Source: Vermamoeba vermiformis
Lineage: Eukaryota
Assembly: GCA_045837725.1 (NCBI GenBank)
Contig: JBEWZL010000145.1
Location: 434,001-498,000 of the forward strand
Direction of reading: 5' to 3'
Length of the DNA: 64,000 nt
In this document: piece by piece, positions 1 to 64,000 of the stretch
Layout: each line of letters starts with the position of its first letter
Numbering within the stretch: position 1 is the first letter of the stretch
Program-made: the position numbers and the translations under genes
Notes under the pieces: model-generated
Databases searched by the model: none
What the model was told of the DNA's origin: nothing
Seen by the model: the letters and a program-made list of their open reading frames with translations, nothing else

Positions 1-993
1 ATTGTTTAGCAGTGCTACACTCTTACACTGATGGTTGATATTCTCTATACGAAGTGTGTTACTGAGCTTTGGTTCTTGGTGGACATTCGTCGGATCGAAC
101 GTTCCGTATTCAGTTTGGTATGCGTCCTGGTCCCACAGCGTTTCACGCTATAGAAGTTAATAACAAATAATCATGTATCATAAGCGGGACACTTACTTCC
201 AAAGCATAATTGTTGAAGAGCTCTAAATTCTCATCGTTGTAATTCTAAAGAAGATCAGTTACTTCGTGAAAAAACTGGTAGTCTTATATTATTACCGCTA
301 CTATAGTACGTGTTTCGAGGTCCCACAGCTCTGTTGCAAGATGATCATGTGTCGAATATGAGTACCTGACAAAAAAACGACACTTGCGTTGGAGACAATA
401 TTTTCGACTTAAAATATCGTCTCATACCCTTGTGATTCCATCACCTCCCATACCAATAGGCAGTGCTTGCCGCTGACTGTTTGATGGCGTAAGATGATCT
501 CAGCACGTGGATTTGATGCCGGACAACGAACGCCTAAAGTGTGCTGCACGCATCTGACAAAAACCGGTAAGCCAAACCAAATTGTTTGAGTAATTACCTT
601 TTTTTAATCATATTTCTCTTCACTTGGAAGTGTCTTTGAACGATTTGACGCCAAGAAACATCTTTTTGTGAGTAGGAGAACGGATGCGGAAATGAATCGT
701 TGAAAATTGCTTCCTAACGAATAATAATTAATTAAGGATACAAAATGAATATTTAACGGATTATTTTTCCAGACTGTAGTTCCTGACGTGTTAGTTGAAT
801 TTTCGAATTAATTAAATCAAATTAGCTTATTTACGACTATTATTATTGGTTGCTACCGTACTTTCCAAATACTGTCATAATTTGCAAGATTGTTCCACGT
901 TGAATTGACACAAACAGCACTGGTCAGCTCTTTGCAACTTAAAAACGAGAAGATCGTTGTCAATAGCTCTCTTGGAAGCCCTGTCCAATCCAT
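1..993 (-). CDS. F-box protein, tandem copy 1 (multi-exon, 3' end runs off the window)
   Basis: ATG at 993 gives MDWTGLPRELLTTIFSFLSCKELTSAVCVNSTWNNLANYDSIWK, then a GTACGG donor. Downstream exons are homologous to copies 2-4. Confidence 0.8.
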
Positions 994-1158
994 TTGAGCT
1001 CAAAATAATAATTGAACTGTTGCTATCACGACGGACGCCGAGATAAACAACAATTGATTTTTTTGTCACTCTGGCATAGTCCCGTTTGAAACCTTTGCTG
1101 AAATTTATTAGAAGTCAATACAAATACAATTATTAGTAAGTGGTTGGACATTAAGACA

Positions 1159-3687
1159 TTATTTGAGTCCTAATTTAGTCTTGAAGAATGCCCAATGATC
1201 GAGCGGTGCTGCTCGTTGCCACGCACCATTCACTTTGGTTTCGTAAATGACCCAACACGGTCCATACGCTGTCGGCTGTGTTCCGTTAGGAGTGGAGATG
1301 GCACCTTCTTCTCGGTCCCTATCAAAGTACACGAGCTGAAATATGGCAGATTTGTGGTACTCAACTTTGTCTTTGTCGCGCCAACCGCGTGCGTTGTCCA
1401 CGTACTTGTTGGATGCGCAATTTTTCTCTTCTGTCATGTTGCCATAAGAGAATGCAATGCAATATCTACTACACATATTAGTATGACGCCATTATATCTC
1501 TATTTGGATGAAATTCGCACCTTGTACTCTGATCTTCAAACACGATCTGCGAAGTGACGAACGATGTTGGGCTGCATTCGGCGATCTTCTTATTTAAGTC
1601 ACCTTGTTGTATGTTCAAGATCTAATAGCTCGAGTTAATATTATACCTTCAATAAATGATTCGAATGGTAAGCACGTATACCTTGTTCTTGCCATTTGGC
1701 TCAATCTGCAAGACTTGAATAGGCAACTCAACGTCTGCATTCATAAAGCTTAATGTATGCACAAATGAACTAGTCGACATAGAGAATACACCATTAGGCA
1801 GCTATAAAGCGTTAGAATAATTTGTGACAACAGATGCGGCCATAACTTTCGTGAATGATATTATAAACAATCGATATTGCATAATATAATATCGTTGTAG
1901 GCTTATTCTAATGTTTTTGTAGCTTACTTGAGTGATAGTGGGTTTGCTCCAGCCTGGGAACGAAATCCATTTTAAGACTTTACTTTTAGTCGCTGAAGTA
2001 ATTTCGATTAAGGCCACTTGCGATATGGTATAGAGCCATATTATTCCGTCGAAAATGAACATATCACTAGCGTTCTAAAAATTTCCGGTCAGGGATCGGT
2101 TCGTTAAACTAGTTTCTGGCCAATAACTTACTCTGATATCCCCCTTAAGATCATATTTTTGTTTTGTTCTGGTAGTCAAATTGAATTTAAAGAGGCATCT
2201 TTTCTTTGGGCTCGCCATCCACAACTAAAATTGAGCATTAAATTATTGTTACATTTAACCGAATAGAGGACTTACGTCGTTACCTGCGAGTGCTGTGCAT
2301 GCTATTTGTGACTCTTTGATCGATATTTCTTTGTTTTGAAGCACATCAATAACGAGAATGCGCGCTTCCTAAATCCACGAGTCAGATCTCGAAATCAAAG
2401 ACCTGAGAAAGACATGAACGTACATCGCGGAGTTTGATAACTAATTTGCTGTCATAGAATCCGTTGATACTCAAGTGCGTCTTATCGTCGAAGGTTTTTT
2501 CGAATATTTTCGATCCAGTACGCAGATCGTGAACCTGAATGAATGTCCTCCTAAACATCGTTAAATACGCTATGCAATAATAATTTGGTATATACTCACT
2601 TTAAATCCCAATTACTCCATGTTAAAGCAATGAGCGAGCTATGTTTATTTCCGTTCTGAATCCGAGACACCACTACGTAATGATGTTAATAAAAGCAAGG
2701 AGAAAGTAATCAGCAGCTTACTCCCATGGTAGAGGTTTGTAACGGTTATTTTGTTGCTGAGATTCGGTTCGTCGTGTAGCTTTGTCGGATCGAACTTAAC
2801 GTAGGCTATATCATCCGAGTCGTTGTCGTAATCATGATAGTCCTACAAGAATTATTACCAATTATAAATATTAAACTATACTTTATGTCCTGCTTACTTG
2901 TGCCACCAAATAGTCGTTCATCAGCTCCAAGCGTTGTGCCGAATAATTCTAAATTATATGAATTACAATACTTGCGATAATAACTTCTGTATTATTACCG
3001 CTATAATGGTACGCGTTTCGAGGTCCCAAAGCTCCGTGGCAAGATAATCATGTGTCGAGTATGAGTACCTGAGGAAAAAACGACATCGGGTCAGCTATGT
3101 TTTCGACCTTAATAATATCGTCTCGTACCCTTGTGATTCCATCGCCTCCCATATCAATAGGCAGTACTTGCCGCTGACTGTTTGATGGCGTAAGATGATT
3201 TCGGCACGTGGAGTTGATGCCGGACAACGAACACCTAAAGCGTGCTGAACGCAGCTAACAAAAAATGTTAGCACCTAGCAAATTGTTTGCTTAATTACCG
3301 TTTTTTAATCATATTTTTCTTCACTTGGAAGTGTCTTTGAACGATTTGACGCCATGGAACATCTTTTTGGGAGTAGGAGAACGGATGTGGAAATGACTCG
3401 TTGAAAATTGCTTCCTGAGTGATTAATAATTATTAAAAATTACTCAATAATTAAGTGATATAACATCTTCGTTAGGAAGAGGAATGTAATAATTTCTACG
3501 CAAAAATTAAGTTTTAAAAACTTTAAATTAAAAGGATCCGTCTACCCTAACGTACTTTCCAAATAGCATCATATTTAGCGAGGGAGCTCCACGTTGAATT
3601 TACACAAACAGCGCTCGTAAGCTCTTTGCAACTCAAAAACGAGAAGATCGTTGCGAGTAGCTCGTTTGGAAGCTTTGCCCAGTCCAT
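1159..3687 (-). CDS. F-box protein, tandem copy 2 (multi-exon; putative beta-propeller-like middle; C-terminal CWVIYE...W domain)
   Basis: Exon 1 is MDWAKLPNELLATIFSFLSCKELTSAVCVNSTWSSLAKYDAIWK. The last exon lies in ORF 1159..1476, ending AAPLDHWAFFKTKLGLK*. Exon order is shared with the paralogs. Confidence 0.8.
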
Positions 3688-3983
3688 AACGATCGTTAAT
3701 ATAAAACAATTACAGTGCTGATATTGTACTCGTGGTCCTTGATAAATACAGCGCGATGAAAATTGGCCGTTTCCGAAACCGTGGGAGATTTCGTGAGATA
3801 TTTTAGGGGCGCCGCACTAAATGAAAATTTTATCTGTCTAATTGTTGTACAACACCGTTTGTATTTGTAGCCGTATTTTGTGGTTTGAAGGTTCAGGCCG
3901 TAATGGCACGTGATAGTTGAGTCCTGTCCCACTACGAGACTTAGCTCTTCCTCTTTGGTCTAATTACTTGATTGGCGACCAAC

Positions 3984-4935
3984 ATGACAGATCAGATTGT
4001 TCGTTTAAATATAGGTGGTTATAAGTACCAAACCACGCGAACAACACTGGCATCCAACGGAGAAAACTTTTTCACCAAGCTCTTGGAAGGCAAAATTGGA
4101 AGCGTGAAGGATGAACAGGGCAACTACTTTATTGATAGAGACGGACAATATTTCCAGCCCATTCTATCTTTCCTGCGAACAGGGTTGCTTACCTTGCCTG
4201 AAGGAATGCCGATCGATTTAGTTGATCTCGAAGCGGATTTCTATTTAATCGACATCCATCCGCAAACCAAGTTGCCCAAATCTGTTCCACTAAGTCATAA
4301 TACTAGTCTTTATTTTAATGGCATTTATTGGTACTCAAAGAAAACTACTTCGGCCGCTTTGCTGAAGCCAGATTCAACAATCCAATTTTATGGGTTGTTC
4401 GACAGTCAACGCACGGAGTACAAACTCGTTAACGAGACAACGCTTGAAGTTGAAGTTTCTAATCGAAACTTAAATGACACTGTTAAATATTGGCTCGTCA
4501 CACTTGTTAGTGGAGAATCTATTGCTTGCAACTCTGGTTTTGGGCGTTGGACAACAATGAACTTTCTCCCGTCTCTTCCACCTATCACCGGCTTCTTTTA
4601 TAGCGGATCAACAGGTTTCGGAGTAAGTATTTCTGTAACCTATCGCTTGCGTTGGAGCTAACATCAAGTCTTAGAGCCTGAAGTTTTCATTCACGAACGA
4701 AGATACTATAATTATCAAGCATTATTCCGCCCCCAAAACAGGATTTCCGCCTGTAGAACCTGCGAAAAAAATTACAGCAGGTGGAGTAATCAAGTATTTA
4801 TTCACATTAGACCAGCAATTTAAAGAATGTGAAGGATCGTACGCAATTTACTCCTTTGGCGTATTGTTGTTAGTCAAAAATCAAGCAAAATCTGCCCTCA
4901 CAAAGCAGTTTTATACGGTGAACGATGAAAAATAA
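3984..4935 (+). CDS. BTB/POZ (KCTD/T1-type) domain protein, 2 exons
   Basis: MTDQIVRLNIGGYKYQTTRTTL...YFIDRDGQYFQPILSFLRTG...EADFY is a KCTD-type BTB domain. GTAAGT donor at ~4624, acceptor at ~4674, and the second exon is open to TAA at 4933-4935. Confidence 0.88.
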
Positions 4936-4993
4936 ACTTTTGATTTGATTTGGACTGTCGTTTAATATCGTTTGATAGGACTCATTTAAGACA

Positions 4994-7558
4994 TTATTTG
5001 ATTCCTAATTTAGTTTTGAAGAAGGTCCAATGATCGAGTGGTGCAGCTCGTTGCCACGCACCATTCACTTTGGTTTCATAAATGACCCAACACGGTCCGA
5101 AGGCCTTGCTATCAGTAGAATTGTCTCGAAGACGACTAGGAGTAGTGTCAAATTGCACCAATTGGAATATGGCTGCTTTGTGGTACTCGGATGTGGTGCG
5201 CCATTTCTTCGCTCTGTCGACAAAGTCATTGCTTGGGTTGCCCTTGTTCAAATACGAGTAGATTATGCAGTATCTGCATCGTATAGTGATTAATTAACGA
5301 AGTACTACAGTTTGAGAGTCAAATTAAAGAAATTTCCGTACCTCGTACTCTGATCTTCAAACACGATCTGCGACGAGACTGATGTTGGGCTGCATTCGGC
5401 AATCTTCTTATTTAAGTCACCTTGTTGTATGTGCCATATCTAATAGGACCACTTAATTAGACCCGAGCACCTAATTGTTTTTATTTGTGCGTACCTCGCT
5501 CTTGCCGTTCGGCTCGATCTGCAAGACTTGAATAGGCAACTCAATCTCTTCATCCATGAAGCTTAATATATGCGCAAATGAACTCGACAAGCACGAGAAT
5601 GCACCATTAGGCAACTAGAATAATAAGTTAGTTCAGAGTTTAAGAAAAAGTTGGGCGATCTCGATCTGCCGAAAGTTATTACGATAGATTTGGTGACGAT
5701 TAAATAATAATACTAATAATAATAACGATGTTGTTAAGTTCGTTGGCTTACTTGACGAATATCAGGCATGCCCCATCCAGGTAACTCGATCTTAGTCAAG
5801 ACTCTACATTTTGCGAACGAAACGTCAATGAAGAATAGTTGTACTCCTCGAACAAAGAGCCATATTAATCCGTCGTATATTCTCATGTCTAGAGCATTCT
5901 AAGAAATTTGAATTAGTTTTTCATCTCATACAATCATTTCTAGCAATAGACTTACACTAATATCCACAGTAACTTCATATTCTTGTCGCTTCATAGTTGT
6001 GAGGTGATATTTCACCAAGCATTTCCTCTTTGAACACACGATCCACAACTGTTGCAGTTCGATAAACTTTTTGTCTTAAATTAGTCGATTAAACTTACGT
6101 CATTGCCTGCTAACGTTGCACATGATGCCTGAGGCTCTTTTATAACCGTTTCTTTGTCTTTTAGGACATCCAGAATGATTAACTCGTATTGGCTGTCCTG
6201 CACAAATAATTGGTCAGAAAGATCCGATGCACGTTATGCCAGGTATTTTATCTTAGGTACCTCGCCACTACAAATAAGTAGCTTGTCTCCATAAAATTGG
6301 TAGTTCTTGAAGTGATTTGCTTCCGAACAAATTTTTTCGAAGATTTTACTGCCAGTACGCAGATCGTAAACGTTAATGAATTCCTGCCTAAAATACTCGC
6401 AAATTAATAACGTTAGGCTATACAAATTGCTAATGGGCTTACGCAGTACTCCAATTGCTCCAATGTAGCACAATAAGCGAGCTGTTTTTATCCTCGTTTC
6501 GGACGGTCTTCACAACTTCAATAACGCGATTAGATATTATTAATTTCGTAATAATACCTCCTACTTACATGCGTAATTAAGGTTAGGAACTGTAATAGTA
6601 TTAAAGAGAATTTGTTGAGTTGGATCGAACTTGCTGTAAAGCAATTCGAAAGGATCATCAAAGGACCTTATTCCTGACTGGAAGGCCTTCAAAATAATTA
6701 ACAAAATAAATATAAATGCGATTAGTCCTCACTTCGCGAAGCAGATACTCGTTGCAAAGTTCAAGCGCTGCGGATTCATAGTTCTTAAAAATACTTTTAG
6801 TAGCAGTTCTAACAATGCATTAATGATCGCATACCTGAATAATAGTGCGCGTTTCAAGGTCCCACAACTCCGTTGCGAGGTGTTCGTGGTGCTCAACATG
6901 CTCGTACTCGTGTTCGTATTCATAACTACTCAATATGTGGGTCCAGGACCAAGTTTTCGCTTCTAAAATAAGCGTCTTACCTAAGTGACTCTAGTGTCTC
7001 CCAGTCCAAAATGCAGTACTTGTCATTGGCTGTATGATGGCTTAATACAATTTCAGTGTGTGGCTTTGATGTCGGACAACGAACGCCTAAAGTGTGCTGA
7101 ACGCAGCTGGTGAAAATTAACGAGGTTACCCAGAGATTTGAATATTAATTTCCTATTCTTTACCGTCTATTATCAATATTTCTCTTCACTTGGAAATGTC
7201 TTTGAACGATTTGACGCCATGGAACATCTTTTTGGGAGTAGGAGAACGGATGTGGAAATGACTCGTTGAAAATTGCTTCCTGAGTGATAAATACTTATTA
7301 AAAATACTCAATAATTATAATAATTCTTATTTCTAATTTATGTAAAATAATTAATTAATTAAATATTAACAAGCATTTGGGTGCGGATCGACGAGTATTA
7401 GTTCAAATCAATATTGTCCAACTCACCTTCCAAATACTGTCATAATTTGCAAGATTGTTCCACGTTGAATTTACACAAACAGCACTCGTCAGCGTTTTAC
7501 AATTCAAAAACGCGAAGATCTTTGCCAATAGCTCTCTTGGAAGGGTTGCCCAGTCCAT
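4994..7558 (-). CDS. F-box protein, tandem copy 3 (multi-exon)
   Basis: Exon 1 is MDWATLPRELLAKIFAFLNCKTLTSAVCVNSTWNNLANYDSIWK. The last exon is in ORF 4994..5251, whose C-terminus is near-identical to copy 2. Confidence 0.8.
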
Positions 7559-7691
7559 AACGAGCGTTATTATAATCAATTACAACTTCAATAGATCGTT
7601 AAGACGTGAAGTGTCAAACAAGGTCCTGTTTGATTCTGATCTCGATTTAATTTTTAATGGCCTCTTTTTTATTTGGCTCTATAATCTCCAT

Positions 7692-10213
7692 CTAGTCTAG
7701 TCCTAATCTCGCTTTAATTGCTTTCCAATCATCACTCGGACTCGTACTTTTCCACCCGCCTCCAACTTTCTTTTCATAAAGAATCCAACATTTACCGTAC
7801 GCAATTAGTTCCGGGCTCGGTTCAAAAGGGTAATGCACGCAATCCTTTGGGTAATCAAAGTGCGCGAGTTGAAATACTGCTGTTTTGTGGTGATACGCTT
7901 CCGGTTGATTTTTGTACTTGGTTTTCTTCAGCTTGTAAGCGATTGTGTTGAACTCATTGTTGATCGAATATCCATAGACTAATATAAGCCTAATCATAAA
8001 GCTATTATAACTTGACGGGGCATAGTCAGATCTACCTGTTAGATTTGTCTTCGTACACGATCTCCGAAGTAACGTCATCGGAGAAGTGCTCTGCGATAGT
8101 TTTATTCAAATCGCCTTGTTTAATAGACAAAATCTAATAATAGATTAGAATTGGGCTGCTATTAATGAATTAATATTCTCACCTTGCTTTCGTATCGAGG
8201 CAGACTGGGCTCGATCTGCAAGACTGAGATTGGTAACTCGACGTCTTCATCTCTAAAGCTTATTATATGTGCATATGATTCATTCGTGAGTGTTAGCACT
8301 CCATTGGGCAACTACAAAAAGCAATCAGTCGTTTCCGTTTCGATAAAGATCTGATCTTGTGCTGTAGCGTACACAAAGCGTTATAATAAGACAAATCTAT
8401 TATTGTTACGCATTTCATCGCTAAATACATTTCTTGCTTACTTGAGTAATTTCAGGAGCTTCTGGATCCCGTAACGAGATCCAAGTCAGGACTTGGCACT
8501 TTGTGGCCGAAACACCGATGAGGAACATTTTAGGATACGAATAGAGCCATATTATTCCGTCAAAAATCTTCATCTTGTACGTGCTCTGATTATTTATTAA
8601 TAAGTAAAGACGGTCGACGAAATAGTCCTAAGATAGCCTTACCTTTATCTCGCTACATTCATATTCTTGTCGTTTCATCGACACGAGATTATATTTTATT
8701 AAACATTTCCTTTTAGCACTTGCGATCCACAACTAAAAAAGCGGATTTGTTAGAATTAAAAACTTTAACCAAATCCTGCTTACTTCGTCTCCTGCCAACG
8801 TAACGCAAGATATTTGTGACTCTATTAAGGATATTTCTTTGTCTTGAAGCACATCGAGTACAATCACGTTGCCGGCCTATGTTTTTAAGATCAGATGCTG
8901 AATAAATTTCGAAAAGAGAGCGGTTAGTAGGGCTTAGCTTACATAAAGGTCGTGCATGACTAACTTGTCGCCGTGAAGCTCATCAATAGCCATATAATGG
9001 TCGCTATCATACTCGTAGCTCTTTTCGAGGATTTTCGTTCCAGTACGCAGATCCATAACTGTAACGAATTTTTGTCTGTAATGGCATTAATTCATATAAC
9101 ATGGTTAGCGATATGGCGTTCATTACTTTATTGGCTCTTTAGTGTGCCCAGTCAAAGCAATAAGCGAGCTTGAATTATCTTCATTTCGAATTAACGCTAA
9201 TTAAAAGGCAAGTAAGGAACTACTAATCCCAAACATTACTATACTATATAACTTACTTTCGTATGTGACATTTTGAAGCGGTATTTTATTCTTGAGATCT
9301 AATTTTGCTTTCGACGGATCGAGCTTCGCGTAATAGGCTTCATATTCATTATTCTAAATTAAAATTCTTAATTAATTACTAAAATATAACTTACTTACTA
9401 TCTCTATTATATAATCGCCAAACAGCTTTAAAGTAACCATTTCGAACGGATAATTCTGTCCAATATTTGTTAGGGCTCCATCGCATGGTTAAGACAATAA
9501 TAGCACGTCATACTTGTACAATAGTACGTGTTTCAAGATTCCACAGTTCCGTTGCAAGATACTTGCGCGTTGAGGGGCTGAAGAAAAATGACACGTGTAA
9601 AGGACTGATTTAGCAACATTTGTCCAGTCTTACGTTTGTGATCTATCCGCGATCTCCCATACGATCAAACAGTACTTGCCACCCACTGATTGCCACCGCA
9701 GTCTGATGTCACCTCGAGGATTAGAAGTTGGACACTCAACGCCCAAAGTATACTGCACACAACTGAAAAAATTTAGTCACTGACCGCCGCTTTAATTTTA
9801 TGAACGTTGTCTTTACCGTCTTTTGATAATATTTCGCTTCGATTTAAAGTGCCTTTGTACGATTTGGCGCCAAGGAACGTCTTGTTGAGAGTACGAATAG
9901 CCACACGGAAATGACTCGTTGAATATTGCTTCCTTTAGCGTCAAATATTTTTAAATAATGTGCTATTAATTATCCTACCCACGTGACCCGAAAATTAGGT
10001 TATAGATTAAACTAACGACGTTATTAAATTTGGTAAAATTACCAAAATCTTCAAATTAATTATCACTGAATATTAACGTACTTTCCAGATGTCATCATTA
10101 TTATTAAGACTATTCCACGTTGAATTTGTTGAAACTGCGCTTGTCAGATCTACGCAATTCAAGAACGAGAAGATTCTCTTTAACAGAGCAATTGGCAAGG
10201 TCGTCCAGTCCAT
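7692..10213 (-). CDS. F-box protein, tandem copy 4 (multi-exon, most divergent)
   Basis: MDWTTLPIALLKRIFSFLNCVDLTSAVSTNSTWNSLNNNDDIWK lies in ORF 10073..10291. The last exon is in ORF 7692..8078 (HKTAVFQL...GKCWILYEKKVGGGW). Confidence 0.8.
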
Positions 10214-10540
10214 TCTGCACGTATCAATACGTACAAATGTAATATTTCTCGCTCGCTTATGGTGCTCGGACTCACGAATTTGAGCTAACAACGTTTAAAG
10301 TTCTAATGTTATTTTATAATCGGTGTCGATCTATAATCGCTCGATTTTCGAAGTAGAATATATTGTCTGACGCATGCTGATCCTTATGTAAGTCGCTGTG
10401 GTAATGTGCCGACCGGAATGGCAAGGGTGGATGGATCTCCCGCAAGACTACTATTTTAAAGATGTTGCCAGCAGCACTGAGTCTTATTTTCATACAGTGT
10501 AGCTTTATAGCCATATTATACGTAATAATAAACAAGAGAT

Positions 10541-12036
10541 TTATTTAGGTTTAAGTTTGATCGTCAATTTTTTGGTCTTAGTTTTGTTGTCAGCCACGTG
10601 CTTGACAGAAGTGCCGAAGCTCTGATTGTTGATCTTACTGTCACCCTTGTCGGCCTCAACGCCTAACGATTGTGCGTGCGCTAAATAAACATAATATTAG
10701 ATCAGAAACATCGTGCAAAGATAGTATCATGCATCAAAAATGACACGTGTCATTCCACGTGTAAAAATGTCATAGTACGCAGAATCGATCTAAGGAGACG
10801 CTAATGTGAATTATAGTAGCAAATTAAACTAAAATATGATTTTGAGGCAGATGTAGATCCGTAGTCTAAAAATCAAAATAATAATATAACTTCTTCTATA
10901 TAGGCGTACCTGTCAATAGATCGCGTATCTCTTGCAGATTTGTCATTTGCACGGCGCTTTCATAGCGATCATTCTTGTCGTACACATTGATCTCAGGGTG
11001 AAACTTCAACAACAGCTGGACCATCTCTAACGAGTCACAACTTGCAGCCCAGTGCAATGGTGTCTCGTTGCCTTGTGTTTTTAAAATCGCTGCATTGCGT
11101 TCTAATAATAGCTCGGCAACTTTTAATAAATTCCTGCAAAGTTACGCTCAGTCAAAACGACCTTAAAAAAATTAACTCTTTGAAACTTACTTTGAACAGG
11201 TCCAATGTAACGCCGTTCGACCCATTAAGTCCTATTATTAAATTTATTAACAAAGTCGATTAATATTAAGGTTATTTGACTGTACCTGAAGATTGACATT
11301 GGCTCCTGCATTAATTAACATAATTGCAATTTCTTCGAATTGATTTTCACAAGCACGATGCAGTGCCGTTTGTTTATGACCGTCCTATATTATATTATTA
11401 ATAAATAATTCGTCGTGGATTCAGATCGTGCGTCCAAAAAATTAGCTACATCAATAGAAACAAACAATTATACCTGTAAGTCTAAGTCTGCCTTCGCGTC
11501 AATTAATTGTTGTAAAATTTCCTTGTTATTTGTACGTGCTGCAATGTACACGGCTGAAAATCCTTCTCGCGTGACCTCGTTCAGATCTAAGTAAGTCTGT
11601 CAGAGCCGCCTCTAATTCGCTAGTACTCATTTAAATTTAATTTTGGCAAATAATGTCCATGATCATTTGCTAAAGGGCGGCGCCAGACTTCAGAGTTCAT
11701 TTTTAATTATTTTTATAAAATAATATTAGCAATAATTTTAAGCAGTAGAAATAATACAAAGCTTGTAGTAAGCTATTTTGCTTTTAAAAAAATTGCGTAC
11801 AGTACGGAGCGGATCCAGACAAAAAATAAATTGGACTTACTTGCATTAGCCACGATTAAATCTGCGATTAACTTCGTATTTCCATAGTGAGCAGCCCAAT
11901 GCAAAGCATTCCATAGATCTTCATTCGTTTCTTTAATCAAATCTGCTTTTGCTTGCGCGGATGCCGTCGAAAATAACTCTAGCGCGTCTATTTGACCATT
12001 TTTCTGCGAAACTGCTTTGTAAAATAATGAAGCCAT
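10541..12036 (-). CDS. Ankyrin-repeat protein (~6 exons)
   Basis: Repeats WNALHWAAHYGNTKLI, GFSAVYIAARTNNKEIL, HKQTALHRACENQFEEIA and GNETPLHWAASCDSLEMVQLLL joined by GT-AG introns. The last exon ends KKLTIKLKPK*. Confidence 0.85.
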
Positions 12037-13202
12037 GGTATTCTTATTCCAAAGTGTCAAGATAATACAATTTGTTTTCGCCCTCAAAATTAAAGCAACA
12101 TGTGCCTTGACCGGGCTCCAATATTGCCTGTTAGTGTGCACGGAGAACAACAGCTCCGTTAACAAATTATCATTGCTTTGGTGAGTTCTGTAGACACGAG
12201 GCGATGGCACGGAAATCGGTTTGAAACGCGAGGTTTGTGCACTTCTTATTGCAAGTATAAAATATCCGTTATTATTATATTATAAATAATTAGCACCTCA
12301 TAATGACCAGGTGCATATTTTGGGTGAATAAATTACTGTTGATTTTTATTATTCGGATTTGGTTAAATTTTAAGTATTAAGATCAAATATTAAGATATAT
12401 ATATCTATTAGCATTAAGATACTAAATAATATATTCGAATTATACAACTAATTTCATTTGTTTGATGCAGGCAAATTTCCTGACACGATCCTAATCGAGC
12501 CAACGCCTGTAATAACCTCTATCGCCCCATTAACACTATAGCGCGATGTAATATTGCAACCAATATCAAATACAAGTCATACAGGTCGTAACGGTAAGTC
12601 TAAACGTCAAACCGATCGGGATCAAAAGTCTTACGTTTTTGAAGCCGGTTGGCGACCAATTCTGGACCCAGCCAACACCCCAGTACAATTATATTGTTAA
12701 TATATCGTTTTAGGGTTGAGGAACGGTGCAAAATAGTTTCAAGACGGATCGAGATCTGGTCTCGCAGTTTAACTCTTAGGAATACGAAACTCCAAAAGTT
12801 ATAGTGTAAATCATTATGTACGCATATGATCATCCCTACATTTAATATTCATTTTAATACTAAAAACCAGGGTCATGACTAAACGAGACAGCTCGCGCGA
12901 TCGGCGCTTTGGCGCTGTATCCGTTCCGCGATCCAAGTTGTTGTAGGTAAGCTGATGCTCATTTTTAACGCTATATCGAAATTAATGCTTAGTTTAATCA
13001 AAAAAGCCACAGTGGGCTCATTTGGATTCGCTCAATTACGCATTGAGTGTCCGAACGATGTGATCAGTGCCAGCGAACATCTCAGTGACAACGGCACACA
13101 GTAGAAGTTCTTTGGACTCGTACATTAAAAGACAATTCTTTATTTCATGCAATGGTTTACGCTAGATAAGTCTAAACTAAACGTTGAACTGAGACGACAA
13201 CA

Positions 13203-16200
13203 TCACTTTGACGGCACAATTCCAAGCTTTTGCAACACTTTGTGGAATTGATCAGGATTTTTCAGCAGCCCATCAATGTTGTTCTCTGACACACTCACGT
13301 ATATGTGCGAAGGTGTTATCTCGTGCACTTGGATCTTTCTAGGAATGCCAACATCAAAGCAAACTTGTTTCCAAGCACTCACTTTCTGAATCTGAGCACA
13401 GGCTTCTTTGCAAGGTGCTGGGACATTGCCAGTGTACCAATTTTCTGCAAATAACTTATCTCTATTCTTTTGCTCCTTTTTGGTTGTAGTAGTTGTTGGA
13501 GAACACAAGTAGACCGAAGCAACAAACAGTACTCCACCTGTAAAAATAATCAGTTAATGTGTGTTGGCTTGCTAACCAGTACTACACACACCTGAGAATC
13601 CCATTACTTCAGGCCCAAAGCACTTGGTTGGCAAGAGCAAGGCACCAGAATATTGAGTGAGAAGCATGATCAACTCAGGTTGGTATTGTTGCTTGCATTT
13701 CATTATTGCTGCCATGGCCTGCTTCACAGCAGGGAACTTCTGCTCATCATCAAACAAGTGCTGAAAAATCGACCCAGCAAAGTGTTTCTTCAAGGCATCA
13801 AAATTTGCATTCATGTTTGTTTCATTCAGCAGTGTCACTGCCACTTGCAGAGCTGAGCATGAGTGAGCATCACCCAAGAAATTCCAAGTAGGTGTAAAAG
13901 GTTGAAGAGTCCAGTTTGGTGATGTTGCATTGAAATGCAAATCCTTCAGTAGTGGCAGAAGTTGCAGAGATGAAACAGCAGGGAAATTTAACTAGTTAAA
14001 TAGTTAGCACCAGTCAATATGAGTGCAACCTTACCAAGCATGCTCCAATCAATCTTGCAAAGCAATTTCCCTCCAAGTTTTCAGCTTGAAACAAACAGTT
14101 ATTGACAGAGTTGGTTAGCTCCATCTGAAACTCCTCAACATAAGGTCTGTAGTTATTCTCAAGCAACCATTTTCTGAACACAAGGAATGAATAAGGCTCT
14201 TTGATTGAAAGTAGGCTAGAGCCTGGATAAACCAGTGTTAATTGCTGCATGCACCAGGAAAATAAATCAAATTGTTGTTGTACCTGCTCCTGTATCTTGT
14301 CTGTACTCAGTTGTTACTAACACAAAGCCTAAATCCTCGAAATTAACTTCTAAACCCTTGAAGCACTCTTCTTCCAGCTCAAATCCACTGTCCACAGAAC
14401 TGCTGTAGAACAATTGCAACAGCAATTCCTTCCCTGGACTAGTATCAGTATTGGATACATATCAGGCACATTACTTACACATTGAACTCTGTGCAGGGTG
14501 AACAAAAGTGTTATTCAACACAGTCAATCTGTTGGAGACATAACCTGCAATTGTGCGCTTGAGTGCAGCAATGCCTCGATTGATCATGTCTGCTAAGCTC
14601 AGATCTTTTCTAAACTTGTTGGCCTTCCAAATGAACTTCGGCAAGTTCGCACATCGTCGCACTCTTCCTTGAGCCACAAAAGCAATGTTGTGTTGAGTTG
14701 CCTCCAAACCTTGCAGATTGCCAGCAAAGTACTGCCCAACCAAATCCATAGCCTCATGTTCTGAAACTGTAGGATAGCTAACATTGGCGTCAGACAAGCT
14801 GAATGCTTTGTCTCTCTTCTTTAGATCATCAACATTTGTCATGCGTGTCCCAGCAATGATGACAGAGGATTCATGAGGAAGTGAGTAATTGGCTAAAACT
14901 GACAAGAATGTCCTAGTTGCATGTTAATTCAAGTCCATCTACAGAGCTCTCTTACCTTTTTGCCTTAGAAGCATTAATAATTTCAATCTCTGGAAAAAGT
15001 TGTTGAGCAACTTGGGCATCATCAATGGCAAAGAATACTTTGTTCTTTGTAATCTGTTCCAAAATTCTCCTCAGAGGAGCTTGTATGTCCAATAAGATGA
15101 TGTCAGGATCATAATTAATTGCTATCAGCTGCCTTAACAACCAAATTTGCAGGCTGTCATTAATCAAAGCAGCATGACGTCCACCCTGTTTCATCAAATA
15201 GGCAAGCCACATAGAGGGAGTAAACACTTCCCCATGCTTCTCTTGCATTTTTTTCAGCAATATTGCTTGAGATAACCACAGCAATTGCACAGCACAGATC
15301 ATCAAATTTGTAGCTTCAGTTGGTGGCAAGTTTTTTTTGACTATGTTGTCCCTCAAACGTACTGTGTTGGAATGAAAACTGATAAACAGGTAGTCAGTGT
15401 AGTCCCTAGTCCTGCCCTCTTCAAAACAGGCTTCAGTGTACAGTACATAGTGCTGCTTTGCAAGTGCAAAAATTGTGCCTGCAAATAAGAAGTGAGCCAA
15501 CTTCCCAAAGACACACAACAATGGAGTTACCTGTCTTGCCCGCTCCAGAGACAGCTTGAAGCAGAATAGTTATTCCGTCTTTGGGTTCATAACCCAGTAC
15601 ATGTTGTATGACTGGATCGTTAAAGAATGGTTTATCAAGGAAACGAAAGTCAACTTCACCAGTGAGTGGATGCATGGGCAATTGTTTCTCTTTGGACAGG
15701 TATGGGCCAAGAGGATGGTTGTCTATTATCTTTTCAACATCATTCTTCTCTAAAACCTGGTAACTTAAGTCCAGTGGAGGCAGCAGCGATTCCAAAATCT
15801 GCAAAGTTACGGCCAACCTTCTGTGATGCTTTTCTGCTTTTGTACTCTGTTAATATTCTGTTTAAAATGATGTGAACAGGGGACTAACTGACTTTTTGAT
15901 CTGTAGGTTTGGTACTGAGTGAAACTCTGCGATCTATTGGATCTAACGAGGACTGCAAATTCTTTAATTAATATTCATGTTTGTTATAGTAATAATACAA
16001 CTAGGAGGTAATTTCCCATACCTTTTTTTGTTGTAAAGAACGAGATTCCGTTGGACGGCATAAATCCAGGTTTGAATCCGATTGCTCGGGCAGGTCTGAA
16101 AATCGCTGCTTTACAAAATAAACGTTTAACATAAATTATGAATTTTCTTATTCCTTAGTGGCGATCCAGAAGTTAACTCATTTGAGTCAAGATCAGGATT

Positions 16201-16258
16201 TCTTACCACCTCCGAGCGCGCGTGCAATCGATGTAGACCGCCTGAATAAGACAAACAT
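13203..16258 (-). CDS. Crinkler/CR-type effector-like protein: P-loop NTPase followed by a degenerate restriction-endonuclease-fold domain; 5' exons tentative
   Basis: Walker A LLQAVSGAGKT, Walker B VFFAIDDAQVA, then VIIAGT, QGRVR and GFELEE. C-terminal LLPTKCFGPEVMGFS|GGVLFVAS resembles the P-x4-GPD REase motif of CR proteins. Start uncertain (16258 proposed). Confidence 0.6.
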
Positions 16259-16286
16259 TTATTCGTCAATTGTGGTGTTAGCAACG

Positions 16287-19200
16287 TCAAAGGCACAAAA
16301 AACTATCCTTCAAGAGCGCCAATTTAGCGTGCAGTTTGGGCATAAATTCCGCGGCACAGCTGACAATGCTCACGATCTTGTCTTTGTTCAAGGAGCTAAA
16401 ATCAGTGGCGCCTTTTTCGACCAACGACACTACAAAGGCCTTTGAATATGAACCGCCACATGATACTGCAATATCAAGAGGGAATTCGAAGTTGTTGTTG
16501 AAGACGCCATCCACATCCGGATTCAAATCCAGAATTTTGGTGAACAACTCGTAATCATTTTTCTTCATCGCCAACATCAGCGCGGTATTACCATCTCTAT
16601 CTACGGCGTTGATGTCGATATTAAGGTCTTTGAAGTTCGACTGGTCATCCAAGATCTTGTTCACGAGTAGCGCGGGATGGTTCAGATCCACGACCAGCTG
16701 CAACTTCTCGTCATCGATTTTGATGGCCAACTCATCGCTCATCTCGTAGCACTTGTTGAGCACGTCCAAAGCCTTGGAGTGCTGACCTTGTTCGACCTCT
16801 TCAGCACTGACAGCTGGGAGGCCGTTGTCGTTGTTCTCGATGACTGCGTGTTGCTGTTGACGTTGCACGAACTGCTCGTTCCACTGCTCCAAGTCCTCAC
16901 CGCTCTCAAAAGGACCCTCGTGAGGCATATCAAAGCCATGCGGGTAGTTCTCGTTCAGGAAGTCGATGGTAGCTTGCACTTCGTTTCTAACTGTGCTAAC
17001 TGTCTCATCCACTGGTTCGCATTCGAGCTTGATGCGCAACTTCTTCTTCTCTTTAGAAATAACGGCAGCTTCATCAGCCAGCTGAGCCCATCTGAGCTCG
17101 TTCTGTCTTCTGACGTCCGCTTGACAGTCGACCTTGACTTGCACCGAGTGATCTCGGCCCCATTGGTATACGAAGACGTCGCGAGCTGCGTCTTGTTCGC
17201 TCTGGCCGTGCACTATTCTGTCGTTCATGGCCACGCAGACCACGTGATGAGGACCAGCCGCGAGGAGTTGCGCGTTGCGGACTTGTGAAATTTCAACACC
17301 CGAAGGACTGCTAATGGTGTCATCAGAGCACATCACGCCTGATCCAGTGCCAACCACGCGCACAGCACCTTTGTCCGCAAAGACCGCGAAACTGGTGCCA
17401 ACAGCGTAATGTGTCAGGCCTAAGTGTTCCTGGCGTTGCTTCAACACATGGCGATTATTGTGTCGAGTGAGCGAGTACTCGAATACACTCGTGCTAGCTA
17501 TCGTATAATAGTGTTAGTATAAATACGGCTCTAAGATCACCGCACTTACTTGTGGTGTACGCGAAACACACATTTCCATAAATGAAAGCAGTGCTATAGT
17601 CCTTCGGCTGTGAAGTTGCGTTGCACCTCGAATCTTCTTCCGTGCGCATGAACATGTATTTTGAGTTCCAAATAAGAATTTTTCCGTCAGTGTCGACGCA
17701 CACGGGATGCGCGTAGTGAGCATTGATGGATCTGGCCTTCAGCTGGGGAATGACAGAAGGAACGTAGCAAACCATATCAAATTGCTCACCCCATACATAT
17801 ACAGTGTTGTCTAGTCAACATTATAGGAATTAGATTAGATTTTGCCAGATGCGAATCTGCATCCGTACCTTTGGCAATAGCGAAGCACAAGCGATCTGCG
17901 ACGGAAATATCCTGGAACTGCACGTGTCTGTACTCATCGTCCGGGCAAAGGACGACAATTCTAGCGGGCTTGGGCACTATTGTTTCTTCCATCCGGTTGA
18001 GTCCTAGCTCCGCTTGGCCGGAACCCCAGACCCACAAATCACCCTCAGCTATTATATGGCTTAGTACTCATAGTCTAATATAATAGTTTCGTGCATACTT
18101 GACAAACCCAAAGTAAATCCGTTGCCAGCAGCCACTTTGCGGAACTTGCATGAAGCTTGCAATTGCACGGCGAAAGAGGAGGAGCGTACCAGACCATCGC
18201 CGAGCTGACCTCTATCACCCCGACCCCAGGAGTATACGTCTCCATTGTCTAAAGCAAGATCCGTTAGAACTTTCTGGCTAACCTGAATTTTTTCAGAGAA
18301 TAGTCTTACTGAAACACGCAACGGAGTGATCCTCGCCCGCTGCAACAGAGATGATATTAAATGCAGGAGGCAGTCCTTGAACAGGTCGTGGCTTGACAAT
18401 CGAAGAAGCTAAAGGAAGCCGGATTTAGATTCGGAACTTTTGTAACGGATGTGTTTAGACTTACTGGGCACCAATCCGATCTGCTTGAATTGCCATTCGC
18501 ATAAATAGCGACTGCAGACACAAGATTTCCGACTGTCAGGGTTTGCTACGACATTGTCGCATAATAAACAGAACGAGGTCAGATGTTCAAGACGTGCCCT
18601 TGAAATAGTCAGTAATGCGAAGCAAAACGAAATGAAACTTACTTATAATATGCTTGAAGGCCTTGTTCCAACTTTCCAGCATTGGCGTGGTCAGCTAGCA
18701 CATTCTCGGCACGAATCTGTCAGATGCAAAAAAATGAGCAAATTTTAAAAAGATTCGAAATTGAATTCTAGTTTACTTTAGCTTCAAAAGGTATCGCCAA
18801 CTCGATAGCTTTCTCGATATTGTTATCGGCTTCAGCGACGGCAAGTCTAGCAACCTAGATTCGAAAAATAAGTACACAACGAGACCCAAATTGTCCTTAT
18901 AATCATTAATATGGCTATTTTTTACCTCTGCGTCGAATCCCATCTCGACGAGCATCTCCCACACAGTTTGAATGGCTTCTTTTTGGGCTTGGTCGGGAGT
19001 AACGACCTTTTCAAGCATTACTGTTCGATTGAAATTGAAACCGATTAGTTAAATGTGTTTAAAGGGTTGTATTCATATAAAGCTATTATATACGTACCTT
19101 CGAGCTGAGTTTTCAATGCAAACTGGTCAATTGTTTCCAAGTCAGGCGAGATCAGGCTTGCTCTAAATTTATTCGGCCTTTCCATCCTAGCAACGTTATT

Positions 19201-19445
19201 AGACCTTGCTCTAGCTGCATTAATATAGCTTACGTTATGAAGAGATTGTAGCCCGGCAAGAGACCCCACTGGATTTGCAGCTCCTGAGATGAGATGAGGC
19301 TACTTAAGTCTCCGATAAGGAAACTAAGTTTGTTTTCGTCGCCTGAAGCATTGGCCTGAAGGCACTCGTCATAGCGCTTTTTGAACGCTCTGGCGATGGT
19401 GAGCGAGTTGTTTTGTTGCATCTCGTTTGTTTTGTAATTGAACAT
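16287..19445 (-). CDS. Multidomain protein: UBA, PARP6/8-like Cys4 motif, RCC1 repeats, coiled/acidic region, ankyrin repeats
   Basis: Spliced exons give LVEMGFDAE|VARLAVAEADNNIEKAIE (UBA), FCLLCD...VCSRYLC, VAAGEDHSVA and GDVYSWGRGDRGQLG (RCC1), and INAVDRDGNTALMLA (ankyrin). AATAAA follows the TGA at 16287. Confidence 0.75.
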
Positions 19446-19952
19446 TGAAATTTTTCAGAAGGAATCCTTTCTTATGTTATTCTACAAATGCTTCAAATTT
19501 GCTTTGTAATTAATTTCAGAAGCAAATAAGATAGGATTTTTAATTGACTAAAAGTAAATAGGCTTGAATTAAAACTTGAGTCTCATGTTGAGACCTTCCC
19601 AGATTTGTGGGAACAATCGAACCAAAATCTTAGGAAAATATATATCCTGAGCCTATCCAATTATAATTTTAGGATGGTGATCGAAATTTGCTTAGAACTA
19701 TAATCGAAAAATAGCAAAAATCAAATAAATAGAATCTTTCGTTTGAAATGTCTGATCCCAGCCAAACGACTGCTCAGTTTTTTCAATGAATAATTAAGTA
19801 ATTTTAAATAATATTGTCATACCCGAAAGTTGTTTACCGCAAAAGATCAGATAATTTAATCATCGGTTTTTTTTGTTTGTTTTAAGCGAAAAAGCATAGA
19901 TCAGCGAGGATTAGACGCTTTTTACTAAAATTACAGTGCATGTTTTTGCTTA

Positions 19953-22900
19953 TTACGTATTAAACACTTTGACGCAATCAGCGATCGGTTGTCTACAAAT
20001 AGGGCATCGCTGACCAACTGACTTCATCTGCACTGCGCATTCATAGCAACATGCTATAATAATATTATTAAAATAAGCCATTTTTAAGCTCACTGAAGAA
20101 GTACAAGATCGCGTAGCGCATCCGATTTTAAAATTCAAATGTAACTTACCTAAGTGACCACACTTGTAAAACACCGAGTTTTTCTTCTTTTCAAAGCAAA
20201 TAATACATAATTCATCGTCTTCATTAGCCTTAGGCTCTTCTTTAGGCGCTGAGTTTCGCAGATCCGCTCCCTTTTCTTCTTTCTAATAGTAAGCACTATT
20301 AGTTGCTGATACCATATTAATGTATATATTAGCTACCTTTTTAGCTTGGCAACTGTTGAATCTTTCATCGCATGAACAGCTGAATGTACTGGCCTAAAAT
20401 AGCCAAGTCAGTGAACGGATTACTTAATCAGGCAATTCATATTGAGCGCAAGTCAACTTACCTGACTGAACACGATCATATGTCCTTTATGACACTTCTT
20501 GGCACATGTCGCGCAGATCATCTTGTTCAGCTGCACGAAGCAAGTCTTGCACTGGTACGCGTACTGAATTCGCGGAATTTTTCCGGTGTAAATTGTCGTG
20601 CACAAATCCACGGGCTCTGCTTCTTTTGTGAGCTTCTTGGCTGAGCAGAACGGTGAATTTCCGCAACGACAATAAAAGCTGTACACGTTAGTTGAAATGA
20701 TCACTTCGTGGCCTTTGTGGCAGATCTCAGCACACGCGATGCAAATGCCTTCCGAGCCCTGGTTGGTTTACCATATTAGGCAACGTCGTTCATGAACAAA
20801 GAGTACTATTCTAAGACTTACCGTTAGCGCACAAGTCTTGCACTCAGCGTATTGTTGCGGCACAGGTGTTGATTGTTTGTCAGGATAAGTGCATACTTTG
20901 CCACTATTTAACGATTAGTATATATATGCTTCCTAATATAGACCCAATAGCACGTACGTGTATCCGAGTTGTTTCAGAATAGCCGATGATTCCGTGCTCA
21001 ACGAGATGTTGTTGGGCAGTTTTGAAAATCCAGCCAGAATGCTGACCAATTTGTCCATGTCTATAACAGCTTGCACAGCCTCATCTGCAATAAAATAGTT
21101 AGGTTAACATAAAAAGTTGATAAAATCACGTGTTGAATTTGACACGTGTCAAGATGCAGTTCATACCGAACACGAAACTCTTGAACGAAGTGACAATGGC
21201 CAACAAGATCGGATGTGGCTGCGGTGTCATGAGCAGAGGGTTGGAAATGATGCCCATGAACAGATCAAACACTTTGGCTTCGATAACTTTGTTCAGCATT
21301 TCACGGGTCTGTAAACACGAGTGAGTAATGTAGTAGCCTTTTCGAAATATCATTTCCCAGTACGTACTTCAGGCACGATTGGCAAGCACAAGCAGTGAAT
21401 GATTCGTACAGCGTGCACAGCCAGATCTGCTTCGCGCAACAACAGCTTCTTGAGCTCATCGAGACCAACGACTTCGAGGAACTTTCTCTTGTTCTCAATG
21501 TCCGTTTCTGTGGCCAAGAATCAGTTACTAGTTACAAACTTGAAAGGCGGTATATTGAACTTACGATACACCAAGCACCGCAACAGTTCTAAGGCGGACA
21601 ATTTGTTCACCACTTGATCGCTCTTGTACGCCGCTAAAGCTGCTTGATACAAATCTGCTTGTTGCCACACTGGGGCCATAAGAGGATCTGAAGTCATCAT
21701 TCAAGTTAGTGCCCATAGTACTTCGGTTCATTGACGTGTTTGACGTACCTTTGATGAACACGCCGATAAGCTCCAGAGCTCCTGCTTGAACACGTGGCTC
21801 GGGACTCGACAAAAACTCTATTAATCGCTTGGCTGTTTCGACACCACCGATCTGCGAGAACTCTGACATCAATGGTTGCGCTAAAATAATAGAATTAGTA
21901 TTATTTAGAAAGTAGTTACTTCGCTCAAGTGAATTAATAAACGGGACTGAACAACACTGATTTCAAAGTGACTTACAATCGTAGCAGCTGTACTTGAGCA
22001 CAGTGAGTGTCAGCGACAACAAATTGACGTCGCAGTTCTTGTCAATAATGTTCGAGATGAGTGGCACGACTGCGTTGTCCTTCAACATTAGCTGTTGCAC
22101 GATTGGTCGCAATGGAGGCAACATGGCTCGTTCAAGAATCAACTCGAATGCTGTCACTTTCAACTTCTTATTGGGTACCCATAGACAGCCAAACAATTCG
22201 GGAATTAATTTGGTTTCAACGTTCACTGAAAAAAAAAATCATTAAAATACTGCGAATATTTATCATTCCTTTTTAAGTCGATATTAAGGAATGGACAATG
22301 AGAATGTGAGTATGAAGGACGTACCATCGTAAGCCGAAAAATTGATGTATTTAGTGCCGTATTTGACGAGCTCTTGATTTTCCGCGCCCAACATCTTGCT
22401 GAGCGGTGCAGCAGCCCAAGAAATGAATTCTTTGGTCAATTCTTTGTCGTTCAATGTCGTCAAGTACTTGTCGATCGACTGCGTAACAACTAAGATAAAT
22501 CCTTCGTCGATATTTTCTTTCGAGTACGCTGTATTCAGCACCACTCGTAGTTCTTTAATAATTGACTTTTGATTTTCAACGTCTAAATAAGGAAAATTTA
22601 GGAAAATTAGTTTTTTTCGTTGCGAAATTAGGAAAAAATGTTATTATAATCACTGACTGACGAAAAATGATTTTCTACGTACTGTCTTTGCCCAGGACAT
22701 TAAAGCACTGGAAAATATTTTTGATCAATTGATCGTTCTTGTATAACAGACATTGAGACAGCAACGGAATTCCACCAGCCAATCGGATCACGTCCTTGTT
22801 GCTCGGGCCTTTAAAAAAAAAGTTATTATTAAATTTCGAAAATTCGTTATTTTACGCACTTCCGCCAGCAAGGCCGTAACATAAATTAGTTAATACGGGA

Positions 22901-25283
22901 ACAATTCGTCGCAACAGTGTCGTTGATTTCGACTCGGCTAACATGCTGACTAAAAAGGAAATAATGCCTTCTTTTTGGAACATTTGTTGGATATTCGAAT
23001 CTGCAAATGAAAATAAGGAATGAGCACGTGTTTTCAGCGAAAACGCAAGTCAGATCTGTTTCATTACCTCTAATCGACAAAGGAATCAATAGATCAATGA
23101 CATATTTCATCAATCGTTCGTCTCTCGTGTTCATCGCTTTCAACAAACAAGTCAAGCCATTATTACGATAAATCGTCTCCAAGTTCTTCGTGTCTGAAGC
23201 GGATGCGTTAGCAGATCCAAAATTAAAACATAAATATAATAGGGGCCTTACTATCTTTAGAAACAGTCGCAAGTAATTTAGCGACATTGGCCGAGAATTC
23301 CATATTTGGATAATTCATTAACGGCAAGAAATACGAGATCAAACTGTCAACACGGAAAATCTTCGCACAAGCCTCCGGTTCTAAAATAATAACATTAATA
23401 TTATTAAATTATATTATAGTGTTCGGATTTTACCTTTTTCGGCAATATTGATCAATTCTTGAACGTCACTTTGAGGTGTTTGTGAATAAGCAATTTTCTT
23501 TACGATTGTTTTGACGGCCTCTTGGGTACGCATGAACTCGACTGGGACCTGCCATAAAAGGTAAATGAATAAATTATTGCAAAGACTTCAAGTAATTTGA
23601 CTCACAGGAGTCGATTCAGCCAATAGTCTTTGCATTGATTTCGGCTTGGGAAACACGGAGTCCAACAGTTCTAATTTTAGAAAAACTTTGCTGGGCTGGG
23701 GTGCCTCTTCGATAACAGGAGCAGCGTCAAATATTCCTAAATAAGGAAATCCCAATTATTACCGTATTATGATTTAAAATAATAGACTTCAAAATCGTCG
23801 TACCGTCTTCCGTATGCTGGCCACCTTCCATTTGAATGAACGGCGGTAATTTGCTGAGCACAATCTCGCCGCATATCTCGCCAAAAGGCACGTTTTGGAA
23901 CATAAAAGTTTCCTTAAATGGCATGCGGGACTCGTTCAGTGAATAGACGCGGACGAGCGGCACTTGACACTCGCCAATCAATTCAACGACGGTAGTATTG
24001 TAATCAAATGCGCGGATAATAATAGTGTCGTTCACTATGTCCTTCAATGTGCCTGTCAGTCGAATCGGCGGCAGATCCATCCACGAAGGGGTCATAGTGT
24101 TGTAACAAATAGTAGTTCTGCTTAGCTTCTTTGGGCTAAATATTACATCATTAACATGCAATACAAATATACGAGTAGTTCGATTTAATTTTGCGTTACA
24201 AGCTCGTGTAACGGATCCAAAACTGAAAATTCAAAACTACGGTAAATATGATTTTAGGAATATTAAACTCAATACTTTAGTACATATTATTTGGTTAATA
24301 AGATTAACTGGTTGCGTGGTGGATCCGTTCAAAATAAAATTAAGTTGAATAAAAAAATAGGTACGTACTCTGATTTTAAGAAGAACTCCAAGAAGCAGTC
24401 ATTCTTGCGCGTATTGTCTTGCACTTTCAGCGATGACTGACGCAGCAATATAACCGCAATATCATATACTGTAATTTCAGCCTCACCAGTACACACCATC
24501 GTCAGATCAAATTGAATGCGTGTGTTCTTGACTGGCTTCTCAATATCTTCTTTCTTGCTCTGATAGAACAAATATTAACCACAAATTTGATAAAAATAGT
24601 CGGCTGTAATGCGGGGCGTGATCTGCGTACTTTTTCGAAAATTGGAAATTTCATCGCAGTGATATCGTATATTAATAGCGTTATTATCATCATAGAAGGC
24701 ATGAATATAACTATGCCTATATCGTCGATATTATAATAATTTTTTATCGTTACCTTTTTCATCAATCGTAAATTATGCGAGACGGGACCCGAAGCCAGCG
24801 TAAATAAATCGACTTTAACATAACCTAATATATCATAATTAATATTAAGGAATTTTTGGGTTTAATAATAATTCAAAATTTCGCGTGTTGCTAGATTTGA
24901 CTTACCAACCATCGACTTCTTGCCTCCAACACCACGTTTCCATAAATCGATAGTCAAGTGCTTATTATGAAAGTGTACAACGTCGTCAGGGTTATAATCA
25001 AACGCGTGTCTATCGTTCCAAGCCGGATTCAAATCTGAAAAATCACAACAATTAAATAAGTCGTCATTAATATAATTAAAATTCTCTATTAATATTACGC
25101 ACCTCCTTTCATCACCGTGGAGCTGAAATTCCACGAGTCCGCAAAATTAATATCGTATGATAAATCCAATTTGCCATGAATGTCTTTAAAGCGGATGTTT
25201 TGTATTTTGATATTAAATTTCGGTTTAATATTTATGGGCAATTTTGACCGTCTATTGCTCGCAGGGGACTCTCGAAGCTCCAT
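19953..25283 (-). CDS. Large E3 ubiquitin ligase-like protein: C2-like domains, ARM repeats, two UBR-type zinc fingers, C-terminal RING (C3HC4_3 type)
   Basis: C-terminus LCIICFEKKKNSVFYKCGHL|ACCYECA...CPICRQPI. Two CKTC...ICxxCAxxCHKGH...CxC motifs. ARM-like VIRLAGGIPLL and FSQIGGVETAKRLI. C2-like DLNPAWN...LTIDLW and PSWMD...IIRAFDY...IGECQV. Confidence 0.8.
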
Positions 25284-25531
25284 CTGATTAAATTGGCATT
25301 AGCGGCTTTTAATTGCAATTACATCACACTACCTTATTATACAAGTATTACCTAAAGGTCTAATCCTTGACGTATTAATAATATTTTATAGTGTTGTTCT
25401 GATCCGCCAAAGAAAAAACAAAGCGGAATAGAGATCGCTCGAGATTTCCGACACACGGAGCACAATAATTAGTAATGCTAATATGCTTAAAGATGCTTTT
25501 ATTGTTAAACAATATGTACATTACATTCTTT

Positions 25532-26148
25532 TCACTCTTTCAGTTCATTCAATAAAACTCCTTTTGTTTTGTAGAGCAAATCCGTGTTCTCCCACATAGT
25601 TTGTACTGCAACCAATAGTATTAATAAAATGTGATCTATAGCATAATATAGAGTTCTATCAGATCTTACCCTTCTCTGTTTGCCAGCCGTCAGATGTGGA
25701 GTAGAAAACTCGTTTGACTCCGAATTTGACCATCTTCTGCACGCAAATGGAGCACGGTCGTGAGTAACACAGAGTGTTGTTATTAAACTCTTCGTTACTT
25801 AGATTCGCGTTATTATAATTGAAGTTGTTGTTATTTTGTTTCTTGCTCTTTTTCAACTCGCTTGTTGGATTTAGCCTAACGACGTAAATGACGCATTTGT
25901 TCCATTGCTTGCGCATATATCTACTATTTTTCCCCTTTTTCTTTAAAGCCACATTCAAAACGCGACATGGCGTCTATCTCGCTGTGGATGGAGCAATAAC
26001 GCTCACCGTGCTTGATCTGCTCTGAAGAATTCTTGCCAAGAGCCATAACCTTGCCGCCTTTGACTACGACAGCGCCGTGACGGAAATACATTGAGCTCTT
26101 TGAGGCCTCCTCACACGCTAATTGAAGAAACTTGCTGATGCGACTCAT
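25532..26148 (-). CDS. Zinc-dependent cytidine/dCMP deaminase-fold protein, paralog A; needs a +1 frame change near 25927-25973; one canonical 3' intron
   Basis: ORF 25924..26148 has RHGAVVVKGGKV...HSE. The overlapping +1 ORF 25659..25958 has IYVVRL...SRPCSIC...VFYS. A GTAAGA...TGCAG intron precedes VQTMWENTDLLYKTKG...*. Confidence 0.8.
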
Positions 26149-26363
26149 TGTTGTTTGTATGCAGTTAAGAATTGGTGAAAGTAGTTGTGTTTGATAGTAT
26201 AGTGATAATGGTGGTTGTCAGTTGCTGATTAAGTGACAAAAAAGCAAATTTTGACCGGATGCAGCAACGAAAAACAAAAGTAGAGAAAAATATCGGAAAT
26301 CAATCAATTCATTGAATTTAAATTTACTACTATCAATATACTATCTTCTAACATATGGTAGCC

Positions 26364-26973
26364 TTAATCATTCCAATTTTCTTCTTGCACTCCTCGTGTC
26401 AAATATAATTCATCGGATCTCTCCCACATAAGCCTCACTAAATTGAATATTAGCTAAAAATATTAATAATAGTACTAATAAATATTACCCTTCTCCATTT
26501 GCCATTCGTCAGGTGAAATAGAATAAAATACTCGTGCAACGCCAAACTTGGCCATCATTCTCGTGCAAATCTGGCATGGACGCGAGTAGGATAGATTTCC
26601 ATCATTAGGGTCGATGTTATTAATATTATGATTATTATTGTTCATAATATTCTTTGGTCTTCTCGACCTCTTCATTTCTGCAGTCGGATTGAGTCTCACG
26701 ACGTAGATGTCGCACTTGTTCCATTGCTTTCGAATAAATCTATCGTTCTTTCCCTTTCTCTTTAGAGCCTTGTTTAAGACGCCACATGGCTTCTATCTCG
26801 CTGTGCACTGAGCAACAATAATGCTTTTGATCGAGCTCCATCTGCGAAGGCTTGTTGAATCCAAGGCTCATCACCTTGCCGCCCTTCACTACTACTGCTC
26901 CATGACGGAAGTACATCGTGCTCTTTGACGCCTGCTCGCTGGCTAAACGAATAAACTTGCTAACTCGACTCAT
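26364..26973 (-). CDS. Zinc-dependent cytidine/dCMP deaminase-fold protein, paralog B; needs a +1 frame change near 26743-26792; one canonical 3' intron
   Basis: ORF 26740..26973 has RHGAVVVKGGKV...HSE. The +1 frame has IYVVRL...SRPCQIC...VFYS. A GTAATA...TTTAG intron precedes VRLMWERSDELYLTRG...*. Confidence 0.8.
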
Positions 26974-27385
26974 CTTGCTTTGGTTGTATCAGTTAGTAAT
27001 GTGTTTGTGTTGTTGTTGTTAAATTTGTATTATTGATATAAAATAACAGTTGTGGTTGTTGTCTGCTCTGTTGTTGAAAGACAAATAAATTTTTCAAGGA
27101 ACCAGAATAAGAAGCCTCCCTGCACAAAAGACGACCGTCACATCTCAAACAGCAGTTGTTTCACGTTTACAAGGCATGATCATCGGTACCTTTTGATGTT
27201 CGAAGTTCGTTTCTCGGACGGATTTCGCGCTCCTTTTTGATCTCCCTCCTTTCTTCTGTACTAGCTGTACCATGCCATACAGGTTAAATCTTTCCTTCGT
27301 ATCGATCGATTCTCGATCTGTTTTGGTCAAGATTTCGCCGTTCAATTTACGGGTCATTCAAACCAAATTTATTACCGATCAACAC

Positions 27386-27925
27386 ATGGCTGAAGTTGTT
27401 ATTCACCGTCAACCCCGCATTGCTAAGAAGGGTTCATACAAGGTCGCTGTTAAGGCTGGCGAGTCTTATTGGTGGTAAGTAATGGTTACAAATCCCGTTC
27501 AAATCTCAATCTGAATCTTTAGGTGTTCTTGTGGCCACTCTTTGAGCCAACCGTTCTGCGATGGCTCTCACAATAAGGTCAATGAGAAGTATGGCACTAA
27601 CTTCCAGCCCATCGAATACAAAGCAACCGAAGATAAGGTAAGGAAAAATATTTTAATTTACGAATCTCGCTTATTCTCCACCAAAATTAAAAATAATAGG
27701 CATCAAAAATATGCTAATATTTGTTAATCAATAGGACGTTTGGTTCTGCGGCTGCAAGAGAAGTCCCAAAGCTCCTCTTTGCGATGGTACCCACAGTAAA
27801 TTGTCTGAGGAAGAAGTTAAGAACGGTAAGCCACTAATATAATTATAATACTACCAAGTAGTCATGACGTATATTTAACCGCTTGTTTTATCGCAGGTAC
27901 CTTCCCATCCGTCGCTGAAAACTAA
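27386..27925 (+). CDS. CDGSH iron-sulfur protein with two CDGSH motifs (CISD3/MiNT-like), 4 exons
   Basis: YWW|CSCGHSLSQPFCDGSH and VWFCGCKRSPKAPLCDGTH across GT-AG introns. Confidence 0.9.
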
Positions 27926-28412
27926 TTAGCGAACGAATGTTCTTATTTTCTGACCGAATCAACTCCGTTGTGTACTATTTTATTTATTATAAATAATTGT
28001 TATTGTAATGCCATTATTGAGGCTGATCGCATCGTAGGGTATCTAGTTAACCTCGCGCGACTAATTACTAAAAAAGGATCCTGCTTGTATAAGAACAATC
28101 TTTCGACCTCAAGAGGTATAGCAGCGATGTCATTATTGCACTTTAGCATAACATATTACTTTTACACACAAATGAAGCGTAGTAAGCGGATGCAATCGTA
28201 TTACGCCGAATCCGGTTGTCTATTACATAATCCAAAAAGATCGATGATATAATGCATAGGTCATTGTAATATACGTTGGTACATTTGCCTTCTTGATTCT
28301 CAGATCCACTGAAGTTTGTCAGAGGGAGATTAACGGGAGATTTTTTGTTTTTGTAACCGTTGCGAGTAAAATTTGGCCTTTGTAGGTCTTATTATCGATA
28401 GCTGCCACCACA

Positions 28413-31400
28413 ATGAGTTACGAGGGCATGCTGACAGGCATCGGTAGGAATTAGATTAGCAATTATTTTGGATTAATGTGACTAATGGATTTGCAATAGT
28501 CACGGCTGGACGAAACCTTGCTCCAAAGGATTCAAACGGCTTTTCTGACCCGTATTTAGTCGTGGGTCCTATTGACGATAAAGGCAACTGGCTGACTTAT
28601 TTGGATCAACAAGGAAAGAAAGTGAAAAATAAAACAAAAAGTCAGATCGTCAAAAAATCACTCGAACCTCAATGGAATTTTTCATTTGAATTGTAAGTCA
28701 TACATAATAGGCATTCATTTCGATAAATAATTGCAATGAGTGATTTTAATTATTCAATTAATCGATTAATTCACTAATGTTCAATACCTAGCCAACTCGA
28801 AGCCAATTTCAGAGGCCTAAAAATACAAGTATGGGATTGGGATAAATATTCATCGGCCGATTTTATGGTAAGAAAATAATTAATTGAAATTCCTCCATCC
28901 ACTCCCAGCCAAGACTGTAAACAGTTTGGAATTAAATTCTACCATTTAATTCCTATCGATGTGGTCAATACGATATATTCATACGCTATTTATATATAGA
29001 CGCCCATTTTAAGTTCATGTTTTGAAATTTTAACGGAGCTAATCCGCAATTTGTACTCAACTGATTCAATTCGCTTATAATAGGGAGAAGTAATTGTTAC
29101 ATATATTCCTAGTGGCCAAGAAGTCGATACCTGGTTAAAACTCGCTCAACGACCTAATAAGCCGAAAGAAACTGTTTCAGGCGAAATTCAAGTTAAATAT
29201 TGTTATACGCCGCGATTGGTACGTAAAATAATATACCATTATTATTAACTACAGTATGATTACTTTTATACGAGCTATTCGCAAATTGACGCGAGTATTA
29301 TTTATTTTCGAATTTGTTTCAGCGAACAAAAAAATCGGAATTTTGATTCTTTGAGCCGTATCGTATCTTTATTATAATAATACGAACAATTTTATTTTCC
29401 GATGATTAATTTAGCCTATTTAAGCCAAATTACATTTAAAATCAAATGTCGATTCAAAATTTAAATTTCATTCGATTGGACCACTGAAGCAAACAAAAAT
29501 TGTTAATATTGATTATTAATATCATATATAGAGCTTACAAAAGCGTCGTCGAACATTAGGAGAAATGCCGTCATTTGTACCTTCCCCTCGTGCTTTAAGC
29601 GACTCACGTGACGCCGAATTGTTGCAAGAAATCGATTCGCGCAACATTATCAAAATTATTTTCGTACGTAGCTTGACAATAGTGCACTTTCTATATAAGG
29701 AAATAATAGCTCGTAAGAGATTATTTTCTTTTCGAATAATTTTAGCTTCTGCAGTTATTCACTGAAAATTGCTTTCATGAACCACAATACACCAATTACC
29801 AAATATGGAAATACTGATAGCTAACGACGGTTTCGTCAGCTTAGACCAAAAATTGACGCTTTCCTATTATAGGCATTAAAAAATGCGCCGACCATGCCCT
29901 TCGTGCTGGGCAAGGCGTTAAAAGCCATCTGCAAATGGGCTGCAGCATTGCCTAATTTGGAAGAGTTGAATCAACTGATCGAAGACAAAGTGCTCGAAGA
30001 CGTCGCGATGGCACTGATCAAGTACCCAAACATGGTTGACATTGCTTATTATTCTATGTGCTGCCTCGCCTCACTGTCACGTGTACCTCGTAAGTGTCAC
30101 TCCTTGAATTACCATATTAGGAAATACTTTCAAAACCTGACACACCAAAACATTCCATCAAAAAATTGTTCGCGAACTTTCTCTTGACTTTCTTGTCCAA
30201 AAAAGGAAATCTTATCACTACCCAGTCAGGCTAGCTATAGCACTCTTTCCTTATTTGGAAATTTTATTAATGAAAAGTTTCAGGCGCCAAATCCAACTTC
30301 ACGAGCGGTGTTGCTAAAGCCATTCTCGACACACTGCGCGCACCACCAGCTCTGACCGCGCAAGTGAATCTGACCAATCACTACTGCAACTGCATCATTA
30401 CCATCGCAAATTTTTGTGCTGCAAATATCAACGACAAGAGTAAGTCAGCAACAGATCTGACTCACGCTTGCCAAATAAGGAAACTTTGAGGTTTAATTAT
30501 TCTATTCTTTTCCAGGCAAAATCTTAGCGTGTCAAAATTTGGCGGAAGACAGCGGGCTGTTGATCGAAGTGATTAATTTGATGCTCAAATATCACTCGGA
30601 CAGTCTGCTGCAAACTCACGCGCTGTACATGTTAGCAAACTGCGCTTACGACAACGGTACGTATTATATTCTATCATCAATATTAACTACTGAACTCCCA
30701 AAATCGTGAAATTTCCATTCATTTTTCACGGTTATGAAGATATTTTCATTTTTTTTCACGGGAAAATTTCCTTTAGCTGTTTGGATCCGTTTGGTCTAAT
30801 TGTGTTTTTATTGCCGTAGAATCCGTGAAAGATTATTTCCTGCAAATGAACTTGCACAAAGAGCTGCTCAAGCTGTTCGAGAAAGAGACGCAATTACACT
30901 TGAAATGGTTGCCGCTCCACGTGCTGCAAGTGTGGCTCACGAGCAACAGAGCCGATCACACTCAAGCTTTGTTACGTGAAGCTTCAATAACCAAACTCGT
31001 CGGAATATATTCACAGGCTAATTCTATGACGCCTGGGTACGTTCAAAAAACAAGTTAAAACTTTTTTTTATTAATTTTTTTGTTCTAGACCACATCGCGC
31101 TAACTATCACACGGCATGTCTATATTTAATGAGCGCCATTATACCACATATCGAAGGTAGGCCTCATTGCCATATTATAACATAGTATTCGATGTCTTAT
31201 AATGAATTTACTATAGAGTCGTTGAAGGCTGAAATGGTCGCTGACAAAAAGCTCATCGAGCTGTTGATTGACAGCTATCACAGTTACAAAGAAGAAATTC
31301 CGTCCATTGAGCACCGACCAGTCCTGCCTCAACGGATATTCTCCGTGCTGACCCACTTGACTCCCTTAAAAGGTAATTCACTGAAGGCTACCTTCGTGAA

Positions 31401-31849
31401 AATGTCGTTCTGACACGTGTCAAACAGAGGCTCGCACGTTGATGTTCAAGTCAATGAGCGGCATTCAAGAGATTGCAGAACAATCAGGCGCGTATTTAAT
31501 CATCATGAATCAAGCCCACAAGTTCGTGAAAGCAATGGAAGATCAATTGACAGCTGACGATAGTGACACGTCACGTGATCAACTGCTCTCATTGAGGATT
31601 GTTATTGAGAGAACGATGAGTCATTTGAATGACAATGACGAGTCGTCAAGTGAGACAGTGAGGACAGCTACGAATAGTCGACGAGGTAGTACTGCTTCGG
31701 CTCGTAGTCATCGCGCTGCATCGGTCAGAAGTGAAAGCGGATCTGAACCTGGATCTCTCGAATTGGATCCGAAAGACCTTGAAAAGATTAGGAACATTGA
31801 GATTTCATCACCGAGTAATCACCCTTCAATAGTCATCACGTCTAAATAA
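28413..31849 (+). CDS. C2-domain protein with a helical (ARM-like) C-terminal region, many exons
   Basis: AGRNLAPKDSNGFSDPY...KKSLEPQWNFSF...LKIQVWDWDKYSSADFMG is a Ca2+-binding-type C2 domain. Downstream helical exons run to TAA at 31849. Confidence 0.75.
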
Positions 31850-31949
31850 TAGTCCTGTTTATGTATCATAACTGTAACGGAAATGTAAATAATGAAAAGA
31901 AAATTAACACTGAATATTACAATTATTTTTTATTATGAAACAAACAATA

Positions 31950-34332
31950 TTAAATCTTGCCCTTAATCAAAATTTGCACAATTTTACGCACGTTGAGTGT
32001 CTTAAGATCAGTGTAAGTTTGACCCACGCCGACGAACACAATAGGCTGACCAGTCGCGTAGACCATTGAAATGGCAGCACCGACCTTGTCATCAACAGTG
32101 TCGAACTTTGTCAACACAATGCCGTCAATGGATCGCACGTGATGTGGATCCGGGCTGTACTCTTCGAGTGCTCTGTTGAACTTCCTCATTTGGTCCACGG
32201 AGTCGTTTCCGACGAGCGCTTCACCAACGAACAAGACCAAATCGGGCTTGTTGACACCGACCAACTTGCCAAGTGCCTTCATCAACGGCTCGTTGTCTGA
32301 CATACGACCAGCAGTGTCAATCAGCACTACGTCCATACCGTCTTTGCGGCCTAAAAATAACTCGGTCAAGGACTGCTTTTAGATATCACGTGCCATGCTC
32401 CAACGTACCTTGTCTAATACTAGCTTCAGCGACAATGGTAGGTTCTTTGCCGTAATCTTGTGCGTACAAGTTAACGCCCAAGTTAGTGGCGTGAACTTGC
32501 AACTGTTCAATGGCACCAGATCTGAATGTATCGCAAGCAGCAATGGCGACCTTGAGGTTGTTGCTCAACAGCCACGAGCAGACCTTTGACAATGAGGTTG
32601 ACTTGCCAACACCGTTGACACCAACAAATACAATCGAATAGGGTCGCTTCTCTTGTTGAGCCTATAGCATGACAGGTGTCAAAATGAGGTCTGTACGAAG
32701 TGTCAAATCGAAAACTACGTACCGCTTGAACTTCACGCAAAATGTCAATACGACGCTTAGGTGTCAAAATGCGTGTGAGAGCCTCCTCCATTGCGTTCTT
32801 GACTGTAGTTGAAACACGCGTGAATGAACCAAGCTGTTTGCCAATGAGTTGTGAGGCCACTGACTCGCACAGCTTTTCAGCGATTTCACTGGCAACGTTC
32901 TTGCTGATCAAATGGTCACGGAACTTTTCAAGGACAGGTCTATCAGAGTACATTAGGGTTACTTAAAGTTTGACTAGATGTCACTTTTTGTACGTACGCC
33001 AAGTCCTCTTGTGACAGCTGTCTGTTGGTGAAGGTCTTGAAGAATGACATGAGACCTGACGAGGCCTTCTTTTGGCCCTCAGGCTTCTTCTTGCCAGTCT
33101 TAACCTCCTCTTCGCTCTCTTCTTCGTCAGTGTCCTCTGACTCGTTGTCTGACTCGCCCCAATTGTCCACGTCAACTTTGACTGACGGGTCGAATGTAGG
33201 CTGACGCGGGGCTTCCATGCCCGTGTCCTTGCTGTGATTCAATTCTGCCAACGCGGCGCCCTTCGCAGGCTTATCGTCCCACGTGGTCATCTTTTTGCCT
33301 TTTTTGGGTGCTGCCGCTGGGATCTCGGTGCTCTTCTTGGTGCCTTTCTGGCCCTTGCCACCAGCACGGGCCTTGAGTGCCTCTAACTTCTTCTTCCTGG
33401 CCAGCTCTTCTTTGCTCTCAGCTGTGGTCTCAGTGCGCGCATCTGTGTCGTCGTTAGGGGCACCAGCATTGCTCGCATCAGCGGGGTTTTGGTCCTCAGC
33501 GCCGTCACTGTCTTCAGCTCCCTCGTCTGAACTCTCTTCTGACTCGTCCTTTTGGTTCTTTTTGCCGCTTTTGCCGCTGCTCTTGGCTGGTTTTTTTTCT
33601 TTGGTCGGTGTGTCTTTTTTATCGTCCTTTTTGCCTTCTTTTAACAACTGTTGACCTTTCTTTGTTTCCCAGAAATCTGTCGGCTTTTGTGTCTTCTTAT
33701 TTTTAGCGCTCTTTTCGGCCTGTTTAATTTGCATTGGTTAATTTTAGATCCAGTTAATAAAAATAAAATAATTTTGTAAATATTCGTACCTCGTCTTGAA
33801 TATCATCAAACTCTTTATCGAACTTGGTATAATCGCCGTCAATAGCTGATGTTTTTAATTTGTCTTTGAATTCGCTGCAAAACTGATCCTTGACTCCATC
33901 CAACAGCTCGTCGACGTACGCGACAGTAAATAGCTTAGGATATACAGCCTATGAATGCGACGTTTAGCATATCTTCTGCGAAATAAATGCAATACTTACA
34001 ACAAATACTAAGTCGTATTCATTGGCATAGACCCACTTCAAGCAGTAGCGATCATCTGTGAAAAGGTTTTCTCCTTGACGTTCCTAAATATTATGCAAAT
34101 TTGTTAAATAAAGAATCGCGTGATTTGCATGGTTAGATAAGCAGAAGAATATTAAATTGCAATTTGCTTTTCGAAAAATGAAAAAATAGAAAAATAAATT
34201 AAAAAATTAAAATAGTACCTGTAAGAGCACCTGTCGAATCAAATTATTGACAGGATCGCCTTTCAGTGCGTCAGGAGTCCTTGCCCATAAAACAATGCCT
34301 CCCTTTGTGAAGATCAAGAATTGTTCAATCAT
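31950..34332 (-). CDS. SRPRA: Signal recognition particle receptor alpha subunit
   Basis: N-terminal longin/[21 protein letters not shown] GTPase motifs [44 protein letters not shown] and GVGQTYTDL. Confidence 0.95.
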
Positions 34333-35029
34333 TTTGCTTTGTGTTGCTTCTAGCTCTTTGCTTCAATGCAATAAAATCAGAACCAAACGCGTCCCTTTTA
34401 TTGCGTCGATGATAAAGTGCAGGCGTCGAATTTGAATCGCTGCCAATTATCAAAACGTCACTCGGTCAACATTTGGTCAAACATTACATCGCCGTCTTTT
34501 GAAGACCACGTTGCTTGCAAATACACTGACAATAAGCATGACTAAGATACTTACACGACAAGCACGTGATAGTATACCATTCTGGCGTTCCACAAGCCAC
34601 CGTAACAAATCTAGATAATTGCACCAATTGTTCAGAAGGCAATTTAATAACAGCACTATAACAAGCTAAATCTATATATGCTAGATACTTATTAACAAAA
34701 TTCTCACTGTGGAAAGCAGATTTACAATTTTTATAATTATTTTATAATCAGCGCTTCAATAACGGCCAACAATTATTTAAGAGTAGCTTTGTTATAATAT
34801 TAGTATAAACATAATTTAATAGGCCAGGATAAGAGGTCTTGTCCATCATTCAAAGATCGACTTTCCAAATCAGGCTAGCTCGTCCATCACAGCAACTTGA
34901 GATTGACAAGGCCAAAACCTTAAAAATGAACTCGAATCACATTTTCTATTCATAATATAACCATTGAACAGTAACATCTCAAGCTGCTCTCGCCCTACAT
35001 CCAGCTCCAGACCCACCAAATTCCGTGCA

Positions 35030-36219
35030 ATGTTCCACCAACACAACCGCTTCGAACAATTCAACTCTGAGCACCACTCTATGGACATTGGATACCCTAC
35101 AATGATGTCTGCCACTCCTCATCAGTTCAACGCTCCCGTGCTACATCCGGTACAAAACTTGGTTCCTCAGTCACATCCAGGTGACTGGTCTTCGCACCAA
35201 TTCGATCCTGAATGGCAAGAACTGGCTGAAGTACTCTCCAAGAGGCCTACATTCCAATACATTGCTACACAACTCGCCAACAACTCACGTCTGCTCAAGT
35301 CACTGGAACCTCAGTACGAATCTACTGATCTGAAGCAACTCCTGCCTGAACTACAAGATATGGACATCGATTCTATGACGCCAAGTGATGAATTCGAGGC
35401 TTTCTTGTTCAAGAATGGGATCTGGCTCTCAGAACACGTACGAAGAAAACAAAGCGTAATGGATGAGCTCAAAAAGCTTCATGACAAGTACAAGGCTGAA
35501 AAAAGCAAGCTCGACGGCTTTAGAGAGTCATACAAGAACGCTGTACGCGCCTGCATCATGCCCTTCGGAATTGGATCCGAATCTGCTTTCGAGCACCTCG
35601 TCAACGCCAAGTACAAAGCCATCGATGAGGTTTTCGACAAAATGACCGCCAAACTGACGCAATTTTTGGCTGTTAAAATTAGAAACGAAGCTTCTCTTGA
35701 CCTGACGGACATTTCTTCCAACAGCGACGATGAAAAAGCCTCAGAACCTCTTCACAAATGTAAGTAGCCACGCAAATGTGATATTCAATTTCTCTAACTT
35801 CGAAATTTACAGGGTTTATTGCGCATCTAGCGAATCCGTACCCGACTGAAGAAGAAAAGACAGAGCTGAGCTTCCAAACCGGCTTGAGCCTCAAACAAAT
35901 CAACACTTGGTTTGGCAATCATCGCGGAAGATACAAGCGCCGTATCTTAGACCAACTTGCACTAAAGAAACGCAGCGAAGGCTCGTCGCAAAGCACATCT
36001 GGCGTTTCAAGCCCTGACTCATCCTCCAGCTCCGAGGACTCCGACGACTTGGCTGCTGACTGTGGCGCCCCTATTAAGTCGCAATCGATGATGCCAGTGC
36101 GTATGACTCGTCAGCGAATGGCCGCAAAGCGAACCTTTCAGCAGATCAAAGTCGAGGTAAAAGAAGAAAAAGAGCCAGACCTCGAGCCAGAGAGAAAGAG
36201 AGCAAAGAAGCTTCTCTGA
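35030..36219 (+). CDS. TALE-class homeodomain transcription factor (PBX-like), 2 exons
   Basis: Splicing the intron at ~35760-35811 gives [48 protein letters not shown] (PYP loop, WFGN helix 3). Confidence 0.88.
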
Positions 36220-36407
36220 CGAGGTACATTATCGTGTATATTATTGTGTAGTGTATGAAATATAATACAATTTATTCGCTCAAACGATCGAACATTTGAC
36301 GGACCGGAATCCGCCCCAAAATTTGGAATGCGACAGTCATTGAAACTTAATTCAACGACCTGTATAGTAATTACATGGTTTTGATGTGATGAGTATTGTA
36401 CGAAGCT

Positions 36408-37907
36408 CTATTTACTTGGTGAAGGGGCGCCGAGACCAGATGCGGAGAAATATTGATCAAAAACACTAACGAGCTCTTCATTTTCTGCGACCTTGGCCTA
36501 AAAATTTCAAATTTAATCATTGTCGCCAAGATTATAGCAATTAACTAGTCCGCTGCCGACTTCCAATTGAAGCCGAGATAAGCTCAAAGGCAGTCGAGAC
36601 GAGAGCAGAGCAGCAGAGAAACAGTTCAACCTACCTTCAACTGTTCATTAAGGCAATCGAGCAAAGACTCGTTCTTATAAAGCTTAGCGGTAAGAACGGC
36701 AGCTTCCTTTTGGTACTTTTGGTGCAGTTTCTGGATCTCGCTGTTGGCGATCTTCAGTTTTTCTTCAGCATGAGCCTTCAGCGTCTTGTACTGCGCCTCG
36801 ATGGTTATCAAGTCCTTTTGAGACTTGGCAAGAGCACCTTTCAAAGTCTGTTCGTTCTATAGTAAGAGAACTGTTAGCACGGTGAAAAGGCGAACCAGTG
36901 ATTGCAATCCCTCGCTCGAATATTATAGAAGGGTATGTACTAATTATGACCTACCTTTTGGAAATTCTCACCAACCTGTTTAAGTTGCTCGTAGCGTTTG
37001 TGAAGGGCGGCGAAAGAGTTCTCCATCTCTTTGGTTTCTTGTGCCTTCTTTTGTGCTTCGATCTCTGCCTCACTAAGCTTTCGCTCAATGATAGACACAC
37101 GCGTATTCTGTTCTTGGACCAAGTGTTGAATAGTATCTTCAGATTCACGAATCAGAGCATCCAAGTCGGCTTGTAAGCGGAGGCGCTCTCGTTCGGACTC
37201 TTCATATTTTCTTTGGTACTCGAGAAGCTCCATGGCCAAAGTTTCGGTCTCTTTAGCAGCGTGGTCGATCACCTCGTTGCGTGCTCGTTCCAAATCCTCA
37301 TCGGTGTACTTCAACTTGGCGTTCACAGGTTGTTGGGCAGGCAAGGCTGCTTTATATTCTGCAAGTGCCTTCTCGACTGCGAGCTTTGTCAATCTGAGCA
37401 TGTCTTCCTCACTGTAACGCAGATTGCTTTGCCCATCGGCGGTGTCATCCTCGTTAGCGTCGTCTTCGTTGATTTCAGAATAATTTGGAGTCCAATCATC
37501 CTATAAATGCACGTCAGTGTCGTGAGGAAGAAGGCAGGCAAGTCATAAAAAACTGGTAAGCTCAGCGCAATGCACGTACCTGCAGAAAGTTTGACTCGTG
37601 ATCTTCTATCGCCTCTTCTGCGTATTCGATATCCTCGCCAAGACGAGCACCAGAATTTATCTTGTGAGTAATATCGACAAGGACGCCCTTCACTGGTGAG
37701 AGCGAGGTGGTAAGTTTGCTGGTGCTAGGATGCGGATTAATATTTTCCTTGGACTCCTCCAACAGTGACGTCTGCAGAATATTATTAAAATAATTCGTTA
37801 ATTAATTTGCGCGATTAAGCACGAACCTTGGAGATAGTCTTGTTAACGTGGGGTGACAAGGAGAAAATTATTGAATCTTGGACTGCTCGTTGAGGAAGAA
37901 TACTCAT
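36408..37907 (-). CDS. TACC: TACC-family (transforming acidic coiled-coil) protein
   Basis: Coiled coil YTDEDLERA...MENSFAALHKRYEQLKQVGENFQK|NEQTLK...QYKTLKAHAEEKLKIANSEI...KVAENEELVSVFDQ matches the TACC_C pattern. Confidence 0.8.
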
Positions 37908-37984
37908 ATTTGCTCTTGTTGTATTGTATTTTACACTGCGTACTAAACTATATCGAGACAACGTCAAACACCCTTTTTTAGATG

Positions 37985-38030
37985 TTTGGCGCCAATTTCA
38001 ATTTGAAAAACTATCCGTTGCGGTAACGGT
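37985..38030. promoter_or_regulatory. Putative cell-cycle promoter elements upstream of TACC (E2F-like, CHR-like, two MSA/MYB-like AACGG)
   Basis: TTTGGCGCCAA at 37985, TTTGAA at 38002, CCGTT at 38015 and AACGG at 38025, all within ~125 bp of the TACC ATG. Confidence 0.45.
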
Positions 38031-38416
38031 CAGATGAAGGATCAGTTCACTATTGCATGTCTCGTGCAAGTCCAACTCTTTCTACTCGGCAACAATCGAA
38101 CGCAAAATTGCGTTTATTCTGTAGGATGAGGCGTTCTCGAGCAGTCCAGCGCATCCGCAACAACAAATAAAAAAGAGATTGGTTGCATCTAGAAAAAATT
38201 TTGTTTATTGCTTCGATATGGTAAACGCAGCAAGCTAAGGTACAAATAATAGTTCTCGCCAGCGGCGAACAGAGCGAAGGAAGCAGACAGTACGGAATCG
38301 TTCAGATTTACAGATTCTACGCTATTAAAAAAAAAATCAAATAAATACTACACTATTGTCTCGTAGGACACTGCGCAAGCTACTTCGCGAACGAAGATAA
38401 ATTTCGAGTAAAGGGT

Positions 38417-38433
38417 GGTGTTGAAAAAACACC
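38417..38433 (-). other. Histone 3' stem-loop downstream of H3
   Basis: Minus strand reads AAACAAC GGTGTT TTTTC AACACC ACCC, ~50 nt after the stop codon. The same motif follows H4. Confidence 0.75.
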
Positions 38434-38482
38434 GTTGTTTTGGAGATCGAACTCCTAGTTAATCAGAAGCGAGGCTTCACGC

Positions 38483-38953
<471 letters not shown>

Positions 38954-39004
38954 TTATACGTGCTGTTCTTGCCTTAAATGGAAAAACAAGGTTAGGTTTT
39001 ATGT

Positions 39005-39054
39005 GATTGGTCTAATTTTTGTCATTTTTTCTGTTTGGATTTTTTGGACCAATC
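39005..39054. promoter_or_regulatory. Bidirectional H3/H4 promoter with two oppositely oriented CCAAT boxes
   Basis: GATTGGTC (39005-39012) and its reverse complement GACCAATC (39047-39054) lie centrally in the ~280 bp divergent spacer. Confidence 0.6.
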
Positions 39055-39158
39055 CCGTAACACCAACAAGATTTTGAAGATAAACGCACATGACCGAAAG
39101 AAATAAATAGTTTTTTATCGAACACTTTTTCCAATTTCAACTTCATCGAAACACATAA

Positions 39159-39482
<324 letters not shown>

Positions 39483-39519
39483 GTCGCCTAATTCGCGAAT
39501 GCGTTTTAGCAACAAACAT

Positions 39520-39535
39520 GGTGTTTTTTAACACC
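39520..39535 (+). other. Histone 3' stem-loop downstream of H4
   Basis: AACAAACAT GGTGTT TTTT AACACC ACCC: a 6-bp stem with a 4-nt U loop, ~37 nt after the stop codon. Confidence 0.8.
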
Positions 39536-39576
39536 ACCCTTTTTGCGAAATTTATCGTCCAAAACGGATTGTAGTG

Positions 39577-40987
39577 CAAACCACAAATGCGTGCATCGCA
39601 GGTCAAGTCGCAACGAATAGATTTTAGCGATCTAGCCGTTACGATTACCGCGCTTTTAGAAGATCTACATCAAGGTGGGTTGTAACCTTTTGTAGTAATT
39701 AAATTGCTAGTATTTACCGTACGCAGCGAAGTTGCACCCCGCTGAGTTTGCTGGCTTGTACATTGTCTTGTTCATCCAGAAAGTATTCCCACCGCCAAAA
39801 TCTTGGCTAGGATCTGCTCTAAAAATTCCTGTTGTTGATAGTATTTACGACTATGCACCATCTCACCCGCCTCTCGTATCAAGCCAGCGTAAGTAATTTT
39901 TTCAAGCGAAATTTTTAATAACAGCGTTTCAGAGGCCAATCTGCTTGGTCCTTTGATGCCTTTCAGCGATAAAGAACGTGCTAAAATTACGAAGAGCTTT
40001 GCTACTATTCAGAAAGAGCCAACAGTCATCAATTTGTATCGCTATTTCTCTGTCAACTCAATCCCGCATTACGTCAACGAGTTCATTGTTAATTGGGGTA
40101 ATATCACTTTACGATACCGATTCTATTACGTATTAAAATTACCACAGCTGCTGGTCGTCGCCCTGTTGAGCTATTCTTTGACATGCCAACCGCGCAACAG
40201 ATTCTCGATCAACAAATACTAGGCAAGCGCTGCCTGACCATATTCGTCAAAAAAGAGGAGCTTAATAAGACTATAAAAGATCCTTACCCTCCTTTTGAGG
40301 AAAAGACGGTCCTGAAGTTCATGGTGCACGACATCCAACACATGGAGAAGTTTGTAGAGCCTAAGCTGTATTCAGAGCAAGTTGCGACATTTAGCTTGCT
40401 CAAGCGTGTGCCTAGCCACCCGTTCTTCGCTAACTACGACAAACAGTGGCAAGAGGACTATGACCACGCGATCTCCGATATGAACACGTGCTGTACTCAC
40501 ACTCTAATGTTCTTTAAGGCCAAATGGATCCTGGCGGAGGTAATATCCAGCTTTTGTGACAATTTAACAGCATTTAATGCTCGGCATGTAGGTTCGTTAC
40601 AGACGAGCGACGCGACCAATACCGCACGATTTGGATCTCTCCCGACATGACCCCACCGATCAGAGCCTTCAACACGTGTCAGAAGGGCTTAAAAATATCA
40701 AATTGGACGACGGGGGCGATGGGGAGATGCATATAGAGAGTGAAGGAGGCGATGTATCGAAAAAGAAGCACAGCGATCCGATCAACTACATGTCGCCCTC
40801 TGAAGAAGAGGAATTCGGCAAGATGTGGGTTGAGCTCATGAAGAGTCTCGGGTTGCCTGATGACGTTGTTGACGCAACTACTAGGCTTTGCAGTGGTGAT
40901 GAAACGCCGTTCAAAGATCTACAAACGATCCGCTTCTACTTGCATGACCTGGGTATGGAGATGCTGGGTCTCAAGTTCCCCTTGTAA
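39577..40987 (+). CDS. Uncharacterised multi-exon protein with an HDxxH motif
   Basis: Open spliced exons start MRASQVKSQRIDFSDL. ORFs 39953, 40183 and 40631 are joined by GT-AG introns. Contains LKFMVHDIQHMEKF. Confidence 0.6.
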
Positions 40988-41076
40988 ATATTCTCGAAGG
41001 TATGTAAATAAGTAACGTGAAGTGTAAATGAAAATCAATGTGAACGATCTGGACCATTCTGTACATTTTTTGAACC

Positions 41077-42834
41077 ATGCGACCACACTCGTGTTTTTAT
41101 ATTTTAATTATATTTTGTATATTAGATGTTGAGCGCGTGTTGACTCAACCCACTGCAAAAGTCTATCAGAGTGCAAGAGATAATGGAGACAGATTGCGTC
41201 GCTTGCCCGATCTGCAGTTCACCAAGAAGAACTTTCTGGCCCCTGAAATTATTAGCATCAATATATCAAGCACATACCAGACAATTTTAGGCTTTGGTGC
41301 AGCTTTTACAGAGGCTAGCGCTTACGTAATTGGCCAGATGCCGGCAGCAAAACAAACGGAAATATTTAATGCTTACTTTGGCGATAATGGTCACAAATAC
41401 ACCGTAGGAAGAATCCCTATTGGTAGTTGCGATTTTAGCCTTGCTAGTTACAATTTTGATAACGTTACAAACGACTACGAGCTGGAGAACTTTTCGATCG
41501 ACCATGATCGCAAGTACATCATCCCTTATGTTCAACGAGCGCTCAAGGTATCGTCTAGACCTATTAAATTATACGCAAGCCCGTGGTCGCCTCCTGGTTG
41601 GATGAAGAACAACGGTCAGATGGACGGCAGCAGTACTCCTTGCTTGAAGAAAGACCCAGCCATTCATAAAAGCTGGGCGCTGTATCTTTCCAAGTTCTTG
41701 AACGCTTATAAGCAAGAGGGTAAGCCTGGGGTAATTTTTGAATTTTAGTAGACATTTTCCGTTTAATATTATCGATATTTTTAGGTATCGACTTCTGGGG
41801 CATTACTCCGCAGAACGAGCCCAACAGCGATGGTGTTTGGGAGACGTGCGTCTACACACCCGAGGAAGAGCGAGATTTTGTTAAGAATTACTTAGGTAAG
41901 AAGACGATAATCACTGACCCAGTAGCGTTGTATCAAGGTTTTATATTGTTGATACTCATACGGCTGCACAGGTCCTATGCTCGAAGATACTTACCCTGGT
42001 ATTAATATTATCATGCTTGACGACGATAAGGAGCACTTGCTACGTTGGACAAAGGTTGTTTTGAGCGATCCGGATGCCTCAAAGTAAGCGACACGCTCGT
42101 GTTAATGTCTTAGTATCGTTTCTTATGCCGTCGCACTTTCAGGTATATCCAGGGCATTGGCTTCCATTGGTATTGGATGCTCGAAGATTTTCAGCGTCTG
42201 GATCAAGTGCACGAGATGTTCCCAGACAAGTTCTTGTTGCCAACAGAGGCGTGCAATTGTCCCGGTGTTGCAATGAACAATTGGTTCCGTGGAGAAGAGT
42301 ATGCTATTGATATCTTGGGCGATTTGAATCACTGGTCTGTGGGCTGGGTCGATTGGAATATGGTGCTTGACCCGTTTGGCGGACCGAATCACGGTCAAAA
42401 TTTCTGCGATGCGCCTGTGATTGCTGACCCGAGTACCGGCGTTGTATTCTACCAGCCGACTTACTATGTATTGGGCCATTTCTCTCGTTTCATTCCTCCT
42501 GGTAAGTCTCGATCTGACACCCTTTAACTATGCCTACCCGTTACAGTTGATCAATCTCAATTCTATTTTGCACCGATCATTAAATTACGGTAGAAGTGCA
42601 TATTCTAATAATACGCATTGTTTAGGTTCTGTACGAGTTGGTCACAAAAATGTTGCCGGATACGCTTCGAAGATCTCAGTCACAACGTTCCTTACTCCGG
42701 ATAACAATGTCGTATTGGTCGCATTGAACACCAGTGATGAAGAAGTGACGTTTAAGATTGAAGACTTGCGAGGTTATTACGCTAAGGCCATCAGTTTGGC
42801 TCACAGCATCCAGACTTACGTGTACCCTGCGTAA
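41077..42834 (+). CDS. GBA: Glucosylceramidase / glycoside hydrolase family 30, secreted or lysosomal
   Basis: Signal peptide, YQTILGFGAAFTEA, GRIPIGSCDFS and ASPWSPPGWMKNN. Acid/base TPQNEP, nucleophile LPTEAC, then GWVDWNMVLD..GGPN and YVLGHFSRFIPPG. Confidence 0.93.
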
Positions 42835-43126
42835 TAGAATTCATGCATTATTACCCTTAATGTACTCGGATATATTGCAAACATATTGGATCCGCTTTTA
42901 TTGTCGACGGTACATTGCAACAACTAAATAGTGATTCGGGCGGCTTGGGAGCAGAAAAAACTAAGAATATTAAGCTCCCAATTTCGTAGAATTTAGCTGA
43001 ATAAGGGCCGTTGGTGTCCCCTGTTCGGTTGCGTTGATTCGCCAGCCAAAAAACAGTTGCAATAATTATTTAATATTCCTCCGCTAAGGATACAACGCTA
43101 ACTTCTTCTAGCATTGATAAATATTA

Positions 43127-45617
43127 ATGGAGAGTAACAAATCAACTAAATTCATCGGGGTGATAGCTGGCAAAGCATTACACGTCGAGAGGTTTATAAC
43201 TGAATACGAGCAGTACCGTTTTTTAACAGGTAAATAGCTAATTTATTTATATGTGCTTTAGGCAACGCTTATTGTTATACAAATAGAATCATTTATGCAA
43301 AAAATAATTGCAGCACTCAAAAATTAAATTTAATTTTGATAATCAGAGGCATTGGCTTTGTGGAAAGAAAAAGTTGATATCGCCGATGGAGTTAGCAAAT
43401 ACGTAGACGGATTATTTTTAGACATCGAGCGTAAAGCAAACGAGATCCCATCCATCAAGCCTTTGCTTGCCAACCTGGCCTCCGTTCAAAATCTGCCCGA
43501 ATTTAAAACATTTCAACCCCATTATCTTATTGGCCATAGATATTCTTTGGATGGCTCTTTGAAGGCGCACGTGGATGGCGTTCAGTAAGGAAAATAATAT
43601 GAATCGTTATGAACGGAGTATTAATACGTGTTCATAATAGAGGGTGGGCTGTTATCATCAACATTGGTTGCTCGGCAGTGTTGGAAATTTCACTAAGAAA
43701 TGCCTCAGCGAAACGTATTATTAATTGTCACAATATTTAAACCAATATAACTAACATCATTTGTATAGATGCCGTTACGTTAAAGAGTGGCGATGCATTT
43801 GTATTTGCAAGTGATCAAGCGAGTGGTGTACAACACAGCGTAAAGCAGATCCTATCGGGTACTTGCCCGAAAAAGCTCGAAGATCTAGCTGCTGACCGTC
43901 GATACGCATTTATACTTAGAGATAATTTAGCCACTGAAGTAGTACGTATTATTTCATATATTATAGAACCGTACACCAACCTTCGCTTCACTAGGCTTCG
44001 TTAATACAAATCACAGAGAAATTTGAAAACGTAAAAATTGCTGAAAAGAGCAAAGTTCGTAAGGTATGATTGGATTATAGGGAAATGCCTATATGTAGCT
44101 AACCGTGCAATTAGATTTGGGACGCCTCTGACTCGTTCAAGAACCAAGTGTTGCACGAAACATTTCCCACATTGCCTTTGGAGATCTCCGAATACCTCAC
44201 AGAACACTTCGACGCCCGTGGATTGGGCAATTTTGGGCAGTTAAACGCGGGCACGAGTCAATTTGTGCATTTGTAAGTCATATACAATTATATCAAGTCA
44301 GCTTTTGACCCTTAATATTCGCAGATCTGATGAGCTCTGGAAGAAAATTTACAAAAAAATGAATCCGAAAGACTCTAATGACTACAAGCTAAGAACGACG
44401 TGGGAGCACCTCATCCGTCGAGCATATCGCCCTGTCCCTCCCGCTGACTCATTTAGCCTTGTCCTTAACTTTGGCTCGTTCGATGTTCAAGCTGGTCTTA
44501 CAGGCGATGATGCTCCGTCCATGATCGCGCCCAGCGTAGTGAAAAAGTTTAACGGACACTGTTACGCTGGAGATGAAACGGTACATATCAACGGAGGACA
44601 GGCGATACGGCCTATCATTGCACGAGAGGTCATCGATAAGAACGCATTTGAGATGCTCTGGGAGTACAGTGTTTCACATACACCTCACCGCGGACGAGAA
44701 GACATGGCCACGTTAGTCTTGTTAAGTGATCCGAAAGCGGCTATTCGTGAAAGGACAGCACAAATTGCATTCGAGACGTGGGACGCACCGCTGTATTACT
44801 TGGCTAATCCTCATGTCACGTGCATCTATGCAGCAGGAATCACATCTGCTTTGATCATTGATGTTGGGCACGACATTACCTCAATCAATGTCATATACGA
44901 AGGTACGTCATAAGCTTAATATGAGTATAAATAATATACAAGTCTCGTGTACTAACGATGCGTATGTAGGCTATTTATTGCCTCATATTGTCAAGGTTCT
45001 CAAAGTTGGCGGAAGGAACGTAGAAGCCGTGCTGCGAGAAAGGTTGCAACAAGATTGTCCTGAGCTACTTGAGCACGTAGATCTCGAGGCATTCAAGCGA
45101 AGGTACTGTTACGTCAGACAGGCCAACGATACTGGAGCCGAGAAGCGGCCAGTTACAGTGAACGGAAAGACCTATTCACTGAACAGCACTGTGTTAACTG
45201 ACCCGTGTGAAGTGCTGTTTCATCCTGAGGACTTTAAGCAAGCAGGCAGCAGTCTAGTCGAGCAGATTCAGAGCGTCTTTAACAGCATGGCCGCAGAAGA
45301 CAAAGAACTAATTAAAGTAGCCAGCACGATTGTCCTGTCTGGCGGCCCAACTTTGCACGAAGGATTCGTTACACGTCTAGAACGCGAGTTGAAAGAGATG
45401 TCCCCTCAACAGGAGTTCAAACTCATTGCCCTGCGATCTCGTCAAGTCGATGCTTGGGTCGGGGGGTCTATTCTTGGTAGCCTCAGTACATTCCCGAGCA
45501 TGTGGATTACAAGGGCAGAGTACGACGAGTCTGGTAAGTACTTTAAATCCGTGGTATTTAGCACGAGTTTTGACACTTTTGACAGGTCCAGGGATACTTC
45601 ACAGAAGGTGCTTCTAA
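43127..45617 (+). CDS. AlkB-type 2OG-Fe(II) dioxygenase - F-box - actin-like fusion protein, paralog A
   Basis: In-frame splicing gives YSLDGSLKAHVD, IINIGCSA, LKSGDAFVF..HSV..GTCP..RYAFILR (AlkB), then FPTLPLEISEYLTEHFDARGLGNFGQ..SDELWKKIY (F-box), then [34 protein letters not shown] (actin fold). Confidence 0.8.
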
Positions 45618-45695
45618 ACCAATCATTTGCTTTGGAGATAAACGGCGATTATATTTTACATCATTTACAGTACATTGAGTGTTCAGAAAAGCAGC

Positions 45696-47873
45696 TTAGA
45701 CTGTTGGCAGAGGCTCTTCAGCGGCAGTCGGTGTTTGTCGTGTGGTGCTAGCTTTGGCAGCTAAAACATCGTTGTTAGACGTGGTGTTGGACGCAGAAAT
45801 CGATAAAGAAAGTTACGTACAAGAACTGGTCTTCCATGACTTCGAAGGTCGTTTTCTCTGAATAGTCAATAGCTGAGCTGTCGAGACAATGGCCAGCGTT
45901 GAAAACACAACGACATTAGCGCCAAATTGCCTTTGCAGTGGGTTCCATCTAAACAGAGACAAGATCAGTTATCTTACATCAGGCCATTAATTCTCCGTTT
46001 AACTGCGTACTTATAGTTGGTCAAAATTGCAGGGTACAAAGCCAAGATCAAAAGCATGCCAAGAGCCACGAAAATAATTTTGACAGTCATCTATGGTAAA
46101 CATTGTTAGGTGGGCACAAAAGAATTGTCACGTGACAGGTGAGGACTTACGAGCTTGACAGCGGAGTTGCGTGAAGAGTTTTGACCGAGACTGCTTGACA
46201 TTTTTCTCGCGAAGGCCAAGACCTTTGCACCGACAGCAACGAGAAACACGGCAGAAATTCCAAACAAGATCCACACGACGATGATTACATAGAGGTAGTT
46301 AGGGTTACCGACGTATCCGAGACCCAAAAACACGGCAAAGAGGCCAATAACTAATGCCAAAAACACGTAGAACGGCGCTGACATTTTGCCGAGCCATTTT
46401 GCCGAGGGCTTGGAAGAGATGTAATCGGAGACAGTCTCGAGCCAGTACAACGTGATCAACATGGCTCCACAGACTTTATAACTATCGTTAGTCTCGCGTG
46501 TTGAATAGTGATATGTCTAACGTACATGTGAGAGGGATATGAAGAGTCTCTAAAATGAAGGAAGCAGGCAATGAATAAAGTCCGCGACTTCGGAACGGAT
46601 CCACGAAATAAATTAATCTCACTGTAGGACCGTTAGGACAGTGATATAACAAGTTAAAGTATAGTACTTACTGATGTTATTAAGCATTTCGACTCCGATG
46701 AATGCCTGAAGAATCGTAAATTGACAGCCGTTGGCGCGAGTGGCTTCAACCAGTTTCCAAATGCTAATGCCTAACAATGCAGCAAACACGGCAATAAATA
46801 TCACTTGATAGGCTATACAACCAGCCGAGTCGTAGAATTCACTCCAAACGTTAGGATCTAAAATATTTATGTTTTAAGACAAGGTCGAGATTATTATCAG
46901 TTTTTACCTGGCGTTAATTGAATATGTACGGTTGAATTTCTGGCTAAGTCGATTAAGAACGTGTCTAAGGATGAAATCTAAATAAAACGTTAGTTAGAAG
47001 AAAGGAAACGAGCGAAGATCTTACGTAAACGCCAGGGACGGTGAAAGGACCAGATTCGTCTTCGGAAGGCAAACGAACGTCTCTACCTGGTAAGGTTTCA
47101 AAGGCGTAAAGTATCACGGCCAAGGCATTGACTACAAGAAGTTGATTATGTTGAGACAAAAATTATTACCATAAATGGAAAAGTATGAATATGGTGCTTT
47201 TTTTTAAATTTAAATTTAAAGCGTACCTTGTTTGGCGTGAATTAATCGACGTCCGAATGAGCAGCCATTCGAAGCCGTGGCAAGGATAATTAATCCAGTT
47301 GCGTCAAAGTCGAATCCGTTACACCCTGAACCTTCCTAAAGAAGACATTAGATATTGTAAGATCAGTCGACATTCTTAATTGATCGAATCTAATTGTGCT
47401 AGTGTGTCGAGAAAATTTAAATTTGAATTGCTTAATTAGGAAAGTTGGGTTCTGTATGTGTACGCGAATATGCACTTACCACGAGGACCAGTTGACCAGT
47501 AATATTGAAGTTTGTGGTTGAATATTCGACTGGAAGTGCGACGACAGTGGGAAAAGACGAATTGTCACTGTACATAACAGATGTCAGCTGGATGTGAACG
47601 TAATCAAAGAAAAAAATAGTTCATATGCAATAGTAAGTAATAATTGTCTTATTTGAAGCAGGAATTATGGTAATTTCCAAATTTATTTCATGCCGTGCAA
47701 TTAATATAAGTTTTCAGCTGAAGTAATCTTCATAATCATTTTCAAGTTGAATAAACTTACGGCGTTAGTGGTGATAGAATAATAATATCTCCAGATACTC
47801 TATCAAGTATTCCAATAGAGAATACGACTATAAACAAAGTTGTTGCTATCCGCTTGTGAACCATTGGGTACAT
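45696..47873 (-). CDS. Signal peptide + PA-like extracellular domain + multipass (about 7 TM) membrane protein, paralog A
   Basis: MYPMVHKRIATTLFIVVFSIGIL..., NALAVILY...PFTVPGVY, then TM exons (ORFs 46619 and 46106). Exon-by-exon similarity to 48526..51023. Confidence 0.65.
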
Positions 47874-48525
47874 CCACTGTAGTACTAACGATAGCAACTA
47901 AGAGTTAGATTTGTGTTTGACTAACCTAATAAAAATAAAAATTAATTAATTAACCTGAAGGGAAGAAAGAACTAATGACACACATGTCAATCACGATGAA
48001 ATCTCGAGATGTCAGCCACGGAATACATAATTAACATCTTACAGAGACCAGCGAATAACGCCTCGTTGCGACCAATATGCCTAACGTTATTATCTTAGGA
48101 TTCGACGAAGAGTGAGCTAACGTCGTACTGTTAACCAGTTCTTCTTATAACCCATTACTCGTTGGCAGCATTATCCTTGACACTTGCCAAAGGGCCTATC
48201 ATTGAACCGTGTGTATTGCAGTACAAATTCGAAATTTCTTTGCCATTGCTCGTTCGGCAAATGGTGGAAGTGCTTGTTGCAACGTTGATGTTGTGGGCAT
48301 GCCAGATCTACGTCCTCACTAATTTGCGGCAAAAGAACGTATTTGTCGAATCCAATTCGGCCTTCTTCCACGGTCGAAAATTGAAAAAGCGAGATCCAAA
48401 CAAAAGGTTGCAACTGCGAGGTTTAAGTATTCGAAACGTAGGTCTGCCAAACGAGTAGATTGCGTTGAAAATTGGAAATTTACATATATAATACAGTACC
48501 GTAGTTAAATTAATGCAATGTCTAT

Positions 48526-51023
48526 TTAGACAGCGATGTTCGTGCTTGCTGATTCAACGACTGGATTCATATCCGTTCTCGAAACCGTACGCGAGGTAGA
48601 GCCCAGGTTAGCTAATCGACCTTAATTGTTAATAAGGCTTTGTATAACAATATAAGGTACTTACTTGAGCTACTAGTCTTCCAAGACTTCGAAGGCTTTC
48701 GTTTTTGGATCGTCAAAAGTTGCGCGATCGAGACAATCGCAAGACTGGCAAAGATAATAACGTTCAAGCCAAATTGGGTCTCAATAATTCCCAGACTATA
48801 TTAATTAGCCATTAGTCTTGTTATTAATAACCATTCTAAAAAATCTGTAACGTACGACTTGATCTTGGTGAACGAAGGATAAATGCTCAATAATAAAATC
48901 ATGCCTAATGCTACGAATACCAACTTGATAGTCATCTGTATAATATGAGATTATTAATATGAGTTTACACGCTATATTAATCGGTTTTTACGTACGACTC
49001 TGACAGCCATATTTCGTCCAGCAGTTCTGCCTACATTTTTAGACAATTGGACTGAGACTGATAACACTTTCGCACCTTGATATTACCATATTAGGAAACT
49101 GCAAATGAACGGTTGAATTATCGAGGATATCTTACCGACTGCGATCAAAATGATAGCTGCGATCCCGAACATGACAAAAATAGCAATCACGAAGCTATTC
49201 GAGTTGTCATTTCCTAAATAGGCAAGTGTCAAGAACGCGACGTAGAGCGCAATGACGATGCTCAGAAACACGTAGAACGGCGCGGACATTTTTCCGAGCC
49301 ACTTGGCAGTTGCTTTTGAAGAAATGTAATCGGAGACTGATTCGAGCCAGTACAACGAAATTAACATCGAGGCGATGACTATAAAAGGAAATATTAGCGA
49401 AATTAGTACATAAGAATCTATGGATCTAATTTCTGAAATGCAAAAGGGACGAGTTAGCCGTCCCATCCGGAGTTGGTTTACGTACAGGTCAGCGGCATAT
49501 GAAGGGTCTCTAATAAGAACGAAGCAATCACGTTATATAAGCCTCGACTTCTGAATGGATCGAAAAAGTAAACAGTTCGCACTGTAAAAGAAAATTATTA
49601 GGTACGGCGGATCGATCGGAATTTTTATGCCGACTTACTAGTATTATTAACGATTTCGACCCAAATAAAGACTTGGAGAATAGAGAATTGGAACTTCATA
49701 TGCTGCACGACTTGAACTAACTTCCAGATTGCAATTCCAAGTGTGCCGGCGAAGATGGCCAAGAATATGGCTTGATAGGCAATAAAGCCCGGTGAATCAT
49801 AGAATACGATCCATTCATTGGTGCCTATATTGATAACCAAAAATGATTAATTAAAAATTTAACTCGCACGATAAATATTTTGTGAACCGATTCGCGAAGC
49901 ATTGCGCGTATAATCGCAATGCAATTGAACCGAAAATTAGGTTATTTTATCGTAGTCTTCACGTAGAATTTGGCGGTTGAATTGATGCACGCATTTAATC
50001 AATAGAATTGATGATTGAATTGGATCGGACTATCGGAGCTTACCTGGCGTAATATTAACGACGACCGAAGAGGAGTTAAGCAATAGAGCTGTTAAGAAAA
50101 TGCCAGATTTTCCAGTCTTGAAATAAAGAGATTAGATTCAAAATTTCAGTACGAGGTAAAACTTGATGCGGATCTTACGTAAATACCCGGGATATCGAAC
50201 GGTCCAGTATTGTCCTCTTGAGGCACTCTAGCGTCTTGGCCTGGTATAGCGTTCGTAGAAAGAAATATTACGGCGAGAGCGTTGCCTAATGTAAGAAAAG
50301 AATAAAATGTTAGCGACCACGATAAATTCCTGCATTTTGCTAAATTAGGAAAAGGAATTTTAGGCCTAAATTTGATTCAAAACTCGTATTGTAAATTATA
50401 TGGACCCGCTACCTGCCTTCCATTGCATGTTGTACTCGCAGGCCATAAGAACAGCCTCGTTTTTCTGCTACGGCGACAATTTTTCCTTCAACGTCGTAAC
50501 CGTCATATCCATCGCAGCCAGAGCCGTTCTATAACATTATATTAATTCTAGAGATATCTTTTAAACTCAACGATTTTGTAATTTGTAACAACTTCTTAAA
50601 AAGGAAAAATGGGCGGATGTTAGCCGTCAAAGTCTTAGTTACTTACAACGAGCACTAATTCTCCTGTGATATTATAACTTGCGACAGCCCACATTCCTGG
50701 CACTGCATTCACGATCGGATACGACGAGTTATCCCTACAACAAACGGATGTCATGCATCATATAAACTAAAAATAAACAAATCGCGACGATTTGACAATT
50801 AAATAATATACTAGTAAGCCGTTATAAAATAACATAATCAGTCAAATAGAATTATCATTGCCGTAATGATTTATCGTTAATTTTGCGTGTTTGTAACTTT
50901 AACCGTGTCTCTCTATGTAATAACTTACGGTGTGGTTGGCGACAAAATCACCAAGTCGGAGCGGACGCCGCTAGCCATAAGCATTATATAAATGCTAATA
51001 AGAAGTAGGTAGAGTCGTTGCAT
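48526..51023 (-). CDS. Signal peptide + PA-like extracellular domain + multipass (about 7 TM) membrane protein, paralog B
   Basis: MQRLYLLLISIYIMLMASGVRS..., NITGELVLV, GCDGYDGYDVEGKIVAV and GNALAVIF (PA-like). DPFRSRG and LISLYWLESVSDYISSK TM exons follow. Confidence 0.65.
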
Positions 51024-52205
51024 TTGGTGTCCGTGAAGTTATACAAAATTTCGGATGGCTACACAGATCTGGACTACACAATCACAAAGGTAGAATTCTA
51101 TTCCAAATAAATGAAATTCGTGCGCGCAATCAACCAAGGTCTCGCTTGTTACGCTCTTATTGAATCAAACAGTTAATACTGATTGACTGACAGCGAAATT
51201 TTGTTTGACAGGTACAGCACGTGGGATCTGATGAGACTGCACGTGTTATACCTCCCTGCGAGTCTATTATACATGTAATCGCATTATTTAAAGCTAAATA
51301 TAGTCCCAAGTTCGCTATCACGCGTGACTTTGGATTGGATCAAGCGAGTAAACTTCTGTGGATCCGTTACGCAGGTATTTTATAGGTATAGAATGTCGTA
51401 GTGAATATATTACGATTAAGAATAGTTAATAACGTATCGATACGGACAGAATTGCACGAGAACGATAGAAAATGCAATTTGCAAATCTAAATCCACAAAA
51501 TTGATTGAATGTTATTAAATGCCGTGAATTATCTACAAAAAAATTCTGTTTAAAAGTATGCCCTACGATTCGTATTTTTCGGGCTGCCGGTAAAAATCAA
51601 ATAATATTTTTGAATTAATTTTTTTTGGCTGCAGTTTGCTTTCAAGCAATCTTTAGCGTAGATCGACGGCCGATCTACGATGTGCCAGTTTGCATAAGTC
51701 TTGTGAGAATTGGTGAACTAATGCCTATATTTCCGCTTACCAAGCATTGCGTGTATATACACCTTCCGCTTGTGCTTTCCGCTAGGGGATCTGTTCGAGT
51801 TAGATCTACTACTCATGTTCTCCTTGTGGTTATGTTGCTCTAAGGTAGCTTAAGAACGTTATTGGCAAAATCTTGCCGAAAATTGATCCGTCCGTGCGCT
51901 TGGCTGAAACTCAGGCATAAACTTAATAATAGATAGTATATATGTACATAAGTATTAGCTTATACGACCTCTTCGGGGTTATGGTACCTAATTAACGGTG
52001 ACAGTTCATCATGTCGCATCCATTACCAAGTGTCATTAGGCGAGCGTGCTAATTCGATTTGCGGACGTATGGTTATCCACCAGATTATGTATTAGTCGTA
52101 ACAAAGTTCTGTCTACTGTTCCTAACGGAACTACTTTAAAGTGCTGAACAATTTTAGAGACAGATCGCGAAACCTTTGGCATAAGACTGCTAATTACTAG
52201 TTTAT

Positions 52206-53314
52206 CTATTCTTTAGATTCGGCTTTCTTCCAATATTGATTGAAAATAGACTTTTGAAGCTCGAGCAAATTAGGGAACTTTGCCAACAAGTCCTGCACTT
52301 CCTTGTTGGACACCGTCAATAATTCAGTTAGCTCTGCAAAGCAAATGATATCGAGGAGATGCACTTGGGTGTCAGAAAAGAAGTACTTCTGGTTGCCTAA
52401 GAGCGTTGACAAAGCGAACAAGTTCTTCTCGGCAATAATCAACAATTCCTCTTGAGTATGGCGACCTAGTTTCGAGTTAATCCGGCGCTTATTAGCACGT
52501 AATATTGAATCAATTAGAATTAAGTTGGAATCTTACCAGTTCCCTGGGCATAAAGATTTCCGATTACTTTTCGTCGGAGAAGCTCTGGAACGACCCATTC
52601 TGATGATTAGAGGAAGTTAGACCATGTATCAGCGCTAAATATAATTAAGGATCTTACTAATAGGCCAAGCAAGACGACCAAACACTTTCTTTTTAAAGTC
52701 CTCCCAGCCTTGCTCATTTTGCCAGCGATAGTAGACCATAATACTGCATTATATTAGCCATATTAATTAAAATTAATTATTTTCGTACTTATTTAATGAG
52801 TCTTCAATCAAGCGTTGATAAGCGATTGTCAACGCGCGTTGTTGATCTGACAGATCTTTGTCGATGTCAGTCTGAGGCAAGTCTTTATTTAATCTGGCGA
52901 TGATAAACGAGCTATCTTCAACAGTTTCGCCGTTGATAAGCACCATCGGGAATTTAGCTAAAGGCCATCGTTAATCAATTAACTGCAAAAGATAAAAACT
53001 GAAATTAAGATACGGTGTTTTAGATGATAACGAGGGATTATTTACGGATAATTATTAACGAGGATTTTAGCAATTTTTAGTCCACAGCGCGTAATTGACA
53101 TTTAGCTTCCTTACCTTTTCCAGATGTGGGACGTTGCTCAAATTTGTTCGTGTAAGGAATATTCGTCACCTTGAGGTACGTCTCCAACTTCAAGCAGAAC
53201 GGACTCAGCGAGATATCCTTGTAGGGGAATTGGACTAACGTGATCTGTGTATTGGTTTGGCCCTACGATCGAGCAATGAGCTTCAGTATTGATTAGGGAT
53301 CGTCTTACCTCCAT
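52206..53314 (-). CDS. FAX/metaxin-family GST-fold protein (failed axon connections homolog-like)
   Basis: SLSPFCLKLETYLKVTNIPY, K|AKFPMVLINGETVEDSSFII, QRLIEDSL, YAQGT|GRHTQEE and LSTLLGNQKYFF...LLDIICFAEL. Confidence 0.88.
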
Positions 53315-53914
53315 TGTAGTTAAGAGTAGTATTGATACAAAAACGCGGTAATTTTGAAATGATTTTTATTATTGTTCGGAGCGGAACTGTCGCAGAGTTT
53401 CGCCGGGAGGCATTTCAGTGAACGAGTGAACCGATAACATCTCGTTACAACATTATCTTCGAAGATAATAGCACCGCCTTGCATTCATCTCGTTGTATGA
53501 TGCTAAGTTTCGGATTACCAACGTAATATCTTTAAAGTGCTGAACAATGTGAGTTATACGTCGGATCTCCATATCGGTTGCCTTGAGTGAACAACAATGA
53601 TCGCTAATAGATTTATTGTTTAAATTCGTTGTTCTACCAGTATTGATTATAGATAATCTTTTGGTGTTTCAGTAAATTGCAGATCTTTATTGAACGCTGT
53701 CAGCAATACATTCAATATGGCAAAGCATCGAGGAAGCGCACTTAAGCGTCAGAAAAAAAGTACATCTTGTCTCCCAATAGAACTAATACTCGCCACCAAG
53801 GTCGATTGGGCATAAGTTATGCCAGAGTTTTAAGTGTAGACACTAAGGGGTATACCTGTGTCCTAGGCCCCTCATCGCCTAGCAACCGGGATCCTCCTAA
53901 AATATATATAAACA

Positions 53915-54070
53915 GCTTGTTAGAGCAATCGCTGATAAGCAATCGTCAACGTTGACGATCTTACAGATCTTTGTCAAAGTCAGTCTGCGGCATAGCTTTG
54001 TTCAATCTGACAAATTAAGGAATTATTTCGACTGTTTCGATGTGGATAAGCACCATCAGGAATTCACCGA
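53915..54070 (-). pseudogene. Degenerate duplicate of exon 3 of the FAX/metaxin gene
   Basis: gctgataagcaatcgtcaacg...acagatctttgtcaaagtcagtctg...gataagcaccatcaggaatt aligns with 52795-52958, with indels that break the frame. Confidence 0.7.
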
Positions 54071-54398
54071 CACGAGAATTATAATTAATTATTTATTTAC
54101 CTTAAATTGTTAACGGACGTCCAATCCTTTGTACTCCACGTGCTTAATCGCCGATATTTCCCAGCTTATTATATTCTTATCGTTGTATCGATATTTCTTA
54201 CTTTATTCTGCGCACAAAGTTTGAAATGGGCGAGATGTGTTGGCCAAACTTTGAAGTTCTTCGAATTTCGTTTAAAAGTTGCTATTTAAGCATGTCTCTT
54301 TCTTGCTGCCATTGTTCTTCTTCGGCTAAAACCTTGAATAAAGATTTTTGGAGTTATTTCGAGCGTTATTTTGCAAGCAAGCACAGCAACTCTTCTAA

Positions 54399-57117
54399 AT
54401 GGGTAATAAAGGGTCTCATTCGGATAAAAGCAAATTTTGTCAAGTATGACGATCTAAGGCATTGCTAGCGATTAATTTAGACTTACATCCGTTTTTTAGC
54501 TCTCTGACAAGGTGTTGCACGTTAAAAAATTGCTTGGAAAAAAGCAGCAACGTGGAATAGTAGACGGTAAGTAATAATATTCAAATTCCGTGCAAAATAA
54601 TAAAATTGAATTTTTTTTTGAATTTGTTCTAATTTTAGTGCAGATGTGCTCAATATGGCCGCGTCTGCAACAGCCACACACTATCAAAATAGCCAAAATA
54701 ACTACACTGAAACTCAAGCGATAGATTTGACGGAGGGCTATCAAAAACTTCCACCCTCGCTCGTCGATTTTATTTCCAAAATTGGCGGTGTCGTGCAACA
54801 GAATATTCCAACATTTCCAGCTAAATTTGAGCCCGTCCATATAACTCAATACACATATCACCTTGACGGCAAACTTGACGGTCACATCGATAACATTAGG
54901 TAAGGATCCAATTTTTTTATTATTATAATTGCTTAGCTAGATAATATGATAGTGGTTGGGTTGTTATATTGAGTTTTGGCTGCACGGCAAAATTTTGGTT
55001 GCAATTGGATAAAAATAGCGACAAAATAGGTATATTTATCATCCCTAAAAATTACTGTCGCACGTCTTAACACCACTTGCCTTTTATAGAAATCGATTTT
55101 GAGAGCGGAGATCTGTTAGTGTTTCCTAGCGACACCAAATCAGGCATTCGTCATGGCATCACCTCTATTGTACCGCACACTTGTCCGCACAATCTCCAGC
55201 CGGATCTCACTCACACCCGATTTTGTTTGCAGTTCAGAGAAGAAATTCAAGTTGATATCGATATTAGCGTAAGACTTAAATATACAGCACTAATATTAGT
55301 GGTATTAATTAGTGTTTAAATAGCCGAGTGTCGAAAAAACTGAAGAAAAAGCTAGCGTTGCTAAACCTCCTCCCCAATTAATTTTGCACGATGAACATGC
55401 TGTGTCACCGTTAGATCGATTCACTATGGTACTAAAAACAGCATATTAATTCAATTGAGTATTAATCATACCGTAATTTTCAGACTCAAGAAGAGATTGA
55501 CACTACGCTCCGAAACACTTTTGCCGTGCCGTCGGAAATTTCCCAAATGATTATGAATCGTTGCAGTGTTTCTACGCTTGGCCGTCTAGCTCAAACAAGC
55601 TTTTCGTGGAGACATATAGTCTATAAGTAAGTCGGTGCATATTCGTCAAAGTGACGATCTGACACGTGATCAGTTTCGATCAGCGATGGAAAGAATTGTA
55701 CCTGTCAAATGTCAAACCAGCTCCAAAGCCATCAAAAAAAGACTTTTTCATGCCAGTAATGTTTTTTGATGAAAGACATCGGCCGTTCCCGCCTGAAGAA
55801 AAATTGTTCAAGCGGAAGTTGCCCGAGACTACTTGGCGATCGTTATACTGCGCTAACATGTTTAACACTGAAGAACAATCCGCGACATTTTGTATAACTA
55901 ACTCATCGCGCAATCAATTCGCTGGATTTTGTGGCGATGATGCACCCAGATCCATCATGAGCGGCTTCGTTTCGACTGCGGTAAGTTCGTCATATGAGGT
56001 TAATTAGTATAATAACGTTTATTATAGGGAGGAAATAATTACGTTGGCAAAAGATTGTCGTGGGCAGATAACGTTAGAAAAGTTGCGTCGAAGAGGAACA
56101 TTCTGGATGTGGATGCGTTGAGCTTGTGTTGGGAAAAGGCGCTAATGCATGACTTGCACGTGCTGCCGCAAGTGTCAGGCGTATTAAGCGTCACACCTAC
56201 ATTTATGAGCAAGCAGAGCCGAGAAGACTTGACTCAGATCGCGTTCGAACAATTCAACATGTCTGTATTCTACATTTCACCCGCTGAAATATGCGTTATG
56301 TATTCTACGGGAAGAACGACGGGCGTTGTTGTTGATTTAGGCACTCAAGAAAGCTCGGTAGTGAAGGTCTATGAAGGTTCGTATTTTCTCAGAATTTCAT
56401 AATTTAATTAATTAATTAATTTTTTTTAAAGGTTATATGGATAGAGGGAACGTAGATCAAGATATGCTCGCAGTTGGTGGTGATGCAGTAACGAAAAAAT
56501 TCCAAGAATTAGTGCTGCAGAAGTACCCGCAGTTATCGACCAAAGACTTTGATTTCTTTGAGAGCCTTAAAATAAGCGTCTCTGGATTAGTAAAAGACGG
56601 CATGGAAGTAGAAATGAAATTGGCGGAGAAATTATTTGGCGATGTTACTAAAGAATACAAAGAGGCTTGCGACGTGTTGCTGCATCCGAACAAATACGGC
56701 TTGGCACCAGTATCATTAGCAGAACATATCGCAACAAAAGCACGGTCATATGAAGATGAACCTAATGTCGATGTTATTTTAAGCGGTGGGCCAGCGAAGT
56801 CATTTTTGGATCTGGATCTGCTTCAAAAAGAAATAGAAGAACACGCGCCGCGCAAAAAAATTAAATTAGTGCATCCACCTGTAAGTAATATTCATTGATT
56901 TAGTTCGAAATGCGACCCGTACTAATATGCTTCATTTAAGGGTCCTGAATTCCATCATTGGATTGGCGGTTCTATTTTAGGCAGTCTTAGTACATTCCAG
57001 AAAATGTGGATCTCAATGCCCGAATACGAAGAAAGCGGTACGTACTATAGCTTCCATATAGAGTGAATTTAATTATTTAATTTAGGTCCTCAAATTGTTC
57101 ATCGCAAGTGCTTCTAA
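54399..57117 (+). CDS. AlkB-type 2OG-Fe(II) dioxygenase - F-box - actin-like fusion protein, paralog B
   Basis: MGNKGSHS..., [43 protein letters not shown] (AlkB), then [42 protein letters not shown] (F-box), then [44 protein letters not shown] (actin fold). Confidence 0.8.
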
Positions 57118-57189
57118 ATGTAGATCTAGTTGTTAATTATAAAATAGTTTGGTATTATTTATTACAGTTCATATTGTTTTGACTATTTT

Positions 57190-60100
57190 TTAGTCATCTA
57201 TGCTTTCATAGCAGCACGCGCAACACTTCCAAAAGCTCTTCTTCGGCTCAGATCTGTTGCCCAACAACGGACTGCTTTCGCTGAATGACGCGTCGGAAGT
57301 AACCTCCGAGCGAGGCTTGGACAGCGCTGTCAAGTTGCGGACTTTGTTGGGTCCCACGTTCGTGTTGTTACCGGAAATTTCGGGTAAAAGTGGCACGGTC
57401 TCTTCGACAATAGCCATGGAGTCTCTGACGGGCTCAGCGTTGCGGCCTCGTTTGACAGGTGACGCGGCCACATGTGACGGCTCAGCGGCTTCAAGGTGCG
57501 CAGTTTTCTTGACATTTTTAGTCTTAATAACCACGTCTTTAATGCCTGTAGCTCGCATGATTTTCTTTGCAGCCTGATCTAAGAGCTCCACTGTCTCGCA
57601 TTCGACGGTGCGTTTCTTGAGCGTGTGATTGGGCTCTTGATATTTCAACACAATGTACTTCTTGTCCTTGATCTTGATGCTCTTGACCCACGACAACTTG
57701 ACGATCCAAATGTCTTCCAGGGCCTTGCCAAGCATAGCAAAGTGCAAGTAGCACAACAGTCTCTTCGTGCCCAAGATCACGTGATCGTGCTTGGTCGTTG
57801 TAAAAGCGTGCATGTCGTAACATTCTTGCATGAACTTGCCCTGGTTGGTGGTACTCAAAAGTTCCTGGCCGATAGCGAGGTCCAAGTTGTACTTTGTGAG
57901 CACGTGATCAGCACCAAAGTATCGCGGAGGTCGCACACGAATCTTAGCCTTGGCGTCGAACATTGTCGTTGTGTTTTTGATACCTTCAGTCGTTCTGCTG
58001 ACGAGATCGATCGCTCCGACTGTGGGTTTCAGCACGACACCTGTCAAACCACGGCCAAGACCCTTCAAGAAACCAATACCTCCTTGTTTGGCTCCTTTGA
58101 TAGGCTCAGTCTAACGAGGAATGTGAAATTAGTTCGGCTCGTAGAAGTGAGGGCAACAGAAGTACGTACCACAACGCCTGTAATGCCCTTGTACAAGCCA
58201 ATACCAAAGTCAGTAATGCCGTACACAAAACCTTCTCCAACGTGCTGAGCTTTCTTTTGTTTTCGGATAGCTCTTTCTCGTTGGTAATCTTCGTCCATAG
58301 TCAAAGTTTCACCGACTAAATAATCGTTAGTATTGCTGCTTGTCTAGGATATTACTAACTTCATTACGTACCTTTAGCAACAGTGCTAGTGATCTTGCTG
58401 GCCGTGTTGAAAATAGCGTAGGTCGTGTTCTTCAACAAACTGCCCGTGCCCTTAGCCAAGCCCAATCCAAACTCCGTGGGGCTACGAACAATAGCCTTGG
58501 CAGGCTCGTGGAAGAAGTCGTAGACACCCGTGCCCAAGTTATTAACCAAGTTGACTGGACTGCCCAAAAAGTCAGCACTGCCAACGATCTTGTAGGCCTG
58601 TTTGAGACCAGCACGCTTAAAGTGTTCAATAATTCGGCTCACTAAGTCCTTCTGCGAGCTGAACAAGTGTTGAATCATCAAACCGTTCAACGCTAACGGC
58701 GCTTCTTCGACGTTGGCAAGTGTTCCGACAACTCCCAAAATGCGCTCAAGAGCTGTCTTGTCACTATAAGCACGGCATTAGGAAGTGAAATTTCAACGAA
58801 TTGATGCTTGAGAACTTACATATCGGGGTTCAAGATCTTCGGGGTAGTCATGAACGAGACGTTAGCCTTAATAGGATTGATGTGCAATAGCTCAAAGTAG
58901 AACATGTTCGATGATGCAAGATCTTTGTCGCTCAATCGTTGTTTTTGCGTGGTCACTTCGCTGAACAACTTTTGTTCCTCGTCAACACCTAATCCAAAGT
59001 TAGTTCTGGGCAGTAATAAAGAGACACGTGTCAAACGTGTCAAACATGTCAACTTACCTTTGACCTTATTAAGGTACCATTGCAAATTAGTAGCAAAAGC
59101 GAGAGCTTGGACCAAGAACGTTTGATCGACGCTCAAATCCATCTCTTGGACTTGCACGGCAAAGTAGCGCAAGAACTGAATGCTGCCGTAACGAGCGTCC
59201 TTGATCACGGACATGCTCAAGAACTTGTTGTCTTCAGCGGGTCTGGCGAATAAGACGATGGGGTATGGCGTCAAATAGAGCTGATTATCGATTTGCATCG
59301 TGCCCACTGAAAATTCGATCGTTTGATCTACGTTCGAGGAAGTGAACTTGAGGTAGATTGTTTGCATCGTAACATAGAGAAGTTCTTGTGGCTTGAGGGC
59401 CTTGTTGGGGTTCGTGTCAATCACTGACATGCCAATGCCCTTAAGTGACGCCTTGAACTCGATTGTGGTCTGAAATTTCGTTTGCATTAGCACGGTAAGA
59501 ATTGTAAAATGAGTAATTTTTATACCTTTCGTTCCAAGTTTGCGAATTGAATGTCATCCACCGCGTCCTCTTCCATCGAGTCTGTCGGCGTGTTTAATGA
59601 CTCGGTGCTGTCAGTCAAACTCTCGTCCTTCAAGCGCTGTTTAGGCTCCTTAATAGCTGGAGTTGCAGTGTCAGCAAGTGTCATGTTTGGCTTGTCTGCC
59701 TCGTTGATGTTAAGCACTCGTGTCGGTCCGTCAGCTTTAACTTCGAACACCAACCACCTGTAGCACGTTATTAGTAAACAACGTTACGATACGATTCGAA
59801 TGATACTTACTTTTTGCTTCGCAAGGCGCGGATAGGCTTGGCGTGGCCAATTTTTTCGAGTGAAATTTCACTGTACTGCATCGCATTGCCGCTGTCATCC
59901 ACGACCTTCGCAACAAGCTTTTTGTCAGCCATTTGAGGCTCGTCCCAACAATAAGCAGCGGAGGCGTTAGCACTCAAGTTCATCAGTGACTCGCAGCCCT
60001 TCTGTTGCAGAACAAAATTCTCGTTGGTGTTGTTTTGGATCTGATAGCCAAAGACCTCCTCGGGGCCTCCAAATACAACAAAAGTCGTGCCGTTCAAGAC

Positions 60101-63100
60101 TTTAACGTGCACGGCCAACGTGTCGACTTGTTTGCTCTGCGGGTTCTTCAGCTTCAATTGCAAGTGATCGGCTTGATCGATCGAGAATCCAGTGGACCAA
60201 TACTGATCGTCCTTATTGACTTCATTGTTCTCGTCTGCAAATTTGACGCTCAACTTGGTCACGTTCTTCAAGTTTGGCCAATGGAAAGGAATCTGTTGAC
60301 CAGGCTTAATCGCATAGTAACTGTCATCTGCTTCAATAGGCTGATTGTTGTTATTGGACTGGACTAGTCTCGCCGGCTTTTGTTTGTACAAAACAGTTTG
60401 TTCCATTTGATTGACGAGCATGAAACCAGGGTAAATCTTCACCAACTTGGTACGCCAGAACTGTGAAAATGTTAGCTATTTCTAATGATAAGATAATAGT
60501 TTAACGTTACGTACTCGACCGGGAGCAGGATAAACAATGACCGAGAACTGGTACAATCGCTGCGAGGCAGATTCGTCCTTTATGTCAACTAAACCTTCGT
60601 TTTGAACGCCAAGAGGGAAGGCCTTTGAGAGGTACAATAAGAATCAAATGTAAATTGGGTACGTTAAACACATACCTTTGACCACGATGAGTTTTCAACG
60701 CGCAAGCAAAGTTCCTTGTTTGAGAAATAGACGGTGTTTTTGCCCACTTCAATGCCTCTGTTTTCTTCGTCAATGTACCACGAGCTAGGATCGCCAACGA
60801 GAGGTTTGACGGAAGACTCATCGAGCGTTTGACCGGCAGCAATTTTCTTGGAATTGGCTTCAGCTTTGTACGAGAGTCGAAGACCTGTGTTGTTAATGAT
60901 CCAGTAGTTGCTATAAAAGGAAACCTTTCGCGTGCTGTCATCACTAATACCAGGAGTTAGTTTGACACTTTACGACTAACCAACACGTACTTAAGGAAGT
61001 CAGCCGATAGCTGCAAAGATCGAGACTCGTTGTCGTTGATTTTGATGGTCTTAGTAGCCTTTTCTTTAGAGCTGAACGTCGTTGGATCACTCCAGTCAAA
61101 TCCTCGAATTGACACTGACACTGACACGTTCTTTGACATGTGTCGCGTGTAATAGACTTCGTGCTCTTCTCCGTGGGCAAGAGTTGCAGTGACAATCTCT
61201 TCTTTGCTATCATTTTCGATAACCTGCCGAGCATTAGATAAGGCTATGAATGAATGCTAGTTTTCGTACCTTGTAAGCTAGATCCGCTGCCAACAAGTTC
61301 TCGATGATGACGGGTGGTGACAAAGTGACTTCGACCTCCTCACCAATCTCGCCCATCTTGCGCGTCTCTTTCACAGCGCAGAACCACCACTCGTTCTCGT
61401 CCTCTTTGTTGTTATTGTTATTCTGATTGCCGTTGAAGATGTTGTTGCGACAGAAGAGCAAGTTGTTGTCCCTGTCACTCCACTCGAACTGATCGGGCAC
61501 ATTTGTATCTGGCTTGTATCTAATAGTGGAAAAGTCTATCCAGTCAATAGGAATGGACGAGCTCGCACCAGGGGCTAAAAAGTGGGCCACATTAGTTGGT
61601 ATAAAAAATACAAAATTATTGGACGTACGAATTGCAGCCAAGATTGTGGGCACTTCTTGCTTCTCGAGGAAGATGTCAATGCGGTTCTGAGTCTTGTTGA
61701 TGATCTTGAATGCACTGCGCAAAGTGATCGTTTTGCAGGCGGCTTCGTAGATGACCTCGCCAACGACGATCGCCGTGGGGCTCACACGGTACAAGTGATT
61801 GCCGACCTTACCAATAGGCATGTCACGAATCACTTCGTACTCGGTATTGGGATCAACAATACGAATCGAAAGTAGGTACGTGACACGTTGTTTGATGACT
61901 TGATCTCTGCCAATACGGCTGTAAACTAGTGCCTTTTCATCGCCACTTTCAAGGATTTGAGCAGTCTAAAGGAGCAATAGTTAATTAGCATGCAGGAAAC
62001 AATCGCTTCTTACTTCTTCGCCTTCATGCGACCACCAATACTTGATCGGCTTGCCAATGTCGTTCTTCAACGTGTACGGATTGAACGATTGGCGCTTGCT
62101 CTGCACTAACTTGTTCTTCTTGCCTGCGTCAAGTGACTTGTTCAAGAAGTCTTCTTGGACTAACGCGAAAGTTGTGAACAACAAGTCAATGAAGGACTTG
62201 GTCAAGTTCATATTCAACATCTCGTCAGATGTGATGTTAATGGAGCTCTGTCCGCGGTAGTTCTCGTATTCTAATTCAATGCTCCAGGGCTCAATGACAG
62301 GTTCATAAGCTGACAAGTCATTGTTGTACGCGTCAATGAGCAGCGTGGCAATCTTAGAATAGAACTCCATCTTGCCGATTGTGTAGTTGGTCATAATGCT
62401 TTCAAGATCATTCAACTCCATTTTCAACAAAGGTGACGTGAATCCTTCAAACTTGTCGTTCAATAAGCTGAACGAAAAACCACCAATGTTCAACACCATC
62501 TGAAGGCGTATTAGTTAGGTATAATTCTATTGATTGAGTCGACGTACCGTCATTGTAACTTTGTTATCGCTGGGCGGAGCAAGGCCTTGTTTGGCCAACT
62601 GTTCGCGCTCAGCATCTTCATCGTCTTTCGTCTCAACAGCCAAAATTACGCGTTGTCCCTTCTCAAGTCCACCGGGAGGAATTGGAATTTCAGTGATTTC
62701 TTCGACCTTCTTTTCAGCGTTTGCTGCCTCTTCTTTCTTGGCTTGAGCGAGAGCAGCTGTTGCAGGCTCTGTTTTAAAATCATCCAAGAGCGGCTTCCAC
62801 GACTCGTAAGCTTGTAAAGCGAACTTAATATCACTGTACGAAATAATGGTGTCGATGGGGCTGATGTTAATCGCGATTCTACGACCGTTCTCAGCGTTGG
62901 CTGCCATGTTCAGTGAAATGTTGAAGGGCTGAATGAGCGGCATTTGGTTCGAGATTGTGTGAGACTAAACGAGAGCGGTAAGCACAACATTAGAACGGAA
63001 TAATAGTCACGTACATCTGACTTGAGGCGGCAGAAGTTAGCGTCAAATTGAGTCAGTTGCAAGTCAATCTGTTGCTCGCTACCGCGTGTCACCATGCGCA

Positions 63101-64000
63101 CGCGTGAGTCGCCCAAATGAAGCACGAAAGCGCTGCTCTCGGCCATTGTAGGGTTTTCGAGCACGCAAAGTTCGGGTGACTTTAATAGGACAATCAAGTC
63201 CATGACGCTGTTTTGCTGCTGAATTTTCTTGGTCTCTTCAGCCTCGATTTGTTGAATCCTGTCCATCTTTTGTACAGCGGCTATGGAGAGAGTCAGTAAT
63301 CTCCTTATTTAAACTAATATACGTACGATTAGCCTTTTCGGTTGCTTCTTTCCATTTGGCCAAAGACCTGGTCATGTTGTCAAGCCACGGTAACATGTAT
63401 CGCTTGACAGCCAGCAATGAGTCCGGCAACAAGTAGATACGAGGGCGGTACAGCTCTACATTGATGCCCATGCGGTTGTCTTTCGGATTAGACTCGTAGT
63501 GCACCGAGACCTGACTCTGTTCGGCCTCAGTGTTATCGATCGGGACAGGCGTCAGCAAAGTCTTAAAAAAAAGAGTTAGACGAGTACCAATAAGCAAGTG
63601 AGACTTACATTGAACGTCAAAGACGACTCAGCACGTTTGTCGTACAACACGATAGACTGAAGATTCAATTTCAGCTTCATTTGGCCATCGTTGTACATGT
63701 CCAAATCGTTCGTCAAGCCGTTGATCGCGAAGTTAGCAATGGCCGTTGAATTTCCTTGTTCATCAATGCCATCAGCTTTCAACACTGTCAATGAGACCTG
63801 TGCCAAAGACGCGACGACACGGGTATTGACCCAAGCATTCTTTTCTTCAACACCAACAGCCAATTCATTGTTATTGTTCGGTGCTGCGAGCTCTTTGTTA
63901 GCAGTAGGTTGTGCCCCTTGGTCTTGTTGGCTCGTGTCAAGGCCTGATGCCTCGAGCACTGATTGAAGCTCAGCGACATCAGGTGCTGGCAGCTCGCTCA
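57190..64000 (-). CDS. VPS13: VPS13-family lipid transfer protein, 3' portion (5' end outside the window)
   Basis: YEPVIEPW, VAB/SHR-BD region (LVNQMEQ..PFHW, YCWDEP), QELLYVT, MQIDNQL..TPYPIVL, GSADFLGSPV and GLGRGLTGVVLKP..RVRPPRYF, then a PH-like C-terminal domain. Confidence 0.93.

Follow-up and report, generated by a model that had tools for sequence, protein, structure and literature searches.

AlkB, F-box and actin architecture conserved across a duplication

The window analysed here is a stretch of 64,000 nucleotides from Vermamoeba vermiformis (contig JBEWZL010000145.1, positions 434,001 to 498,000 of the forward strand), and positions below are counted from its first letter. Its plus strand carries two genes in which an F-box or F-box-like segment comes after an AlkB-like Fe(II)/2OG dioxygenase region and before an actin-fold domain. 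Gene 1 (43127..45617) spans 656 codons in nine exons, modelled at 43127-43229, 43347-43584, 43641-43714, 43769-43945, 44017-44063, 44115-44272, 44325-44902, 44970-45533, and 45586-45617. Gene 2 (54399..57117) spans 701 codons in 12 exons, modelled at 54399-54443, 54500-54566, 54644-54899, 54953-55029, 55090-55268, 55324-55428, 55484-55626, 55674-55980, 56028-56376, 56432-56880, 56941-57037, and 57086-57117. The reading frames open with an ATG at 43127 and 54399, each preceded by an in-frame stop, and the stop codons end at 45617 and 57117, exactly where an earlier, sequence-only reading of this DNA had placed the limits of both genes. A neighbouring gene encodes a GH30 protein, whose best relatives (48-51% identity) lie in metatranscriptome-size contigs, in transcriptomes of protists, and in oomycetes rather than in plants.

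The same reading had claimed that canonical introns join the three domains in frame at both loci. This is borne out by the 19 introns of the two models (eight in gene 1 and 11 in gene 2), all of which run from GT to AG, and by frames that stay open over 656 and 701 codons. The introns are 47-117 nt long, and their GC content is 0.30 in gene 1 and 0.28 in gene 2, versus 0.47 and 0.43 in the respective exons. Read-through meets an in-frame stop in 18 of the 19, including seven of the eight in gene 1, the exception being intron 8 of that gene. The AlkB and F-box parts of gene 1 are connected by a linker exon of 47 nt (exon 5, 44017..44063, plus strand), which the intron phases require for a continuous frame and which aligns weakly with the linker of gene 2.

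Transcript-level evidence came from run X1, obtained from a close relative (95-99% alike); its contigs show splicing in genes on both strands. One contig (depth 6.8, shorter side 76 nt) crosses the joint 55268>55324, which is exactly intron 5 of gene 2, and thus runs from the final AlkB exon into the linker exon (exon 6, 55324..55428, plus strand). A second joint, 55979/80>56027/28 with GT..AG borders, corresponds to intron 8 of gene 2, inside the actin part. In addition, contig pieces begin or end exactly at three more exon edges, 43584 and 44325 in gene 1 and 56376 in gene 2. The F-box-to-actin joint of gene 1 is only implied by the piece that starts at 44325, which is preceded by 34 unplaced letters. 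The X1 contigs are short, and among them we found neither a full-length transcript nor a single read or contig across all three domains.

The two proteins share 192 of 642 aligned residues (30%). Meanwhile, six of the eight introns of gene 1 lie no more than one alignment column away from an intron of gene 2, in the identical phase, and these common introns are spread across the AlkB, F-box, and actin parts. A seventh also falls within one column of a gene 2 intron but differs in phase. Four of the common positions had been listed before and are confirmed here, with two more added. Because six of eight introns agree in position and phase over all three domains at only 30% identity, the fused gene is older than the duplication, in agreement with the earlier view that the architecture was maintained despite heavy divergence.

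State of the three domains

The AlkB-like region covers 43127..43945 in gene 1 (plus strand, exons 1-4, aa 1-197) and 54399..55268 in gene 2 (plus strand, exons 1-5, aa 1-208). Every iron and 2OG motif named in the sequence-only reading is present in both genes. In gene 1 these are HVD at 43568-43576 (H109-V-D111), the distal His within 43825-43842 (H161), and RxxxxxR within 43897-43920 (R183..R189). Gene 2 has HID at 54883-54891 (H118-I-D120), the distal His within 55143-55160 (H170), and RxxxxxR within 55215-55238 (R192..R198). When aligned with hhalign, these residues of both copies match H131, D133, H187, R204, and R210 of E. coli AlkB. The HxD...H triad has the right order and spacing for the AlkB family (PF13532), the Tyr preceding HxD is also aligned in order, and RxxxxxR aligns with RLNLTFR of rice ALKBH1.

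Profile comparisons, with significant similarity over the beta-helix core, support the assignment of the N-terminal region of both proteins to the AlkB family. Against E. coli AlkB alone, which was chosen by name for a shuffle-controlled comparison, the two copies scored 33.7 in hhalign (E 1.6e-4, 102 columns), while 100 column shuffles gave 13.4 +/- 2.4 and at most 20.5. Adding 27 bacterial AlkB proteins gave a probability of 96.9% (E 1.9e-10, 170 columns). Because members of the bacterial AlkB set had been selected by their resemblance to the C-terminal exon, some of the comparisons with that set, including the hmmsearch below, are biased for this part. A profile of the C-terminal exon searched against the PDB retrieved rice ALKBH1 (5xeg_A, E 9.3e-4) as the sole AlkB protein, and the gene 1 exon alone matched no AlkB protein there. 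The nearest relatives found for the region are bacterial AlkB proteins, all eight metagenome relatives tested belong to PF13532, and PF13532 clusters make up 27 of the 30 named Atlas neighbours, the latter being a lead only. Pfam scans of AlkB exons taken singly, not spliced, returned no match for any of four at E<=1 or for two short ones at E<=10.

In its N-terminal half the region is very divergent. Taken alone, that half scored 0.1 and 2.1 bits in hmmsearch, within the shuffle range, and 17.2 in hhalign, which is not significant against shuffles of 11.6 +/- 2.2 (maximum 18.5). In a low-confidence alignment, about 20 residues fewer than in bacterial AlkB are present at the expected nucleotide-recognition lid, with a gap near E. 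coli residues 48-68, and the lid-matching stretch is the least conserved part of the region. With E. coli AlkB and rice ALKBH1 (PDB 5XEG), both proteins have in common the Tyr that precedes HxD, the iron triad, and RxxxxxR, but they differ from the family in their divergent N-terminal half, their apparently shorter lid region, and their fusion to an F-box and an actin domain.

The F-box had been claimed for both genes, and Pfam supports it in gene 2 only. There it occupies 55484..55700 (plus strand, exon 7 and the first part of exon 8), and exon 7 matches PF00646 at 23.3 bits (cut-off 20.5, E 5.8e-5); the match to PF12937 (22.1) is under its cut-off of 24.3. The corresponding segment of gene 1 (44115..44350, plus strand, LPLEIS ... 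ELWKK) is degenerate, and its exon has no Pfam match at E<=1 or E<=10. Its homology rests on its position and on the 12 of 52 columns that are identical between the two F-box exons. PDB searches with a profile of both exons, and with the gene 2 exon alone, found no F-box protein.

The actin-fold domain, by contrast with the F-box, is recognised by Pfam in both genes, and the whole fold is covered, as had been claimed. In gene 1 it spans 44455..45617 (plus strand), ends in GPGILHRRCF, and matches Pfam Actin (PF00022) at 81.1 and 87.4 bits (cut-off 27). Searches of the PDB with its two large exons together covered chain residues 3-368 of actins and Arp1. In gene 2 (55882..57117, plus strand) Pfam Actin scores 67.5 bits in exon 9 (cut-off 27), with no match in exon 10, and the domain can be aligned over its full length to gene 1 and actin-like proteins. 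The phosphate-1 loop is degenerate, reading NFGSF in gene 1 and TNSSR in gene 2 versus DNG(T/S)G in the aligned actin-like proteins, so that neither copy has the canonical DxG(S/T)G; the DxG of the phosphate-2 loop and the SGG of the adenosine loop are kept. Both copies also show a 10-column gap relative to P0063, P0087, and P0117, at a position that we take to be the D-loop of actin, which would make this region about 10 residues shorter. The actin fold is most likely a non-polymerising docking module, not a filament former. Other fusions of actin with proteins that bind or modify it occur among the database matches, namely Profilin+Actin (P0070) and ART+Actin (P0035), and these are possibly merged gene models.

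Known proteins of similar design

No protein or paper with an AlkB, F-box, and actin architecture was found in the searchable databases and literature, in line with the earlier statement that the combination was not known, and none of 20 database matches among N-terminally extended actin proteins contained an F-box. Two of the pairings, dioxygenase with F-box and F-box with actin, are known. In plants, ARP8/SUSA2 (At5g56180) has an F-box N-terminal to a divergent actin domain and binds ASK1 (Skp1), as the sequence-only reading had stated in part, and its actin domain is regarded as an interaction domain (PMC7562919, in the portion available to us). The likeness lies in the succession of F-box and actin domain within one protein. 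The same portion of that article states that the pairing of an F-box with ACTIN occurs only in the plant lineage. The F-box-actin design was regarded as restricted to plants, and a protein that unites it with an AlkB part would show that it arose elsewhere.

KDM2A/FBXL11 and KDM2B/FBXL10 have a similar order of parts that begins with a 2OG/Fe(II) dioxygenase; they are described as having an N-terminal JmjC domain, then the F-box, and LRR as the C-terminal protein-interaction domain (PMC7729025, excerpted text). This likeness is one of design only; here the dioxygenase is AlkB instead of JmjC, and actin takes the place of LRR. Among protists, an F-box-bearing non-haem dioxygenase is also on record. 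JcdI of Dictyostelium is described as a Skp1-associated, JmjD6-related JmjC dioxygenase with an F-box conserved across protists (PMC9485057, excerpted text); it differs from the proteins described here in being a JmjC enzyme and in having no actin domain. As 2OG dioxygenase-F-box fusions are thus already known from KDM2A/B and JcdI, a point absent from the earlier reading, the concept is less novel than the reading implied, which does not apply to the three-domain combination itself.

AlkB enzymes have also been tied to actin functionally. The demethylation of actin K84 by ALKBH4, cited in the sequence-only reading, concerns K84me1 in the part of the source available (PMC3674258), and NMAD-1 is reported as an actin demethylase of C. 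elegans (PMC10278977, likewise in part). In these cases the tie is one of enzyme and substrate between separate proteins, whereas here an AlkB and an actin domain are fused in one protein.

Possible roles of the fused proteins

Based on these findings, we postulate, with a probability of roughly one half, that each locus is one gene with one product containing AlkB, F-box, and actin parts, and that this product is an F-box protein in the manner of KDM2A/B or ARP8/SUSA2. All metal and co-substrate residues are kept in both proteins, which would act as dioxygenases. The F-box, which can be recognised in gene 2 but is eroded in gene 1, may link the product to Skp1 and possibly also to a cullin ligase, which would allow ubiquitin ligase activity. 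The working model that we consider most likely has the actin-fold domain holding a partner and the dioxygenase oxidising (demethylating or hydroxylating) that partner or nearby nucleic acid as its substrate, in a manner dependent on O2 and 2OG. The proposal of an SCF adaptor that would couple oxidation to partner capture, made in the sequence-only reading, is weakened because the F-box of gene 1 is degenerate and lacks a Pfam match, because the actin domain has degenerate ATP loops, and because no full-length transcript was seen among the X1 contigs.

An unlikely alternative is that of a self-regulated dioxygenase modelled on JcdI, in which the F-box would mainly connect the enzyme with Skp1 for its own turnover or homeostatic control, instead of bringing in substrates for ubiquitination, and the actin fold would localise the enzyme. 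According to the available portion of the JcdI report, its O2-sensitising effect requires the dioxygenase activity while the F-box is dispensable, and the F-box may mediate the reduced levels of JcdI (PMC9485057). The erosion of the F-box in gene 1, where the catalytic residues are kept, fits such an accessory role. JcdI is a JmjC and not an AlkB enzyme, however, and therefore provides an analogy only.

It is doubtful that the proteins are actin-directed demethylases, in which AlkB would act on actin or actin-like proteins and the actin fold would bring the enzyme to monomers, filaments, or actin-binding proteins. The activities of ALKBH4 and NMAD-1 speak for this idea, as do the apparently shortened nucleotide lid in the low-confidence alignment and the existence of the other actin fusions, if these are not merged models. 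However, the only AlkB match in the PDB, rice ALKBH1, is a DNA 6mA demethylase, and the shortened D-loop region and altered phosphate-1 loop argue against co-polymerisation.

We hold it to be slightly more doubtful still that these are nucleic-acid repair or demethylation factors, with AlkB acting on DNA or RNA, the actin fold docking into a chromatin complex, and the F-box binding Skp1 outside a ligase. The bacterial AlkB relatives, the ALKBH1 match, and catalytic and 2OG residues as in DNA repair AlkB are consistent with this, and nuclear ARPs are subunits of remodelling complexes, but the lid-matching region is the least conserved and is shorter in the low-confidence alignment. Finally, it is very improbable that an AlkB gene lying head to tail with an F-box-actin (or actin) gene was merged by our splice choices: the short X1 contigs would allow it, and retention of intron 4 in gene 1 would end the AlkB frame after 19 further codons and make an AlkB-only product possible, but the same chance join would be needed in both copies, with common intron phases on either side, gene 1 exons 5 and 6, between the AlkB and actin parts, contain no Met that could serve as the start of a separate F-box-actin protein, and in gene 2 an X1 contig runs from the final AlkB exon into the linker exon.

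Few F-box proteins carry a 2OG dioxygenase of their own (KDM2A/B and JcdI). The reading that we prefer, one fused F-box protein from each gene, would add a third dioxygenase class, AlkB, to the Skp1-linked enzymes. More speculatively, and in our view improbably, the fusion might be a Rosetta-stone record of cooperation between AlkB and actin, that is, an O2- and 2OG-gated, Skp1-linked reader or eraser of methyl marks on actin or its partners. If so, oxygen or metabolic state would control cytoskeletal or chromatin proteins through one polypeptide, and the disputed link between ALKBH4 and actin would gain an independent evolutionary witness outside animals. With 656-701 residues, the proteins are small enough for expression and assay, and they offer a natural fusion in which to ask whether AlkB enzymes act on actin-type proteins.

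Gene structure and shared ancestry of the two fusion genes

Two loci on the forward strand, both rebuilt by hand and by script, join an AlkB-like dioxygenase region, a linker exon, an F-box region and an actin fold in one reading frame. Gene 1 extends from its ATG at 43127 to the end of its stop codon at 45617 (9 exons, 656 codons) and gene 2 from 54399 to 57117 (12 exons, 701 codons). Short introns and a GC content of about 40% characterise the window, which is eukaryotic DNA. All 19 introns of the two genes display GT..AG borders and sizes of 47-117 nt, and 18 of them bring an in-frame stop upon read-through, the exception being gene 1 intron 8. GC content is 0.466 in the exons and 0.300 in the introns of gene 1, and 0.428 and 0.276 in those of gene 2. 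An in-frame stop precedes the start ATG in each gene. Exons 5 and 6 of gene 1, located between the AlkB and actin parts, are devoid of Met, and exon 5 (47 nt) is required for the reading frame.

The two products share 192 of 642 aligned residues (30%), distributed as 58/195 in the AlkB region, 20/77 in the linker and F-box and 112/346 in the actin part. Six of the eight gene 1 introns lie at most one alignment column from a gene 2 intron of equal phase: after the N-terminal helix, after HxDxx, mid beta-helix, after the F-box, at YEG and at ESG. A seventh is one column from a gene 2 intron and differs in phase. The sequence-only reading had placed two AlkB - F-box - actin genes at these coordinates and named four common introns (after HxDxx, after the F-box, at YEG and at ESG); both loci held, given their frames of 656 and 701 codons and uniform intron borders, and the four introns were recovered in the same phase, along with two more. 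Since the common introns are spread over all three domains, on either side of the joins, the three-part gene predates the duplication and has been in frame ever since.

Further support came from X1, a run of contigs from a close relative. All 14 contigs were 95-99% like the window and, in several genes of either strand, left out stretches bordered by GT..AG or CT..AC, thus behaving as spliced RNA of that relative. Within gene 2, X1 skips 55269-55323 (depth 6.8), which brings the final AlkB exon and the linker exon together, and 55980/81-56027, an intron within the actin part. Other pieces start or end exactly at the exon edges 43584, 44325 and 56376. Intron support was read from the joints and pieces listed, among which no X1 contig crosses all three domains. 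We consider the AlkB - F-box - actin architecture to be real, with a probability of about 0.85-0.9.

A pseudogene reading of either gene was rejected in view of the intact frames together with the spliced transcripts in the relative. Extra copies of the fusion in the window were likewise rejected, as tblastn of both products found gene 1 and gene 2 alone. Meanwhile, the runs X7-X9 are raw RNA reads of a more distant organism, most of them 90-95% alike; counted at 92% likeness, they covered neighbouring genes, left gene 1 without reads and reached at most 0.35 depth per bin over gene 2, which is uninformative on expression.

Motifs resembling CTAAC-type branch sites (ACTAAC, TACTAAC, GCTAAC), a pattern typical of fungi and some protists, are found shortly before the acceptor in the introns at 43740-43768, 44903-44969 and 44064-44114. 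The product of gene 2 starts with MGNKGS (54399-54416, forward strand), which fits the N-myristoylation pattern MGxxxS; the MESNKS of gene 1 does not.

Between gene 1 and gene 2, on the reverse strand, lie two paralogous genes for multi-pass membrane proteins (46106-47162 and 49083-50376), neither with a Pfam match; the second is covered by spliced X7-X9 RNA reads. Because these paralogues stand between the fusion genes, the region represents two duplicated gene pairs and not a simple tandem block. A metaxin/FAX-like gene with GST_N_4 and GST_C_6 domains (52206-53365, reverse strand) is spliced in X1, where it has the top depth of the stretch (33). Directly upstream of gene 1 is a GH30 glucosylceramidase gene (41074-42834, forward strand), whose best database relatives were 48-51% identical, with none above 51%, and came from metatranscriptome-size contigs, protist transcriptomes, a sponge-like gene set and oomycetes; this best identity indicates that the collection contains no close annotated relative of the organism. 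At its end, gene 2 meets a convergent VPS13 gene, represented in the window by its C-terminal part (57190-64000, reverse strand; PF25037, 59 bits). Farther away are a BTB_2 (KCTD-like) gene (3972-4661, forward strand) and an ankyrin-repeat gene (16287-17513, reverse strand).

The AlkB, F-box and actin parts

Pfam scans were run on single exons, and none of the AlkB exons scanned one by one had a match; the region was analysed with local programs and through references to its exons. In the PDB, a profile built from both C-terminal AlkB exons retrieved 5xeg_A (E 9.3e-4), an entry named as rice ALKBH1 in excerpts of two papers. The gene 2 exon alone also matched 5xeg (E 0.021), and the gene 1 exon alone matched nothing relevant in the PDB. 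The profile of the N-terminal AlkB exons (A1) gave two chance-level PDB matches only (E 0.43 and 0.5).

Scanning metagenome contigs with the C-terminal AlkB exon profile yielded 597 pattern matches, of which 37 loci were upheld by tblastn. All 37 had a GC content of 0.61-0.71, 27 had frames of 195-240 codons, and PF13532 was present in each of the eight frames tested (E 1e-44 to 4e-49). The scan thus returned high-GC bacterial-type AlkB genes only, and no eukaryotic relative with flanks. An HMM of 27 of these bacterial sequences scored 26.0 and 28.2 bits against the spliced AlkB regions of gene 1 (aa 1-215) and gene 2 (aa 1-245), and 23.6 and 25.4 bits against the full-length proteins, with the match extending over the exon that precedes the C-terminal AlkB exon. 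Global hhalign against the bacterial set gave a probability of 97.5% over 179 columns. These tests favour the C-terminal AlkB part, because the bacterial set was selected by similarity to the C-terminal exon. Taken alone, the N-terminal AlkB part is not convincing as judged from these alignments: it scored 0.1 and 2.1 bits against the bacterial HMM, within the shuffle range, and 17.2 in hhalign vs 11.6 +/- 2.2 for shuffles (maximum 18.5).

The unbiased reference was AlkB of E. coli K-12, selected by its name. The two-copy profile matched this single protein with a score of 33.7 (E 1.6e-4, 102 columns), while 100 column shuffles gave 13.4 +/- 2.4 and a maximum of 20.5. The alignment pairs gene 1 residues 84-191 with AlkB 106-212, begins in an exon outside the selection and includes the HxD. 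In a wider alignment, H109, D111, H161, R183 and R189 of gene 1 are aligned with H131, D133, H187, R204 and R210 of AlkB. The wider alignment is also short by about 20 residues near AlkB 48-68, in a low-confidence stretch; this is where the nucleotide-recognition lid with W69 lies. A protein-language search with the gene 2 C-terminal AlkB exon placed 27 of 30 named neighbours in PF13532 clusters. With gene 2 exon 3, unnamed viral clusters came out at the top and 2OG-type clusters not before 0.87, no more than a weak lead. From these comparisons, we conclude that the N-terminal region is an AlkB-family dioxygenase domain with its catalytic set intact, the N-terminal half of which is unusual and appears shortened.

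The F-box differs between the copies. Gene 2 exon 7 matched Pfam F-box at 23.3 bits (cut-off 20.5, E 5.8e-5) and F-box-like at 22.1 bits, below the cut-off of 24.3. The matching exon of gene 1 had no Pfam F-box at E<=10. The two exons are identical at 12 of 52 columns, P.EIS among them, and neither their joint profile (A3) nor the gene 2 exon alone found an F-box protein in the PDB. Gene 2 thus has a credible F-box, and that of gene 1 is eroded.

Pfam Actin was detected in the two large exons of gene 1 (81.1 and 87.4 bits) and in exon 9 of gene 2 (67.5 bits). PDB searches with the two gene 1 exons, combined, spanned actin chain residues 3-368; for the C-terminal half, the top matches were nearly level, with Arp1 at 73.2 bits and conventional actins at 72.5. 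Both products have actin-like C-terminal ends. The phosphate-1 loop reads NFGSF in gene 1 and TNSSR in gene 2, vs DNG(S/T)G in actin-like proteins with canonical loops; the phosphate-2 loop retains its DxG only, and the adenosine loop retains its SGG. Ten columns of actin-like proteins are absent in both copies, at a site which we take to be the D-loop. Going by these residues, the actin fold looks like one retained as a scaffold rather than as a polymerising ATPase. The sequence-only reading had assigned all three domains to both genes: the AlkB-like domain with its iron/2OG ligands was upheld by the shuffle-tested E. coli match, the full actin fold by Pfam and PDB coverage, and the F-box in gene 2 but not in gene 1.

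Relatives, precedents and possible function

Gene 1 exon 7 served as the query of a full HMMER scan over 1.84 billion representatives. It matched 1085 proteins at E<=0.001, and the best 150 of these were examined (last score 48.5). The best two were exon-sized frames: P0001 (NCBI, 3091-nt contig), 97% identical, and P0002 (JGI/IMG, 928-nt contig), named actin-related protein and 48% identical. In both, the actin likeness ends right after YEG, the common intron site, so P0002 represents a relative at a greater distance that shares this intron. From the best 150, we scanned for domains 20 N-terminally extended actin proteins (>470 residues, with the listed stretch >100 residues in), and none had an F-box or 2OG domain. 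A phmmer search of both N-terminal regions against the same 150 found the P0001 overlap alone. Any protein resembling gene 1 to the extent that gene 2 does (52-67 bits) would have been among the best 150; fused relatives at a greater distance may lie outside them. Word-based searches for longer proteins, a weak method here because it needs common words, gave no match with gene 1 exon 7 (E<=0.001) or with AlkB profile A2 (E<=0.01).

Other actin fusions among the database proteins involved an ART ADP-ribosyltransferase (P0035), Profilin (P0070), WW (P0129), a deoxynucleoside kinase (P0013) and a DDE transposase piece (P0111). Each could be either a genuine fusion to a protein that binds or modifies actin, or the product of merging separate gene models.

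The combination of AlkB, F-box and actin was not found in the published literature searched. By these searches the three-domain architecture is undescribed, the sequence-only reading having known of no such combination either, and both two-domain halves have precedents. The nearest for the F-box-actin half is plant ARP8/SUSA2, also named in that reading: an excerpt of PMC7562919 describes an F-box and an ACTIN domain with ASK1 binding, and calls it plant-only. KDM2A/B, with an N-terminal JmjC followed by F-box and LRR (PMC7729025, in excerpt), follow the same design of dioxygenase, F-box and interaction domain, but with JmjC and LRR in place of AlkB and the actin fold.

The F-box might instead regulate the enzyme itself and not be required for its effect. 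Analogy with Dictyostelium JcdI suggests this close alternative, as the F-box of this JmjC-F-box enzyme is described as dispensable for the enzyme effect in an excerpt of PMC9485057. The erosion of the gene 1 F-box fits such self-regulation. As for the substrate, an actin-directed demethylase role is possible by analogy with ALKBH4 (PMC3674258, in excerpt), and a putative nucleic-acid role of the AlkB domain is equally possible.

As the best reading of these findings, we postulate that the gene products would be linked to Skp1 via the F-box, and that their actin fold would dock a partner which the AlkB domain would oxidise, a proposal that we regard as evenly balanced between right and wrong.
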